From positions 77,810,001 through 77,874,000 of the forward strand of contig JBNRSN020000005.1 in NCBI GenBank assembly GCA_051313645.2: a stretch of DNA of 64,000 nucleotides, read 5' to 3'. Positions 1 through 64,000 of the stretch are shown piece after piece (the first letter of the stretch is position 1; each line of letters begins with the position of its first letter). The notes beneath the pieces are model-generated. The model was not told where the DNA came from. It searched no databases and was given only the letters and a program-made list of their open reading frames with translations. A program made the position numbers and the translations under genes. Source of the DNA: Centroscyllium fabricii (lineage: Eukaryota).

Positions 1-510
1 AAAAGCCAAGCTGTTATCCGGCATCCTCACCAACTTCTACCGCTGCACAATCGAAAGCATACTGACAAACTGCATCACAGTCTGGTATGGGAACTGCACC
101 ATCTCGGCCCTGCAGCGGGTAGTCAAAACTGGCCAACGAATCACCGGCACCCAGCTACCGTCAATCGAACGCACCTACCTCAAACGTTGCCTACGGAGGT
201 CTCTGAACATTATGAAAGACCCCACACACCTCAGCCACAGTGTGTTCGCCCCCCTGCCCTCCGGGAGACGCTACAGATCAATCCGCACCCGCACGACCAG
301 ATTCAAGAACAGCTTCTTCCCCAGGGCTGTCAGTCTCCTGAACAAAACTCCAGTATCTGCACACCTGAAATGTACTTTATTGTATGAAATTGTATGTAAC
401 TTATTTGCACTACTCTCGGGAGCGGCGAGTCTTCGTTTCATTGTATTGTACTTGTACTCTGCAATGACAATAAAACTTGAATTGAATTGAATTGAATTGA
501 ATTGAATTGA
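1..510 (+). mobile_element. Rex1/Babar non-LTR retrotransposon 3' end with (AATTG)n tail
   Basis: C-terminal motif KDPTHLSHSVFAPLPSGRRYRSIRTRTTRFKNSFFPRAV; AATAAAA followed by (AATTG)n at ~469-510; homologous to the 56528-57331 ORF end. Confidence 0.9.
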
Positions 511-800
511 CCTGGTTAGGAAATTGGCTGAGCAGCAGGAGACAGAGAGTAGGGATAATGGGTAGGTACTCAAATTGGCAGGATGTGACTAGTGGTGTCC
601 TGCAGGGATCTGTGTTGGGGCCTCCTCTATTCACAGTATGTATTAACAACTTAGATGATGGTTTCGAAGGTCATATATCCAAATTTGCTGCTGACATAAA
701 GACAGGTGGTATTGCAGGCAGTGTGGATGAAAGCATAAAATTACAAAGGGATATTGATAGATTAAGTGAATGGGAAAGCTGTGGCAAATGGATTTCAATA
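511..800 (+). mobile_element. CR1 LINE RT fragment
   Basis: NWLSSRRQRV...SGVLQGSVLGP...ISKFAADIK...LQRDIDRLSEW. Confidence 0.85.
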
Positions 801-1388
801 TGGTTGGAATCATACCTAGCGCAAAGGAAGTTGGTTGTGGTTGTTGGAGGTCATTCATCTCAACCACAGGACATCACTGCAAGAGTTCCTCAGGACAGTG
901 TCCTAGGCCCAACCATCTTCAGCTGTTTCATCAATGACCTTCCCTCCATCATAAGGTCAGAAGTGGGGATGTTTGCTGATGATTGCACACTGTTCAGCAC
1001 CATTCGAGACTCGTCAGATACTGACGCAGTCTGTGTCCATATGCAGCAAGACCTGGATAACATTCAGACTTGGGCTGACAAGTGGCAAGTAACATTCGCA
1101 CCACACAAGTGCCAGGCAATGACCATCTCCAACAAGCGAGGCTCGAACCATCTCCCCTTGACATTCAATGGCATTATCATCGCTGAATCTCCCACTATCA
1201 ACATCCTGGGGGTTACCATTGATCGGAAACTGAACTGGACCAGCCATATAAATACTGTGGCTACAAGAGCAGGCCAGAGCTGGGAATTCTGCGGCGAGTG
1301 TCTCACCTCCTGACTCCCCAAAGCCTTTCCACCATCTACAAGGCACAAGTCAGGAGTGTGATGGAATACTCTCCACTTGCCTGGATAG
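801..1388 (+). mobile_element. Second CR1-clade LINE RT fragment (different subfamily), abutting the truncated Gypsy end
   Basis: WLESYLAQRK...VPQDSVLGPTIF...MFADDCT...W..KWQVTFAPHKC; same family as 9645-10250 and 32191-33030. Confidence 0.85.
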
Positions 1389-4300
1389 CGTCGGGGGCCC
1401 CGGTGTGTGTGCGTATGTAGGCCAGTAATCAGTGGATGTTGATCGATATGTAGGCCAGTGTTCGGTAGATGGTGGCTGGTCGGGCTGAGGCTCGACCAGA
1501 GGTTCTGCTCTAGAGCTCCCGGCGAGCGCTAGGTCTCTGATGGAAACTGTGTCCTCGCCGCCGTCCGGGAACTGCACGTAGGCATACTGCGGGTTGGCGA
1601 GCAGCAGCTGCACCTTTTCCACCAGGGGGTCGGTCTTATGGCCGCGGACATGTTTCCTAAGTAAGACCGGCCCCGGCGTCGTGAGCCACGGTGGGAGTGC
1701 TGTCCCCGAAGTCGACTTCCTGGGGAAGGAAAATAATAGGTCGTAAGGTGTAGCATTTGTAGCCGTGCACAGCAGAGAGTGAATGGAGTGGAGCGCGTCT
1801 GGGAGGACTGCCTGCCAACGGGACACTGGAAGGCCTCTGGACTTCAGGGCCAGGTTGACCGCCTTCCAGATGATCCCGTTCTCCCTTTCTACCTGGCCGT
1901 TCCCCCGGGGGTTGTAACTGGTCGTTCTGCTTGAGGCAACGCCTTTCTGAAGCAGAAACTGACGCAGTTCGTCGCTCATGAATGACGACCCCTGGTCGCT
2001 ATGGATGTAGCTGGGGAGACCGAAAATGGCAAACTGCATGGTGAAGTGTCTTATCACAGTTGCGCTCGTCATATCTGGGCAGGGGAAGGCGAAGGGGAAG
2101 CGGGAGAACTCGTCCACGACCGTGAGGAAGTACGAGTTGCGGTCGGTGGAAGGGAGGGGGCCTTTGAAGTCCACGCTCAGACGTTCAAAGGGGCGGGTGG
2201 CCTTGATGATGTACGCTGTGTCTGGCCTGTAAAATTGGAGTTTGCACTCGGTGCAGACAGTGCACTCTCGGGTCATAGCCTTGATCTCCGTGATGTAGTA
2301 GGGGAGGCTACGGGACGTAACGAAATGGGCGAGTCTGGTGACACCCGGGTGGCACAGGCTATCGTGGAGGGCCTTCAGCCGGTCCAGCTGGGCGCTGGCG
2401 CACGTTCCCCGGGACAATGCGTCCGGGGGTTCGTTGAGTTTGCCTGGGCGGTAAAGAATGTCGTACTCGTAAGTCGAGAGTTCGATCCGCCACCGCAGGA
2501 TCTTATCATTCTTGATTTTACCCTTTTATTTATTGTAAAACATAAACGCGACTGACCGTTGGTCGGTGAGCAGGATAAAATGCTTACCGGCCAGGTAATG
2601 ACGCCAGTAGCGCACTGCCTCCACGATGGCCTGGGCCTCCTTTTCCACTGCTGAGTGGCAAGTTTCGGGTCCCTGTAGGGTGCGGGAGAAAAACGCTACG
2701 GGCCTGCCCACCTGATTCAAGGTGGCGGCCAGGGCGAAGTCCGAAGCGTCACTCTCCACCTGGAAATGGATGGACTCATCAACGGCGTGCATGGTCGCCT
2801 TGATGATATCTTCCTTAATCAGGGCGAATGCCATTTGGGCTTCTACCGAGAAGGGGAAGACGTCAGCCTTGAGGAGCGGTCTGGCCTTATCCGCGAACTG
2901 GGGGACCCATTGTGCGTAATAGGAGAAAAATCCCAGACAAAATCCCAGACATCTCCTCAGGGCTTTGGGGTTGTGAGGAAGGGGCAGTTCCTGTAAGGGG
3001 CGCATACACTGTGGGTCAGGGCCGAGGACCCCGTTTTCCACCACGTATCCGAGGATTGCGAGCTGATCTGTACTAAAGATGCACTTGTCTTTATTGTATG
3101 TGAGATCGAGCCGTTTCGCCGTGTGGAGAAATTTTGCAAGGTTGGCATCGTGGTCCTGCTGGTCATGGCCGCAGATGGTCACGTTGTCCAGGTAGGGAAA
3201 GGTGGCCTGCAACCCGTTCTGGTCAACCATACGGTCCATCTCCCTTTGCAATACCGACACCCCGTTGGTCACGCCGAAGGGGACCCGGAGGAAGTGGTAG
3301 AGCCGACCGTTCGCCTCGAAGGCGGTGTACTGGCGGTCTGATTTCCTGATTGGGAGTTGGTGATACGCCGACTTAAGGTCGATTGTCGAAAAGACCGAAT
3401 ACTGGGCAATCTGGTTAACCATGCGGGGAAGCGGGTAGGCATCGAGACCGGTGTAGCGGTTAATTGTCTGTCTGTAATCGATCACCATCCGTAATTTCTC
3501 GCCAGTCTTAACCACTATGACCTGGGCCCGCCAGGGGTTGGTGCTGGCCTCAATTATCCCCTCCTGCAGCATACGCCCGACTTCTGACCTGATAAATGCC
3601 CGGTCCCCTGCACTGTAACGCCGACTCTTGGTAGCAATAGGTTTGCAGTTGGGGTCGAGGTTGGCGAACAGCGAGGGGGGGTTGACTTTCAGGGTGGATA
3701 GGCCGCAAGTCGGGCTCCGCTTCAGGAAGGGATTTTCCCGGCTACTGACGGTGAGGGGGGCCAGGGTCCCGCCGAACTCCATTGTCACGCTCTTCAGGTG
3801 GCACTGGAAATCCAGTCCCAGTAAGACTGGGACGAACAACTGCTGGAGTATGTACAGTTTAAAATTGCGGTACACGCAGTCCCTGACCGTGAGCGTGACG
3901 GAGCAGTAGCCGGTGACGTCCGCCGTGTGGGACTTTGAAGCAAGGGAGATTTGGTAGCGCATGGGCAGGGTCCGCAGTGCGTAGCGCTGCACTGTGTCAG
4001 GGTGGATGAAGCTCTCTGTGCTTCCGGTGTCGAACAGACAGTTGGTAACGTGACCGTCCACTTTAATCCCCATCATGGAATTTGATAGGGTGTGCGGCCT
4101 AGCCTGGTCGACAATGGCTGAGGCCGAAGTGTGTGTGTGTGTGTAGGGGCCCTCCGCTAGCTGGGGCCATGCACAAGATGGCGGCGCCCGTGGTTCGTAT
4201 GCAGCCAACCGCGGTGGACAAGATGGCGGTGCTGGGGGGTCGTACATGGCTGGCCGCGGGATACAAGATGGCGGCGCCATGGAGTCGCACGCAGCCGACC

Positions 4301-5558
4301 GCGGTGGACAAGATGGCGGCGCCGGGGAGTCGCTCATGGCTGGCCGCTGGGAACAAGATGGCGGTGCCGGGGAGTTGCACATGGCTGGCTGCTGGGGACA
4401 AGATGGCGGCGCCCGTGATTCGCACGCGGCGGACCGCGGTGGACGAGATGGCGGCGCCCGTGGTTCGCATGCGGTGGACCGCGGTGGACGAGGTGGCAGT
4501 GCCCGTGGTTCGCACGCAGCGGACCGCGCTGGGCGAGGTGGCGGTGCCCGTGGTTCGCACGCAGCGGACCGCGCTGGGCGAGGTGGCGGCTTTGGGGGGT
4601 CGCACATGGCTGGCCACGGCTGCCATTGGCATGGCGGTGCCCGTGCCGTGCGCGCGGCCGGCCTCTGCCGTGCAGGGATGGGAGACAGAGGCACCTGTGG
4701 TTTACCCCCGGACCGCTGCTGGGTCGCGCTGCAACAGCAGTTTACCTTAGGCCATGGGATGGCGTTGGAGCTCTCGCAGGCCGCGCTGTTGGATCTGGAG
4801 CTGGGCGCTGGGGCCGATTTGGAGGCCCTGGCGTAGTGTCCTTTCTTGCCGCATCTCTCGCAGGTCGCGCTCTTCGCGGGGCATTTCGCTCGCGGGTGTT
4901 GTCCCTGGCCGCAGAAGTAGCATCTACGCTCCGACGGCGTCTTCGCAGCTGCCGCTGCCATCGTGGGGTCCTCGACCTGTCGTGGGGCCGCCCAGGGATC
5001 GAGGGTATCGTGTGGGCCTTGGCCGCCATACGCCTCTAGTTTGCGGCGCGCTCCGTCCACTGCGTTGGAGATGGAGATCGCCTCCTCCAGTGATAGAGTG
5101 TCCTTTTCCAATAACCGCTGACGGGCCTGGTTGGACCTGATTCCTGCCACGTATGCGTCCCGTACGAGGAGATTCATCTCCTCCTGCGCCGTTCGTGGCT
5201 GGCAGTCACATGCCCGAGCGAGGGCTTGAAGCGCCAACAGATATTGTTCGTTCGACTCACCAAGCCGCTGTTGTCTGGTCGCCAGGACGTGTCTGGCATA
5301 GACCGAGTGGACCGGGCGCAAGTAGCATTCCTTCAGCTTCTTCACCGCCTCTGTGTACGTCGTGAGGCCGCGGATGAAGGAGTACACACGGCTACTGATT
5401 CTGGACGAGAGGACGTGTAGTTTGTCCCCGTCGCTCATCGCCTTTGCGGCCTCCATGTAGGCCTCGACAAGGCTGAACCAATGTTCAAAAGTGTTGGCGG
5501 CGGCTGGTTCCTGTGGATTGATATCCAATTTTTCGGGTTTCACAGCGCCACTCTCCAT
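1389..5558 (-). pseudogene. G1 gag-pol polyprotein with one in-frame stop at 2526-2528
   Basis: Zinc knuckles CYFCGQGQHPRAKC and CERCGKKGH; protease LFDTGS; RT VPFGV and YLDNV; RNase H ESDAS/EKE/TDQ; integrase HHCC and D,D,E. ORFs 2526..5558 and 1350..2417 are in the same frame, and the TAA sits where G3 has Gln. A 12-bp duplication gives CLGFCLGF. Confidence 0.93.
4174..4640 (-). repeat. 45-bp coding minisatellite (~10 copies, 15-aa Pro/Cys/Ala unit) between nucleocapsid and protease
   Basis: CAAGATGGCGG-like core recurs at 4174, 4219, 4264, 4309, 4354, 4399, 4444, 4489, 4534, 4579. Confidence 0.95.
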
Positions 5559-5580
5559 TTCAAAATTAAGTTATTAAAAT

Positions 5581-5872
5581 TGACGTATCGTCAATAATAC
5601 AAAGACGAGTAGTTACCTTAACTATAGGCTTTTAATAACTTAAAGATGGAGCTAGTCTCCAGTTGAACATCAGGTACAGAATGACTGGGGGCAGGGCGGA
5701 CCTCACCTATAAGGCTCCCACCTGAGGGGAGGAGTTAGAGGTGTGGCTGACCTGACCTTACAACCGTGTTCTACATCTCATACCTTCAATGCACCAAGCA
5801 ACTATATACATGGGTCATGTGGTGCAGTACAATTACAATCCAACTATATACAATGGTAATATGATTACCACA
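5581..5872 (-). repeat. 5' LTR of G1 (292 bp)
   Basis: Minus strand TGTGGTAA...GATACGTCA; TATA-like CTTATAGG, ATTAAA signal; central and 3' parts similar to the LTRs at 35581 and 37279. Confidence 0.92.
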
Positions 5873-8166
5873 TTGAGGTTCTGCATTGCTGAAAATGACT
5901 TTTTGAGCTTTGAAACCTGCATGTATGTAGGTGAGATGGCTGGGACAACATTAATGCAGTGATTGATAAGTGCTGGTCCTCACTCGAACAACCATTAATG
6001 TGGCCGTGGTTGCTTAATGCCGTTATTAAACTGCATGTTACAGTTGCAACGTTTATTGTTTCTGGGTTCATTATTGCATGTGATGGATGGATGGATGGGA
6101 ACATGAGCATAAATGAAATGTCTGGGGCGTCAGGGGACTGGGTGCATGCACGAGCGCTGAAGGCACTCAGAGCCAATTGGCAGCCCCACAAGCCCACCCC
6201 CCACACACAAGATGTTGTTGCAGTAGTGGGGCTCATGCAGGTATGAGCTATGGAACTGATTGGAGTGTGGCAGTGTGGATGCGCTGTTAGGATAGTGAGA
6301 CGAGCAGAAGCTGCCTTGAGTAGGCTAAGCAAATCTTGCAAGGATGAACTCATTGCTTGCTTGCCGGGCAGCAATGTTCTCGCGTAATGCTGGCAGAGGC
6401 TGGTGTCGAGCTGCAGCAAATCCGTCTTCTTCGTCCTCCTCTTCCTCTTCCTCTTCCTCCTCCTCTTCCTCTTCCTCTTCCTCCTCCTCTTCCTCCTCCT
6501 CCTCCTCATCATCTGAGGATGGTATGCGAGGAGCCAGGTCTTGGTCAGGAAGTTGCAAGCCACGACGCTGGGCCATGTTGTGAAGTTGACAGCAAACCAC
6601 TACCATTCTGGAGACCCTGGCTGGGGAGTATTGGAGGGCTCCACCTGATCTGTCCAAGCATCTGAAACGCATCTTGAGCAAGATGATGGTGTGCTCTATA
6701 ATGCTTCTGGTGGAGATGTATGTGGAGTTGTAGTTCTCCTCAGCCTCATTGGCTGGCCTCCTGACTGGCGTCATGAGCCAAATCCTGAGGGGATAGCCCA
6801 TGTCTCCAAGTAGCCATCACGGAAGTTCGTCCGGCGGTATGAAGAGCGTAGGCAAGGTTGATTGGCGCAGGACGAAGGAGTCATGGCAGCTGCCAGGGTA
6901 CCTGGCACACACATGCAAAATCTCCTTGTTGTGGTCGCACACCAGTTGAACATTAAGCGAATGGAAGCCCTTGCGGTTGACAAAAGCAACTGGGTTGTCG
7001 GTGGGTGCCCTAAGGGCCACATGTGTGCAGTCAATAATGCCCTGCACCCTTGGGAAGCCTGCCAGACGAGCTATTCCAATCGCTCAGGCCCTCACACTTG
7101 CGCGATCCGTGGTGAAATGGATGAAATTGTGGGCGAGGGCAAAGAGGGCATCGGTTACCTGGGTGATGCAGGAGTGTGTGGCCGACTGAGAGATTCCACT
7201 GATGTCAGCTGCTGATCCCTGAATGAGCCAGAGGCAAAGAAGTTGAGTGCGGTGGTGACTTTGAGGGCCACTGGTAAGGCATGTCTACCTGGTGTCCTGG
7301 GCTCCAGCTGGTGCTGCAGCATGGCGCAGATGTCTGTGACTGCCTCTCGGGAACGTCAGAGGTGCCTTTGGCACCGCCACTCACTCATGTTGAGGTAGGT
7401 GGCTCGGACTCTGTAGACCTGGTTTGGGGGGTATCTTCTACGGCGCCGGCCTTCGATGCGCGGATGCCTTCTGGCCCATCCTGCCACCGGAGGGTCTGCA
7501 GGAGCGTCAGGCTCCTGGTGTGGCTGATGCTGGTGAGGTGGCTCCTGCTGTGGCTGCTGCTGTTGCTGCTGTAGCCGCAACTGCTCCTGATGGCGATCAT
7601 GTAATCCCAAGAAGGGAAGGAAGAAAATGGCTCCCATGGCTGTGCTGGCAGCCGCAGCTGAGGAAGCACTGAGTGAGGGGGGGAAGTGAGAGGGCTTTCT
7701 CAGGTCACACTGCAGAAGTGTTTGAGGATGCAACCTTCCACAGGTTTGCTGAAGCCTGTTGCAAGTATCCCCAGGATTGAGACAACAATGTGGTTGCGAA
7801 TGCGATTAATGGCTGATTAAATGTGAGCCTTCAAATAGTGACCAGCCACAGATACTCAGCAATCCGAATGAGTTCGCACTAGGGTTGCACCTGACGGGCT
7901 TTAGCTTGGTGGCTTTTTTGCGGCAAACAGCTGAAAATAGCTAAGGGCCCTTAAAATGGCATAAAGATGGCAATTAAGGGCCCTTAATGACCTTAACAAC
8001 CATCCCCGCCGGGCGCCGGCGGCAAAGATTTGGGGCGGAGAAAAAGGCCGCCCAAAAACTCAAAACCGGCGGGGAATGGGCGGGCTTGGGCGGGAACCAA
8101 AGTTTTCCTATTTTCACCTCACGGCCGCCCAAAACCCCGCCTGATGGGGACATCAAAATTCCCCCC
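5873..8166 (-). mobile_element. PIF/Harbinger DNA transposon remnant, left part cut by the G1 insertion
   Basis: HARBI1-like transposase; terminus AAAATTCCCCCC at 8155-8166. Confidence 0.85.
6325..7637 (-). pseudogene. HARBI1-like DDE transposase, frameshifted, with C-terminal poly-Glu tract
   Basis: [14 protein letters not shown]; GIIDCTHV; [15 protein letters not shown]; PGSCHDS; GYPL..WLMTP; IE..I..LK.RFRCL; spread over several frames; (GAG/GAA)n at ~6425-6510. Confidence 0.92.
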
Positions 8167-8169
8167 AAA

Positions 8170-9050
8170 GGGGGTGATTTCGCCGGAAGTGTGGGAACCT
8201 GGCGGGGATTAGTCGGGGCGGGTTCCTGTCTCGCCTGGCCAAAGACCTGGGAACCCCACACAATTTTCATTTAATTGAGTTAGGAAATCCCCGCCTGCGG
8301 CAGCCAGTGGTAATTGAATCAATTGAGTTGGGGCTGCAGCGGGGATTGAGCAGTTTGATTGACAGTTCCAGCACTGGTTGTTGACAGTTCACATGGCCAA
8401 AGATCAGCCATGATCTCATTGAATGGCGGAGCAGGCTCGAAGGGCCTAATGGCCTACTCCTGCTCCTATCTTCTATGTTTCTATGTTTCTATGTTTCTAC
8501 TCCACTGTGACATTACAGTCGAGTGGAACCAATGGGAAAGGTCATGTGCTGGTGACTGACAGGTGGGCGGGCGGGCTCCGAATCCTTGACAGCTCGGCAC
8601 CGGCTGTGAGGAAATGTGCAAAGCTGAGATTTCTCAGTTTTTGCCCACAGCTGGTGCACCCACCACGGACTGATTTACTCCTCTAAGGTGCTGGAGGCAT
8701 GCCAAGCATTATGCAGCATGTCCTCCCCACCTTGAAGGAGAAAGTAATGAACAGCGCTGTGCTCCAGCTGGGTTTCACCCAGCGGGGTTTAGGGTGGTGG
8801 GGTTAGGGTGGGAAACAGCTGAAAATTCCTAAGGGCCCTTAAAATGGCATTAAACATGCCAACTAAGGGCCCTTAATGAGGTGACAACCCATCCCCGCCG
8901 GCGGGAAGGTTTTGGGGCGGGGAATCAGGGCGGGGGAAAATGTTAAAGCGACGGGGATCCGATAGGGGGTGGTCGCAACCCACTGGTTCTGCTATTTTGC
9001 CGGCCGACCCGCCGAAAACCCCACCTCACGGGGACATAAAAATCACCCCC
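8170..9050. mobile_element. Non-autonomous Harbinger-type MITE containing a short CR1 3'-tail insertion (~8397-8500)
   Basis: TIRs GGGGGTGATTT (8170-8180) / AAATCACCCCC (9040-9050); right ~280 bp resembles 7890-8166. Confidence 0.8.
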
Positions 9051-9054
9051 TTAA

Positions 9055-9275
9055 AGGGTGGTAGAGGTTTTGAACTCTCTTCCACAAATGGCAATTGATG
9101 CTAGATCAATTGTTAATTTTATGTCAGAGATTGATCACTTTTTGTTAACTAAAGGTGTTAAGGAACATGGTCCAAAGGTGGGTATATGGAGTTAGGTCAC
9201 AGATCAGCCATGATCTGATTGGATGGTGGAACAGGCTCGAGGGGTTCAATGGCCTACTCCCGTTCCTATGTTCCG
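9055..9275 (+). mobile_element. CR1/HER1 3' end fragment
   Basis: AGATCAGCCATGATCT...GGCCTACTCC tail shared with the other CR1 copies. Confidence 0.75.
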
Positions 9276-9644
9276 AGAATTTGCAGTCAAAATAATGGTG
9301 AGGCTAATGGAGCGCAACATTATTTATGCGTAAATGGTACAGCAACTTCAGGCAAGGAGTAGATGTGAAGTGAATTGCTAATATCCAAAAGTTGCTGTCC
9401 ATGTGGCGCTGCTCTGTTAGCTTCGTGAAAATGGCATCTTGCTGTCTGCCTCACCATTGAAATGCATTGAAAGACGTGAAGTTGCAGATTTAGAACCAGT
9501 AATTATTGCGTAAGTACCCTTTCAGCGACATGATAAATGTTAATGACTGCCATTCAACCAATTTTTTGATGAGATTTCAAAAATGCCAATTTTTTAATCT
9601 TTAATTTCTTACTTCCTTATTTATGCTTCTTATCTCTCTCTCTT

Positions 9645-10250
9645 AATCAGTCTACTCTCAATCATCAGCAAAGTGATGGAAGGTGCCATCAACAGTGCTC
9701 TCAAGCGGCACTTACTCACCGATGCCCAGTTTGGGTTCTGCCAGGGCCACTCGGCTCCCGACCTCATTACAGCCTTGGTGCAAATATGGGCAAAAGAGCT
9801 GAATTCCAGAGATGACTTGAGAGTAACTGCCCTTGACATCAAGGCAGCATTTGACCAAATGTGGTACCAAGGAGCCCTAGTAAAACTGAAGTGAATGGGA
9901 ATCAGGGGGAAAACTCTCCACTGGCTCGAGTCATAACTAGCACAAAGGAAGATGGTTGTCCTCGGCCCAGTCATCATCAGTTGCTTCATCAATGACCTTC
10001 CCTCCATCATAAGGTCAGAAGTGGGGATGTTGGCTGATGAATGCACAGTGTTCAGTTCCATCCGCAACTCCTCAGATAATGAAGCAGTCCGTGTCCGCAT
10101 GCAACAAGACCTGGACAACGTTTAGGCTTGGGTTGATAAGTGGCAAGTAACATTTGTGCCACTACAAGTGCCAGGCAATGACTATCTCCAACAAGCAAGA
10201 GTCTAACCACCAGACGTTGGCATTACCATCATCCAATCCCCCACCATCAG
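9645..10250 (+). mobile_element. CR1-clade LINE RT fragment (degenerate)
   Basis: QFGFCQGHSAPDLIT...ALDIKAAFD; continues into sequence matching 930-1200. Confidence 0.85.
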
Positions 10251-10418
10251 GCAGGCTCAGAAAGTATGAAATGTTGTAAAGTTAGAAGACATCTTGTTTA
10301 AGTCAAGTAAGATGATCTACTGATGTGGGGAAGCATGGTGTGTTCTTTATTTTGTATCATGAGTTATAAGATAAGTTATACCGATTAAACTAAGTGAATC
10401 TGATCGTAACTATTGTGA

Positions 10419-10505
10419 TAGCAAAATACTGCGGATGCTGGAAAGCCGAAATAACAACAGAAAACGCTGGAAAACCTCAGCAGGCCAGGCAACATCCATG
10501 GAGCA
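10419..10505 (-). mobile_element. Penelope-like element terminal fragment
   Basis: Matches the terminus at 45800-45860 and 24835-24860 (AACAGAAAA.GCTGGAAA..CTCAGCAGG). Confidence 0.6.
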
Positions 10506-10945
10506 ACATCTGTAACTATTGCCCTGTATGTTCACTCACTGAAAGAAAACTGCTAAATGATTTGGATCAACCTTTGTCCCTTCGACTGTTTGCTCAGTCC
10601 GCCTTCAGTGATTGCAGAAATGCAGTTGGAAAAGACATAAATATTCGGTTCAGGTCACAAGGGGGTACTAAAGTTACACCCTTGTTTACAGTATTGTGGG
10701 TGAACTCACCTGAATAAGATGCTCAGACCGCTTATGGGAGTGACTGATGCCACTGAACCTGAGATCGTATCTATGACTTAAATTTGTAGCCACAGTCTAC
10801 TTCGTATCAATTGATTATGTATTCTATTTGAGGGTAGATTTTTTAAACCATACAAAAGCAAACTCCACTATTCAATTCAATAAAACCAGTTTAACAATGT
10901 TTTCCTTAATAGCTTTATACCAAAGCACACAGCAGTAATTGATTG

Positions 10946-11261
10946 ATAGAATCATAGAATCCCTACAGTGCAGATAGAGGCCATTTTGGCCCATCGAGCC
11001 TGCGCCGACACATATCCCACCCTATCCCCGTAACCCCACATATTTAATCCCCCTAACACTAAGGGTCAATTTATCCTGGCCAATCAACCTAACCCGCACA
11101 TCTTTAGACTGTGGGAGGAAACCGGAGCACCCGGAGGAAACCCACGCAGACACGGGGAGAATGTGCAAACTCCACACAGATAGTCACCCGAGGCCGGATT
11201 TGAACCCGGGCCCCTAGAGCTGTGAGGCAACAGTGCTAACCACTATGCCACCGTGCCGCCC
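10946..11261 (-). mobile_element. Full-length tRNA-derived V-SINE (HE1-like)
   Basis: Minus strand A box TGGCATAGTGG and B box GGTTCAAATCC; V-domain (TTCTCCCCGTGTCTGCGTGGGTTTCCTCCGGGTGCTCCGGTTTCCTCCCAC); CR1-type (TTCTATGA)n tail. Confidence 0.9.
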
Positions 11262-12005
11262 CACCGTGACCTACATTTCCATCTTTGCAAATGCAAATTC
11301 TTTCTTTGTTCATGTAAACATGTCACATTAACTCAGTGCTTTGCCAAATGCTAGTGTATCCATTCTAAATGTTACACTTGGCTCCGCTTCTTTAAACTGT
11401 ACTGAAACATCACATCCGTGTAAACAAGTTTTTAAAATTTACTTTAATTCGGTTAACTCCCCCATGCCGCACTCTCTGCATTTGAGAAGGAAGATCTACC
11501 CCAGGCATGTCCTATGATATCTTCCAACTCAGTGGGGGAGTGACTGGTATCTGTTTTGGACTCCCCCCCCAACAGCATGAATAAGGTTGATAATTCAATA
11601 CATGAGCAAAACAAAGGGGCAAACCAGCATTTCACCATTCTACTTGCCTTTTCAATGTGCAGTGTAACACCTAACAGGAGTTTTTTTTTAAATTGAAATT
11701 AAATAAATGAAAACACTGCTGAGCATATGAACATATTGGGGTAGATCTTGACATTGTGCAATAATGTAAAAAGGGCGATAGCGAATCGGCAGCTCATTTT
11801 ACATCTCTCCTACTTTTTATTTCCATTGACTTCAAGGGTGCCAAGGATTTGAGGATAGAGATCTAGTTGGAAATTTTGAGGCCACCTGAAGGGTAGCACC
11901 ACGCAAACCGTGGGAGAGAACTTACCGACCCGTACTCGCCAACATTGTGGCTTATGCTACCTTCATCAGGCCTACCGCTAGGTTGCTAAAGTGCCCTTCT
12001 GAATC

Positions 12006-12580
12006 AGGAATTCCCTCCCTAAACCTCTCCGTCTCTCTACCACTCTTTCCTCCTTTAAGATGCTCCTTAAAACCTACCTCTTTAACCAAGCTTTCTGTCA
12101 TCTGTCCTAATGGCCCGTATTTTCCTGCGTGTGGAGGCCTCCGATCTGGAAAAATCTACGAACTTACCTGAGGGCTCCCGAGGTGCGTATACTTCCGCTC
12201 CTGGGCCTCTCCAAACTCGAAATGCGCAGGGCCCACATACCCCAAAGGCGCATGTGGTTCGCAAGCGTCCCTGGGGTCACATGGGCCATGGGGAGCAAAT
12301 AGGAGAAGGAAATCTCCTTTCATACACTTGACAGATAGACCTGTCAAATATATAAATGGAGATCACGAATATTTATCCCTCTACCTACATCGCAAAAAAA
12401 CCAGATTATCAGGTCATTATCTCATTGCTATTTGTTGTACCTTGTTGAGTGCAAATTGGCTGCCGCGTTTCCTACATTACAACAGTGACTACACTTCAAA
12501 AGTACTTTGTTGGCTGTAAAGTGCATTGGGACGGCCTGAGGTCATAAATGGCGCTATATAAATTCAAGTACTTTCTTTTC
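12006..12580 (+). mobile_element. L2 3' end / DeuSINE-type tail, interrupted by a small GGCCC-ended DNA element fragment (~12112-12400)
   Basis: CTTAAAACCTACCTCTTT L2 motif; tail AAATTGGCTGCCGCGTTTCCTACATTACAACAGTGACTACACTTCAAAAGTAC...GGCGCTATATAAAT, also reversed at 49275-49350. Confidence 0.65.
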
Positions 12581-13134
12581 TTTTATAATGAATGAATGAA
12601 CGGCTACTACTGGTGGTGTAGAGAGAGAAGAATTGTTCCTTTAGTGTCAGAGGAGCAGAGAGGACATGTGCACATATGACCAAAAGAAATCATTGAGATA
12701 GATTGTGTTGGATTTGAAAATAAGGATCTTAAAAATCAATTTACTAAATCCAGGCAAGGTTGGTGTGCGGGAATTGTACAGGGAGGACATGGACCCAGAT
12801 TTCCAAATTGTAATCCTGGTACTCTGATAAAAGATATGATCATTGTGGTTGCAACCTGAAAGAGAAAGACTGGTTAACACTTCAGCTACAAACCTTCCTC
12901 AAAGTTCATGTCGCTCTTGAAATCTGATTGATTGCCAGCATTCTCTGTTTCTATTCAAGACTAATAGGGATTCATAGGTTTTAATCTCTCTTCAATTTTC
13001 TTCCTTCCTTTCCTGAAGGGACGGACTCTTGTTCATTGCGCACTAATGGCGCTCCAATACCTTGCCCAATTGGCAATTCTTCAGCTGTTAGCCGATGCAG
13101 TGGTGTCAGCAATTTACCTACCACAGCTGAGCCC

Positions 13135-13545
13135 AATTCAATTCAATTCAATTCAATTCAAGTTTTATTGTCATTGCAGAGTACTAGTACAATACAACGA
13201 GATGAAGACTCGACTCTCCCGAGAGTAGTGCAAATAAATTACATGCAAATTGCATACAGTAAAGTACATTATCAGGCATGCAGGTACCGGAGTTTCTTTT
13301 TAGAGTTCAGGAGGCTGACAGCCCTGGGGAAGAAGCTGTTCTGAAATCTAGTCGTGCGGGTGCAAATTGCTCTGTAGCGTCTCCCGGAGGGCAGGGGGGC
13401 GAACAGACTGTGGCTGGGGTGTGTGGGGTCTTTAATAATGTTCATAGACCTCCGTAAGCAGCGTTTGAGGTAGATGCTTTCCATTGGTGGTAGCTGTGTA
13501 CCGGTAATTTGTTGGGCAGTTTTGACTACCCGCTGCAATGTTGTT
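13135..13545 (-). mobile_element. Rex1/Babar LINE 3' end
   Basis: (AATTC)n tail on plus strand; ORF 13272..13571 LQRVVKTAQ...SFFPRAV; nearly identical to 56397-56790. Confidence 0.9.
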
Positions 13546-14434
13546 CTCAACTGATTTCCATAAACTCTCACTTTTCAGGAAAGGTCACTAAATAACAATC
13601 AGGTGTAGCATTCCTGGCTGATTTTCCTCCTGTTCAGTACATGGACACTGAAACTAATTATAGCATCATAAGCTCCTGCAGTACTAAACTGGGAATAAAA
13701 ACCTGGGCTTTCTGGTCCATATACTGGGGGCATTCCTTATTGACTGAGCTTTAGTTTTACTTTTTATTTGTGGGTAATATATCTATTTGTTGCTATTGTT
13801 ACTGTATAAGAGATTTTTTAACACTGTTACGAATCTCTTTCCAAAGCCCGTTAAAAGAAAGCCTACAGCCAGGAATTCTACCACAGTTTGGATTCAGCCA
13901 AAGATGGGAATCCTGCTTATGAAATGAAGACAATAATGCACTGTGAAGGGTGAATTAGCCAATGTATGTGGAATGTTTGATTTTTTTTCCCATTAAAAAA
14001 ACTTTGTTGCATTGAATTGTCCATTTTTTATTTCACTACAATGCAGTGAAGTTATTAAGTATGTTTATTGACTAAAATATCTCTACTAGGTTAACTAATT
14101 TCTATGTAAGATTTTTTTTCAGCCAATCAATGTGGTTTTTTTCCTAAATGTTGTAGTGGTAGGCATTTGTATCTTTATTTCAGTGCACATTTCTTCATGC
14201 ACTTTGTCAGAAATGAGCATATTTTCAATTTATTTATGGTAAAACTTTTATTCCTGGTGTGATGGCTCCCAAATAGGTGTATTGCCATGATGCACAGCAT
14301 TAACATTATTTAGCAAAGGCTAGTTTGTGAATGTGCATTTAAAGATTCAACCTATGAGCCAGCTTATGTTTATTTACTGATTCTTACTCTCGCTCTGCAT
14401 TGACTTGTCTATGCTCAGATAGTGCTCAAACTAG

Positions 14435-14692
14435 TGTGGTAAACCACTGTATTACCACTGTACTGTATATACTGTGTGATAAGCTCACTGCATGTAACCT
14501 GTCTGGACATGCCCTCTGCTGGCCCCACCTGTGTCTCCTCCCCCGGACCCAGGTATAAAGGTGACTGTTCCCCAACCCCCCTTCAGTCTCGGACCAGTCA
14601 CTCAGCAGAAAGGCATGCTTCCTTCTTAGTGAATAGAAGCCTATCTGTTCTTCGCATAACTTCTAGTCTTTGGAGTTATTGATAGTGTATCA
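14435..14692 (+). mobile_element. Solo LTR of the same Gypsy lineage as G1-G3 (258 bp)
   Basis: TGTGGTAA...TATCA; TATAAA at ~14555; AATAGAAGCC...GTCTTTG...TTGATAGTGTATCA; flanks ACTAG/ATTAG (5-bp TSD, 1 mismatch). Confidence 0.85.
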
Positions 14693-15009
14693 ATTAGTAC
14701 CTTTCGTTAATTTACCCCCATCTATAACCCTTATGCAATAATTATGTTATGTATTCTACTTGTCACAGGATGGATTCCTCTTTAAGGAATTCCCCTTTAA
14801 ATTCTGGTGCCTTTCCCTTTAAGCATTGAAAATACCTCGTTTACGAGTGCAATACACCTGTTTGTATCTCGTTGATTGTTTTATGCATTAAGGGGACTGA
14901 GCTAATTACTCATTAGTTTGATAAGTATTTAAGCATTGGGTTAGCAAGAGGACATTGCCGGATCATTAGCAACAACTTAGCAACAACTAGGACACACAGA
15001 GGTGCTGTT

Positions 15010-15560
15010 CTAGCTCCGTGGGAGGCAGTGTGCTTATGGATGATGGACTCTCCTTCAGAAAACTCAGTGAGAGTGAGTCCCCGCTGTGGAGCGGATTCTG
15101 GAGAATTCCTAATTCTACACTCTGGACATTGCTCTCTATCATCTGAACTCAGGTTTGGACATTCCATTTCTACATTCTGGACTTTGCTCTCTATCACCTG
15201 AACTCAGTAGCTCCGTGGAGGCAAGTGTATGTGGGGCGTTCCCCTGCTTGTGGATAATGGATTCTCTTTCTGAAGACCCAGGTTGGAGTGAGTCCCTGCG
15301 ATGGGCAGGACTCTGGAGAATTCCATTTCTACATTCTGGACATTGCTCTCTATCACCTGAACTCAGGATGGGACATTTCATTCTTACTACAATGAGGCCC
15401 TTTCTGTTATGAGGATGCTCTTTGTTGAGTGTCCTGGGGGTTCAGTTGTACATTGCTCTAAATCACCTGAACTCAGTTTTGGACATTTCATTCTTACTAC
15501 AATGAGGCCCTTTCTGTTATGAGGATGCTCTTTGCCGAGTGTTCTGAGGGTTCAGTTCAG
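15010..15560. repeat. Mosaic tandem duplications of unknown origin
   Basis: CATTGCTCTCTATCACCTGAACTCAG-like block four times; ~145-160 bp unit twice; ~75 bp unit twice. Confidence 0.75.
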
Positions 15561-15969
15561 TATTAAGCTTGTTCCAGTTTTCAGAGGAAGACTTGTTTTA
15601 TATGTATATTATTTGTATGTATGGATGTATTTAGTTATGTTTCTCATTTTATAAGAAATAAAGGAGTTTTGGGCTCTAGACTGTTATCTCAGTGTCTCGC
15701 ATTTGGGCCCCACACCCAAACGTTACACTACTTTAACATCTGCCCATTAGTAGAAGAGGAGCAGGGACAACAGACAGGCTGGATTTTACTATCCTTGGTG
15801 GGTTGGTGGCGGGTCCCGGCCTCGCTGCTGGTTCCAGCCCGCTGTCCAAAACGATTTTCCGCTGTTTGGAATTGTTAAGCCCGCCCAGCACGTTTGTCAG
15901 CCAATTGAAGGAAGGGGGTCTGATGACATAATTTGATAATGCGTCACCAGCCGGTTTCCTTAAAGGGAC

Positions 15970-16795
15970 CATGCAGCAAGTGATTAAGAAGGCCAATGGA
16001 ATGTTGGCTTTCATTGCTAGGGGGATAGAATATAAAAATAGGGAGGTATTGCTTCAGTTGTACAAGGTATTGGTGAGACCGCACCTGGAATACTGCATAC
16101 AGTTTTGATGTCCATACTTAAGAAAGGACATACATGCTCTTGAGTCAGTACAAAGAAGGTTCACTCGGTTAATCCCAGGGATGAGGGGTTGGACATATGA
16201 GGAGAGGTTGAGTAGATTGGGACTCTACTCATTGGAGTTCAGAAGAATTAGGAGCGATCTTATTGAAACATATAAGATTGTGAAGGGGTTGGATCGGGTG
16301 GATGCAGGGATGATGTTCCCAATGATGGGTGAAACTAGAACTAGGGGGCATAATCTTAGAATAAGGAGCTGCTCTTTCAAAACTGAGATGAGGAGAAACT
16401 ACTTCACTCAGAGGGTAGTAGGTCCATGGAACATGCTGCCTCAAAAAGCTGTAGAAGCTACATCATTACATAAATTTAAAACAGAAATAGACAGTTTCCT
16501 AGAAGTAAAAGGGATTAAGGGTTACGGGGAGCGGGCAGGAATTTGGACATGAGTCTAGGATCAGATCGGTCATGGCCCTGTGGGTAGTGGAGCGGGCCCA
16601 GGGACCGTGTAGCCTGATCCTGCTCCTATTTCATGTGTCTAATTCTATTAGATGCAGGAGATGCTTCTGTGATAATAGGTTGATTGTTAGGATCAGATCA
16701 GCCATGATCTTATTGAATGGTGTAGCAGGCTCGAGGGGCCGATTGGCCTACTCCTGCTCCTATTTCTTATGTTCTCATGTTCTTATGTTCTTATT
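15970..16795 (+). mobile_element. CR1 LINE 3' end plus an additional tail fragment
   Basis: YEERLSRLGLYSLEFRR...DLIETYK...TRGHNLR...FTQRVV..WN.LP. Confidence 0.9.
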
Positions 16796-19700
16796 CAATA
16801 AGATCATGGCTGATCCGATTACTCCACATTCCCGCCTACCCCAGATAACTTTTCACCCCCTTGCTTACCAATAATCTATCTACCTCTGCCTTAAAAATAT
16901 TCAAAGACTCTGCTTCCACCGCCTTCTGAGGAACAGAGTTCAAAGACTCAGGACTCTCTGTGAGAAAAACATTCTCCTCATCTCTGTTTTAAGTGGGCGA
17001 CCCCTTATATTAAAACAGTGACCCCTAATTTGAGATTCTCCCACAAGAGGAAACATCCTCTCCACATCCACCCTGTCCAGACCCCTCAGGATCTTATATG
17101 TTTCAATCAAGTCACCTCTTACTCTTCTAAACTCCAGCGGATACAAGCCTAGCCTATCCAACCTTTCCTCATAAGACAACCCGCCCATTCCAGGTATTAG
17201 TCTAGTAAACTGTCTTTGAATGGCTTCCAACACATTTACATCCTTCCTTAAATAAGGAGACCAATACTGTACACAGTACTCCAGATGTGGTCTCACCAAT
17301 ACCCTGTATAGCTGAAGCATAACCTCCCTACTTTTGTATTCAATTCCCCTCGCAATAAACAATAATGTTCTATTAGCTTTCCTAATTACTTGCTGTACCT
17401 TTTGCGATTCATGCACTAGGACACCCAGATCCCTCTGCATCTCAGAGCTCTGCAATCTCACACCATTTAGATAATATGATTTTTTATTCTTCCTGCCAAG
17501 ATAGCCAACTTCACATTTTCCTGCATTATACTCCATTTGCCAGATCTTTGCCCACTCACTTAACCTATCTATATCCCTTTGTAGCCTCCTTATGTCTTCT
17601 TCACAATTTACTTTCCTACCTATCTTTGTGTCATCCGCAAATTTAGCAACCATACCTTCTGTCCCTTCATCCAAGTCATTTATATAAATTGGAAAATGTT
17701 GAGACCCCAGCACTGATCCCTGTGGCTCACCACTCATTACATCTTGCCAATCAGAAAATGACCCATTTATGCATACTCTCTGTTTCCTGTTAGCTAGCCA
17801 ATCTTCTATCCATGCCAATATGTTACCCCCTAAAGCATGAGCTTTTATTTTCTGCAATAACCTTTGATGTGGCACCTTATCAAATGCCTTCTGGAAATCT
17901 AAGTACAGTACACCCACTGGTTTCCCTTTATCCACAGCACATGTTACTTCCTCAAAGGACTCTAATAAATTGGTTAAACATGATTTCCCTTGCACAAAAC
18001 CATGTTGACTTTGCCTGATTACTTTGAAGTTTTCTAAGTGCCCTGCTATAATGTCTTTAATAATAGCTTCTAACATCTTCCCTATGACAGATGTTAAGCT
18101 AATTGGCCTGTAGTTTCCCGCTTTCTATCTCCCTCCTTTTTTGAATAAAGGAGTTACATTCACTATTTTCCAATCTAATGGAACCTTCCCCGAATCTAGG
18201 GAATTTTGGAAAATTAAAACCAACGCATCAACTATCTCACTTGTCACTTCTTTTAAGACCCTAGGATGAAGTCCATCAGGACCTGGGGATTTGTCAGCCC
18301 GCAGCTCCAACAATTTGCTCAGTACCACTTCCCTGGTGATTATAATTTTCTTGAGTTCCTGTCTCCCTTCCATTTCCTGATTTACAGCTATTTCTGGGAT
18401 GTTACTTGTATTCTCTATAGTGAAGACCGATGCAAAATACCTGTTCAACTCAACTGCCTTCTCCTTATTTTCCATTATTAATTCCCCAGACTCACTTTTT
18501 ATAGGGCCAACGCTCATGGTTAATTCTTTTCTTTTTTAAATATCTATATCTGTTTTTGTATTTCTAGCTAGCTTTCTCTTGTACTCTAATTTTACTCTCC
18601 TTATTAATATTTTAGTCATGTTTTTTATATTCTGTCCAGTCTTCTGACCTGCCACCCATCTTTGCACAATTATATGCTTTTTCTTTAAGTTCAATACTAT
18701 CTTTAACTTTTTCAGTTAACTACAGATGGTGGGTCCTCCCCTTGGAATTTTTCTTTCTTTTTGGAATGTATATATTCTATGTATTTTGAAATATCCCCTT
18801 AAATGTCTGCCACTGCAATTCCATTGACCTATCCTTTAACCTAATTTGCCAGTTCACATTGTGAGGGAATATGCCACATTTCAGAAAGATACACCATAAT
18901 ATGAACAGAATACTGATATTATTAATACATGATATACTGGGTTTAAAAATCTAAAGCCTCAGAGGCACAGGCTGTGAACAGAGAACAGGCTTCTGAGATA
19001 AAGATCAGTTGATAACAAAGTTGTAAACAAGCTTTGAAATGGGAATTAGTTAAATATTCTAAAACAATGAAAGATTGAAGCAAACCATTGGTGCTTCTGA
19101 AAGGTCTATGGTTTGTAACAAACACAATGAGAATGCCCAGTTGAAAGTGTTAAGAGCTGACACGTAAGACAGAAATACAAACATTAAAAGAATTATGTGA
19201 CTTTGAAAACATGACATCAAGTAAAGAAACACCTGCTGGTCAAATAGTTTTATGTTAAACTTGGATGACAGGAAACACGATTAAATATGCAACCAATTGA
19301 GATAGCTCGAAATGCATGAAACACTCTGGTCAAAGTGTCTTTAATTTATACATATGGTAAAAACCATACCAACAAGAAGACTTTGAATATATACCTTCAA
19401 TAGATGACACCAAGCAATTACATTGTGTTTGTATTGAACTTGGAACAGTAAGGAGTCACAATGTCTGCTAAAAACCAGTAAAGCCAATATTAAGAATTGA
19501 ATGAAAGCATTTTATAAGAATGGCATCAAACAGAAACCATAGCTGTCATTGTTTTTATGATGGTTTTTGAAACACTTAAAAATAGAGAAATAGTTATGCA
19601 TGCAATAGTTGAATTGAGAGCAAGATAGAAAGCATTCAAACAGAGATATCAATAAAGACAATTAGCTGACATCAGCAGAGAACTTCAAAGAAGGAACCAC

Positions 19701-21272
19701 TGCCAAAAGAGTATAAAACATAAACCTTTTCAACAGAAAGGCAGAACTCGCTGAACTGGCAAAGCATTTCTCAACTCTTCAGAGGCATCTCTGTAAGTCT
19801 TTAACTATGAATCTCGAGAAGTCAAAGTAATTGACTTTGATGGATATTCTGGATTTAGAAATTAGTAAGATATAAAAAATATAATGAAGTAAAGATTTGA
19901 GAATAAGGATCTCTGAGAATTAAGAAATATAAACTAATTGTATTTTGAATTGTTAATGTTGTGACTGATTCAACAGATGTTAACTGAATGTTGGCTCTTA
20001 AATAAAACTGTATATTTTTAGAATTGTCTCAGAGTAATTCTGTATAAACTCTCAAACCCACATTTCTGTACACTCTTTTGTAAGGAGTTGCAGAATTCTG
20101 GGGGTATTTCGGACCCTCATAATATCCGGAAGGTTACAGTCTAGCTCAACATATTAAAAGTACTATCTGGAGGACAGTAACATCTTCAGTCATTCCTTTC
20201 CTTTAGGGAGAGATAGCCTGAACCTTTAGACCCATTTAAGCATCTTATGGACTTCGGTTATCTCTAACTTAAGTTGAGGGTGAATGTCTGGGGAATACGC
20301 CTGATCTGGGATAGCCCAAAAGGGCTAGGACTGTAATTAGCCCTTCAACTTTAGCTAGCTCTGCTTTCGTGCCCTCATAATTGCCCTTATTTAAGTTTAA
20401 AATACCAATCTTGGACCCACTCTTCTCTCTCTCAAACTGAATGTAAAATTCAATCATATTATGATCACTGCTACCTGGGGGCGCCTTCACTATGACATCA
20501 TTAATTAATCCTATCTCATTGCATAATACCTGGATTGGCTCCAGAACATGCTGTTGTAAGAAACTATCCCCAAAACATTCCATGAACTCCTCATCTATGC
20601 TACCTTTGCCCATCTGATTTTTCTAGTCTATATGCCGATTAAAATCCCCCATGATTATTGCCGTACCCTTCTGACAAGCTCCCATTATTTCTTCCTTTAT
20701 ACTCCATCCTACCGTGTGGTTACTGTTAGGGGGCCTGTACACCACTCCCACAAGTGACTTCTTGCCTTTATTATTTCTTATCTCTTCCCAAACCGCTTCT
20801 ACATCCTGGTTTCCTGAACTTAGGTCATCCCTCTCTATTGTGCTAATACCATCACTAATTAACAAAGCCACCCCTCCGCCTTTTCCCACCTTCCTGTCGT
20901 TCCTAAATGTCATGTACCCTTCAATATTCAGGCCCCAATCTATGTCAACCTGCAGCCATGTTTCTGTAATGGCTATCAGATCATATTTATTTATTTCTAT
21001 TTGCGCTATCAGTTCATCTGTTTTGTTTTGAATGCAAAATGCATTGAGATGCAGAGCCTTTAGTTTGTCCTTTTATTATTTTTGTAACCTCTAGCCTTAT
21101 CTGTTGATTTACTCTTAGATTTGTACTCTCTATGCCTTCCTGTCATGGTCTGTTTATCATTTCCCATATCAATACCTTTCTCTATTGCCTTGTCTCTAAT
21201 CTTTGAATTACCACATCTTCCCAAATTTGATCCCATGCCCCCAATATTTAGTTTAAAGCCTTCTCTACCGCC
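16796..21272 (-). mobile_element. Long CR1 LINE (APE endonuclease + RT, degenerate), interrupted by a solo LTR
   Basis: APE GGGVAL...GVVYRPP...MGDFN (20623-20913), SDHN; RT QHGF/YLDFQKAFD/KFADDTK (16940-18076). Confidence 0.93.
18860..20347 (+). mobile_element. Large AT-rich solo LTR (~1.49 kb) inserted in CR1
   Basis: TGTGAGGG...CCCTTCA termini; ACAT/ACTT flanks; CR1 resumes across it; TATAAAA ~19713, AATAAA ~20001. Confidence 0.7.
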
Positions 21273-21978
21273 CTAGTTATAGAAGAGCAGCAGAATGTTC
21301 GGGTGCTGATGCCGTGTCCTGTGCAGCATCAGTTGATTGGTGTTGTTGTTGATGCTGCTGGTGTGCCTGGTGCTGCTGGTGTTGGGGCTGATCGTGGTCG
21401 GATTCGGAGAACAAAGGTGAGATAGTTTCAAGGGCGCCGATGCTGATGTAATAGATGGCAAGTGAACTTGAGATGACAGAAGTGACCTGTCAATGGTGAA
21501 AGAGGTTGTTCCAATGAGGTGCCACTGGATAGAGAGTTTACTCCAAACACTTGCAACCTGCATAAAGCTCAATCTGTCTTCCAAATGCAGTAAGCAACAG
21601 CTTCTGAGCTTGGAAAGTGAACAGCTGTGAGATGGGAGCTTTTATAGTACATTTGCAGCTGTCAAGTAATGAGATGATTTCATGGTCATTCAACTCCCGC
21701 TCTGCTTACCTGACGTAATCCCGAGCAGTGTGGGCCCCGTAGGCAACCTGGTAAACTCTGAAGGTGAGCTGAAAATAGTTCTTAATGCTCTGTTAACAAG
21801 GTCATAATGACCTTAATTACAATCCATGCCACTGCGTGTCGGGTCTACTCAGTGCTGACAGACCCAACATTTGGGAAAGGCACGCAGCAGCGGCATCCCA
21901 ACCCACTGTCAAAAAAAAGCATTTTCCCATCCGACTCGCCACTGATCATGTCCACTGACTCTCCGGAAAATTCCCTCC
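21273..21978 (-). mobile_element. Degenerate Harbinger-like 5' end fragment
   Basis: CTG/TTG-rich stretch resembling the start of the 6325-7637 transposase; AAAATTCCCTCC terminus. Confidence 0.5.
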
Positions 21979-22196
21979 AACACCTATAAATGGAAGCACA
22001 ACTAATGGAAATATAATGGTTTTTGTGGCAAGGATACTGGAAAGTTACAACACCAGCACTTACAGAAACACAAATTAAAATATAAAAGTAGATCTCTTTT
22101 GCTAATCAGCTGGTTAGTCTTGGACCCAATGTACAGACCCACTGCAGTCTAAATGAAACATTATGGACACTGTAAGATACACACATCAAACATACA

Positions 22197-22958
22197 GGCA
22201 AAAAATTAGGGTGACCGCGGGCCGTTCTGGAGCTGGGTACTCACGCGTGTGGGCTGCGAATTGCAAGTAGACGCTATTTCCCGGTGCTACCTGCAATTCC
22301 GATGAAGGCCAGCGGGGTTTGCGAGCTGCAGTGAGCTGAAGCACGTTCACCTGCGCACCAGGAGGTGCGCAGAAGGATTCCGATTTTTTTTTAGAGTATT
22401 TTATCTGTGTAAGTATCGAAAAAGTTACGCTGAAAAATATCAGCCGTAACGATCCCTTTTTATCAGGTAAGTGTTTTATTTTATAGAATTTAAGTTTTTT
22501 TTTTACAGGCTTTTACTTTTTTTAAACTTTAAAGACAGGTAAGTATCTTTTTTGGCCAGTTAAAAACTTTTAAAAAAAATTCTAATTTATTTTTCTCTTA
22601 AAAATAGGTAATTTATGTTTGTTAGAGTATTGTTAAAAAATGTGGTGTTTTTTAAATTTTATTTTTGTGTTTAGATGTGTTTTTGAAGCTCTTCCTTTTC
22701 ATAGCTTACACAGATTTCTCCGTGTAAGTTATGAATGGAGGATTGCTTCCATTGATTGGTTCCCTGCAGATCACGTGGTCCCGTGCACGCTCTCGCACTA
22801 ACTACGACGTTGAGTTGCCTCAGCATGGCGCCTGGAGCCTGAAACAACACTCCAAATCGGGATTTCACATCGCAGAATTGGAGAATGGCAGGAGCGCAGG
22901 GCAAGTGGACCTCGGAGGCATACACGCGCAGGAAGCCTCCGAGGCTAATTTTTGGGCC
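22197..22958. mobile_element. ~760-bp MITE, GGCCC(A)RAAATT-TIR family, copy 1
   Basis: Colinear similarity with 33108-33869 and the reverse complement of 45868-46617. Confidence 0.8.
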
Positions 22959-23366
22959 AATATATTTGTAACACTATTAACAAAAACACATGACAAAACT
23001 TGCCTAAGCTGAGTTGTGATCTCAGAGTGTTTGTCACAATGCACTCTGAGCATTGCAGTTCCATGACTGTACAGTGAAAGCTCCAACTCCCATGATACAT
23101 CTCTCACAGAATTGCTTGACTGGAGCTGGAACTTCCTCTTCCAGCTGCTTGTCATGTGACAGGAATTGTTGTGGTGTATTCTGGGTATAGTAACTCCTTA
23201 AGGATCAGGGTGAAAATTGAAATTCCCATCAGCAACTCCAACTCACCAGCGCCCAGGCCAAAGTAAAATTTCCAGCTGAAGCCCTCGGCTTTGGAGAGAA
23301 GGACAGGGCTAAGTTGGTGGGAAAATAATTTCTTGCAGACATTTCTAACATTAAATAATGAATTAT

Positions 23367-23542
23367 ATCATAGAATCATAGAATCATAGAATCCCTACAG
23401 TGCAGATAGAGGCCATTTTGGCCCATCGAGCCTGCACCGACACATATCCCACCCTATCCCCGTAATCCCACATATTCAATCCCCCTAACACTAAGGGTCA
23501 ATTTATCATGGCCAATCAACCTAACCCGCACATCTTTGGACT
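23367..23542 (-). mobile_element. HE1-like SINE, 5'-truncated
   Basis: Near-identical to 10946-11110. Confidence 0.9.
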
Positions 23543-24055
23543 ATATGGCTGTGTTTGATGATTTTTCAGAAGTGTGTAATTTTTTATGCTTTTTGATGTA
23601 AGAAGTGCCGACCTACAAATACTCCACTTTCTGCCGGGGGTGGAAACATGGCAATAGGTGCAGTAAAATGCGGCAGCACCTGTTTCCGCAAGGTCTCTGT
23701 CCCTTGCTGGCTCAGTGAGAGCCTTCATCGGGGATGTGGGGAGTTTGGATACTTCTTCCACCCATCCCCTCCCCTCCGACGTCACTTTTGTGGATGGTGG
23801 CACCAGTTATGCCACTTGTGCAGCCTGCTGTAAGTATGCTTGTCCGAAGCAGGCATACTCGCTGTACAGGTCCACTAGTGAGCCTCACAGTGCTCCGGCT
23901 CAAACTTTGGTGACTTGTTGGTTTCCCCAAGTCAGGTTTATTTTAAAGAAAGCTTTTAAGTTTGATAGGACAGATAGCTATGAACATATGAAATAAATGG
24001 CAAGTTTTCCATTGGCAATGCGGCCTGACCCATCTATTAGCAGTCCAGCCATGTA

Positions 24056-24407
24056 CAGGAAACTTTTTATTATCCGGTTTCGACGGGACGGCATGTTGCC
24101 GGTTTATCAAAATTTCCAGATAACTCAGAAGGCTATCTACCGGGGCTATTTTTAACAAAGAAAAATAAAAAATCAAGAAATGTGCAGTAGACAGTAATTG
24201 GGTACTCACCTACAGAATGTTGTCTTAAATGGATGTGGATTGTGGCAGTTTGGAGAACTACCCCCACTGATTAACTCAGCCATCACAGGAGACTCGGACT
24301 CGGACTCAGCAACATTGCTGGTTATTGAGGTGTTGTTTACGTATGAGAATTTTGCCGGTTAATAGAGATTTCCAGACATTAGGTGCCGGTTAAACAAGAG
24401 TTTCCTG
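24056..24407. mobile_element. Tc1/pogo (Tigger-like) MITE
   Basis: TA|CAGGAAACT...TTATCCGG and CCGGTTAAACAAGAGTTTCCTG|CA inverted ends. Confidence 0.55.
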
Positions 24408-24860
24408 CACACCAACCCCTTACTGATGCTATCTCCTGGATGAGGCAAGAATATAGATGGTAATGGAGTTGTCATTGGGTAATGATTGGCATACACTACA
24501 TATATTAACAATCCCAGTAAATTAATATTCTATCTAATCAACAATTTCCCTTTAATATAAACTTTTATCCAGCAGTGTTTTATGGGTAAAAGTTTAATTT
24601 ATTATAATTAGAATTATTTCAAACAAAGCTGTGAACTGAACAGAGTAAACACCAAACACTTCTTAGAGGTTTCTTTTGCCTTGGAAGACAAGATATGCAT
24701 TTAACACACCATTTTTAAAAAGATGCTCTTCCAGTGTATAATTGAGTTAATTTTGAGAATTTGTAATTGTTTTTATTTAAGGTTAACTCTGGCAGTGTGG
24801 TGATCTTGTAGAAACTGACAAAATATTTTGAAATAGAAACAGAAACTACTGGAAACACTC

Positions 24861-24892
24861 AACGTTTCGGGTCGATGACCTTTCGTCAGAAC
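24861..24892 (-). ncRNA. Minimal hammerhead ribozyme core in the Penelope terminus
   Basis: GTT-CTGACGA-AA-GGTC-ATC-GACC-C-GAAA-CGTT; the 3' strand of stem I is lost by deletion in this copy. Confidence 0.7.
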
Positions 24893-25460
24893 TGGAAAAC
24901 GTTAGAGATGTAACAGGTTTTAAGCAGGTGCCGGGGCAGGGAAAGGGGGGAGGGGAGGAAAGAACAAAAGGGAAGGTCTGAGATAGGGTGGAAGGCAGGA
25001 GAGATTAAATAACAAAAGGGATGATGGTGCAAGGCAAAAGGAGATGGTAATGGGACAAGAAAATAAACAATAGATAAGTCTAGAAGAGGTGTAAATGGGA
25101 ATGGCAGAAACATCAACAGCTGCCATGTGAAAAAATATAGGCAGTGGTTATAGTCTGAAATTGTTGAACTCAATGTTGAGTCCAGAGGCAGTAAAGCACC
25201 TAATCAAATGATGAGGTGCTCTTCCTCGAGCTTACATGGAGCTTTGTTGGAACAGTGTAGGAGGCCAAGGCCAGAGAGGTCAGAGTGGGAGTGGAGCAGA
25301 GAATTAAAGTGACAGATGACTGGAAGCTTGGGGTCACGCTTACGGACTGAATGAAGGTGTTCCACAAAGCGGTCGCCCAGCCTGTGTTTGGTCTCCCCAA
25401 TGTAGAGGAGACTGCATCGTGAGCAGCAAATACAGTATACTAAATTGAGAGAAGACCAAG

Positions 25461-26668
25461 TGTAACCCCTTCACGGTTCTTTAGATATATGTGAGATGTG
25501 GTCTCTGTTATATGCAGTATTCTATAGTCCAGTAAGGAGGTCACTACTACAATGGCTTAATTCTAATTATCTTACTTTATAGTTTTAACATCAAACAGTA
25601 CAAGAAGATTACAGGTCAATGAACTAAATTAGACATTTGTATACATTGGAATGAATCTAAACATAATAAACATAAATTCCCCATTTACATGGAATCAAAG
25701 GAGAATCTGTCCCTGTGTCCAAATTTGAGTGCACTCTGGAATTTGTTCAATTAACACAACCTGTATCAGGCCTTTTTCGTTGGCGCAATTAAGTTGGAGC
25801 TCACGGTATGTATAATGTCTGCAAGACTTACGACTCCGAACCCCTTCGTTGAATTCTCTTCACAATCACTGGATCCCACTTTGAGTTCTGGATGCAGAGC
25901 ACACAGCAGCAGCTGGAGTTGGTGACGCTCTCTCTCTCTCTCTCTCTGCAGCTTTTCCAAGTAGATCGTGCCATCAGATCGTGCCATCAGCATGAGGCAA
26001 GCAGCTCTCCCCAGACCTCCGCCTTGCAGATCTGGGTTCAGACGATGAATCCCTTGTACTGGTGACTTGCAGCCGGCCAGTTCAGGATGCAGTGCCACTA
26101 ATAAGAAGGGTGGCGGCCGAGTTTGGAAACCCGGGACAGGATGCGGCAGCCATTTGCCTCCTGAGCCCTCTTTTCAGAGCTCCTGCCCTCTCCTCTTCCA
26201 GTCGATCTTACTGTCCATGTAGAACTCCTGCAGGAACTTGCTGCACTTCTCTTTCTCGCTCTGGTAGTCTTTGGGCAGCATGGAGCTGTGTGAGTGTGTA
26301 AGCGGCGGGGCCTGGCTCGAGCTCTCCGCTCGCTGGCTCTCTCTGTCTGTGTCTCGAGCTCTGGCCGTTGTCTCTCAGCCCCCAAAATGTAACCCCAAGG
26401 GTCACATGGGGCCTGTTTTTCCCGCCGAAACAGGTCAGCTGTCCTAGGGTTTCTGCTGGAGACTGCGCAGCCTCACTGTCTGCAACAGTTGATACTGGTG
26501 CAGAATTATGGAAAGTATGCGCTTAATCACATTGTGTTCTTAAAAGTTCTTGCTGTACCTTCACATTGGCAACTTTAACCCAAAGATTTGTAACAATGAT
26601 AATACAGTGTCTAAGTTAAAGATTTATAACCATACTTAGCGTACATAACATTTCCAGTGGGTATTACA
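25461..26668. mobile_element. Solo LTR (1208 bp) with 4-bp TSD
   Basis: TGTAACCC...GGGTATTACA; CAAG on both sides; Penelope reading frame resumes across it. Confidence 0.85.
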
Positions 26669-27168
26669 CAAGTAAATCGCTGTTTCACCTGGAAGGAGTG
26701 TTTAGGGCCCTGGACAGTGGGAAGGGAGGAGGTAAAAGGGCAGGTGCTGCATCTCCTGCGCTTGCACAGGAAGGTGCTGGGCAAAGGTGAAGGGATGTTT
26801 TGGGTGATTGAGGAGTATTTTGAATACCATTCACAGTACATCAAGTTCATTATAGTTCAGCATGTAACAAAATAATGATACAGATCTCCAAAGACAACCT
26901 AGGCATTCATTTACTGCACATCGACACAATTGGATTTGAAGATTTACAAGTCTATTTCACTTTTTTTTTTACTCATTAAGGCCCTGTCACACCTTGACGT
27001 TTTAGCCAGCGTATGCAAATTTGGCTAAAACGCTGAACTTTCGACGTTTTTTTCAGTTCTGGCCGTATAATAGCGTATTCATAACGAGTTGGACGTATGC
27101 ATAACGTATTAGTAACGTACACAGAACGTATCGATAACTTTATACCAACTTATACCAACGAATGCTTA

Positions 27169-27732
27169 AGGCCCTGTCACACCTAGACGTTTTAGCCAGC
27201 ATATGCAAATTTGGCTAAAACGCTGGGTTACGTCGGATACGTTATGGGTACGTTATGCATACGTTAAGAGCACGCTGGCATACGCTGGCCATAAGTTGCA
27301 TACGTCGTTGTACTTCGAGTAAGTCGAGAAATTTTGAGCATGCACAAAATTTCTCCACGTATCTTGCGTATGATTCACACGTTCCGCATACGCTGGCCAT
27401 ACGTTGTAGGCACGTTAGGCGATCGTTGACACACGTCGACACACGTTACTTGTAAGTTATTCATAAGTCAAAAGACGTCGAGATAATTTCTAAGCGTACC
27501 CGGAACTTATTTCTAACCTATGAGTAACGTGCTTTGAACCTATGTGTAACGTATCTCCAACGCATATTTACGACCACAGAACTTACTGAACGTGTTTGCT
27601 ACCGTATAATACGTTATGCATATACGTCCAACTCGTTATGAATACGCTATTAAACGCCCAAAGTTCAGCGTAACCCAGCGTTTTAGCCAAATTTGCATAT
27701 GCTGGCTAAAACGTCTAGGTGTGACAGGGCCT
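27169..27732 (-). mobile_element. 564-bp MITE of the same family nested, inverted, in the parent element
   Basis: Perfect long TIRs AGGCCCTGTCACACCTAGACG...; body is the reverse complement of the parent's two ends; flanks TTA/TCA. Confidence 0.93.
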
Positions 27733-27972
27733 TCAGCGTGTTGTCGGCGTTCACAACTTATGCCCAACGATAGTCTAACTTATGCATAGCGCGCGGCAGC
27801 GTTTCGCCGACAATCACGTGGCGTAGCCTATTCAAAGGCTGTCATTGGACGATTAAAATCATACCACTAGACATCGAAGTGCAGCTCCACCCACCCAAAC
27901 TGATTCCAGTTCTACATCAAAATCTGCCTTGACAAGTCTGTTTTTTTGCCAAGTCTCTACAACATCACCATC

Positions 27973-29365
27973 ATGCCTAGGAAAAGTTCAAAGAATGCTG
28001 CCAGGAAGTCTCCTGGCCGTGGCCGTGGGCGCGGACGCATGGAGGATCCATCACCCACACCCTTCCCATCACGCTCACCCTCTGACGGAGAGGATGCTGG
28101 TTCCAACGCCTCTCGGGCATCGTCGGTGGCTGCGTCCGTGGCCTCCACCTCCTCTCAGCCAACCCTTGCGAAGAAGAGGGCCAAGAAGACACAGTTTTGT
28201 CTTTCTGTTGAAGAGGAGCAGCTGATGTGCGATTTCCTTTTCGAGAACGCCATCCTCTGGGACATTAAAAAGACAGACTACCGGAGGGTGGACAAGAAGG
28301 GAAAGCTCTGGGAGGATCAGGCAAAGGACATGGGGAAGACTGTGGAGCACCTTCAAGGGTGGTTCAAGTCCCTGCGAGACACCCACACCCGTCTCCACAA
28401 GAAGAAGAGCGGTGATGGCGCCCCGGAACTGACAGAGAGGGAGCAGTGGGTGAAGGCAAAGTTCGGCTTCCTCAGGACTGTGGTCCGCCATCGTGCTGAG
28501 CCCGTCCACAGTGTAAGTATAAACACATATTAATATCCATAATAATATTTATTTATATTAGTTTTACTGTACTTTGCCTCGTATTTTTGCATTGTATTTT
28601 ACTAATCAATTGTCATAATTGCAGGTAAAGGAAACCATTGCAGCACACAGCGGGGACCTCGAGGCTGGCGAGGCTGCCTGTGCAGAGATGGTGTTGGACA
28701 GCACACCCTCCCCTGTCCCCAGGGGGAAGCGTGGCCAGGACGATGACCAGCTGCAGTCACTCCAGAAGAGGGTGCACGAGTCTGGGGAGCTCCTCAAAAA
28801 TCTCGCACAGCCTCAGCCCATCACAACCACCTCAGCCTTCGCCAACTACGTGCGTGACAGCCTGGTCAGCATGTCCATGCGCAACTTCCGGAAGGCAAGG
28901 TTGCGCATCAACACCATCCTCACTGAGCTGATGGAGGAGGACACTGAGGAAGAAACCCCCATTTACGTGCGATCACCTTCAGCACCAGCTACCTACACCC
29001 CCACGGCATCGGCAATGTACCAGCAACATCCCCACAGGTGGAGACACACGGCACCGGCTGCGTCAGTCTGTGGACCGTACATGCAGCAGCCACAGTACCA
29101 GCAGATGATGCCACAGTACCAGCAGATGATGCCTCCTCCCCCTCAGCATGTGTTCCAACATCCTCCTCCTCTGATGATGCAGCAGCCAAGCCTCGCCTCT
29201 TCATCTGCTGCTATAGGCTCGGCTGGCCAGGTACTGAGCCATAGCCAAAGCACCTTCGACACTAGCGATATCTTCAATATCTCTGGATTCAACATTTCCA
29301 GCAGTCCTAATGCTGCAAGTAGCCCGCCTGGGGAGCTGAAGACACCTCCACCATCAGGGCACTGA
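27973..29365 (+). CDS. MADF (Myb/SANT-like) + BESS-like DNA-binding protein, 2 exons (27973-28512, 28625-29365), 426 aa
   Basis: MADF pattern LMCDFLFENAILWDIKKTDYRRVDKKGKLWEDQAKDMGKTVEHLQGWFKSLRDTHTR; BESS-like AFANYVRDSLVSMSMRNFRKARLRINTIL; phase-0 GTAAGT...ACTAAT...TTGCAG intron of 112 bp; AATAAA overlapping the stop. Confidence 0.9.
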
Positions 29366-29370
29366 ATAAA

Positions 29371-29540
29371 AGGTGACATTGTTTTTGCCATGTTTGTGCC
29401 ATTTTGTATATACGTTTGATTTTTCAGAGAAGGTGAGATTGTTTTTGCCATGTTTGTGCCATTTTGTATATACGTTTGATTTTTCAGAGAAGTTGAGATT
29501 GTTTTTGCCATGTTTGTGCCATTTTGTATATACGTTTTTA
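29371..29540 (+). repeat. 60-bp tandem repeat (~2.8 copies) in the MADF gene 3' UTR
   Basis: ATTGTTTTTGCCATGTTTGTGCCATTTTGTATATACGTTT repeated at 60-bp spacing. Confidence 0.95.
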
Positions 29541-30699
29541 GACCATTGTTATCATGTTTAATTATTTAATAAAAGTTGAGCAAACTCTTGATGTTTGTTG
29601 ATGTTATTGTTTTAATATTTAAATCATAAACAATAATTAACAATAATAAATTCATACACTTTGGAAAAGGTATAATAATATAATGTACATGTATATTGAA
29701 AAGTGGATAATTGAAAAAAAGGCTTTTTAATCAGGAGCTGTAAGTTCTGTGGTCGTCCGGAAGACGTCAAATACGTCAATATGCGTTGGAGATACGTTAC
29801 ACATAGGTTCAAAGCACGTTACTCATAGGTTAAAAATAAGTTCCGGGTACGCTAGACATTATCTCGACGTATTTTGACTTATGACTAACTTACTAGTAAC
29901 GTGTGTCGACGTGTGTGAACGATCGCCTAACGTGCTTACAACGTATGGCCAGCGTATGCGGAATGTGTGAATCATACGCAGGATACGTCGAGATTTTTTG
30001 TGCATGCTCAAAAATTCTCGACTTACTCGAAGTACAACGACGTATGCAACTTATGGCCAGCGTATGCCAGCGTGCTCTTAACGTATACAAAACGTACCCA
30101 TAACGTATCCGACGTAAACCAGCGTTTTAGCCAAATTTACATACGCTGGCTAAAACGTCAAGGTGTGACAGCCCCTTTAGATTTTGATAAATCTGTTAAG
30201 TCTAGTAATAACGAGACATCAAATACACAGTAACTTCTGCTTAGTCCAGTAAACATTACTGCTGGCGCCTTTTGTCTTTCATAATACCTTGGGGTGAAAT
30301 TCCTTCCATTAATAATTTTATTGAAATCGCCACCTTCAGTATGCAATTTCATACTTTGTACTCATGCCAACTTTTTCAGTACAATTATTGACAGGAGGAA
30401 TTTCACATACACCTTTCTTCTGGAATTTGAACATAAAAATAAGGGTACAACAATACTGACTTGAATAGTAGACAGTGTGGATATGCTGGTGAGATTTGAT
30501 AGGAAGATATAATCACAATAAATGGTACATTGGTCTGGACTGCCAATAGTGATAATCTAAAATGCCCTGAAAATGCCCTTAAAACAAGTTTCCCAAACAG
30601 CTCTACAATAACAAACTAACTTTTTAAACGTTTTATTTTTGTTCTGTGCTGTGTGGCCCAGTTGCACTGGAACCTGTAGGCCTTCATCTGAGAAAGATT

Positions 30700-30928
30700 A
30701 GGGCCTGGATTTGCTGAAAAGTTGCTCCTTAGCAATGACGCATTAACAATATGCACCATTATCACTATTATCCATGTGTGCACACACTGCACTTCACCAA
30801 GGAGCAATTGGCCACCTCTGCATAAAGCTCCATGAAGGCCTGAAGCTGCGGTCTACCTCAGGAAGGTGACAACGGCCCTCAATTTCTACGGCTCTGGTTC
30901 CTCCCAGTCCATCACTGGAGATTTCTAT
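30700..30928 (+). mobile_element. Small Harbinger remnant
   Basis: GGGCCTGGATTT terminus; [20 protein letters not shown] matches the HARBI1 HTH segment near 7200-7270. Confidence 0.6.
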
Positions 30929-31127
30929 AACATAGAATCATAGAATGGCTACAGCATAGAAAGAGGCCATTCAGCCCATCGAACCCATGCCAGCTTGCTG
31001 CAAGAGCACTTCAGCTCTACAATAGCAAACCCCAGAACATCACACCAGGCGTTGCTCAGGGCAGCATCCTAGGCCCATCAATCTTCAGCTGCTTCATGAA
31101 TGATCTTCCCTCTATCATAAACTCAGT

Positions 31128-32190
31128 AATAGAAACAGAGAAGATAGGAGCAGGAGTAGGCCATTCGGCCCTTCAAGCCTGCTCCGCCATTCAATCAGAT
31201 CATGACTGATCTTATAGATTCAGTACCCTGTCCCTGCCTTCTCTACATATCCCTTGATCCCTTCAGCCTGAAGAAATATATCAAACTCCTTCTTGAATAT
31301 ATTCAATGAACCGGCCTACACCGCCCTCTGTGGCAGAGAATTCCACAGGTTCACCACTCTCTGGGTGAAGAAATTCCTCTTCATCTCAGTCCTAAATGGC
31401 TTTCCCCTTAGCCTTAGACTATAGCCCCTGGTTCTGGACTCCCCTTTCATCGGAAACATCCTTCCTGCATCCAGTCTGTCCAGGCTTGACAGAATTTTAT
31501 AGGTTTCGATGAGATCCCCTCTCAATCGTCTGAACTCCAGCGAGTATAAGCCCAATCGACTCAATCTCTCCCCATACGTCATTCCTGCCATCCCAGGTAT
31601 CAGCTTGGTGAATCTTCGCTGCACTCCTTCAATGGCAAGAACGTCCTTCCTCAGATGAGACCACCAAAACTGCACACAATACTCGAGGTGTGGTCTCACC
31701 AAGGTCCTGTAGAGCTGCAGCAAGACATCCTTGTTCTTATATTCAAACCCTCTTGCTACGAAGGCCAACATACCATTTGCCTTCTTAACCACCTGTTGCA
31801 CCTGTATGCTTACCTTCAGTGACTGGTGCACAAGAACACCCAGGTCTCTTTGCACTTCCCCATCTCCCAATCTATTGCCATTCAAATAATAATCTGCCCT
31901 CCTGTGTTTGCCACCAAAGTGGATAAACTCACATTTATCCACATTATAGTGCATTTGCCATGTATCTGCCCAATCCCCCAACCTGTCCAAATCGCATTGG
32001 AGTTTCTTGACATCCTCCTCACAGCATACCCTCCCACCCAGCTTTGTGTCATCTGCAAATTTGGAGATATTACATCCAATTCCCTTGTCCAGATCATTAA
32101 TATATATTGTGAACAACTGGGGTCCTAGGACCGATCCTTGTGGTACCCCACTAGTCACTGCCTGCCACTCGGAAAACGACCCGTTTATTC
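31128..32190 (-). mobile_element. CR1 LINE 3' portion, inserted in an older plus-strand CR1-clade copy
   Basis: ORF 31316..32158 GVPQGSVLGP/FADDTK/LWNSLP; 3' tail. Confidence 0.93.
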
Positions 32191-33030
32191 CACTGCTGAT
32201 TGCTCAGTGTTCAACTCCATTCGCAATTCCTCAGATCATGAATAAATCCATACCTGCATGCAGCAAGATCTGGACAACATCCAGGATTGGACGGATAGGT
32301 GGCAAGTAGTATTCTTGCTATACAAGTGCCAGGCAATGCCTATTTCCAACAAGAGAATGCCTAATCAACTCTCTTTGGCATTTAATTGCATTACCATCGC
32401 CAAGTCCCCCACCATTAACATCCTGGGGATCACCATTGGCCAGAAACTGAACTGGACCAGCCACATAAATGCCATGACTACTAGAATAGGTCAGAGGCTG
32501 GGTATTCTGTATTGACTGGCTCACCTCCTGACTACCCATATCCTCTCTACCACCTACAAGGCACAATTCAGGAGTGCAATGGATCACTCCCCACTTGGCT
32601 GGATAGGTGCAACTCCAACAACACTCAATAAGCTCGACATTATCCAGGACAAAGCAATCCACTTGATCAGCACCTCATCCAGTGGCTTAAACATCCACTC
32701 CCTCCACCGACGGCATACCGTGACTGTCAAGGCTTCTTCAGCAGCAGCTCCCAATTCCACAACCCCACCTAGAAGGACAAGGGCAACAGCTGTATGGGAA
32801 CACCACCACCTCTAAGCTGCTCTCCATGTTACTTGGAATTGGACTTAGACTTAGACTTATATTGGCATTCCCTCATTGCTGTTGGGTCAAAATAATGGCA
32901 CTCCATTATTAACAGTGTTGTGGGAGCACCTTCACCACTCAGAGTACAGTGGTTCATGCAGAAGGCACACCACCACCTTCTGAAGGGAAACTAGGGATGG
33001 GCAATAAATGCCATGTTTGTCAGTGATGAA
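32191..33030 (+). mobile_element. CR1-clade LINE 3' portion (continues 31030-31127)
   Basis: MQQDLDNIQDW..RWQV..; tail CACCACCTTCTGAAGGG...GGGATGGGCAATAAATGC. Confidence 0.8.
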
Positions 33031-33107
33031 ATGGATAAAATGGTGGAGGGTCTCAGAAGAGTCGTGGATGTAGGTTGGAAGAGACGGAATGGGGGAGAAA
33101 ACATAAT

Positions 33108-33869
33108 GGCCCAGAAATTAGGGCCGCAACGCGCGAGTTTGGACGGCGTACTCACGCGTGCGGCCCTCAGAAGTGCTGGTTCCTGGCATTCACCGCGCAT
33201 GCGCACAGAACCAGCACTTCCGATGCCGTGTCTGGAGGGGTCGGGAGCCCCAGCACGTTGGCCTGTGCAGCTCCTGCTGCGCAGCGAACTTCCAATTTTT
33301 AGCACAAGTTTTTTTCAGGGTAAGTATTTAAATATTTACGGCTCCTTTTTTCAAGCGCAAGGAGTGGATTTCATCAGTTAAGTCTTTATTTAATTTAATT
33401 TAGTCATTTTTTTCACAGGTTTTTCATTTTTTTTAACTTTCAAGACAGGTAAGTTGATTTTTAGGCCCGTTAAAAACTTAAAATATTTTTTCAACATTTT
33501 TCTTTTTTCTTTAAAATAGCTAATTTATGCTATTGATAGTAATTTTTAAAAATGTGATGGTTAAAAAAAATTATTTTAAGGTTTAGTGTGGTTTTGGGGC
33601 TCTAGTATTTCATAAGTTTGACAGATCCTTCTATCAAACTTATGAATGGCGCATTCTTTGCTCTGATTGGCTCCCCGCGAACCACGTGGTCCCGCGCAGA
33701 GCCTCGTATTAACTCCAACGTCCAGATGCTCCAGCACGGCGCGTGGGGCTTGCAGCAGGGCCTAGGATCGGGAGTTCAAGTGCCAGAAATCGAGAACGGC
33801 AGGTGCACTCCGTAAGTGAACTTTGGAGGCTTGCACTCGCGGCAAGCCTCTGATCGTAATTTCTGGGCC
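33108..33869. mobile_element. ~760-bp MITE, GGCCCAGAAATT-TIR family, copy 2
   Basis: TIRs GGCCCAGAAATTA / TAATTTCTGGGCC. Confidence 0.85.
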
Positions 33870-35580
33870 ATATGCTCATTTTGCAAGTGTAGAAATGAGG
33901 GTTTTTATGTCTTATATTTTGTGTTTGAAAGTGCTCCAAATACACTTGAGATTTGACATATGACCTATGGTCTAATAGAATAGTTTTGAGACTGAGTAAG
34001 TTTGATTGAATAATGTGAGTTGAGAACTCATTTAAAATACCAGGCTTTTAAAATTAGATTTTTTTAAATCTTGGGAAACATAAGACTGAATTCCTTTTTG
34101 TGGAAATATACAAACATATACACAATACGGGAGAGCTGACCTTCTCAAGGGCAATTAAGGATGGGCAATAAATGCTGGCCTCGCCAGTGATGCCCACATC
34201 CCAGGAACGAATATAAAAAACTGAGAATAGACTGGATGATTGAAGAAATAAGGATGCAAGTCAATTCAATCCATAGATCCAGTCATTCTCTACTGTAGTA
34301 TCTTCTAATCCCAGTTTATAGTCCTTCAACCAACTGTCCTTCCCTCAATTCCCCTGCTACAGTTCTTCAGGCTCATGGTTTATTCTCCATTTCCTCACCA
34401 CAGTCCTTCAATTCAGCAGCCGAGCTACCATCCATTCTGTGCTTCAGTCGGTTTGATTAACCTATTTGCATTTACTGCCATAATGATGCACAATTTCCCG
34501 GTCAATAAGCAGTGGATTCTTTATTATTGCGACACAGTAATACTGCCAAGCAGCTTAAAGACAGTTCTGCCTTAGTAGCAGAATAATGCTCTCAAATCCA
34601 AGGGATGCAGGCGTGACCGTCTCTGGAGAATAACTGATTTAGCCATCCATCGCCAGATCTGGCTGGCAAGCACTACTGGACCTCACTCTTCTTTGCTAAA
34701 ATTGTCCACTACTCCAGGATCATCCTGGAAATTAAAAATAACCCCCAGCTTCCTTTTTCCACCAATAATTTCTTTAAACCCTTGTCCCCTGACTCCTCCA
34801 CCCTCACCTCCACCCCAACATAGAAAATAGGTGCAGGAGTAGACCATTCGGCCCTTCGAGTCTGCACCGCCATTCAATACGTTCATGGCTGAACATGCTA
34901 CATCAGTACCTCGTCCCTGCTTTCTCGCCATATCCCTTGATCCCCCTAGTTGTAAGTATCACATCTAACTCCCTTTTGAATATATTTAGTGAACTGGCCT
35001 CAACAACATTCTGTGGTAGAGAATTCCACAGGTTCACCACTCTCTGGGTGAAGAAGTTTCTCCTCATCTCGGTCCTAAATGGCTTACCCCTTATCCTTAG
35101 TCTGTGCCCCCTGGTTCTGGACTTCCCCAACATTGGGAACAGTCTGCCCGCATCTAACCTGTCTAAACCGGTCAGTATTTTAAACGTTTCTATAAGATCC
35201 CCCCTCATTCTTCTGAACTCCAGAGAGTACAAGTTCAGTTGATCCAGTCTTTCTTGATATGTCAGTCTGGCCATCCCGGGAATCAATCTAGTAAACCTTC
35301 GCTGCACTCCCTCAATAGCAAGAATGTCCTTCCTCAAGTTAGGAGACCAAAACTACACACAATACTCCAAGTGTGGCCTCACCAAGACCCTGTACAACTG
35401 TAGCAACACCTCCTTACTCCTGTACTCAAATCCCCTCACTATGAAGGCCAACATGCCATTTGCTTTCTTAACTGGCTGCTGTACCTGCATTTCCACCTTC
35501 AGTGACTGATGTACCATGATGCCCAGGTCTCATTGCACCTCCCCTTTCCCCAATCTGTCTCCATTCAGATAATAGCCTGT

Positions 35581-37578
35581 TGTGGTAACCGTTATATGTA
35601 CTCTTTTACCACCATAATATTGTTGCCCAATATTAATCTGTATGTATAGCGGCCGGGTGCATGATACACTGCTTTGTATTGCGACACTGTCGCGGGGTCA
35701 GGTCAGCCACATCTCTAACTCCTCCCCTCAGGTGAGTGCCTTATAGGTGGGGTCTGACCTGCCCCCATCCATTCTGTACCTGATGTTCGATCGGAGCGTA
35801 GCTCCTTTGTAAGCTAATAAAAGCCTTTAGTTGAGGTAACTACGTGTCTTTGGTTTTATTAGACTATTGACGATACGTCCTGCGGTGGCGGATCGAGCTC
35901 TCGACTTACGCATACGACATTCTTTACCGACCAGGCAAACTCAATGAACCCCCGGACGCATTGTCCAGGGGAACGTGCGCCAGTGCCCAGCTAGACCGGC
36001 TGAAGGAACTCCATGATCGCCTCTGCCACCCGGGTATCACCAGACTCGCCCACTTCGTTAAATCCCGTAGCCTCCCCTACTCCATCACGGAGATCAAGGC
36101 TATGACCCAAGAGTGCCCTGTTTGCGCCGAGTGCAAACCCCAATTTTACAGGCCAGACACGGCGCACCTCATCAAGGCCACCCCCCCATTTGAACGTCTA
36201 AGCGTGGACTTCAAAGGCCCCCTCCGCTCCACCGACCGCAACTCGTACTTCCTCATGGTCGTAGACGAGTTCTCCCGCTTCCCTTTCGCCTTCCCCTGCC
36301 CAGATATGACGAACGCAACGGTGATCAAACACTTCACCACGCTGTTCGCCATTTTCGGTCTCCCCAGCTACATCCATAGCAACTGGGGATCGTCGTTCAT
36401 GAGCGACGAACTGCGTCAGTTTCTGCTTCAGAAAGGGATTGCCTCAAGCAGAACGACCAGTTACAACCCCCGGGGGAACGGCCAGGTAGAAAGGGAGAAC
36501 TGGATCATCTGGAAGGCGGTCAGCCTGGCCCTGAAGTCCAGAGGCCTTCCAGTGTCCCGTTGGCAGGCAGTCCTCCCAGATGCACTGCACTCGATCCGCT
36601 CTCTGTTGTGTACGGCTACCAACGCCACAGCTCACGATTTGCTCTTTTCCTTCCCCAGGAAGTCGACTTCGGGGACAGCCCTTCCACCATGGCTCACGAT
36701 GCCGGGGCCGGTCTTGCTTAGGAAGCATGTTCGTGGCCATAAGACTGACCCCCTGGTAGACAAGGTGCAGCTGCTGCATGCCAACCCGCAGTACGCGTAC
36801 GTTCAGTTCCCGGACGGGCGCGAGGACACCGTCTCCATCAGGGACCTAGCGCCCGCCGGGAGCACCACAGCAGAGCCCCTGGTCGAGCCTCAGCCCGTCC
36901 ACCCACTACATTTCGACCACTGGCTGATACACCATCCACAACCCACCGGAGGCTGGCCATTTCAAACATACACATCGGAGCCCCCGTCACTGCCAGCTGA
37001 GGACCAGGAACCGGACGACGAGCCGCAGGCACAGCAGCAACCGGAGGGCCCGGCCCCACCGCCACTACCAGCACCTACGGTACCGGCACCAGCGCCGCCG
37101 CCACTACCGGCACCAGCGCCGCCGACACTACCGACACCAGCGCCGCCGACACTGCAGACACCAGAGCCGCTGACAGAGACCCGGTGGTCCTCCAGACAGA
37201 CGCGACCGCCGGAGAAACTCATCATGAACTGTTCTGTCCATTCACCCCGCCGGACTTAATTTTCAAAGAAGGGGTGAATGTGGTAACCGTTATATGTACT
37301 TTTTTACCACCATAATATTGTTGCCCAATATTAATCTGTATGTATAGCGGCCGGGTGCATGATACACTGCTTTGTATTGCGACACTGTCGCGGGGTCAGG
37401 TCAGCCACACCTCTAACTCCTCCCCTCAGGTGAATGCCTTATAGGTGGGGTCTGACTTGCCCCCATCCATTCTGTACCTGATGTTCGATCGGAGCGTAGC
37501 TCCTTTGTAAGCTAATAAAAGCCTTTAGTTGAGGTAACTACGCGTCTTTGGTTTTATTAGACTATTGACGATACGTCA
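35581..37578 (+). mobile_element. Internally deleted Gypsy element G2: LTR-integrase-PPT-LTR (1998 bp)
   Basis: LTRs 35581-35879 and 37279-37578 (~5 substitutions in 300 bp); TSD CCTGT; PPT AAAGAAGGGG at ~37265; the 5' LTR joins directly to LRWRIELS at the end of RNase H. Confidence 0.96.
35961..37259 (+). CDS. G2 integrase open frame (HHCC zinc finger, catalytic core, Pro-rich tail); no native start codon
   Basis: H..LCHPG...C..C; VDFKG; HSNWG (second catalytic Asp changed to Asn; G1 has HSDQG); GQVERE. Confidence 0.8.
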   Translation: MSRGTCASAQLDRLKELHDRLCHPGITRLAHFVKSRSLPYSITEIKAMTQECPVCAECKPQFYRPDTAHLIKATPPFERLSVDFKGPLRSTDRNSYFLMVVDEFSRFPFAFPCPDMTNATVIKHFTTLFAIFGLPSYIHSNWGSSFMSDELRQFLLQKGIASSRTTSYNPRGNGQVERENWIIWKAVSLALKSRGLPVSRWQAVLPDALHSIRSLLCTATNATAHDLLFSFPRKSTSGTALPPWLTMPGPVLLRKHVRGHKTDPLVDKVQLLHANPQYAYVQFPDGREDTVSIRDLAPAGSTTAEPLVEPQPVHPLHFDHWLIHHPQPTGGWPFQTYTSEPPSLPAEDQEPDDEPQAQQQPEGPAPPPLPAPTVPAPAPPPLPAPAPPTLPTPAPPTLQTPEPLTETRWSSRQTRPPEKLIMNCSVHSPRRT

Positions 37579-38822
37579 CCTGTCTTTCTATTTTTACCAC
37601 CAAAGTGGATAACCTCACATTTATCCACATTGTACTTCATCTGCCATACATTTGCCCATTCACCTAACCTGTCCAAGTCAATCTGTAGCCTCTTAGCATC
37701 CTCCTCGCAGCTCACACTGCCTCCCAATTTAGTGTCATCCGCAAATTTGGAGATACAACATTTAATCCCTTCGTCCAAATCATTAATATATAATGTAAAC
37801 AGCTGGGGCCCCAGCACCGAACCTTGCGGTACCCCGCTGGTCACTGCCTGCCATTCTGAAAACTGCCCATTTACTCCTACTCTTTGTTTCCTGTGTGCCA
37901 ACCAGTTCTCAATCCACATCAACACATTACCCCCAATCCCATATGCTTTAACTTTGCACACCAATCTCTTGTGTGGGACCTTGTCGAAAGTCTTCTGAAA
38001 GTTCAAGTACACCACATCCACTGGTTCTCCCCTGTCCATTCTACTGGAAACATCCTCAAAAAATTCCAGAAGATTTGTCAAGCATGATTTTCCTTTCGCA
38101 AATCCATGCTGACTTGGACCTATCATGTCACCACTTTCCAAATGGTCTGCTATGACATCCTTAATAATTGATTCCATCATTTTACCCACTACCGATGTCA
38201 AGCTGACCGGTCTGTAATTCCCTGTTTTCTCCCTCCCTCCTTTTAAAAAAAGTGGGGTTACATTAGCCACCCTCCACTCCATCGGAACTGATCCAGTCTA
38301 TGGAATGTTGGAAAATGATCGTCAATGCATCCATTATTTCCAAGGCCACTTCTTTAAGTACTCTGGGATGCAGACCATCAGGCCCTAGGGATTTATCAGC
38401 CTTCAGTCCCATCAATTTTCCCAACACATTTTCCCGACTAATAAGGATTTCCCTCAGCTCCTCCTTTTTACTAGACCCAATGACCCCATTTATGTCCGGA
38501 AGGTTGTTTGTGTCCTCATTAGTAAATACCAAACCAAAGTACTTGTTCAATTGATCTGCCATTTCTTTGTTCCCCATTATGACTTCCCCTGATTCTGACT
38601 GCAGGGGACCTACGTTTGTTTTTACTAACCTCTTTCTCTTTACATATCTATAGAAGCTTTTGCAGTCAGTTTTAATATTCTCTGCAAGCTTCCTTTCATA
38701 TTCTATTTTCCCTGTCTTAATCAAACCCTTCATCCTCCTCTGCTGAGTTTTAAATGTCTCCCAGTCCCCGGGTTTGCTGCTACTTCTGGCCAATTTGTCT
38801 GCCTCTTCCTTGGCTTTAATAC

Positions 38823-41800
38823 TGAGATGCCTCAAATCAAAGACGGCAGCGAGTTCTTAAATAAGTGGCTTTTATTCACAAGGAACTGAACCGTGTCCCC
38901 GATGAGCCTGCCTGGAATGAGAGATAAGTGGGCGGAGCATTCTCCTTTATACTAGTACCCAGAGGCGGGGTCAGCCGGAACAGGTCCTTACAGAAATGTA
39001 GAGATATTAACAGATATATAACAAACACATTAAACAAAACTATATACAATAACCGTACAGTGTGATCCACACCAAAAGGTTCATCACATTCACACCTTCC
39101 TTAAAAAGAAGTCCAGCGGGGCGAATATCAGCACTGTGTTATTAGTCTTTGTGGAGGTTTAACAGTCCGATCAGATCGGCGAGGCAGTGTCGGTTCTGGT
39201 GAAGAAGCGGGAGTAGTCGTAATCGGAAAAGACGCTGACGGGGCTCCCGACGTGAACAGAGACTCCACCGGTGGAAGAGGTACCTCAGGCACAGGAAGAT
39301 CTGGTGGAGGTGTAGCAGCCGCCAAAAGAGTAGGCTGAGCAACATGATGAGCTCCGTCGTGCATCGGAAGTGATGAGGGCCCCGATGTAATGTGCGCAGG
39401 TGAATGAAAAGACGGCCCCTGCTGTGAAAATGTGACCTGGGAGGGCAAGGGCTCCGCCAACGACTCAAGAGTGAACGTCTCCAGCGGGCGCAAGGTCTCT
39501 AATCGAGACGGTATCCTCACGCCCGTCTGGGTACGCCACGTAGGCATACTGAGGGTTGGCATGCAGCAAGCGCACACGTTCGACAAGAGGGTCCGTCTTG
39601 TGTCCACGGACATGCCTTCTAAGCAAAACCAGCCCCGGGTTGGTAAGCCACGTCGGCAGAGACGTCCCCAAAGTTGATTTCCTAGGGAAAGAGAAGAGTT
39701 TCTCGTGAGGTGCGCAACCGGTGGCTGTGCACAAGAAGGAGCGGGTAGCGTGGAGCGCATCCTGGAGGACCTCCTGCCAATGAGAGGTTGGAAGGCCTTT
39801 GGATCGAAGGGCCAGGGTGATGGCCTTCCAGATGGTCCCATTATAACGTTCTACCTGACCGTTCCCCCGGGGGTTGTAACTGGTCGTTCTGCTCGAGGCA
39901 GCCCCCCTCACGAGCAGAAAATGACGCAGTTCGTCACTCATAAATGAGGACCCCGGTCGCTGTGTATGAAGCCGGGAAGGCCGAAAATGGCGAATAGCAT
40001 GATAAAATGCTTTATCACTGTTGCACTCGTCATATCTGGGCATGGGAATGCAAAAGGGAAACGGGAGAACTCGTCGACCACAGTGAGAATGTACGAGTTA
40101 CGGTTGGTAGAGGGGAGGGGACCTTTGAAGTCCACACTCAGGCACTCGAATGGGCGGGTGGCCTTGATGAGGTGCGCCCTGTCAGGCCTGTAAAACTGGG
40201 GCTTGCACTCAGCACAGACAGGGCACTCCTGCGTCATCGCCTTGATCTCCGCAATGGAATAAGGGAGATTGCGTGATTTGACGAAGTGAGCGAGCCTGGT
40301 GACCCCCGGGTGGCAGAGATTAGCGTGGAGGGTGTTCAGACTACCCGACTGGGCGCTGGCACACGTTCCTCAGGACAGGGCGTCCGGGGGATCGTAAAGC
40401 TTCCCTGGCCAGTACAGAATGTCGTACTCAAAAGCGGAGAGTTCGATCCGCCACCTGAGGATCTTGTCATTCTTGATTTTACCCCTCTGTTTATGGTGGA
40501 ACATAAACGCTACTGACCGCTGGTCAGTAAGAAGGGTAAATCGTTTACCGCCCAAATAGTGGCGCCAGTGGCGCACTGCTTCCACGATTGCTTGGGCCTC
40601 CTTTTCCACTGAAGAGTGGCGGACTTCAGGGCCCTGCAGGGTACGGGAGAAGAAAGCGACGGGCCTGCCTGCCTGGTTAAGGGTGGCGGCCAGGGCGAAG
40701 TCTGAGGCGCCGCTTTCGACGTGGAAGGGGAGAGACTCATCAATGGCGTGCATGGTTGCCTTGATGATGTCTTGCTTGATATGCGAAAAAGCAATTTGGG
40801 CCTCTAACGGGAGCGGGAAGGAGGTAGCCCTGAGTAGAGGCCGGGCCTTATCAGCATAATGGGGAACCCATTGTGCATAGTAAGAGAAAAAACCCAGGCA
40901 TCTCCTCAAAGCTTTGGGGGAGTGCGGTAGGGGCAGCTCCTGAAGGGGGTGCATACGTTCGGGGTCGGGGCCGAGGACCCCGTTCTCAACCACGTAGCCG
41001 AGGATAGCCGAGGATAGTGTTGAAAACGCACTTATCCTCATTGTAAGTGAGGTTCAGACGCTGGGCCGTACGGAGAAACCTGTCCAAATTGGCATCATGA
41101 TCTTGCTGGTCATGGCCGCAGATCGTGACATTGTCCAAATACGGGAATGTGGCCTGCAAATCATACTGGTCAACCATTCGGTCCATCTCTCGTTGGAAGA
41201 CCGAAACTCTGTTGGTAACTCCAAAGGGGACCCGGAGGAAGTGAAAAAGGCGCCCATTTGCCTCGAAGGCAGTGTATTTACGGTCCTCAGCTCTGATGGG
41301 GAGCTGGTGATAGACTGACTTAAGGTCGATGGTGGAGAAGACCTTATACTGGGCAATCTGATTGACCATGTCATTGATTCTAGGAAGCGGATAAGCGTCG
41401 AGCCCAGTGTAGCGGTTAATAGTCTGGTTATAGTCGATGACCATGCGCTGTTTGTCGCCAGACTTAACCACCACCACCTGGACCCGCCACGGGCTGTTAC
41501 TGGCCTCGATGATGCCCTCCCGCAACAACCGAGCAACCTCTGCCTTCATAAAGGTGCGGTCCCCCGCGCTGTATCGCCGACTCTTGGTTGCAATGGGCTT
41601 GCAGTCAGGGTCAAGGTTGACGAACAGCGAGGGGGGTCTATCTTCAAGGTAGACAGACCGCAAGGGGAGTGTGGTTGTAAGGCAGGGCAGTCGCGGCTGC
41701 TGACCGTGAGAGGAGGCAGGGGACCGCCGTATGCCATCGTCATGCTCTGCAGATTGCACTGGAAGTCCAGGCCAAGCAACACAGGGGCGCAGAGCTGTGG

Positions 41801-43860
41801 GAGGACGTACAGTTGAAAGTTGCGGTATGTCGTCCCCTTCACGGTAATAGTGACTGTACAGCAGCCGATGACGTCCACAGTCTGGGACTCGGAGGCGAGG
41901 GAGATTTTACGATGTGTGGGCTTAACCCTGAGGGAATAACGGCGCACCGTATCAGGGTGTATGAAGCTCTCCGTACTCCCAGTGTCGAACAGTCATCGGG
42001 TGAGGTGCCCCTTTACCCGGATGGGCATCATCGATGATATGAGAGACTGGTTGAGGGCTGTAGAGGCAAGTGTGGTGTGCGCGCTAGGGCCCTTGTGCAA
42101 TGCAGGGTTCGCGAGCGATGGCGGCTCCCGTGATTCGCACGCGGCGGGCCACGGTGGTGTTTCGGGCCGTTGGGAGGACCGCTAGGTGGGTCGCTGAGAA
42201 AGCCGTTGGGAGGACCGAAGGGCTCGTGGCGCGCAAGCACCAGAATGCTGAATTGCCCTGGAGTTGCCTGTTGCTGCTGCCAGGATCATTGGAATTTCTC
42301 CAGGGCTGCCTGTTGCTGCTGCTGCCTGCATCGGTAAGCTTGCCTTAAACAAAGATGGCCGCGCCCTGGGCTGGGGCGGGGCTGCTGCTGCCAGGAGGCG
42401 AATTGCCCGCATCCAAGATGGCGGTGTCATGTGACGGGGCGGGGCCGCTGCTGCCAGGATGCGAGTTGACCGCATCAAAGATGGCGGCGCCCTGTGCTGG
42501 GATGCTGCCGCTGCTGCCAGGATACCCGACGGCGCCCGCGTTTCACGCCGATTCAGCGAGGAAGAAGGTGCCCGCGCCCCCAAAGATGGCGGAGTGCGGG
42601 AAACGAGCGAGGAAGAAGATGCCCGCGCCCCCAAAGATGGCGGAGTGCGGGAAACAACGTTGGCAGGCCGCATCTGAGGCAAGGTAGGTGGCAATCATTC
42701 AGAGGGCCGCTGTTGGGGGGCGCTAGGTACCTGAGGCAACTCTGTGGCGTGGACATCGCAGGCTGCTGCCATTTTCCGTGCTGATTCCGGGGCTGATCGG
42801 CAGACCTTCGCAAAATGGCCCTTCTTGCCAATTTGGAGCAGGAAAATGCCTTCGCTGGGCTGGAGCTTCGTGGATGGTGTTTCTGGCCGCAAAAAAAACA
42901 TTTCGGAGGCGCTGGCTGTCCAGATGGTGCCGTGGCCGCCACGGTCGCCGTCGAGGGCGTCGAACACGAGTCCCAAGGCCCAGGGGAAACCGTGTGGGAG
43001 CCGTGCCCCGTGTACGAATCTAGGCTCCGGAGGGCCCCATCCACCGCGTTGGAAAGCTTCAGCGCCTCATTTAGGGATAAATTACCCTGCTCGAGCAGAC
43101 GGGTGTGGGCTGGGGCCGATCTGATGCCTGCCACGTAGGCATCGCAGACAAGGAGGTCCATGTGCTCCTGGGCGTTAACAGGGGCGCATCCGCAGCATTG
43201 AAGAGCCTCCAGGTACTCCTCTTTCGACTCACCATGCTGTTGCCGCCACGTGCCGAGTAGATGGCGAGCATAGACTGCGTTGACTGGCTGGAGATATCGA
43301 GCCTTCAGTAGCTCCATCGCTGCATCGTATTCCGTGGCGCTCTTAATTATGGAATACACTCTGCCACTCACGCAGGAGACCAGGACTCTTCTCTTGTGCG
43401 CGTCGCCGACTCCGGCCACGACAAGGTACGACTCGAAGCAGCTCAGCCAATGTTCAAAAACTTTCAACGCGTTCAGTGCCTGGGGGTTGAGGTCGAGAGT
43501 TTTTGGTTTTAGAACTGTCTTCCAACTCTCAGATGTTGCTGGCTGTTGATCTTCATTCTGCTGGCTCATTTTAAAAATCCTTGTGAATAAAATTGAGATG
43601 CCTCAAATCAAAGACGGCAGCGAGTTCTTAAATAAGTGGCTTTTATTCACAAGGAACTGAACCGTGTCCCCGATGAGCCTGCCTGGAATGAGAGATAAGT
43701 GGGTGGAGCATTCTCCTTTATACTAGTACCCAGAGGCGGGGTCAGCCGGTACAGGTCCTTACAGAAAAGGTACAGATATTAACAGATATATAACAAACAC
43801 ATTAAACAAAACTATATACAATAACCGTACAGTGTGAACCACACCAAAAGGTTCATCACA
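38823..43860 (-). mobile_element. Full-length but frameshifted Gypsy element G3
   Basis: LTRs 38823-39088 and 43594-43860; TSD AATAC; PPT at 39089-39105; gag ATG 43569; PR FDTGS, RT YLDNV, RNase H and INT in shifted frames. Confidence 0.96.
39128..43569 (-). pseudogene. G3 gag-pol, multiple frameshifts
   Basis: ORF pieces 42553..43569, 42182..42694, 41546..41947, 40986..41759, 40370..41041, 39938..40237, 39465..40043 and 39128..39841 tile the G1 polyprotein. Confidence 0.93.
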
Positions 43861-44244
43861 AATACTATCCCTGATTTCCCTTGTTCGCCTTGGTTGAGCC
43901 ACCTTCCCTTTTTTATTTTTACGCCAGACAGGGATGTACAATTGTTGCAGTTCATCCATGTGATCTCTAAATGTCTGCCATTGCCCATCCACTGACAACC
44001 CCTTAAATATCGTTTGCCAATCTAACCTAGCCAATTCACGCCTCATGCCTTCAAAGTTGCCCTTATTTAAGTTTTGGACCAAGGTCTCTGAATTAGCTGT
44101 TTCCTTCTCCATCCTAATGTAGAACTCCACCATACTATGGTCACTCTTCCCCAAGGGGCCTCGCACCACAAGATTGCTAATTAGTCCTCCCTCATTACAC
44201 AACACCCAGTCCAGGATGGCCTCCCCTCTAGTTGGTTCCTGAAC

Positions 44245-45680
44245 AAATGCTAGGAGATCATGGACTTCATTGTCACGAAGATTGAGAAAATCCATTCAGC
44301 TACCTCCGTTGCTTCTCCCTCCCCCTTCACCTTTCACTTGCCCATCGAGCCAAACTTTCTCCAAGCTTCCCTCCTGCCCTAGCCCTGAACCCGCATCTTT
44401 CTCTATTGCCCAGTTTTCTTGCAAATTGTTTAAAGCTCACTAATTTACATCCCTGCCACAGTACAAAAATGACCCTAAATAAATTAGAAATTACATCCAC
44501 TGTGACTGTGGTGCATCATCATCCACCTCAATCTCTCTGCACCCTATGACATGGTTGACTACACCATCCTCCTCCAGAGCCTTTCCTTAATAGTCCAGCT
44601 CAGTGGGAGTGCCCTCTCTAGCTCCACTCTTACCTATATGGTCAAAACCAGAGATCTCTATCAATATCTTCTCTTCCTGCCCCTGCACTGTTACCTCTGG
44701 AGTCCTCCAAGGATCTGTTGTTGGCCCTCTCCAGTTGCTCATCTGCATGCTGCCCCTTGGCAACATCATCTACAGACATAGGGTCAACTTCCCATGTATG
44801 TTCACAACACCCAGCACGACCTCTCTTGAACCCTCCACTGCCTCTGTGCTGTTGGTGTTCTTATCCAACATCCAGTCATGGATGAGCCAAAATAACCTAT
44901 AGTTTTAAACATTGGTAAAACTGAACCCACATTCTCTTTGGCTCTTTCATCCATACTCTTACCAATGATTGCATCCCCCTTCCCAGCCACTGTCACAGGC
45001 TGAACCAGATGGATTGCAGCCTCAACGTCCTATTTGACCCTGAGCTGAGCTTCTGATCTCATATCCTCTTTGTCAGGAAGACAGTCTACTTTCATCTCAT
45101 CTCCGTAATGTCACTTGTCTCTGCCCCTATCTCAGCTCATCTTCTGCTAAAACCCTCATCCATGCCTTTGTCACTCAATGCTTTCCTATCTGGCTTCCCA
45201 TCCTCCACCCTTGTAAACTTCAGCTCATCCAAAACTCAGCTGCCTGTTCTAATTCGCATTCAAGTCCCGCTCACCCATCACCCTATCCTCACTGACATAT
45301 TTTGCCTCCTGGAGCTCCAATGTCTCATATTTAAAATTCTCATCTCCAGTTTAAATGCCTTGTTGGCCTCGACCCTCCCCATCTCTGAATCCTCCTTCAG
45401 CCCTACAACTCCCCAAACTCTCCGTTCCTCTGATTCTGACCTCTTGTTCATTTCCCCTTCCCCCACCATGGCTTTCGCTCTAGAATTCCATTCCTTAACT
45501 ACTCCACTTCCATCTCCTCCTTTAGACCTTTCTTAAAACCCACCTCCCTGACCAGGCTACAGGTCACCCTGTCTATTGTTTCCTTCTTTGGCTCTGCATC
45601 TATTTTTTGATTACACTTCTGTGAAGTGCTTTTAGACATTTTCTATTTTAAAGTCGCTGAATAAATCTAGGTTGTTGTTA
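44245..45680 (+). mobile_element. Old L2 LINE fragments
   Basis: VDYTILLQSL; SGVLQGSVVGP; LSNIQSWMSQN; 3' CTTAAAACCCACCTC motif. Confidence 0.75.
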
Positions 45681-45867
45681 TTATTATTGGTAGTTGATGT
45701 TGGAATAGTCAGAAATAGCAGTTTGAATAGAAATGATGAACTCCATCAGATTCACATAACAGTACAAATATAAACAAAGCGGGATTGCTAATGAGAGACC
45801 AAAACAGAAAATGCCAGAAATACTCAGCAGGTCAGGCAGCATCTGTGGAGAGATAAACAAAGTTAAC

Positions 45868-46617
45868 GGCCCAAAAATTCGGGTTGGAGGCTTCCCGCGA
45901 GTGCCAGCCTTCAACCCACATTTATCTAGCGCGCCGGCCGTTGAGCAGCCGGACTTCCGCTGCGGGGCCTTCCTGAACTGCCGGCGCGCCGCGCTCCCAG
46001 ATCCCAGCGGCGAAGATAGTGCGAGGCTTCACGTGGGATCACGTGGCCCGCGGAGAGCCAATCGGAGCACAGAATGCTCCATTCATAAGTTTGACAGGAA
46101 GACCTGCCAAACTTATGAATACTACAACCCCAAAAGCTCAGTAAATCTTAAAATAAATTTTTAAAAATCACATTTTTTAAAATAACTATCAATTACATAA
46201 ATTAGCTATTTTAAACAAAAATGAAAATTTTTGAGAAATTATTAAAGTATTTAACGGGGCTAAAAATAAACTTACCTTTCTTTAAAGTATTTAAAAATGA
46301 TAAACCTGTGGAAATCTTTTTTTTAATTGAATTAATTCACCACTTACCTGCTGAAAAGGAGTCTTTGCACTTGAAAATAGGAGACGTAACCTTTTCTAAT
46401 ACTTACCCGGATTAAAGCCTGTAAAAAAATCGCAAGTGCATTGCATATGCACTGCTGCGCACACGCACGCGTTCCGATCCTTGACCCCTTCTTTCAGGGG
46501 ATTGGAAGTGCCGGTTTCGCGTGCATGCGCGCTGCATGTAGGAAACCGGCAATTCTGATGGGCCTACGCGTGAGTACCCAGCGCGTACTCACGCGTTGGG
46601 ACCCTAATTTCTGGGCC
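45868..46617. mobile_element. 750-bp MITE copy 3, inserted into a Penelope terminus (45800-45867 + 46618-46651)
   Basis: TIRs GGCCCAAAAATT / AATTTCTGGGCC; 3-bp TSD AAC. Confidence 0.88.
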
Positions 46618-47380
46618 AACGTTTCAGGTCATTGACCTTTTATCAGAACTAGATTATAAGAGATTTGGATTAAGCTAATAAGGATGACAAATGTCTGATT
46701 TGTTCTGTGGTAATGTGTAATAATGGTCAAAGATAGCAATTGGCTTTGAAAGCCTACTGTAACATAAATGGCCATTAAAAAAAATTGGAGTAATTAAAGT
46801 ACTTTTCCTACCAATTACCTCAAAGAAAAAGGCATATTTTGAAGGTTTTATATTTTGAGAATATTACATTTAAAAATAATTTCTAAGCCACATGAGCTTT
46901 GTAACAATGACATTATAGCTCCTTTTGGATCTGTACCTTGATTAGTAATTCTAACCCTGGCAAGTAGTAAAAACAGGAGAAAAAGTCAGTAACTTAGACA
47001 GTAAATGCATTATAATAGCAAAGCAGCCTTTTCCAGCAACAAATGCTTAGGTAAGAACTTCTGTCCAAACAAAATATGAAATCATAATAACACTACTTAT
47101 AATCATAAAAACAGATGTCTGAATTAAAAGTGAGAGCTCCTAGCTAGATACTTTATACTTTTATTGTCCAAAATGAATTCCAGGTCATGAATTTTTTTTT
47201 CATCTCCAAAAATTTGCCAGGATGTGAAAGAAATCTTTTCTTTTCAGCTGAAATAAACAATTTACTTTATTGCTTCAATGTGAGCTTGTTTTTTGTTTTT
47301 TCAATGTAGCCAGCTGAGGGCTGGGAATTCATAAGGATAAGAAACATGCAGGAAAGCAATTTTCACACAGACTGAATTAT

Positions 47381-48420
47381 GGGGGGGGAGAAATGTGGCA
47401 TGGTAGCACCCCCAGTTAGCGCCTGGCGGGGGCGCTAACGGGGCACTTAGGCAGTAGTGCCATGGCGGGGTGAATCCCGTGCCGAATGACAAATAACAGT
47501 TAGCGCCTTGGCACCTTTTGCCATGCAGATCGTGACGCCAGCGAGCATGCAACGCTCACTGCGCGCCCCATCTGCAAACTTCAGTAGCCCTTACCGCCTC
47601 GCGCCAACAGAGCCAGCATAAATTAGCTGGCTGGCAGCTGGCAGGGCACTACTTAAAAGGATGGGTCCCAGCTGTCAAGCAACATCCGTTCCAAAGGTCA
47701 GTTATGAGTGGCAGAGAGCGCAGGTTGTATCTGCAGTCAAATAAAGGCTGCTTAGTCCCCGGAGTGTTGCGGTCCGTCAAATAACTTTGCATTATATCCC
47801 ACAGCATATTGCCGTTCTGCACTCCCCGAATCATTGGGGGCTGGTGTGTAGACTCCAGTGACCCTCCCCTGTAATGGCTGGAAGACGCCTTCACCAATAC
47901 TCACTCCCGATTACACAACGCCTCATATTCCTTGTCGTTTGGAGCCTGACGCCACTCACCTACACCATTAGTGCCTGATTTAGCGCTCCCCTGCATTTTT
48001 TTGAGCACTGAGACTGAATTTAGTGGGTAGCAAGATTGATTAGCACTTGGCGCTACATTTCCAACCTCTCAAAAGTTACCGCCCCCTTCCTGGGCACCAA
48101 TGAATTTCTAGCCCTATGTTTTTTAAATGCAACACAGGTGCACTAAAACCTTAAAATCAATCTGGCTTTGCATCACGGGGGAGAATTTCACCTCACGGCC
48201 GCCCATTTTGTGTCTCCCACTCAGCATAGGAACCGATTTCCCAACCTCCCAGTAAGTTGCAATGGGACACCTGTTTGGTGCCTGCAGCTTGCTGGCGGCA
48301 TTTAAACGAGTCCCAGACACAAGTTTGATTTTAGCCTCACGCTCACAAGAACGGGTGGGCGGGGTGACTGCTCCGCTGAATTGGTGCCTGTTTCAGGCGG
48401 AGTATGAATTTTTCGACCCA
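47381..48420. mobile_element. Degenerate GC-rich Harbinger-type MITE fragments
   Basis: GGGGGAGAAAT...ATTTCTAGCCC and GGGGGAGAATTT...ATTTTTCGACCC termini. Confidence 0.5.
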
Positions 48421-49422
48421 TGTGTCTCACAATGAGGTTATATTGTTTGTACCACGAGTAAACAGTTGATAACTAGGCACTGCAGTCAAGGCATCGGACA
48501 ACATCTTGAATAATGCTCTGCCGTGCAAAAGTTTTATAAATGTCAGTGCCTGTTTTGTGCCGTGTGTACTGTATTTCACTGTTGCATATGGGGCCGTGGT
48601 TGAAAACACCAGTGAAGAACCACACAAACATAGTAGGAATTTAGAGTTTTTAATTTTTCTGGCAACAAAGCTCTGGCCTATTTTAGGCCCAGGACAGGAT
48701 CACCTCCCCTTTCCAGACCCGACAGCCGGACGACTTTTCATCATGGGTCTTATTTCAGAATTCCATAAAGAACAAAGAAGGCTGTTTTCTCCCAGCACTG
48801 AGATATGAACAGTTTTAGTTTGAAGTTAACCTGTGTAATGGGGCAAATTATCCAGTCAGAGCAGGAGAGGAAAAGGAATGACATCAGCTTAATCTTTTCC
48901 ACATTTTCATTAATAACATGAAAACTGAGTCCTGTCATTAAAAAATGTGGAAGGTGTATTTAACTAATAATTTATTAATTGTATTAATTAGAGTCAATTT
49001 ACAAATTCAAATTGTGTTCGATTAAAATTAGACCTTTCTCTCCAGCTCTAAAATTTGTAACACAGCGGCTAATTTTTTCAAGTGATAGTGAAAGTTGTCG
49101 TTACAGATAGCAGACAGGATTTTCCATTGCCCATTAATTGGGGCACTTCCCCTGCCTGCCATGGAGATGTGCCCTTGCATTTTGATCAAATTTCCAGCCT
49201 TGAGATCATTTGTATTTTGAAGGCAGGCTCCCAGCCTGTGTGCTGCCTGCAACAATGACAATTTTTACAAAGAAAAAAAGACTTGCATTTACATAGCGCC
49301 TTTCATGACCACCGGATGTCTCAAAGCACTTTACAGCCAATGAAGTACTTTTTTTTCTGATTCCGCATTGGCCTGTGCCAGGCAACGGGCCTGAAGTTCG
49401 GTACCTGAGTGTCGGTTGTTAA

Positions 49423-49984
49423 AGGCCCTGTCACACCTAGACGTTTTAGCCAGCATATGCAAATTTGGCTAAAACGCTGGGTTACGCTGAACTTTGGGCG
49501 TTTAATAGCGTATTCATAACGAGTTGGACGTATGCATAACGTATTATACGGTAGCAAACACGTTCAGTAAGTTCTGTGGTCGTAAATATGCGTTGGAGAT
49601 ACGTTACACATAGGTTCAAAGCACGTTACTCATAGGTTAGAAATAAGTTCCGGGTACGCTTAGAAATTATCTCGACGTCTTTTGACTTATGAATAACTTA
49701 CAAGTAACGTGTGTCGACGTGTGTCAACGATCGCCTAACGTGCCTACAACGTATGGCCAGCGTATGCGGAACGTGTGAATCATACGCAAAATACGTGGAG
49801 AAATTTTGTGCATGCTCAAAATTTCTCGACTTACTCGAAGTACAACGACGTATGCAACTTATGGCCAGCGTATGCCAGCGTGCTCTTAACGTATGCATAA
49901 CGTACCCATAACGTATCCGACGTAACCCAGCGTTTTAGCCAAATTTGCATATGCTGGCTAAAACGTCTAGGTGTGACAGGGCCT
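49423..49984 (+). mobile_element. 562-bp MITE, near-identical inverted copy of 27169-27732, inside an older GGGCC-ended element (~49387-50616)
   Basis: Same TIRs; by eye one substitution and one 2-bp indel versus 27169-27732; flanks TAA/TCA. Confidence 0.95.
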
Positions 49985-50699
49985 TCAAGCCAGATTCATG
50001 GAAGAAATGGCGTCCACCTCGCTTCCCGCGCTGGACGCCATATTGGTGAGGGCAAGTAAAAGAGGTGTTGCTTACCTTTGTCTGAAACACGCATTGGGCT
50101 TTTAACATATTCAAATAAGGGGCCTAATGCCTGCTTCTACTACCTCTTACAAATTTGGCTTGCATCTGAGGCAGCCAGCACCAATGCTGACTGCCTCTGG
50201 GAAAACAAACGCTAAACAGCAGTGAATTAAAAAAAGTTAAGTATTTACAATTATCATCTCCAACCTTACCCCCGACTTCGGCCTCCAGGCCCTCTCCGAT
50301 CTTCCCCTAATTTTGAATCCACCTTCCAGACCTTCCCCCAATGCTGGCCCCGACCTCCCCAGGATCTTGGCCCTGACCCAACCTCCCACCCGATCCTAGC
50401 CCCGACCTACCTCCAAATCCTTGCCCCGACCCTCCTCCCGATGCTGACCCTCACCTCCAGGCCCACCCCCGAGTCCTTGCTCGATGTTCAGCACTGGGCT
50501 GAATGCCACAATAATGCTGATCAGCAGGCAGCACCAAAATAACGCTGCTGTCTGTGATCTTTTTACGGGCACGATCAAATCCTGCCCCCCCAGTGGCACC
50601 GCTTGTTTTTGGGCCTTATGGAATTTCTAAGCCAGCATTTCTTACGCTCTTGAGCAGGCCTGGCTACCAAAAGAAAAACTTCTTCAGCTCCTCCCCCAA

Positions 50700-52310
50700 T
50701 TATATATCCTTGGCCCCCTTCTATTTCTCATCTACATTCTACGCCTCAGCGACATCATTCAAAGATATGTTGTCAGGTTTCACATGTGCACTGATGACAC
50801 CCAGCTCATCACTACCTCACTCTCTCTCTCTCTCTCTCTCGTGACCTCCACCGCCTCTATGTTTTCAGATTGGTTGTCCAACCCTGAATGAGCTGCAATT
50901 TCCTCCAGTTAAACATTGGGAAGACTAAAGCCATTGGAGGGGATTTTCGGAGAGCCATGAGGGTGGGTTTCCGGCGGGGCAGGGCTTAAAATCCTGAAAC
51001 TGGGGGGTCCCGACCCCTCCCACCAGATCCCGTCGCTTTGCAGTTTTCGGGCGACATGTCCAGCCAACCCGAACCTTTCCCGCCTGCCACCGGCGGGGTT
51101 GATCGTTGAGGTAATTAGGGGCCCTTAATTGACATGGGTAATCCCATTTTAAGGGCCCCTCGCAATTTGGAAGCCCTTCTCACCCATTCTCCGCCAGAGA
51201 AATCCAGCAGGATCACAGTGGCCTTGGTCACTTTCACCTTCAAGGCATTGAAGGACCTACAGCAGAATGCCTTCCAGGCCTTCAACACCCTGGAGTTGTA
51301 AGTGTCTCCCTTGGGTGAAGACCAGCTGTGAAGAAAACACTCAATCACTTACCTTGACAGATGCTGCAGAAACATCCCCTCACTTTGAAAGCTTTGCAGC
51401 GTGTCCTTAGACCTGTCACTCAACCCACTTGGGCTTTGAGATTGGTTGCACTCCATTGTGGTTGCACTCCATTGTGATGTCACAATGGACTGTTTCCATA
51501 GAAACTAAGAACACACAGTCCCTAGAACTGCTGCCAATCAAACCTGCGGCTGTCAACTCCAGCCGGCTGCTTTCCGACTGGTAATTGTATATTGCAGGGG
51601 CTTCCCACACGCAGGCAATTAATTGGCCAGTTAAAACAAAATTGCGTGGGGTTCCCAGGCCCTCAAACATTCATGTCAGAAAACTGACATGCCCAAAACC
51701 CGCCATCTTCCCACACCTTTGCGAAAATCTCCCCCAAAGTGTTTGGCCCCCAACACAAACTCCGTTTCCACATCACAAATTCTATCTTACTCCCTGACCA
51801 CTGTCTCAAGCTGAATCATCACAAAGAATGACTACTCCCATCTCCATAACATTGCCCATCTCTGCCCTGGCCTCAGTCCGTCTGCTACCGATACCCTCAT
51901 GCTTGCATTTGTTAGCTCCAGAATCAACCATTCTCCCATCTTCCACCCTTCATAAACTTCACTTCATCCAAAATACTGCTGCCCATATCATAACCTGCAC
52001 CAAGTCCCACTCAACCATCACTCCTGTGCTTGCTGACCTCCACTGTTCCCTTTAATTTTTTTGGGGGGTGCGCGGTCCATTTAAAATATGGCACGTGCGC
52101 GGTTTTTTCTCTTTAAAAACTGTGAGCCCTTGTAGCTTAATGGGAACATTGACTGGCTCATGGTCCACCAATGCCTTGCATTTACAATTTGCATCCTCAT
52201 GTTCAACTTCCTCCATGACCTCGTCTCTCACTATCTTCTTCGGCCCTGCAACTCTCCAAAACCTCTGTGCTCCTTTGACTCTGTCTGGCCTCTTGTCTAT
52301 CCTTATTCAG
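50700..52310 (+). mobile_element. Old L2 fragments interrupted by a Harbinger-type MITE (~50936-51735)
   Basis: ADDTQL-like and LQLNIGKT, FIQNTAAHII motifs; GGAGGGGATTTTCG...CGAAAATCTCCCCC termini. Confidence 0.6.
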
Positions 52311-53322
52311 TGACAGCAATGCTCAGATAAAGTTAGTTAATGCATTCATAGTTAAAAAAGCAGCTTTACCCACTATTGAAGAAAATAAACCTTCACATTA
52401 AACAACAGTTTGACATACACCAGAACATTTCTTTGAGCAATCTGAAAAGTTTTCAAAAGCTACATTTTAGCAGCTTATTTGAAAAAACTTATTTGGGGAC
52501 AGATGCTTTAAATAAATACACCTGCAACTGTGACTTTCAGATACCAGGAGCTCGTTTAAAAAATCTTCTGCCTTAATTTTGTGCACAACAAACAATGGAA
52601 AAAGTGAGCTCTGATTGATTGGTTCCCAAGTCCCACCCTCCAATTGATCTGATTGTTTCTAACAGCTTTCAACCCCATCTTCCATCAACCTGAGTGACTT
52701 CGACTGGTGCTGCCTTTCATAACTGTGTGGTTAATACTGACAACCTCCAACCAGTGAAAAAAGCTAGTTTTGCTTGTGAAACACTGACAAGCTGACAAAT
52801 AAGCACCAACGCTGACTGACTTGTATGTATGCTCTTTTGAATTCTCACTTGAAAAAAAGAGCATGTGGACTGGTGTATCTGAGTGTTATAAAGGAATCAC
52901 CTGGAAAAAAAGCATCCTGAAATAACCCCCACAAAGTATGAGTGGCATGTCATCCTGTTTTTAGTTTAACGGTGACTATATGTTTTGATTTTCCTTATCT
53001 TCTTCCCTTCAGCAATGACTATCACTGTGATCCATCAGTTAAGTGCAGTAGCACATTCCATACTGATAATGCATGCCAGAATGGCATATATCACCCAGTT
53101 TGGCAACAGCTTATAGTAAAGACAAAGAGCAAAGTTACTTTAAATAGTAAGACATTTGATTGTGTTACTCACTTGCAGACATGTCAACTAGAAGATAATG
53201 AATTGGTCCATAAAGAAGCAGGATGCAATATATCGTGTGGTCTGCAATCTATTAATATTTGACAAATGTAAGAAGTCACACAACACCAGGTTATAGTTCA
53301 ACAGCTTTATTTGAAATCACAC

Positions 53323-53351
53323 CTGACGAAGGAGCAGCGCTCTGAAAGCTT
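53323..53351 (+). ncRNA. Minimal hammerhead ribozyme core
   Basis: CTGACGA-A-GGAGC-AGC-GCTCT-GAAA-GCTT. Confidence 0.65.
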
Positions 53352-53619
53352 GAAGTGAAGAGATGCATATAGGCACAGCATATATAGTCCGAGCACTGCC
53401 AGATGATTACAGGTAATCTTTCTAACTGCCCTTTATCACACCTCAGCAAAGAGATAATCACAGCAATCAGAGGTGTGAATGGTGTCCAAACAGGTCAGTC
53501 AGGAAAACATTACATCAAAGAACAATGAGGTGGGGGTCACAAGGTGACCCCCACCTCATTGTTCTTTGATGTAATGTTTTCCTGACTGACCTGTTTGGAC
53601 ACCATTCACACCTCTGATT

Positions 53620-54612
53620 TGTAACGGTTGGGTGTATTCGGAATGAAGGCGGGGCCCAAATGCAGAGACACTGAAACGTTTACAAAACTACACTCCTTTA
53701 TTACTAAAACCCCATATAATACCCTAAACATACAATATATATAGAACACATATACAACACAAGTCTTATAAACAGACCGGCACAAACTTCCAAACATAGC
53801 GAGCAATGAATAGAAGGGTGCTACGCAATCCAGGCGCGCCATTCTCCCCAAGAATACCAGTCCTGGCATAACTGTCCACCCTAAAGAGAACCGAGCAAGT
53901 CCTCCTCAGCGAGCATGACATCTCATTCCACCCTCTACGTAGAGGATGTGGGAACAGCTTATGCTTCCAGATGACCAATGTCCAAACCAGGGTTCGGATG
54001 AAAAGATGAATGTCCATGTAGTAGAAATGGGTCCGACCTACTTCTTCTGCTCTGTCACAGAGACTTAACCCCATGGCAATCAGGCAGTAGCGCACCAGAT
54101 CTACCGGCAGGGGGCCTCCCTTACCAAACAGATGAATGTCCATTGCTGAGTTCCCAATAGCAGGGCGCACTGTCAAGGCGGAGGGAAATGCGTTCCACCC
54201 CAATGCCCCTGTTGGGCAACCCAGCCTGAGCACCAGAAATAGCAAAGTACAAGTACAAGCTGAGTCAATCGATCTGCAACCTCCTTGCCTCTGACGGCCA
54301 CTCAGCACAGCAGAAAACCACCTCCTTCCAGTGGCCTGTAGAATGAACAATGGATAACCAGTCCCATGACACATTACCATCGAATGATCCCGCATCTGCT
54401 CTCAGCCAGCCTCCTGATTATATCCTAAACCCAGCAAGTACCCTATTGGGTGATAGCCAATAATCCTGAGGGGATGAGAGCAGAGCACAACTAACACATG
54501 CATAGATAATTGAACAGTTAATCACATAACTAGGGAACCTATTCCTTGAAACAGCTGTGAAGCAACAGCAAAAACTGCTTCTAATATTTAAAGGAACAGG
54601 CACCCCGTGACA
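53620..54612. mobile_element. Solo LTR (993 bp) with 6-bp TSD
   Basis: TGTAACGG...CCGTGACA; CTGATT on both sides. Confidence 0.88.
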
Positions 54613-55919
54613 CTGATTGCTGTGATTATAATCTGGTGTTCTGTGACTTCTTACATTTGTCCACCCCAGTCCAACACCGGCATCTCCACATCATTAATAT
54701 TTGAGGCTGATGCTGAGTGATACCAGAACATCACTATCAATAAGGTTGGTGCCCATCTCTCCCTAATATTAATTTATGCTTCAAATCTAATATGCTGCAA
54801 AAATAGAGTCCAAAGCTTTACCTTTGTTCATCAGTAGTAGTACATAGCCACCAAATTCACCAGCTTGTTGGCCAAGGAAATCTGCTGACTGATGGTCGCT
54901 TGGACTTTTTGTAAGTGGTGAAAAACAGGAGTCTGCTGTATATTGTGTAATTGCAACTTTAACATCTGATAAAGCTGCACCCTTATTTTCAGTCAGTAGA
55001 ATAACATGCAGAAAATGTCTAACAAATCAGTTACTTTGAATTGCTGCCGCCAAGACCATTTTACTGACTTCTGTCGTGCTGGCTTTGTTAAGGCTAAAAT
55101 AGTTATGTCAAAGCAGCATTGTTAACCTGTTCTTCTCCTCATGGAAGCAGTTTAAAAGCAGGGCCCCTTTAAGACTTTGTCTTAATGTCAAGAGCGTCTC
55201 TCTGGTTATTAGACAATTTAGGCCAGATCACCGTCCCCAGCTTCTCTTCTGTTTTATGTAAGAAATGTTATAATTTTTCCTTGAGTGATTCATTAATATT
55301 TGCTAAACCCATTATAAGTCAAAAAGCATTTCAAATATATCATTTATTTCTCTAAAAACAGTGAAATTCCAGAACTCAGCTCATGTTTCAAATCATCTGA
55401 ATAAACAATAATCAAAGTCTTAAGTTGGCTGAAACTGATAAGAATATTTTACCGTACTGTATCATAAACAGCTACCAGAGCACATTTGTCTGTGATCGCA
55501 TTATAAATCATCAGAAAGCGGCTTGTTAATGGATTTCATAGAAACATAGAAACTAGGAGCAGGAGGAGGAAATTCGGCCCCTCGAGCCTGCTCCGCCATT
55601 CGATGAGATCATGGCTGATCATCCAAACTCAGTACCCCGTACCTGCCTTGTCCCCATATCCCTTGATACCTGTAGCTCTAAGAACTATATCTAACTCCTT
55701 CTTGAATACATTTAATGACTTGGCCTCAACTACATTCTGTGGCAGAGAATTCCACAGATTCACCACTCACTGGGTGAAGAAATTCACAGAAACACAGAAG
55801 ATAGGAGCAGGAGTAGGTCATTCGGTCCTTCGAGCCTGCTTCGCCATTTTGATGAGATCATGGCTGATCATCCTAACCCAGCAGCCCCCTCCTACCCTCT
55901 CCCCATATCGCCCTAACAC

Positions 55920-56165
55920 CCCCAACTTGAAGAACTATATCTCACCCACATACTCATGGGCAATTTTTTTTTTAGTATCTCCAATTCACCTAACCTGCAC
56001 GTCTTTGGGTGGTGGGAGGAAACCGGAGTACCCGGAGGAAACCCACACGAACATGGAGAGAACATGCAAACTCCACGCAGAGAGGTCCCGGGCCAAGCAG
56101 GATTCGAACCCAGGAGCTCCTTCTTGTGAGGCAGCAGTGCTAACCACTGCGCCACCGTGTCGTCC
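55920..56165 (-). mobile_element. V-SINE (tRNA head + V-domain)
   Basis: Minus strand A box TGGCGCAGTGG, B box GGTTCGAATCC, V-domain. Confidence 0.85.
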
Positions 56166-57469
56166 AATTCTTCCTCATCTCTGTCCTCAATGGCCTACCC
56201 CTTATCCTTAGACTGTGCCCCCTGGTTCTGGACTCTCCGACCATCGGGAACATTCTTCCTGCATCTAGTTTGTCCAGACCTGTCGGAATTTTATAAGTTT
56301 CGATGAGATCTCCTCTCATTCTTCTAAATTCTAAATTACAGTGAGTATAAGCCTAATCGACCCAACCTCTCCTCATACGTTATTCCTGCCATCCCAATTC
56401 AATTCAATTCAATTCAAGTTTTATTGTCATTGCAGAGTACTAGTACAATACAACGAGACGAAGACTCGACGCTCCCGAGAGTAGTGCAAATAAATTACAT
56501 GCAAATTGCATACAGTAAAGTACATTATCAGGCGTGCAGGTACCGGAGTTTATTTTTAGAATTCAGCAGGCTGACAGCCCTGGGGAAGAAGCTGTTCTTA
56601 AATCTAGTCGTGCGGGTGCAAATTGATCTGTAGCGTCTCCTGGAGGGCAGGGGGGTGAACAGACTGTGGCTGGGGTGTGTGGGGTCTTTAATAATATTCG
56701 GAGACCTCCATAAGCAGCGTTTGAGGTAGATGCTTTCCATTGACGGTAGCTGGGGACCGGTGATTCGTTGGGCAGTTTTGACTACCCGCTGCAGGGTTTT
56801 CCAGTCTGAGATAGTGCAATTTCCATACCAGACTGTGATGCAGCTTGTCAGTATGCTTTCTATTGTGCAGCGGTAGAAGTTGGAGAGGATGCCGGATGAC
56901 AGCCTGGCTTTCTTCAGCTTCCTTAGGAAGTACAGGCGCTGTTGGGCCTTCTTAACCAGAGAGGAGGTGTTTAGTGACCAGGAGAGATCTTCCGAGATGT
57001 GGACCCCGAGGAACATGAAGCTGGACACCCTTTCCACCTCAGCCCCTTGGATGAAGATGGGGGTGTGTCTTCTGCTTCCAGTCCTCCGGAGGTCCACTAT
57101 GATCTCCTTAGTTTTCTTGGTGTTCAGTGCCAGGTTGTTGTCGGCACACCATCCCACAAGGCGCTGGATCTCATCCCTGTAGGCTGACTCGTCGTTATTG
57201 GTGATCTGGCCAACCACCGTGGTGTCATCCGCAAACTTGATGATCGTGTTGGAGCCATGGACAGCCGCACAGTCGTGAGTGAAGAGGGAGTAGAGGAGTG
57301 GGCTCAGCACACAACCTTGTGGGGCCCCCATGTTCAGGGTAAGTGGGGTGGGAGGTGAGGTTGCCTAACTTCACAGACTGTGGTCTGTTGGTTAGGAAGT
57401 CCAGGGTCCAGTTGCAGAGGGAGGTGTTCAGGCCGAGGGTGAGGAGTTTGTTAGACAATTTGCTCGGGA

Positions 57470-58670
57470 CGAGCGTGAGAGTGAGGAGTGGGAATCAGAG
57501 GTTGAGAGTGTGAGAGTGTGAGGAATGGGAATCAGAGTGTGAGAGTGTCAGAGTGAGGAATGGGAATCAGAGTGTGAGAGTGTGAGAGTGTGGAATGGGA
57601 ATCAGGGCGTGAGAGTGTGAGAGTGAGGAATGGGAATCAGAGCGTGAGAGTGTGAGAGTGAGGAATGGGAATCAGAGCGTGAGAGTGAGGAATGGGAATC
57701 AGAGCGTGAGAGTGTGAGAGTGAGGAATGGGAATCAGAGCATGAGAGTGTGAGAGAGTGGAATGGGAATCAGAGCGCGGCGTGTGAGAGTGAGGAATGGG
57801 AATCAGAGCGCGGTGTGAGAGTGAGGAATGGGAATCAGAGCGCGGTGTGAGAGTGAGGAATGGGAATCAGAGTGCGGTGTGTGAGAGTGAGGAATGGGAA
57901 TCAGAGCGTGAGAGTGTGAGAGTGAGGAATGGGAATGAGAGCGTGAGAGTGAGAGTGAGGAATGGGAATCAGAGCGTGAGAGTGTGAGAGTGAGGAATGG
58001 GAATCAGAGCGTGAGAGTGAGGAATGGGAATCAGAGCGTGAGAGTGTGAGAGTGAGGAATGGGAATCAGAGCGCGGTGTGAGAGTGAGGAATGGGAATTA
58101 GAGCGCGGTGTGAGAGTGAGGAATGGGAATCAGAGTGCGGTGTGTGAGAGTGAGGAATGGGAATCAGAGCGTGAGAGTGAGGAATGGGAATCAGAGCGTG
58201 AGAGTGTGAGAGTGAGGAATGGGAATCAGAGCGCGGTGTGAGAGTGAGGAATGGGAATTAGAGCGCGGTGTGAGAGTGAGGAATGGGAATCAGAGTGCGG
58301 TGTGTGAGAGTGAGGAATGGGAATCAGAGCGTGAGAGTTTGAGAGTGAGGAATGGGAATGAGAGCGTGAGAGTGTGAGAGTGAGGAATGGGAATCAGAGC
58401 GTGAGAGTGTGAGAGTGAGGAATGGGAATCACAGCGTGAGTGTGTGAGAGAGTGAGGAATGGGAATGAGAGCGTGAGAGTGTGAGAGAGTGAGGAATGGG
58501 AATGAGAGCGTGAGTGTGTGAGAGAGTGAGGAATGGGAATGAGAGCGTGAGAGTGTGAGAGTGAGGAATGGGAATCAGAGCGTGAGAGTGTGAGAGTGAG
58601 GAATGGGAATCAGAGCGTGAGAGTGTGAGAGTGAGGAATGGGAATCAGAGCGTGAGAGTGTGAGAGTGAG
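57470..58670 (+). repeat. Purine-rich minisatellite, ~27-37 bp unit GAGTGAGGAATGGGAATCAGAGCGTGAGAGTGTGA
   Basis: More than 30 tandem copies with variable GA/GT spacer. Confidence 0.97.
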
Positions 58671-59157
58671 GTTGAACAACCACCAAAAACTCCCATACCT
58701 ATTGGGGGAACAGAGGGACTGTATAAAACTGGCGGCAAAATACGTCACAGCTTGCCATAAGCAGAGGGACAACCAGTGACCATTGAAGCTAGGAAGAGCA
58801 TACAAGCTCTATATGCGGGTATATATGTATGTGTGTGCGTAGCTATTCATTCAATACGTCTGGTTATGCATTTGTATGTCCAATTGTATATGTTCTTTTT
58901 AGATCTATCTGCGGGTTTTTATGTGTATGTGTATGCATAGTTATTCATTCAATACGTCTGGTTATGCATTTGTATGTCCAACTGTATTAGATCTATATGC
59001 GGGTTTTTATGTGTATGTGTATGCATAGTTATTCATTCAATACGTCTAGTTATGCATTTGTATGTCCAACTGTATATGTTCTTTTTTGTGCTTTGGCAAC
59101 ATAGGATGTATCTTGTCATGCCAATAAAGCAATTTGAATTGAATTGAATTGAATTGA
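58671..59157 (+). mobile_element. 3' end of another non-LTR element (RTE-X-like) with a triplicated 3' UTR segment and (TTGAA)n tail
   Basis: C-terminus KLPYLLGEQRDCIKLAAKYVTACHKQR*; three ~90-100 bp repeats at 58810-59075; CAATAAAGC then (TTGAA)n. Clade name from recall only. Confidence 0.6.
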
Positions 59158-60974
59158 ATGCTGAGCTGTAGTCAATAAACAGCATTCTGATATACGTATC
59201 TTTGCTATCCAGGTGGTTTAGTGCAGAGTGAAGAGCTGTAGAGATAGCATCTTCCATAGATCTGTTCCCACGGTAGGCAAACTGGTATTGGTCCAGGGCA
59301 GCAGGGATGCTGGCTTTGATGTGGGCCAGGACCAGCCGCTCGAAACACTTCATGATAATGGGTGTAAGTGCGACAGGGCGGTAGTTGTTCAGGCACGTCA
59401 CGGCCGTTTTCTTGGGCACAGGGATGATGGTGGCGGTCTTGAAGCAGGTAGGGACAGCTGCTTTCGCCAGTGACAGGTTGAAGATGTCAGTGAAGACTTC
59501 AGCCAGTTGGTCGGCACATTCTTTGAGTGCCCGGCCGGGGATGCCATCAGAACCCACGGACTTCTGTGCGTTCACTCCACGTAGAGCACCTCTTACGTCG
59601 GAGCAGGACAGTGTTAATGGCTGGTCTTCTGGGGATTGCAGGACTTTGGTGGCTGGCTCCCTGTTGTCCCTGTCGAAGCGAGCGTAGAAGTTGTTGAGTT
59701 CCTCGGTAGGGAGGCATCGCTGGTCGGGGGGCTGGTGTTTCTGCACTTGTAGTCCGTGATGGACTGTATGCCTTGCCACATAAGTCGAGGGTCCGAGTTA
59801 TTGTGAAAGTGTTCCTCTATCTTCAGTGTCTGATTTCGTTTGGCAGACCTGATACCCCTCTTTAGGTTGGCCCTGGCTGTGCTGTAAGCCGCCACATCCC
59901 CAGATTTGAAAGCTGTGTCACACGCCTTCAGCAGCGAGCGGACCTCCCCGTTCATCCAGGGTTTCTGGTTGGGGAATGTCTTGATGGTTTTTTGGGTAGT
60001 GACCACCTCGACACAGCTGTTGATGTAAAAAAGCACTGTGGATGCGTATTCCTCGATGTCCGTGTGAGCGAACATGCTCCATTCAGTGCGTTCGAAGCAG
60101 TCTTGTAGCTCTGAGACTGCCCCTTCTGGCCATACCCTGACTGTTTTGGCTGAAGCTTTCACCCTTTTGATGAGTGGTTTGTATGCTGGGGCGAGGAACA
60201 GTGAAAGGTGGTCAGAATTCCCGAGGTGGTGGCACGGGATGGCTTTGTAAGCCTCTGCAATGTTGGTGTAGACCTGGACCAGCGTGTTCTCGCCCCTCGT
60301 GGGGCAGGAGACATTCTTGTGAAATTTTGGTAGTACGGATTTGAGGTTAGCGTGGTTGAAGTCCCCCGCCACGATAAAGGCTCCCTCCGGATGCGCGGTC
60401 TGCTGCTCGCTGATGGCCCTGTGGAGATCCTTGAGTGCCAGTTTGGCATTTGCATGTGGAGGGATGTAGACCGCAGTGAAGATGACGGCCGTAAATTCCT
60501 GAGGCAGGTAGAAGTGTCTGCACTTTACAGTGAGGAATTCCAGATCGGCGGAGCAGGAACTTTCGATCCCAGGTATCAGCCTTGTGAACCTTCGCAAGAA
60601 CATCCTTCCTCTGATAAGGCGACCAAAATTGCACACAGTACTCAAGGTGTGGTCTCGCCAAGGCCCTGTACAACTGCAGCAGGACATCCTTGTTCCTGTA
60701 CTCAAACCCTTTTGCTATGAAGGCCAACATACCATTTGCCTTCTTCACCGCCTGCTGCACCTGCATGCTTATCTTCAATGACTGGTGCACAAGAACACCC
60801 AGGTCTCATTGCACTTCCCCATCTCCCAATCTATTGAGAAACATAGAAACATAGAAGATAGGAGCAGGAGTAGGCCATTCGGCCCTTCGAGCCTGCTCTG
60901 CCATTCAATGAGATCATGGCTGATCATCCAAAGCCAGCACCCTATCCCTGCCCTCTCCCCATATCCCTCAATCC

Positions 60975-61231
60975 CTATCGAGCCTGCACCAACACATATC
61001 CCACCCTATCCCCGTAACCCCACATATTTAATCCCCCTAACACTAAGGGTTAATTTATCATGGCCAATCAACCTAACCCGCACATCTTTGGACTGTGGGA
61101 GGAAACCGGAGCACCCGGAGGAAACCCACGCAGACACGGGGAGAATGTGCAAACTCCTCACAGATAGTACCCGAGGCTGGATTTGAACACGGGTCTCTAG
61201 TGCTGTGAGGCAACAGACCACTATGCCACCA
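60975..61231 (-). mobile_element. HE1-like V-SINE
   Basis: Near-identical to 10990-11250. Confidence 0.9.
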
Positions 61232-64000
61232 TTTCCATTCAGATAAGAGTCTGCCTTTCTGTTTTTGACAACAAAGTGTATAACCTCGTATTTATACACG
61301 TTATATTGCATCTGCCACGCTTCTGCCCAATCACCCAACCTGTCCAAATCATCCTGGAGCTTCTTGGTATCTTCCTCACTGCACACACGCCCACCCAGCT
61401 TTGTGTCATCTGCAAACTTGGAGATATTACATATAGTTCCCTTATCTAGATCATTAATGTATATTGTGAATAGCTGGGGTCCAAGGACTGATCCCTGCAG
61501 TACCCCACTAGTCACTGCCTGCCACTTGGAAAAAGACCCGTTAATTCCTACTCTCTGCTTTCTTTCCGCCAACCAGTTCTCTATCCAAGTCCTTGCCCCC
61601 AATCCCATGTGCCTTGACTTTACATGCTAATCTCTTATGCGGGACCTTTATCAAAAGCCTTGTGAAAGTCCAAATACACCACATCTACTGGTTCTCCCTT
61701 ATCTGTTTTCCCAGTTACATCCTCAATCTATTTTCCCAGTTACATCCTCCCCCATCCTGTTCTCCCTACACACTCCAAAGCAATCATGTTCCCCCTTGCA
61801 GCCATCCTGCACAGCTAGTCTGTCTGTTTATTATAAATAGACTACACAAAGTTCCTTAGCAACTCTACAAGCACTGGTTTTCAATGTGGGTGTGAATTTA
61901 CCAGAATCGTTGCAGGCTAACCCCAGCAGGCAGGAAGATACAGATAATTTGGGAAGAACTTATCTGGCATGGCATAACAAACTGTACGCTTTCAGCTTTG
62001 GTGATAATATATTGCGGGGTTTTTAGTCTTTAGCTGTAAAACAGTTCTAATTTTGTTTCTACCGCTTTAAGACCTACCTGAATCTCATGTGCTACCAGCG
62101 TACAATTTTCATGTCTAAACTTATTTGCATAGTTCCAGGTGCAATCTCTACTGATACTACACTGGTAGGAGATAAAAAATGCGTGCAAGTCAAATTTAAA
62201 GCGATGTGTACAATTAAAGGGAAGTGTCACAATGAAGGGGACAAAAATGTAAACAACTTCTGGAGGGAATTAAATGGCATCTCAATCCATCAGCAACTTT
62301 GCCAAGGCTAAAGGGCGCATGGAATGGAATTAAGAAGTGGCAGACCAGGGTGAAATGTATGGGACTCATAGGCTCAGGTATGAATCTGCAGACAAGTGAC
62401 GCTATAGCCCATCATATGGCCTCCTCTTTGAGGCTGCTCTAGTTGAGTTGGTGCATGCGAGGCGGATTTTCCTTTATGCCACTCTACAGCAACATCCTAG
62501 AGGGCAGAATCCAGCTTGCCTGCAAAAAGATGCAGTCAAGTTTCAGCTGATTGTTGTTTTCTCTGCAGATGTGCAAGCTCTATGCTGCACGATAGCTGCT
62601 GGTGTCCTTGCAGCAGATGGCAGGACTTGGCATTTTCCTTCTGGTGATCCAGACACTGAGCAGGCTGGTTACCACAGTGATTCCTAGGTGGGATTTGTCA
62701 GGACCCACAGATATGGTAGGCGGCATCTTGACCAAGCTCCTGATCGCCCTGGCATGCTTTTTTTTCTCATGCGATACCATGTAAAGCACGGCATGATGTG
62801 ATTGGGAAATTTCTGAAGCGCCTTCCAGCATAGGAGTTAGAGATGGCACTGGGAGGTGTGCTGGCACAGCCATCATTGGGAAGAGGAGCCTCCACCAACA
62901 ACATCTGCCAAAGTGAGGTTTGTTACTGCAACTTGCAGGCACGGGAGCAAAATAGAGGGTCCAGAGCCCCTTCGGCAGCCTGACCTGCTTGGCATCCTTC
63001 CTCTGGTCCCTTTTTCCTTCCTCAGGTCCCTTTTTCCTATGTACATGTCACTTTAAAAGATCCTGGTGGCTAATCTTCTGGTGTCAACAAAGGGAGCTTG
63101 GGGCAAAATAAATAACTACGCCTGGCATTCAGGTTCATGAAAGCCTAAGTGCCAGCTGGAAACAACCCACGCCTAATGCACTTATCTTAAAAGTGTGTGT
63201 GCTTTTTAAATACCCTCCCACTCGCAGGTCCGCCTGAGATCTTGTCCCCTGCCAGGTTTCACTGGTGTACTGGAAACTGGCTGCTTGCATGTACCTGGGG
63301 CTAAAGGTGGAGCAGAACCCTTCCACACTCCCTTTTTAATGGTAAGGAAGTTCCTGCTCATTTCCGGTGGGAGCTTCAGACACTAGTGCCAGGCTCGCCT
63401 CAAATATCGAGCGAGGCTGTGACTGAGCGGGAATCCGAAACTGGTGCAGTAGCAAGACAAAATCCGGGCCCCTTGCCCCATTGTATTTTGGTCTGTGTCA
63501 TTGGCACCAAATGAGGCTTTCTGGAAGCAATGGCACCAGAGGTATTTTTGCTCCTGTCCACTGATGCTAAGGGCCCAATGCCTCAGCAATTCAGAAGGGG
63601 CATGCAGGATGAAAGGGAATTATGATAGCCATTTATCCACCTCACTGAGCAGTTTTTTCATATGTGCTGAAGCAAATAGCCAAGAAATAGAATAAGAAAA
63701 ATCTGATTAAAGAAGAGGAAGAACCTGTCTTATCTTCACAAATGTAAAAAAAATCTTGCTGCATTTTCTTAAGACCTCTGCATCATTCTGAGTGCTGTTT
63801 AGAAACTGATTTTCTGGTGAAAAGGTTTATTTCTCAAATATTTACAGTACTTCCTTTTCCATAACAAGAGCAATGAGTCTCTGACATTTAAGTCATTCAG
63901 TGATAACTCTTACAGAAGGAACAGGTTATTAATTTCAGTAATTATAATTTTGACCCTGGTTTTACATTATTGTTTGTAGCTGATTCAGTGTTACCAAGGA

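Follow-up and report, generated by a model that had tools for sequence, protein, structure and literature searches.

Three related long terminal repeat (LTR) elements, named G1, G2 and G3, lie in the window, i.e. the whole stretch of 64,000 nucleotides of Centroscyllium fabricii DNA that was analysed (contig JBNRSN020000005.1). Their coordinates are listed in Table 1. G1 carries gag, protease (PR), reverse transcriptase (RT) and RNase H in one frame, and gag contains two zinc knuckles and a Pro-rich repeat. The latter is a 45-nt tandem repeat located between the zinc knuckles and the protease (4083-4659), coding for a Pro-rich repeat of 15 residues; it seems to be the source of the ~200 additional amino acids in host frames compared to invertebrate ones. 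G1 is truncated near position 1387 and has no 3' LTR inside the window, hence no target site duplication (TSD). In G2, the 5' LTR is fused directly to the end of RNase H; the leader, gag, PR and RT are gone, while the TSD is kept. G3 represents a second family, its RT region sharing 77.5% DNA identity with that of G1. The initial annotation had cited TSDs and similar LTR pairs as signs of past transposition; these were observed for G2 and G3, but not for G1.

Table 1. Features of the three elements in the window.
Feature	Position	Strand	Remarks
G1, whole element	1387-5872	-	5' LTR, frame with premature stop, integrase core
G1 5' LTR	5581..5872	-	TG...CA; TATA-like and Inr-like sites ~131 and 104 nt before LTR end
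G1 LTR segment, leader partner	5630..5643	-	Ends in ATTAAA poly(A) signal
G1 leader	5566..5579	-	PBS position, 1 nt past LTR; 14-nt perfect complement of 5630-5643
G1 gag-PR-RT-RNase H frame	2526..5558	-	ATG to premature stop
G1 RT motif A Asp (IDLKS)	3378..3380	-	Intact
G1 RT motif YLDN	3183..3194	-	Asn at third carboxylate; TAC CTG GAC AAC, FPYLDNVTICG
G1 RNase H TDQ	2559..2567	-	Clade-wide state
G1 premature stop codon	2526-2528	-	
G1 RNase H end and integrase core	1387..2525	-	Pfam
G1 RNase H PPDALS	2412..2429	-	
G2	35581..37578	+	Internal deletion (without gag, PR, RT); LTRs 98.3% identical, TSD CCTGT
G3	38823..43860	-	Second family; full-length but broken in several places; LTRs 97.8% identical, TSD AATAC
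G3 5' LTR segment	43641..43655	-	Ends in AATAAA signal
G3 leader	43578..43592	-	Sequence unlike G1 leader; 15-nt perfect complement of 43641-43655
G3 RT motif YLDN	41130..41141	-	TAT TTG GAC AAT, FPYLDNVTICG
G3 RNase H TDQ	40520..40528	-	
G3 RNase H PPDALS	40373..40390	-	

Elsewhere in the window, a fragment of a DDE_Tnp_4 (Harbinger/PIF-type) transposase with a long acidic tail is located at 6325-6816. A MADF/Myb-SANT frame (27904-28533) is flanked by inverted repeats within the segment 27165-30180, and an inverted copy of the left end of this segment (455 nt, 100% identity) is found 22 kb off, at 49422-49985; the two look like a young DNA transposon and its derivative. Also present are a perfect 76-nt inverted repeat with a loop of 3 nt (53465-53619), three inverted segments of 109-167 nt shared at 72-80% identity between 33107-33775 and 45953-46618 (12-13 kb apart), and a G-rich tandem array with a unit of 35 nt (57442-58706).

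The third Asp of the YxDD motif of RT is considered indispensable in vivo, and its loss is taken by annotation tools as the mark of a dead enzyme. In both G1 and G3 this residue is Asn. As the initial annotation had stated, the two elements encode the same peptide around the motif, on the minus strand, with three synonymous differences between them and Asn retained. The YLDN of G1 aligned column for column with the YLDD of Ty3 RT (phmmer, E 1.5e-38), and the Asp of motif A was kept in 266 of the 272 core-clade rows of our alignment (see below). The fold predicted by AlphaFold was that of a normal RT-RNase H (pLDDT 89.3). The RNase H variants TDQ and PPDALS were likewise found in both elements, as annotated; here the catalytic acids are intact and only neighbouring residues differ.

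We searched the host assembly (7.2 Gb) with the exact pattern FPYLD-x-(V/I)TICG, in which the flanking residues are fixed and which would therefore overlook a YxDD helper flanked by other residues. Asn occupied the variable position in 209,678 matches, Asp in 283 and Ser, which served as a control and is also one transition away from Asn, in 438; reversed-pattern controls gave 0 matches. Note that Asp revertants gain a CpG, which may depress their number, and the lower count of Asp than of Ser is thus no evidence of selection against Asp. YLDN was present at all 30 G1-family loci fetched. The 30 G3-family loci fetched had YLDN in 25 cases and YMDN, YLDD and YLDS in one case each, with 2 unread. 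Decay or a sequencing artefact as the source of YLDN is ruled out by these copy numbers, and the initial view of a fixed family trait is borne out.

Host copies typically measure ~4.85 kb and encode 1,400 amino acids. Twenty copies were selected for their long frames; 19 of them had YLDN and 1 was unread, and the longest single frame comprised 1,439 codons. In 13 of these 20, LTR pairs were 93.7-98.3% alike, none of the 13 reaching 100%, and a 5-bp TSD was seen in 8 of the 13 (read by eye). An exact pattern for the G1-type junction of LTR end and leader matched 120,499 times in the whole genome. In a sample of 20 evenly chosen 10-kb stretches, these elements accounted for 47,218 of 200,000 bases, distributed over 13 of the 20 stretches (23.6%; rough range 13-34% given the small sample), and all 8 RT motifs in this sample were YLDN. 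The clade may thus make up more of the host genome than any other single repeat component. The families that multiplied have Asn. A tandem segmental duplication is suggested by four G3-family copies (L044-L047, G000:C224) that share one stop and follow each other at a spacing of ~41-42 kb.

The closest named homologs of the host elements were shark and ray proteins (68-80% identity). Three homolog searches, all seeded with N-type queries and thus biased in their N:D ratio, returned N in 89, D in 28 and another residue in 3 proteins at motif position 4 (n = 120); DN in 96 and DD in 24 (n = 120), or 61 and 18 among the 79 proteins of at least 1,100 amino acids; and DN in 92 and DD in 22 (n = 114, six repeats excluded). 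In the relatives found in rays, corals, molluscs, flatworms, nematodes and crabs, YxDN was the majority state. Named N-type hosts included Scyliorhinus, Hypanus, Narcine, Mobula, Oculina, Actinostola, Plakobranchus, Biomphalaria, Scylla, Trichinella, Clonorchis, Paragonimus, Trichobilharzia and Spirometra, and D-type hosts included Trichonephila, Cyamophila, Hyposmocoma, Periplaneta and Trichuris. When proteins of at least 40% identity with the first Asp intact were considered (n = 288), position 4 was N in 205, D in 79 and another residue in 4, and Glu occurred in none of them. With N or D in 284 of 288 proteins, the site is still constrained, to an isosteric pair. The remaining five catalytic acids were near invariant across the clade. 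RT domains below 40% identity, with a profile search added, had YxDD in 81 of 81 cases.

YxDN elements with LTR pairs 99-100% alike were found on metagenome contigs (L163, L165, L167, L169); the apparent 100% LTRs of two further loci (L161, L162) were 127-nt contig-end overlaps and were excluded from this count. A search of viral contigs gave 123 pattern matches, with 0 confirmed. Three whole or near-whole proteins of the clade are deposited under bacterial MAG names (P0150, P0174 and P0438, as Rhizobiales bacterium, bacterium and Lactococcus garvieae, respectively) and probably represent animal DNA in bacterial bins.

To place these proteins, a FastTree phylogeny of 378 rows was computed from an alignment that lacked the motif column as well as any protein having another motif. 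Every N row fell inside a clade of 301 tips, with 77 D rows outside. The core clade of 272 tips contained 212 N and 60 D rows (~3.5:1), and the basal grade had D in 28 of 29. A single YVDN protein (P0319) sits within this D-type grade, possibly an independent origin of Asn. A branch of 17 tips containing G1 with shark and ray proteins was all N, and several multi-member D branches were nested within the N clade. The core tree needed 26 changes between N and D, compared to a mean of 54.7 and a minimum of 47 with shuffled labels. Judging from this tree, YxDN and YxDD would have switched at least 26 times inside the clade, although the number is approximate and the direction not fixed, support for the core node being 83 but 49 after adding 12 rows.

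The initial annotation had proposed that Asn is co-adapted with the altered RNase H motifs. TDQ, however, was carried by 57 N-type and 25 D-type homologs, and N-type proteins were split 12/12, D-type proteins 4/9, between xPD and xAD. Of the rows filled at this motif in the tree alignment, 236 of 239 core rows and 26 of 27 rows of the D-type basal grade had TDQ, while the outgroup had His at the third position in 58 of 80 rows. TDQ is thus a mark of the clade and predates Asn. Among the top 25 of 59 candidate residue-columns, none tracked N versus D (best median p 0.25), in a covariation test with 15 supported independent pairs and low power.

We next considered the leader, which in G1 (14 nt) and G3 (15 nt) is a perfect complement of a segment of the element's own LTR ending in A(A/T)TAAA. 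At 46 host junctions with 27 leader variants, cognate pairs were perfect over 14 nt in 23 cases (mean 12.9/14). In contrast, non-cognate pairs were perfect in 16 of 1,988 cases (mean 10.2). We then scanned 99 loci, 62 of which had enough upstream DNA. A leader was detected at 10 of 27 YxDN, 9 of 30 YxDD and 2 of 5 other loci (shuffled control 0/62, reverse strand 2/62). Note that 6 of the 9 YxDD detections belong to one host family, leaving ~six independent N-type and ~three D-type families. All 21 detected leaders start 1 nt past the LTR. They begin with ATTT or GTTT, not with the TGG needed by a tRNA 3' end. The predicted start of transcription, based on the TATA- and Inr-like sites, lies ~35-40 nt upstream of the paired segment. 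Occurrence at both YxDN and YxDD loci makes the leader a clade-wide feature that is not linked to Asn. Thus, the tRNA-independent leader of the initial annotation is real and covaries with its partner, but its coupling to Asn did not hold, as YxDD members, including a YLDD family of the same genome, have it too. The YLDN observation is wider than the initial annotation knew, and it is uncoupled from priming and from the RNase H motifs.

The leader duplex might serve only to mask the poly(A) signal of the 5' LTR against premature cleavage, a host RNA acting as primer. Such a role would suit a paired segment that has the A(A/T)TAAA signal at its end in every case and lies inside the predicted transcript rather than at its 5' terminus as in Tf1 and Tj1. 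We nevertheless regard masking without priming as unlikely. The leader occupies the primer binding site (PBS) position, and this together with the fixed offset, the missing TGG and the tight covariation favours self-priming; near-perfect covariation over 27 variants would fit copying of the leader from its primer. Minus-strand synthesis is therefore most likely primed on the element's own RNA, at an internal site, with masking of the 5' poly(A) signal as a compatible second role, since the two may coexist. A co-adaptation of Asn with TDQ/PPD and with tRNA-independent priming is less probable still. It is true that the three traits are shared marks of one wider clade, that YxDN was found nowhere outside this clade among the tree rows and the homologs below 40% identity, and that RNase H suppressors bring back 5-10% of transposition in the Ty1 RT mutant D211N, according to the accessible text of PMC2148107. 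However, TDQ and the leader are also present in D-type members, the basal grade combines D with TDQ, N and D switched at least 26 times without a change in TDQ or leader, and nematode BEL/Pao elements with YVDN belong to another superfamily. Strict coupling of the three traits is largely refuted, while a one-way permissive link survives.

Could the YLDN copies be non-autonomous passengers, mobilized in trans by the RT of a YxDD helper? The same genome does contain small, true YLDD families of the clade (L143, L150, L154, L159), with RTs 49-60% identical and the same kind of leader; the copies fetched fall inside the clade. A looser YxDD pattern gave 498 genome matches (control 5), and 27 of the first 100 matches listed were one separate YLDD family. 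Moreover, Ty1 D211N keeps its polymerase activity but does not transpose, as the initial annotation had rightly stated, with the caveats that kpol is reduced 223-fold, that Mn2+ is preferred and that RNase H mutations rescue in part (PMC2148107, accessible text). Against a helper, the YLDD families number in the low hundreds versus 209,678 YLDN matches and have different LTR ends, and within the YLDN pattern Asp does not exceed the mutation noise given by the Ser control. Furthermore, YxDN proteins retain whole frames of 1,100-1,450 amino acids and the other catalytic acids over many phyla, unlike long-term passengers. Within the reach of these patterns, from which a helper with other flanking residues would escape, we consider a helper very improbable. 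Alternatively, Asn may be positively favoured beyond mere tolerance, for example through slower or higher-fidelity synthesis or altered handling of metal or pyrophosphate. The ~3.5:1 excess of N in the core clade and the all-N branch of G1 with shark and ray proteins would agree with this, as would the fact that Asp, one transition away, has not expanded in the host genome. However, the N:D ratio is biased by the N-type search seeds, multi-member D branches persist within the N clade, and mutation bias alone could favour N, GAC-GAC becoming GAC-AAC by a CpG transition. Positive selection for Asn is thus conceivable but doubtful.

The reading we prefer, to which we assign a probability of about 0.8, is that an old Ty3/gypsy clade spread across animals (referred to below as the shark clade) includes G1-G3 and has an RT with two obligatory Asp residues that accepts either Asp or Asn at the third position. 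Members of the clade have gag and pol in a single frame and a 5-bp TSD, and 78 of 79 long proteins carry two CCHC knuckles. Its pattern of N or D, not E, matches the chemistry of Ty1 RT, in which D211N is an active polymerase and D211E is dead (PMC2148107, accessible text). As in Ty1 D211N, the side-chain oxygen of Asn may still serve the metal/primer site, and with a clade-wide change in the background the Asn enzyme would suffice for the whole of replication. Candidates for such a permissive change are TDQ in RNase H, which is older than Asn and not its partner, and clade-fixed residues around the RT motifs. As to priming, the geometry and covariation suggest that the leader, 1 nt past the LTR, pairs with an R segment that terminates in the poly(A) signal. 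Cleavage immediately behind this segment would yield a 3'-OH, as RNase H does in Tf1.

A more far-reaching version, which we advance tentatively and hold to be rather unlikely, ascribes to the clade a replication chemistry of its own. The primer would be cut behind the element's own poly(A) signal, with one duplex both masking and priming. TDQ would have retuned RNase H, comparable to the laboratory RNase H suppressors of Ty1 D211N, and freed the third Asp to drift, and a two-Asp RT would have built about a quarter of a 7.2-Gb genome. If true, the clade is an under-described, animal-wide one. Independent of this, the supposedly essential third Asp would be dispensable in a successful element, and the natural N/D pairs in many phyla offer ready-made, unaltered enzymes for the study of two-metal catalysis. 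We found no report of YxDN or of a leader paired with the poly(A) signal in animal Ty3/gypsy elements in the literature covered (mostly without subscription papers and Repbase reports).

In comparison with known systems, G1 and three whole homologs have the domain order gag-PR-RT-RNase H-IN (Pfam), as in Ty3/gypsy, and the TG...CA LTRs, the polypurine tract and the 5-bp TSD fall within the range for Ty3/gypsy (4-6-bp TSD). Among solved structures, the RT is closest to Ty3 by sequence, while a fold search ranked the RTs of MLV, CaMV and Ty3 together. The elements depart from Ty3/gypsy in the YxDD motif with two aspartates (209,678 YLDN versus 283 YLDD). Double CCHC knuckles and a 5-bp TSD are Mag-like features. 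Cigr-1 of Ciona reportedly has one frame of 3,630 bp and LTRs of 245 bp. The Cigr-1 clade is characterized by a single frame of ~1,200 amino acids and an element of ~4.2 kb. These sizes fit the invertebrate members of the shark clade (~1,200 amino acids, ~4.1 kb), the comparison being by size only; host copies are longer than Cigr-1-sized members, apparently through the Pro-rich gag repeat. The Cigr-1 clade also includes Gypsy-1_BG of Biomphalaria. A Biomphalaria family of 361 copies has been placed in Cigr-1 (PMC6238403, accessible text), and the shark clade has multi-copy Biomphalaria members with YVDN. From these sizes and the Biomphalaria link, Cigr-1 would be the likeliest existing name, as a lead. 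PMC3670739 mentions Cigr2 alone, and PMC3601003 contributed nothing about the shark clade. Saci-2/lennie is a Ty3/gypsy group with a single gag-pol frame that is present in Spirometra (PMC12471100), with a 4-bp TSD, a tRNA PBS and a CCCH gag motif (PMC12471100, PMC4558846, PMC2582038; accessible text of each). Membership in this group was rejected on the basis of the 5-bp TSD, the self-complementary leader and the two CCHC knuckles, and 0 of 10 Spirometra accessions of the shark clade are present in Table S1 of PMC12471100. The clade name Selgy was also discarded as wrong, Selgy being a plant clade.

In Tf1, Tj1 and sushi, the PBS is complementary to the element's own 5' LTR RNA and no tRNA is used, as described in the accessible text of PMC4600332 and PMC6317226. 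The shark clade shares this complementarity to its own LTR RNA. The pairing partner appears to differ, being the 5' end of the mRNA in Tf1 and Tj1 (PMC4600332) but, in the shark clade, a segment of 13-15 nt that ends in the poly(A) signal and lies ~35-40 nt past the predicted start of transcription. The leader thus points to a self-priming geometry unlike that of Tf1. A chromodomain, a trait of Tf1/sushi, was without a match in G1, G2 and the three whole homologs (Pfam).

Active-site mutants of Ty3 RT are said, in a citing sentence, to have been described by Bibillo in 2005. Ty1 D211N and engineered Ty3 RT mutants are changed at the same position as the shark clade (second Asp of YxDD to Asn), and, as far as the accessible sources go, polymerase activity survives and Glu is not tolerated. 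Ty1 D211N, however, is engineered and transposition-dead, whereas the Asn of the shark clade is natural and present in ~200,000 copies. A natural YxDN RT is not new as an idea. YVDN occurs in the nematode BEL/Pao elements Cer7-Cer12, among them an intact one whose LTRs are identical (PMC554778), and the same motif is found in Atlas virus of the Belpaoviridae (PMC9094657), both according to the accessible text. BEL/Pao is a different superfamily, arguing for an independent origin of Asn, while the shark clade is Ty3/gypsy, occurs in many phyla and has repeatedly exchanged D and N. Whether an RT retains activity with Asn at this position was left to be determined in PMC554778. The shark clade, with ~200,000 copies lacking a matching YxDD helper in the patterns searched and with natural N/D sister pairs in many phyla, provides a population-scale answer to this question.

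Follow-up and report, generated by a model that had tools for sequence, protein, structure and literature searches.

Priming of reverse transcription by the element's own RNA has been described for the Tf1/sushi elements, which use the first 11 nt of their RNA, i.e. its 5' end, as primer, according to the consulted sections of the respective papers (PMC7175516, PMC10085805, PMC4600332). For Tf1, cleavage by RNase H occurs between nt 11 and 12 (PMC7175516, same sections), and in the excerpt of a further study about half of the Tf1 cDNA retains the full PBS as single-stranded DNA (PMC11042837). Self-priming itself is known beyond this group: in the text seen, it is predicted for the plant lineages Tcn1 (gypsy) and TAR (copia) from LTR-PBS complementarity alone, and TAR indicates that the trait can arise outside the chromoviruses. 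Tcn1 and TAR differ from the lineage described here, being other lineages whose primers are not placed on the poly(A) signal in that text (PMC6317226). Tf1, Tf2, Tj1 and the sushi elements share with it a PBS directly after the LTR that is the complement of the own LTR, the absence of a tRNA and a flanking stem.

The window analyzed here, a stretch of 64,000 nucleotides from Centroscyllium fabricii, contains an element (G1, minus strand; Table 1) with the coding order PR-RT-RNase H-integrase, which is that of Ty3/Gypsy. Its 5' LTR ends ...GATACGTCA at 5581 and is followed by a leader of 22 nt (5580-5559) and the gag ATG (5558-5556), which bears out the junction given for the LTR, leader and start codon in the first-pass annotation. 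The outer limit of the LTR is set by family copies that match the window to 5872 and part at 5873 (23 anchored of 29 copies), and its 3' end by the match to a related 3' LTR at 37279-37578. The annotation had also reported a 14-bp inverted repeat between the leader and the LTR segment bearing ATTAAA. On re-inspection this repeat was exact, with a loop of 50 nt between its arms, and the distance from the TATA-like box to the partner, given there as ~65 nt, came to 68 nt in G1 when recounted. Homology of G1 with a sister element stops near 1392. Between its Gag knuckles and protease, G1 has a Pro/Ala/Arg-rich stretch, which is encoded by a 45-bp tandem repeat (4083-4659).

Elsewhere in the window, the second and divergent element G2 has a leader/LTR pairing in the same register as that of G1, with other letters. 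TG...CA LTRs, a polypurine tract and a short target duplication, as expected of Ty3/Gypsy, are found in the lineage: two LTRs, the polypurine tract and 5-bp duplications are present in G2, in an element at 35581-37578 (plus strand) and at a further locus of the genome (L268), whereas G1 has lost its 3' end. The element at 35581-37578 is an internally deleted G1 relative, in which the 5' LTR is joined straight to integrase, without leader or gag; its LTRs are 98% alike and it is flanked by a 5-bp target duplication. Just upstream of the polypurine tract, a conserved GC-rich motif of 12 nt followed by a T-run was seen at 37245-37256 (plus strand), at 39121-39110 (minus strand) and in L267 and L268, that is, in families of this genome; none was seen in the metagenome tails read. 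A minisatellite array with 35/27-bp units lies at 57442-58706.

Table 1. Features of elements G1 and G2, in positions of the window.
Feature	Position	Strand	Remarks
G1 5' LTR	5581..5872	-	292 bp, TG...CA; family copies split at 5873; related 3' LTR; contig depth drops past 5872
TATA-like box, G1	5706..5711	-	TATA-like word at -79 to -84 from the primer 3' end in 51/54 junctions
Initiator-like motif, G1	5679..5685	-	predicted +1 is A5682, 29 nt past TATA; Inr-like A at -50 to -53 in 51/54 junctions
Candidate self-primer segment, G1	5630..5643	-	about +40 to +53 of the predicted RNA; ATTAAA at 5636-5631; predicted 3' end 5630
Short GCC-initiated stem, G1	5615..5629	-	stacked onto the primer duplex where the cut is predicted; in the G1 MFE; stem from these bases in 50/77 folds
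Small hairpin across the LTR end (U5-IR-like)	5579..5595	-	G1-like families, not universal
One-base spacer A	5580	-	opposite G5629, G-A mismatch at the predicted cut; 53/54 junctions
PBS of G1 (putative)	5566..5579	-	complement of 5643-5630
gag-PR-RT-RH-IN of G1, single-frame type	1350..5558	-	broken: in-frame stop at ~2526, no PPT, no 3' LTR
Element G2	38823..43860	-	LTRs 43860-43594 and 39088-38823; 5-bp target duplication; coding region in pieces
Candidate primer segment of G2, second divergent family	43641..43655	-	contains AATAAA
PBS of G2 (putative)	43578..43592	-	15/15 complementary to own LTR segment; letters differ from G1

The fold of a 138-nt G1 segment is ordinary as a whole (z -1.39, with 20/200 shuffles equally good), and the duplex is present in the MFE and centroid structures alike. 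Because the whole-segment fold is not unusual, one copy of G1 proves little, and the support for a G1-type duplex rests on covariation, not on folding energy. In the assembly of 7.2 Gb, two gag-start patterns have 103,297 and 39,828 sites, i.e. more than 140,000 gag starts. Junctions were chosen by the gag start alone, so that the complement was not built into the search, and the first 30 per pattern were analyzed (n = 60, all from one contig). The best upstream duplex scored 10-15 in 57 of these 60 junctions; when the 300 nt upstream of gag were shuffled (300 shuffles), the mean was 6 and the maximum 11. Judged by these scores, the duplex is not due to chance. An initial pattern count (165,468 against 304 in the control) was set aside, as that pattern partly includes the complement and some sites were counted twice.

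Per-position counts were made on 54 of the 60 junctions, six being dropped as degraded or out of register. The paired 13 bases start one base after the CA of the LTR and their partner lies ~50 nt upstream in the LTR; positions 1-13 from the LTR end are Watson-Crick paired in 692/702 cases, with 3 G-U pairs and 7 mismatches, and pairing falls to 27/54 at position 14. The base preceding position 1 forms a G-A mismatch in 53 of the 54. Variation is found at positions 6, 8, 9, 12 and 13, and it is matched between the two sides: a perfect 13-mer occurs in 44/54 own pairs vs 170/2862 cross-pairs, and at least 17 perfectly self-matched 13-mer forms are present in this one genome, each tracking its own LTR. 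On the gag tree, position 9 shows 9 changes, every one on both sides, and position 8 shows 10 LTR changes vs 13 joint changes, the 3 extra ones being single copies. Among independent pairs, 6/6 agree at position 9 (sign test p 0.03), and T at position 8 is matched in about 8/8 (p 0.008); position 6 offers two independent pairs only. With the LTR side fixed, 46,515 of 47,522 leaders genome-wide are exactly complementary at positions 8-9, which leaves no room for a large wobble family. G-U pairs make up 3/636 in the duplex vs 82/817 in predicted loop stems of the own-genome junctions, so that the duplex combines repeated compensatory changes with zero fixed G-U. The covariation test named in the first-pass annotation thus came out in favor of a complementarity conserved among relatives with compensatory changes, both in the 54 junctions and in the genome-wide leaders. 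In folding predictions the primer/PBS pairing probability exceeds 0.5 in 72/77 folds. The GCC stem is stacked at the primer 3' end in 50/77 and missing in 27/77 MFE folds, and no constant third duplex of the kind found in the Tf1 "pretzel" was observed in the 77 folds.

Relatives with the same layout are found in metagenome data. A metagenome scan kept 80 loci, 48 of them with a match to the Gag N-terminus, and 28 were searched blind for the longest inverted repeat upstream of gag. The duplex geometry was present in 23 of the 28; L089 and L107 also fit once an anchor or contig break is allowed for, L106 was added, and L095 and L126 were mis-anchored. The duplex is absent from L087, the 5' end of which fails to match its own 3' LTR. 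The 21 distinct divergent families share the geometry with other letters (duplex of 9-19 bp, loop of 21-69 nt). In all 21, the arm found blind starts one base after a CA, this end being fixed by a 3' LTR copy in 7, and GCC follows the segment in 16/21. A canonical poly(A) hexamer lies within the duplex of 15/21 families; 6/21 are without AATAAA or ATTAAA there, one of which (L131) has AATAAA in the loop. The G-U counts of the metagenome duplexes were left unused, being biased by the perfect-match search. Rays and sharks supply the nearest named proteins, and homologous proteins are also named from shrimps, a tunicate and a ctenophore; the last of these proteins falls together with a duplex-bearing locus in a tree whose root, from frame-broken BEL rows, was discarded. 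A scan of viral contigs found no relative of the lineage. The predicted LTR/leader pairing is thus carried by the whole lineage, not by G1 alone: the putative PBS, 13 nt in length (9-19 in relatives), starts one base after the LTR CA and is complementary to a segment that lies 21-69 nt upstream in the LTR, with the 3' end of this segment facing the LTR end.

Two side observations concern these relatives. By eye, a pyrimidine run followed by CAG, resembling a 3' splice site, lies in the LTR, 0-40 nt upstream of the primer segment, in L097, L106, L107, L110, L112 and L115, and may represent an intron in R. In L101, upstream of 780, the post-PBS leader repeats ~17 nt of the upstream LTR in direct orientation, perhaps reflecting a template switch in plus-strand transfer.

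The position of the primer segment relative to the promoter motifs sets the lineage apart from Tf1/sushi. In addition to the placement of the TATA-like and Inr-like motifs in the 54 junctions (Table 1), no TATA-like word occurs nearer than -79 in these junctions, and the 29-33 nt spacing of the two motifs at -80/-51 is kept in two superfamilies; the invertebrate-type relatives have no clear TATA. The primer segment covers the poly(A) hexamer, in the form A(A/T)TAAA, in nearly all own-genome junctions. As a control, 12 DUF4939 (sushi) regions of the same genome were used, 4 of which are incomplete. In the other 8 of the 12, which have two LTRs, an 11-bp self-match begins 29 nt past TATA and encloses a loop of 413-433 nt. 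These copies show a one-base spacer and a purine-purine mismatch, one compensatory change occurs among them, and their poly(A) hexamer lies far downstream of the primer. The one-base spacer and purine-purine junction mismatch are thus common to the sushi copies and the G1 lineage. Under the rule that transcription starts at TATA + 30, the sushi primer lies at the cap and the primer of this lineage ~40 nt inside R, with the start predicted from motifs. Four contig data sets yielded neither ends nor poly(A) tails, which counts neither for nor against this placement. The claim of the earlier annotation that the geometry is unlike that of Tf1 holds, as judged by promoter motifs, in comparison with sushi elements of the same genome: this lineage has a candidate primer of at least 13 nt, 68 nt past TATA and over the poly(A) signal, and a loop of 21-69 nt. 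Young sushi-type chromoviruses with LTR pairs 99.5-100% alike and textbook 11-nt self-primers (L213-L223) are present in the same genome.

We consider it probable that the lineage primes minus-strand DNA with its own RNA and that the 5' copy of R is the source. Self-priming had been proposed before as a possible function of the duplex, and the covariation, the register and the near absence of G-U support it as the likely one; within self-priming, the 5' R copy is preferred over the 3' R copy. The RNA would start ~52 nt before the segment 3' end, and the 5' R copy would fold onto the PBS, with the GCC stem and the G-A mismatch marking the junction. Cleavage after ...AAA, probably by the RT/RNase H of the element as in Tf1, would yield a 3'-OH that copies the LTR end. 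The short strong-stop DNA could then jump to the 3' R via the sequence that separates the cut from the poly(A) site, and plus-strand synthesis would copy ~13 retained primer bases and so regenerate the PBS from the LTR. Regeneration from the LTR primer in each cycle would result in wobble-free covariation; a C mutated to U on the LTR side would still give a tolerable wobble pair, but no such pair is fixed. In this respect the near absence of G-U fits template copying better than a mask that depends on structure only, and the fixed register, with the segment 3' end facing the LTR end, is on sequence grounds primer geometry. The duplex would also hide the 5' poly(A) signal as a secondary benefit, and only this one, because the leader exists only at the 5' end.

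Several points speak against priming from the 5' R copy. Plus-strand synthesis on a capped primer of ~52 nt has no obvious reason to end at 13 nt, and a further trimming step has to be postulated; RNase H could cut the primer to 13 nt where the upstream R is paired with newly made minus-strand DNA. Selection on an AU-rich helix could equally disfavor G-U. In addition, the whole-segment fold is no better than shuffles, the GCC stem is missing from part of the folds and L087 is without the duplex.

Alternatively, the primer might stem from the RNA 3' end, with the 3' R copy pairing with the PBS, being trimmed or cut back to ...AAA and priming on a circularised genome. The location of the segment over the hexamer, in 15/21 divergent families and nearly all own-genome junctions, places it near the RNA 3' end, in favor of this reading, and if RNase H degraded the upstream R that is paired with DNA, exactly 13 bases would stay protected, which would explain the sharp boundary. 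Nevertheless, an identical 5' copy lies only 21-69 nt from the PBS, with which it pairs in most folds, and should outcompete one at a distance of 4 kb; both the GCC stem and the tail would also have to be taken off, and no precedent was found in the literature consulted. We regard priming from the 3' copy as unlikely.

A plain Tf1 geometry, with transcription in fact starting at the segment's first base, the leading 13-15 nt of the RNA serving as primer and the upstream TATA/Inr-like words not acting as the working promoter, would explain the 13-nt limit without an extra step; it would also suit the invertebrate-type relatives without clear TATA. It is nonetheless quite improbable when set against the conserved spacing of the motifs at -80/-51 in two superfamilies, the lack of a TATA-like word nearer than -79 and the sushi controls, where TATA lies 29 nt before the primer.

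Masking of the poly(A) signal had been put forward as a function of the same duplex. In the 5' poly(A) hairpin of HIV-1, the hexamer is base-paired and lies within R; the hairpin is encoded in both LTRs, and the virus is tRNA-primed. The pairing of a poly(A) hexamer near the RNA 5' end is common to both systems, although the partner of the HIV-1 hexamer is in R, and that of the lineage described here is the PBS, outside the LTR. Were the duplex mainly a mask of this type, kept by structural selection, with priming achieved by other means, the hexamer in the duplex of 15/21 families and the restriction of the leader to the 5' end would follow readily. Such a main function is very improbable: in six of the 21 families the duplex is retained although it contains no canonical hexamer, and in L131 AATAAA lies outside it; the register at the LTR end is exact to the base, a precision that a mask would not require; G-U pairs are nearly missing; and the leader of 15-46 nt contains no other primer site. 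These observations (families without hexamer, L131, G-U) also weaken masking as an equal function and leave it plausible as a secondary effect. Masking is probably such an effect, and it may explain why the overlap with the hexamer is so common.

No PBS beginning with TGG was found in the 54 own-genome or the 21 metagenome junctions (0/54 and 0/21), and the PBS tracks the own LTR, in agreement with the earlier description of the site as not of the tRNA type; among the other Gypsy types of this genome, L255 and L339 do have a TGG PBS. Comparison with host tRNAs (four real isoacceptors; Cys, Lys, Gln) gave a longest complement of 9 nt, and of 6 nt for G1. A 16-nt tRNA match proved to be a false ARAGORN call with a span of 1219 nt. 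Priming by a small host RNA such as a tRNA or tRNA half, with an incidental self-match, is highly improbable and already close to refuted by the covariation, as a fixed set of host RNAs would not track LTR mutations through at least 17 PBS forms without TGG, even though the host tRNA set was sampled in part and half-tRNA primers exist in copia lineages according to the text seen (PMC6317226). One Gypsy family of this genome (L255, L256, L261) has an ORF of 1964 aa and a TGG-type PBS 5 nt past the LTR end.

A PBS complementary to the own 5' LTR, which characterizes Tf1/sushi elements, is also found in this lineage. Its proteins differ from theirs. A chromodomain at the integrase C-terminus was found in 0/9 clade polyproteins vs 2/2 sushi controls, SH3_Tf2-1 and DUF4939 were found in 0/9 clade proteins, with chromodomain and SH3_Tf2-1 present in both sushi controls, and searches of the clade proteins gave no Retrotrans_gag, DUF4939 or Ty3_capsid match. 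Two zinc knuckles are present in 8/9 clade proteins, and the chromovirus-type Gag usually has one CCHC, according to the section consulted (PMC2577118). GPY/F is found in 0/9. In RT-RNase H trees, the clade (100/100) and sushi (100/100) are separate, and the clade is also apart from Mag-like and TGG-primed groups. Neither a sister relation to sushi (AU p 0.42) nor one to Mag-like elements (AU p 0.50) was rejected, and since two BEL-rooted RT trees disagree on the sister group, the claim is limited to "not nested in sushi". The lineage works like Tf1/sushi but is no member, and common descent of the trait is possible.

Four elements of this genome, which we take to be Mag-like on the basis of a motif, form a separate branch; the junction is readable in one of them, and its PBS begins with TGG. 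The listed traits of the Cigr-1 clade, as given in the part of the source consulted, are two CCHC arrays, integrase after RNase H, no chromodomain, no env and loss of GPY/F (PMC2774666). The first four are shared by this lineage with the Cigr-1 clade and Mag cluster (Ty3/Gypsy branch 2), and the loss of GPY/F with Cigr-1. The protease flap differs: of the 8 shown, 7 read MA(S/T)x and 1 reads LASG, and that of Cigr-1 is TANG (GANG type), on the same partial source. Searches for clade motifs in four supplementary data sets, with the aim of naming the clade, gave no match, and the clade name "Selfy" had no match in the literature. The RT motif is YxDN, not YxDD, in 27/40 readable clade sequences and in all 14 own-genome hits (window ~3180-3200, minus strand), so that Asn occupies the final position of the motif in a lineage that has been amplified enormously. 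A comparable change in the RT active site is reported to block Ty1 transposition.

In a broader reading, priming without a tRNA would have arisen independently of Tf1/sushi in a Gypsy clade distributed across animals, which turned its poly(A) signal into a primer. The RNA would be cut right after AAUAAA(A), possibly at the transcript 3' end on a circularised genome or together with host 3'-end processing, and one 13-bp duplex would switch between 3'-end formation and the start of reverse transcription. We put this forward as speculative and rather doubtful.

Our literature search, which extended to papers in part and not to the element databases Repbase, Dfam and GyDB, found no description of an LTR element with a PBS pairing to its own poly(A) region. 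In the sources consulted, self-priming in animals has so far been tied to sushi chromoviruses and a primer at the RNA 5' end; here it would concern a separate clade. The LTR-PBS match provides a simple sequence marker for such elements, and LTR annotation based on tRNAs would call the lineage "no PBS". If priming from the 5' R copy is true, RT/RNase H can make a primer from within R, atop the poly(A) signal, linking 3'-end control to replication. Such elements would escape silencing by PBS-directed tRNA fragments, which may bear on the expansion of the lineage.

Follow-up and report, generated by a model that had tools for sequence, protein, structure and literature searches.

The window analyzed here, a stretch of 64,000 nt from the 7.2-Gb genome of Centroscyllium fabricii, contains LTR retrotransposons whose leaders lack a tRNA site, which raises the question of which RNA primes their reverse transcription. 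The window holds three Gypsy-type elements (G1, G2 and G3), LINE fragments and one solo LTR, whose 3' end is the interval to which an earlier note drew attention; no tRNA genes were found in it. The closest named protein relatives come from sharks and rays (75-78%). We consider it likely that these LTRs belong to a Gypsy (Metaviridae) clade outside the chromoviruses in which the element's own RNA serves as primer for reverse transcription, and the best reading is Tf1-like self-priming by a capped fragment of ~52 nt that is paired at its 3' end only.

The solo LTR (14435-14692, forward strand; 258 bp, TG...CA) represents a fourth family and has the same length as both LTRs of its relative L101. 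Its 5-bp target-site duplication (14430-14434 and 14693-14697) shows one mismatch between the copies, and the A that follows the LTR belongs to this duplication, not to a leader. A TATA box leads to an initiator A at 14585 (14554-14585, forward strand), the probable transcription start as judged from motif spacing, 54 nt upstream of the predicted cut. The R stretch equivalent to the primer (14626-14638, forward strand) ends in the poly(A) hexamer, which is mutated here: AATAGAA is a change in this copy, and the full relatives L091, L092, L093 and L101 keep the family A. The complement of the solo-family R stretch is present in the leaders of the same four relatives. GTCTTTG (14666-14672, forward strand), a probable GU-rich downstream poly(A) element, and the U5-terminal hairpin that had been flagged earlier (14679-14692, forward strand) complete the LTR end.

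G1 lies on the reverse strand. Its 5' LTR (5581-5872) carries its initiator A at 5682. The predicted cut lies 53 nt further on, between 5630 and 5629, where pairing ends, just 3' of a 14-nt self-primer 3' segment (5630-5643). The adjoining 5566-5580 comprise a one-base spacer (5580) and a putative primer-binding site (5579-5566) that has no TGG and is the perfect complement of 5643-5630. The gag-protease-RT-RNase H-integrase coding region (1350-5558) starts with an ATG just 22 nt past the LTR, has one in-frame stop (2526-2528) and is truncated at about 1390; the 3' LTR is lost. Between Gag and protease, a 45-bp repeat in about 13 copies (4083-4670) encodes a 15-residue repeat rich in Pro, Ala and Cys. 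G3, also on the reverse strand, has a 5' LTR at 43594-43860 with a 15-nt self-primer 3' segment at 43655-43641, followed by a spacer and primer-binding site (43578-43593) that is a 15-nt perfect complement of its own R stretch and differs in its letters from that of G1. Its polypurine tract (39100-39089) and 3' LTR together occupy 38823-39100, and the element has a 5-bp target-site duplication. G2 (35581-37578, forward strand) is an internally deleted copy with no leader remaining, in which one LTR (35581-35879) is fused to integrase sequence and a polypurine tract (37268-37278) precedes the other (37279-37578). Elsewhere in the window, we observed a palindrome (53465-53619) whose perfect arms of 76 bp are separated by 3 nt, a young repeat (27164-27733, 49422-49990 and 29774-30180) with two copies in opposite orientation that are 99% identical over 570 nt, an array with units of about 35 bp (57442-58706), and an open frame of 248 codons rich in Gln and Pro (28619-29365).

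The R-U5 motifs quoted in the earlier note were all found at the LTR ends (G1, 5643-5581, reverse strand; G2, 35816-35879 and 37514-37578, forward strand; G3, 43647-43594 and 38876-38823, reverse strand; solo LTR, 14632-14692, forward strand). The pattern hexamer-GCC-N15-40-GTCTTTG has 78,259 matches in the genome versus 2 for the reversed pattern used as a control, so that these motifs mark a very abundant family, far above chance. GTCTTTG is located 20-34 nt downstream of the hexamer and looks like a poly(A) downstream element, matching the GT-rich stretch which, together with a terminal inverted repeat, follows the hexamer in the LTR layout of animal Metaviridae according to the available text of PMC3601003. 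Its core, GTCTT, is present in 15/15 families of this genome versus 4/21 distant families. The proposed pairing of AAAGCC with GTCTTTG was rejected: it is missing from all seven predicted folds, and two invariant strings cannot co-vary. A search for a long-range partner of GTCTTTG in 11 elements gave scattered matches with no common position.

As for the terminal hairpin, said to co-vary among four families, it is real, but the G1 and G2 versions are identical, leaving three variants. It closes on the first base past the LTR, and its letters change between families of this genome while pairing is kept. Hairpins of 5-6 bp occur in all 15 of these families (2.6 expected), which are related and thus not independent counts, but in only 3 of 21 distant families (2.65 expected). 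The hairpin is limited to the families of this genome and stands at chance level in distant relatives, and it was rejected as a clade-wide feature. A leader, whose first base was suggested to extend the hairpin in the 5' copy, is kept only in G1 and G3; none is left in G2. Folding energy of the solo LTR end alone is no better than chance (z -0.04 versus shuffles); for the G1 LTR end with its leader, z is -2.1. No Rfam match was found across 14400-14800. A different small hairpin, starting at the RCC just past the predicted cut, has a wider spread than the terminal one, with at least 4 bp in 14/21 distant families (3.2 expected) and 9/15 families here (2.8 expected).

The notion of a structured module at the U5 edge tied to priming survives in part, in that a leader-dependent fold and a difference between 5' and 3' copies are predicted. 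A switch between a 3'-LTR fold and a 5'-LTR/leader fold is likewise predicted, but it is formed by a 13-15 bp helix between R and the leader rather than by AAAGCC and GTCTTTG, and the external primer duplex is replaced by a reading in which the R stretch itself is the primer. In G1 and G3, the gag ATG lies 22-24 nt past the LTR, no TGG is present, and a single spacer base separates the LTR from 14 (G1) or 15 (G3) bases that match the hexamer-ending R stretch exactly in reverse complement; that is, the leader from +2 to +14/15 complements this stretch, with letters that differ by family. In predicted folds of G1 and G3, the pairing probability of the hexamer is 0.87-1.0 with the leader and mostly 0.01-0.6 in 3' LTR contexts.

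Across this genome, 81 LTR-leader junctions were collected, not selected on a variant and with five duplicates removed. All 13 pairs are perfect in 63, one defect is found in 16 and two defects in 2; when the 27 near-identical G1 copies are excluded, 38 of 54 junctions are perfect. The fraction paired is 0.93 at pair 13 and falls to 0.41 at pair 14 and 0.26 at pair 15 (pairs 1-3 were fixed by the search pattern). Leaders are 16-47 nt long. A TGG, with which a tRNA site would start, follows the LTR in 0/81 junctions, compared with its presence in 5 loci with a readable LTR pair in a Mag-like control group of the same genome. Altogether, 15 different 13-mers were found, each matching its own R only. 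Within single copies, compensation at pair 11 was seen in 1/32 R variants and 1/30 leader variants, which are the same copy; since the 11 R variants whose 3' LTR could be read are all confined to the 5' LTR and arose after insertion, this comparison says little. At the same pair, the main family has 120 leader variants versus 55 R variants in mirror-image contexts, an excess that perhaps reflects error-prone copying of the primer. The G1 and G3 folds also pointed to another helix, one that would conceal the AUG, but it was rejected on own versus cross-family energies (-10.3 versus -9.6 here; -6.1 versus -6.7 in distant relatives).

The helix extends to distant relatives. A metagenome scan gave 78 loci, 37 of which have a usable gag start. 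Five others with gag matches were excluded: L121, L134, L166 and L168, in which the start was decayed, could not be located or lay too near the contig end, and L164, an additional copy with a 19-nt match. A perfect run of 11-19 nt from +2 is present in 31 of the 37; among the six misses, four have the helix with a single defect and in two the contig begins too close. Shuffled sequences reach a run of 11 in only 4/7,200 cases (L124, whose primer lies in the unshuffled part, was excluded from this null). In 32 family representatives, chosen for good pairing, 415/416 cells are Watson-Crick and none is G-U, versus 0/488 cross-family pairs of R and leader that match fully. The run nearly always stops before RCC. 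Two distant copies carry a variant in both LTRs, which is compensated in L149 and not in L119. It was also observed that pair 10 is G-C in 31/32 families though its neighbours vary, and that pairs 1-3 are almost always A-T, a pattern that could be a recognition code for the cutting enzyme.

The spacing of promoter motifs suggests that the paired bases are internal to the transcript: among the 15 families here, 12 have a TATA box 80-85 nt upstream of the point where the paired stretch ends, and 14 have an initiator A 49-57 nt upstream of that point, the distance predicted for G3 being 49 nt. This geometry was not seen in distant relatives. Transcription would thus begin at the initiator about 30 nt past the TATA box, a position that the genomic imprint described below supports. 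Transcript bases ~40-52, ending in the hexamer in this genome, would then pair with leader +2 to +14/15, in a predicted fold in which the helix is flanked by the small RCC hairpin and, here, by the U5-end hairpin. Cleavage would fall between ...AAA and RCC, with the RNase H of the element as the probable enzyme, as in Tf1, and the resulting capped fragment of ~52 nt would prime the minus strand at the one-base spacer. Plus-strand strong-stop synthesis would copy the primer and rebuild the binding site. With no tRNA modification to serve as a stop, synthesis may sometimes reach the cap or fold back on its own R; such run-on and fold-back products are found integrated, probably by this route. 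Where hexamer and primer overlap, the same helix would also mask the poly(A) signal of the 5' LTR, which is likely to be a second function.

A prediction was made first: if an RNA primer is copied, it should leave the LTR end followed by inverted R. The sequence of LTR end, spacer and inverted R continuing past the binding site was found 873 times across families versus 0 in the control; a count for the G3 family gave 90 junctions and one for the solo family gave five, which are all long, reaching to or near the LTR start; in one family, 17 junctions were found versus 0 for the mirror product. We examined 87 extensions, namely these 17 and 70 among the first 100 matches listed. Forty-one are short, 39 reach the LTR start and seven fall between, three of the latter being alignment breaks or locus-edge cuts, so that four real cases end between +14 and the LTR start. 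After merging copies with common downstream sequence, the 41 short extensions yield 35 independent ones. In 13 of these, the end falls between -1 and +2 relative to the initiator position that had been predicted beforehand (P about 2e-6 versus uniform), and 32 end at or before +2. These ends argue that synthesis, once past the binding site, went straight on to copy an RNA beginning at the initiator. Switching of the template to an intact RNA is another possible source of the start-site spike, but it requires plus-strand DNA ending in the binding site, which is itself the product of copying this primer. Plus-strand DNA folding back on its own R would account for the long class. Among 32 partial LTRs, ends did not accumulate at the predicted cut. 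Six copies (L299, L309, L324, L339, L341 and L355) have one primer-imprint junction in common and related downstream sequence, and it seems that one imprint product has multiplied into a lineage; a second such group is the pair L302 and L315.

The strongest alternative, which we nevertheless regard as improbable, is that the primer is the 3' copy of R, from the genome end and cut or trimmed after the hexamer, or a second RNA acting in trans. At least seven of the 87 extensions (L271, L286, L288, L289, L296, L330 and L340) run through U3 into the polypurine tract, as a 3' R primer would allow, and nine LTRs have an inverted U5 end inserted immediately after the hexamer. However, a 3' R primer gives no reason for the pile-up at the start site or for the scarcity of ends from +14 up to the LTR start, and the long class can also be obtained when a 52-nt copy folds back or jumps to the 3' R.

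It is somewhat less probable still that the helix solely hides the 5' poly(A) signal, a view close to the earlier note, while another RNA primes. The hexamer lies inside the paired stretch in 15/15 families here and 13/21 distant ones, it is predicted to be paired only with the leader, and the entire signal, including the GU-rich element, is within the 5' LTR. The other 8 of the 21 distant families, however, hold the helix without the hexamer, three of them with a hexamer downstream, and thus hiding the signal cannot be its sole job. Moreover, the helix always begins one base past the LTR, where a primer must sit, it contains no G-U pairs, and there is no room for a tRNA site.

A purely DNA-level origin of the inverted repeat and the extensions, by palindrome correction or plus-strand fold-back and with no RNA primer, is very improbable. 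Fold-back predicts extensions palindromic to the LTR start, which 39 of the 87 are, but no mirror product is found, a DNA template offers no border at the transcription start, where the short extensions end, and the element would still require a primer. Priming by a host small RNA or tRNA fragment, for which half-tRNA priming in some Copia lineages offers a precedent (available text of PMC6317226), is just as hard to sustain, given the family-specific 13-mers noted above and no foreign sequence after the site in the 87 products, although these were selected for R sequence.

The self-primed elements are assigned to Ty3/Gypsy on the basis of their gag-protease-RT-RNase H-integrase order, TG...CA LTRs, polypurine tract and target-site duplications (5 bp in 8/8 loci chosen for intact ends); the best solved relative is the Ty3 RT (E 3e-41). 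An integrase C-terminal chromodomain was found in 0/24 aligned relatives and not in the G2 integrase tail, and none is listed for 120 homologues, compared with 5/6 control elements of the same genome that have one. In an RT-RNase H tree, 39 YLDN-type rows fall on one side of a branch with support 100 and length 1.27, separate from the chromodomain-bearing and TGG-site elements of this genome. The tree is quick, unfinished and midpoint-rooted, and it lacks named references, so that an origin independent of Tf1/sushi is likely rather than established. Its group counts are unusable because L092, L096, L104, L255 and L257 gave nested-element RTs of another type; six loci with short RT matches or none were excluded. 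In its mode of action the clade resembles Tf1, without being a member of Tf1/sushi, and its protein homologues are found in sharks and rays, corals, anemones, nematodes and insects. In ESM Atlas, Gag falls only in generic Gag clusters. Among the named animal Gypsy clades (Cigr-1, MolGy and others), Cigr-1 is a possible lead. The catalytic motif of the G1 reverse transcriptase, as of most relatives, is YLDN rather than YxDD, and searches of available literature text and supplements gave no match for it. Three chromodomain-bearing elements of this genome (L253, L254 and L256) have a 7-11 nt leader complement 154-262 nt inside the LTR, a different geometry.

To our knowledge, self-priming has been demonstrated only in yeast Tf1 and predicted mainly for chromovirus kin and one plant Copia lineage. 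The HIV-1 poly(A) hairpin hides the 5' hexamer by base pairing with a partner within R; here the partner is the leader, at the 5' end only, and doubles as the primer site. According to the available text of PMC7175516 and PMC10085805, Tf1/Tf2 of Schizosaccharomyces pombe, Tj1 and Tf1/sushi elements have no tRNA site, and their binding site complements their own R. The Tf1 primer is made by cleavage and flanked by helices (PMC7175516, PMC10085805 and PMC11042837, as available) and consists of the first 11 bases (PMC7175516), and Tf1 cDNA often retains the copied binding site at its 3' end (PMC11042837). The elements described here resemble Tf1 in lacking a tRNA site and in having an R-complementary binding site, a presumably cleaved primer, flanking helices and a copied binding site. 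They differ in that the paired bases lie ~40-52 nt from the probable start, giving a primer of ~52 nt with a long unpaired 5' tail in place of one at the start of the RNA: the initiator, placed from sequence, is 49-57 nt before the cut, and extensions end there. In addition, the stretch and the poly(A) signal overlap, the spacer is one base and the leader just ~20 nt; there is no chromodomain, and the RT is far from those of the chromodomain-bearing elements of this genome.

Self-priming of plant TAR Copia and Tcn1 was predicted from complementarity (available text of PMC6317226); unlike the present elements, these belong to another superfamily or to the chromoviruses, and the evidence is prediction only. 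The hairpin at the U5 edge beside the primer site is reminiscent of the retroviral U5-IR stem, and the order of hexamer, GT-rich stretch and terminal inverted repeat recalls the animal Metaviridae layout in the available text of PMC3601003, but those systems are tRNA-primed and the U5 hairpin here is restricted to the families of this genome. The available literature ties self-priming to Tf1/sushi, Tcn1 and plant TAR Copia (PMC10085805, PMC7175516, PMC6317226, PMC4600332, PMC5341516 and PMC11042837; same scope in PMC3601003, PMC6934838, PMC6238403, PMC3670739 and PMC7472051). In its available text, we found no report of self-priming in an animal non-chromovirus Gypsy clade, for which Repbase and GyDB may hold prior annotation, nor of primer imprints at a start site.

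Taken in full, the proposal, to which we give a little better than even credence, is that self-priming arose in a widespread animal Gypsy clade independently of Tf1/sushi, with a long capped primer that has the poly(A) signal as its 3' end, that a single helix sets the primer and at the same time suppresses 5' polyadenylation, and that about 1% of genomic LTR ends record the primer, mapping the start to the base. Wherever annotation depends on finding a tRNA site, this clade will be overlooked or wrongly labelled. The imprint test makes primer identity and start site readable from genome sequence alone, and it is usable for any element without a tRNA site. Because tRNA-fragment silencing targets the tRNA site (available text of PMC7472051), the self-primed elements here may escape it. 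The clade is among the most abundant LTR families of a 7.2-Gb vertebrate genome and, if the reading is true, would represent a second Gypsy origin of self-priming with a different geometry, making the abandonment of tRNA a repeated solution.

Follow-up and report, generated by a model that had tools for sequence, protein, structure and literature searches.

A leader-complementary LTR segment carrying the poly(A) signal, a candidate self-primer in an animal Gypsy lineage

The leader of an animal lineage of Gypsy LTR retrotransposons begins with bases complementary to a segment of its own LTR that carries the poly(A) hexamer. This arrangement is a real lineage-wide feature and is probably a variant of self-priming with a new layout. 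A priming role of the duplex is likely, and an internal primer and re-templating of the primer site are inferred from its position and its pattern of change. The conserved duplex is 13 bp long. It was found in the window, a stretch of 64,000 nucleotides of Centroscyllium fabricii DNA, in the families G1 and G3, and it was traced through the genome for G2 and for a fourth family that has a solo LTR in the window.

The elements of the window and their leader/LTR duplex

G3 is a minus-strand Gypsy LTR retrotransposon whose gag and pol frames are broken in the window copy. Its 5' LTR (267 bp, TG...CA, 43594..43860, minus strand) agrees with the 3' LTR (266 bp, 38823..39088, minus strand) at 261 of 266 aligned bases, and a 5-bp target-site duplication (43861-43865 and 38818-38822) flanks the element. 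The gag start (42553..43569, frame broken downstream), the pol pieces with RT, RNase H and the integrase region (39128..41906, Pfam RVT_1 and RT_RNaseH) and the polypurine tract adjoining the 3' LTR (39089..39100) all lie on the minus strand. Proline-rich tandem repeats occur between Gag and protease, with a unit of 45 nt in G1 (4083-4659) and of about 60 nt in G3 (42550-42660).

In the G3 5' LTR, a putative TATA box (43717..43722) is followed by a putative initiator TCATTC (43686..43691), at which the RNA would start at 43689. Further downstream lies the LTR segment that is the candidate self-primer (43641..43655, conserved core 43641-43653), with the poly(A) hexamer AATAAA (43647-43642) inside it, and the candidate primer would be cut between 43641 and 43640. 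The remaining 47 nt of R and U5 (43594..43640) would serve as the entire template of minus-strand strong-stop DNA. The leader of 24 nt (43570..43593) has no tRNA-type TGG site, and its bases 2-16 (43578..43592, core 43580-43592), at the position of a primer-binding site, are complementary to the LTR segment. Leader base 1 takes part in a short hairpin at the U5 end (43593..43606); all of these features are on the minus strand. In the best predicted fold of G3, GCC is paired with the U5 end rather than in the short hairpin. The 3' LTR carries the same poly(A) segment, without a leader partner downstream.

On recomputation, 43578-43592 and 43641-43655 are exact reverse complements, so that the perfect 15-bp inverted repeat with a 48-nt spacer of the original prediction stands, as does its 24-nt leader (43593-43570) running up to the ATG at 43569-43567. 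The 50-nt spacer that it gave for G1 was also found, in a 14-bp duplex (5566-5579/5630-5643; 5' LTR 5581-5872, minus strand), and in either family the first paired base of the leader is base 2. The LTRs of G1 and G3 are indeed largely unalignable, with a longest shared local match of at most 13 nt. G3 had further been described as an independent co-varying version of the G1 duplex. The covariation holds, but the independence does not, because the two pol regions are 77% identical over 2.5 kb; these are related families rather than independent origins, and the covariation lies inside one lineage. The junction was present in all 30 top G3 loci, 25 of them with 15/15 pairs, which indicates that the duplex is not due to chance. 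The 15 bp of G3 are the conserved 13 plus two extra pairs.

G2 (35581..37578, plus strand) has two LTRs that are 98% identical and is internally deleted, with leader and gag lost, and the fourth family is represented by the solo LTR at 14435..14692 (plus strand). Their leaders had been predicted from the LTRs before any was seen. For G2, 13/13 pairs were found in nine of the ten gag-followed junctions among 30 loci, and the tenth has two changes. For the solo-LTR family, 11 of the 13 gag-followed junctions (30 loci) have at least 13/13 pairs and two have one mismatch, but the last two predicted bases failed, so the duplex is 13 bp long in that family. The hexamer variant of the window solo LTR and the leader L087 were not linked by any junction found. 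A canonical TGG primer-binding site, the outcome named beforehand as contrary, was found in none of the G3, G2 and solo-LTR junction sets, which were unselected on the leader.

Conservation of the duplex in the genome and in other hosts

The junction motif has 243,085 matches in the 7.2-Gb genome, versus 98 for the control. The search pattern fixes only the ends of the junction, with positions 1-5 set and 6-20 free, and the last four bases of the hexamer are fixed by the pattern. From the first 100 matches listed, 93 junctions were examined, 92 of which are distinct and 89 of which are followed by gag-like sequence. TGG is absent from the first 8 leader bases of the 93, a sample selected on the first bases of the leader, and the leader is 17-27 nt long in 90 of them. 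At the free positions 6-13, Watson-Crick pairs occur in 91, 91, 83, 90, 88, 90, 89 and 89 of the 92 junctions, and at positions 14-16 in 37, 27 and 26, versus 27, 32 and 35 after shuffling. The duplex therefore has a sharp edge between positions 13 (89/92) and 14 (37/92; shuffle mean 27, maximum 40).

Perfect 13-mers are present in 71 of the 92 junctions and comprise 26 different sequences. Positions 6-13 were perfect in 77% of the comparisons with the copy's own leader and in 4% of those with another copy's leader. G.U pairs fill 8 of the 736 cells at positions 6-13, and seven of the eight are C>T-like changes of the leader. The hexamer is either AATAAA (62 junctions) or ATTAAA (30 junctions), and the leader matches it in 91 of 92. 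Mismatches are commonest at position 8, the most polymorphic position (9/92). The helix was predicted with a median pair probability of 0.93 over the 92 junctions, and the fold of the G3 5' RNA has z = -2.65. Rfam gave no match. Hairpins at the U5 end, with stems of 4-6 bp, were found in 67 of 89 junctions in a few covarying types, and other subgroups are without the hairpin.

Two further regularities were seen in the junctions. Position 11 of the duplex is A in 89/92 and position 10 is G in 85/92, beyond what pairing or the hexamer needs, and these bases are possibly a cleavage or binding signal. Predicted folds of G1, G3 and some other junctions carry the pairing, with bulges, over the gag start codon (G3 43563-43569 with 43669-43679; G1 5553-5558 with 5646-5651), and this predicted pairing could couple translation to priming.

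Homologues of Gag and RT were found in sharks, rays, corals, an anemone, a sea slug, flatworms, spiders, crustaceans and a tunicate; the G1 Gag query gave homologues in sharks, rays, spiders, crustaceans, a nematode and a tunicate. Six of the nine loci from genome bins (L182-L186 and L189, four families) have the junction, and in 6/6 the duplex starts from leader base 2 and ends on the hexamer, with lengths of 13, 14, 10 (decayed), 14, 14 and 14 bp. L187, L188 and L190 are without a gag-start junction and were left out of this count. All nine loci are probably animal contamination, and the bins of the six are bacterial. L182 (1-4023) and L183 (1-3949) were assembled as circles with one LTR, and could be one-LTR circles or collapsed repeats. 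A second AATAAA occurs in the U5 of L184-L186, about 10 nt downstream of the paired hexamer. Viral contigs gave no match with single-protein or Gag queries and one distant locus with the RT alignment, and the ESM Atlas held unnamed Gag clusters only.

The RT active site reads YLDN in place of YxDD in G3 (about 41141) and in G1 (ORF 2526-5570). Among the homologues P0001-P0120, xxDN was found in 82 of 120 and xxDD in 24, and 14 were not parsed. The copies are young and abundant, which suggests that the YLDN enzyme worked. No mention of a YLDN RT was found in the literature searched.

A possible priming mechanism and its alternatives

Self-priming of some form seems highly probable from the arrangement of these bases, and we lean slightly toward the full model, an internal primer with copying into the primer site. 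In the full model, the RNA would begin at the initiator, which lies about 52 nt upstream from the end of the duplex, and a 13-nt stretch of R that ends in A(A/T)TAAAA, and whose pairing is seen as covariation, is predicted to fold onto leader bases 2-14. The RNA would be cut directly after the A run, probably by the RNase H of the element as in Tf1, and the new 3' end would prime minus-strand DNA through leader base 1 and U5. With its 3' A paired to leader base 2, the segment has the placement and the polarity expected of a minus-strand primer. What remains of R, between the cut and the poly(A) site, would act in strand transfer. In plus-strand synthesis, RT would copy roughly 13 nt of the primer while this is still attached, and RNase H would then free it; the primer site would thus be rewritten from the LTR segment and would track every LTR change. 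In the 5' LTR alone, the same duplex would also hide the poly(A) hexamer, which is a likely second function. Each of the 26 element-specific 13-mers agrees with its own LTR, so the primer cannot be one single host RNA. Among relatives with a solved structure, Ty3 RT is the closest (best PDB hit). According to an excerpt of PMC11363490, the polymerase site and the cut are 11-12 nt apart in Ty3 RT and 10-14 nt apart in CaMV RT, and the duplex edge at 13 lies near this spacing, which suggests that about 13 nt of the primer are copied in plus-strand synthesis. We found no precedent for a capped primer of 50 nt.

The start of the RNA is placed by two conserved elements. The 92 junctions gave 86 hits of TATA-like words that begin between -80 and -86, counted from the duplex end, and an initiator TCAKTY is present at -65 to -40 in 64/92, with a TATA-to-initiator spacing of 29-33 nt. 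The same pair is present in G1, G3 and the solo LTR, and it would place the paired segment about 39 nt inside R. It was not evident at the same distance in the six outside relatives with a junction.

The between-subfamily changes bear on how the pairing is kept. A gag tree of 89 copies requires at least 46 paired changes at positions 6-13, of which at least 24 are of transversion type and have no G.U intermediate. Position 8 changed 15 times on this tree, versus 7 times for gag columns in the median and 14 times at their 90th percentile, and the U5 hairpin pairs in the same rows show 3 changes and one change only. From a position-12 variant class with 899 copies, 30 were examined; 27 of them are compensated, and 0 of 29 T-variants keep the old leader base. 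The 8 closest position-12 variant copies are 95.7% identical in gag to 10 wild-type copies, and the wild-type copies are 95.2% identical among themselves.

Rare variants within subfamilies gave a different picture. At position 11 in one subfamily group (6273 wild type, 114 leader-only and 54 LTR variants), 1 of the 50 LTR variants examined was compensated, with about 0.3 expected. The leader-only variants are twice as many as the LTR-only ones (about 53) in the same context, with A-T transversions dominating, and the two kinds are equal at position 8. There, 25 of the 50 hits lie within the main U5 types, and 0 of these 25 LTR variants is compensated, versus 26 leader-only variants; the other 25 hits are sister lineages. 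Such variants probably arose by mutation after insertion and argue neither for nor against copying, as neither model would compensate damage of this kind. L150/L191, considered as a freshly copied transversion, was dropped in view of the genome-wide position-11 count. The original prediction had offered selection or copying as the alternatives, and this was the right pair: the between-subfamily data favour copying, the rare within-subfamily variants do not discriminate, and double changes could likewise be fixed by strong selection, given a very large population of elements.

The duplex might only hide the 5' poly(A) signal and be kept by compensatory selection, with another primer in use. It covers a hexamer that alternates solely between AATAAA and ATTAAA, the helix is strongly predicted throughout the sample (median pair probability 0.93, 92 junctions), and there is no excess of compensated rare variants. 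Masking as the sole function is nevertheless unlikely, because it accounts neither for the absence of a tRNA site nor for pairing from leader base 2 on, the edge at 13 bp, the scarcity of G.U pairs that became fixed and the many transversion swaps, and a second primer would find no space in a leader of 24 nt. An inverted repeat without function, which template switching in replication would keep perfect, is very improbable. Template switching perfects near-palindromes and would give strict Watson-Crick pairs, but the 26 variants and the distant hosts have a fixed register, length and position in common, and the element would be left without a primer; the fixed register largely refutes this explanation.

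Other alternatives keep the segment as the primer. In Tf1, the primer is the transcript's first 11 bases (excerpt of PMC7175516). With a plain arrangement of this type, the RNA here would start at the 13-mer, the primer would be its 5' end, and the upstream TATA and initiator would be unused or mark an alternative start. A start at the 13-mer would account directly for the sharp 13-bp edge, and alternative start sites are reportedly a published theme for Tf elements. We consider it unlikely, because TATA and initiator, about 39 nt further upstream, have kept their canonical spacing in families with unalignable LTRs, no TATA lies 30 nt upstream of the 13-mer, and base 13 is T, an unusual transcription start base, in 77/92. 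It is still less likely that the segment acts after trimming from the 3' R of the transcript or from a second packaged RNA. The segment is present at both RNA ends, and lineage mixing would place most mismatches at the most polymorphic position, as is seen at position 8 (9/92). The 5' copy, however, is located in cis at a distance of about 50 nt and should be the first to pair according to the predicted folds, and the position-8 mismatches are symmetric in one subfamily group (25 LTR-only versus 26 leader-only).

The internal-primer model is extended tentatively to a broader proposal: a widespread animal Gypsy lineage outside the chromoviruses may use an internal, capped 50-nt primer from its own RNA that ends in the poly(A) signal. 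One 13-bp helix would both block premature polyadenylation and start reverse transcription by an RT with a YxDN active site, and the primer site would be re-templated from the LTR in each cycle, with both sides drifting at near-neutral speed.

Relation to known elements and other features of the window

The lineage has the Ty3/gypsy domain order of protease, RT, RNase H and integrase (Pfam; G1 ORFs 2526-5570 and 1350-2525, RT/RNase H pieces in G3), together with a TG...CA LTR pair, a target-site duplication and a polypurine tract. As in the Tf1/sushi group, it has no tRNA site and an LTR segment complementary to the leader start. No chromodomain was found after the integrase at E<=1 in G2 35871-37256, a frame that reaches near the polypurine tract, in G1 1353-2525 or in G3 39131-39850.

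For Tf1, self-priming is proven, and a few clades are assumed to use it as well, in each instance with the first bases of the RNA. Tf1/Tf2 and the Tf1/sushi chromoviruses (also Tj1, Tosmo and Tcn1) resemble the present lineage in lacking a tRNA site, in having an LTR segment complementary to the sequence after the 5' LTR and flanking U5 pairings, and in needing a cut for a free 3' end (excerpts of PMC7175516, PMC4600332 and 10.1101/2022.12.06.519325). This cut is made by Tf1 RNase H between bases 11 and 12 (PMC7175516, in part), and self-primers are placed at transcript 5' ends in an excerpt of PMC5006619. The duplex here differs in that it has 13 bp, would lie about 39 nt after the start and holds the poly(A) hexamer, and no chromodomain was detected. 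The lineage was not placed in the Tf1/sushi group because no chromodomain was found and because the primer seems to be internal, has 13 nt and contains the poly(A) signal. The predicted self-primers of plant TAR copia elements and Tcn1 follow a survey rule that also fits the lineage here, at least 10 bp complementary to the LTR located 0-5 bp after the LTR, but these elements belong to another superfamily or clade and another kingdom, and the excerpt of that survey does not mention an overlap with the poly(A) signal (PMC6317226).

The lineage resembles Mag-type Gypsy elements in having two CCHC knuckles in Gag, a single long ORF, short LTRs and a 5-bp duplication. The two zinc knuckles are present in the G1 translation and at alignment columns C213-H241. 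A profile of the lineage's Gag matches the putatively Mag-like L181 at E 2.6e-38. L181 is a distant relative (27% RT identity) with an ordinary TGG primer site and a YxDD-type RT (LMDD), whereas the present lineage has an LTR-complementary leader and mostly YxDN. The tRNA primer site that belongs to the Mag clade is absent here. In retroviruses, poly(A) hairpins mask the 5' signal, and copying from the tRNA into the primer-binding site rewrites that site in plus-strand synthesis; the primer there is a host tRNA, whereas in the present lineage one set of bases would be both primer and poly(A) signal. The CsRn1 clade is characterized by a tRNA-Trp site, a CHCC Gag motif and a 4-bp duplication (excerpt of PMC2582038), and membership was rejected on the lack of TGG, the CCHC motifs and the 5-bp duplication. 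A weak Pfam match on Gag (E 0.2) was taken as chance. The layout was not found described in the literature searched; Repbase reports lie outside that search, so a prior mention is possible. The excerpts of PMC3601003, PMC6934838, PMC10886601, PMC3587641 and PMC7599744 contain no description of it.

If the model is true, tRNA-free priming occurs in another Gypsy branch, in a layout of another kind that combines poly(A) control with priming, at a scale of about 243,000 junctions in one vertebrate genome and with relatives in several animal phyla. In this case, apparent compensatory evolution would arise from copying and not from selection, which matters for reading covariation in retroelement RNA. 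Host 3'-tRNA fragments would be unable to silence the elements via the primer site, and this is a possible, speculative reason for the abundance.

The window also contains an element at 27164-30180 with inverted ends of 400-570 bp around a MADF/Myb-SANT ORF (27904-28533) and a further ORF (28619-29365), which is presumably a Harbinger-type DNA transposon. A near-identical copy of its end is located at 49422-49990. A perfect 76-bp palindrome with a 3-nt loop occupies 53465-53619, and a G-rich minisatellite with a 35-nt unit and a strong GC skew extends from 57442 to 58706.
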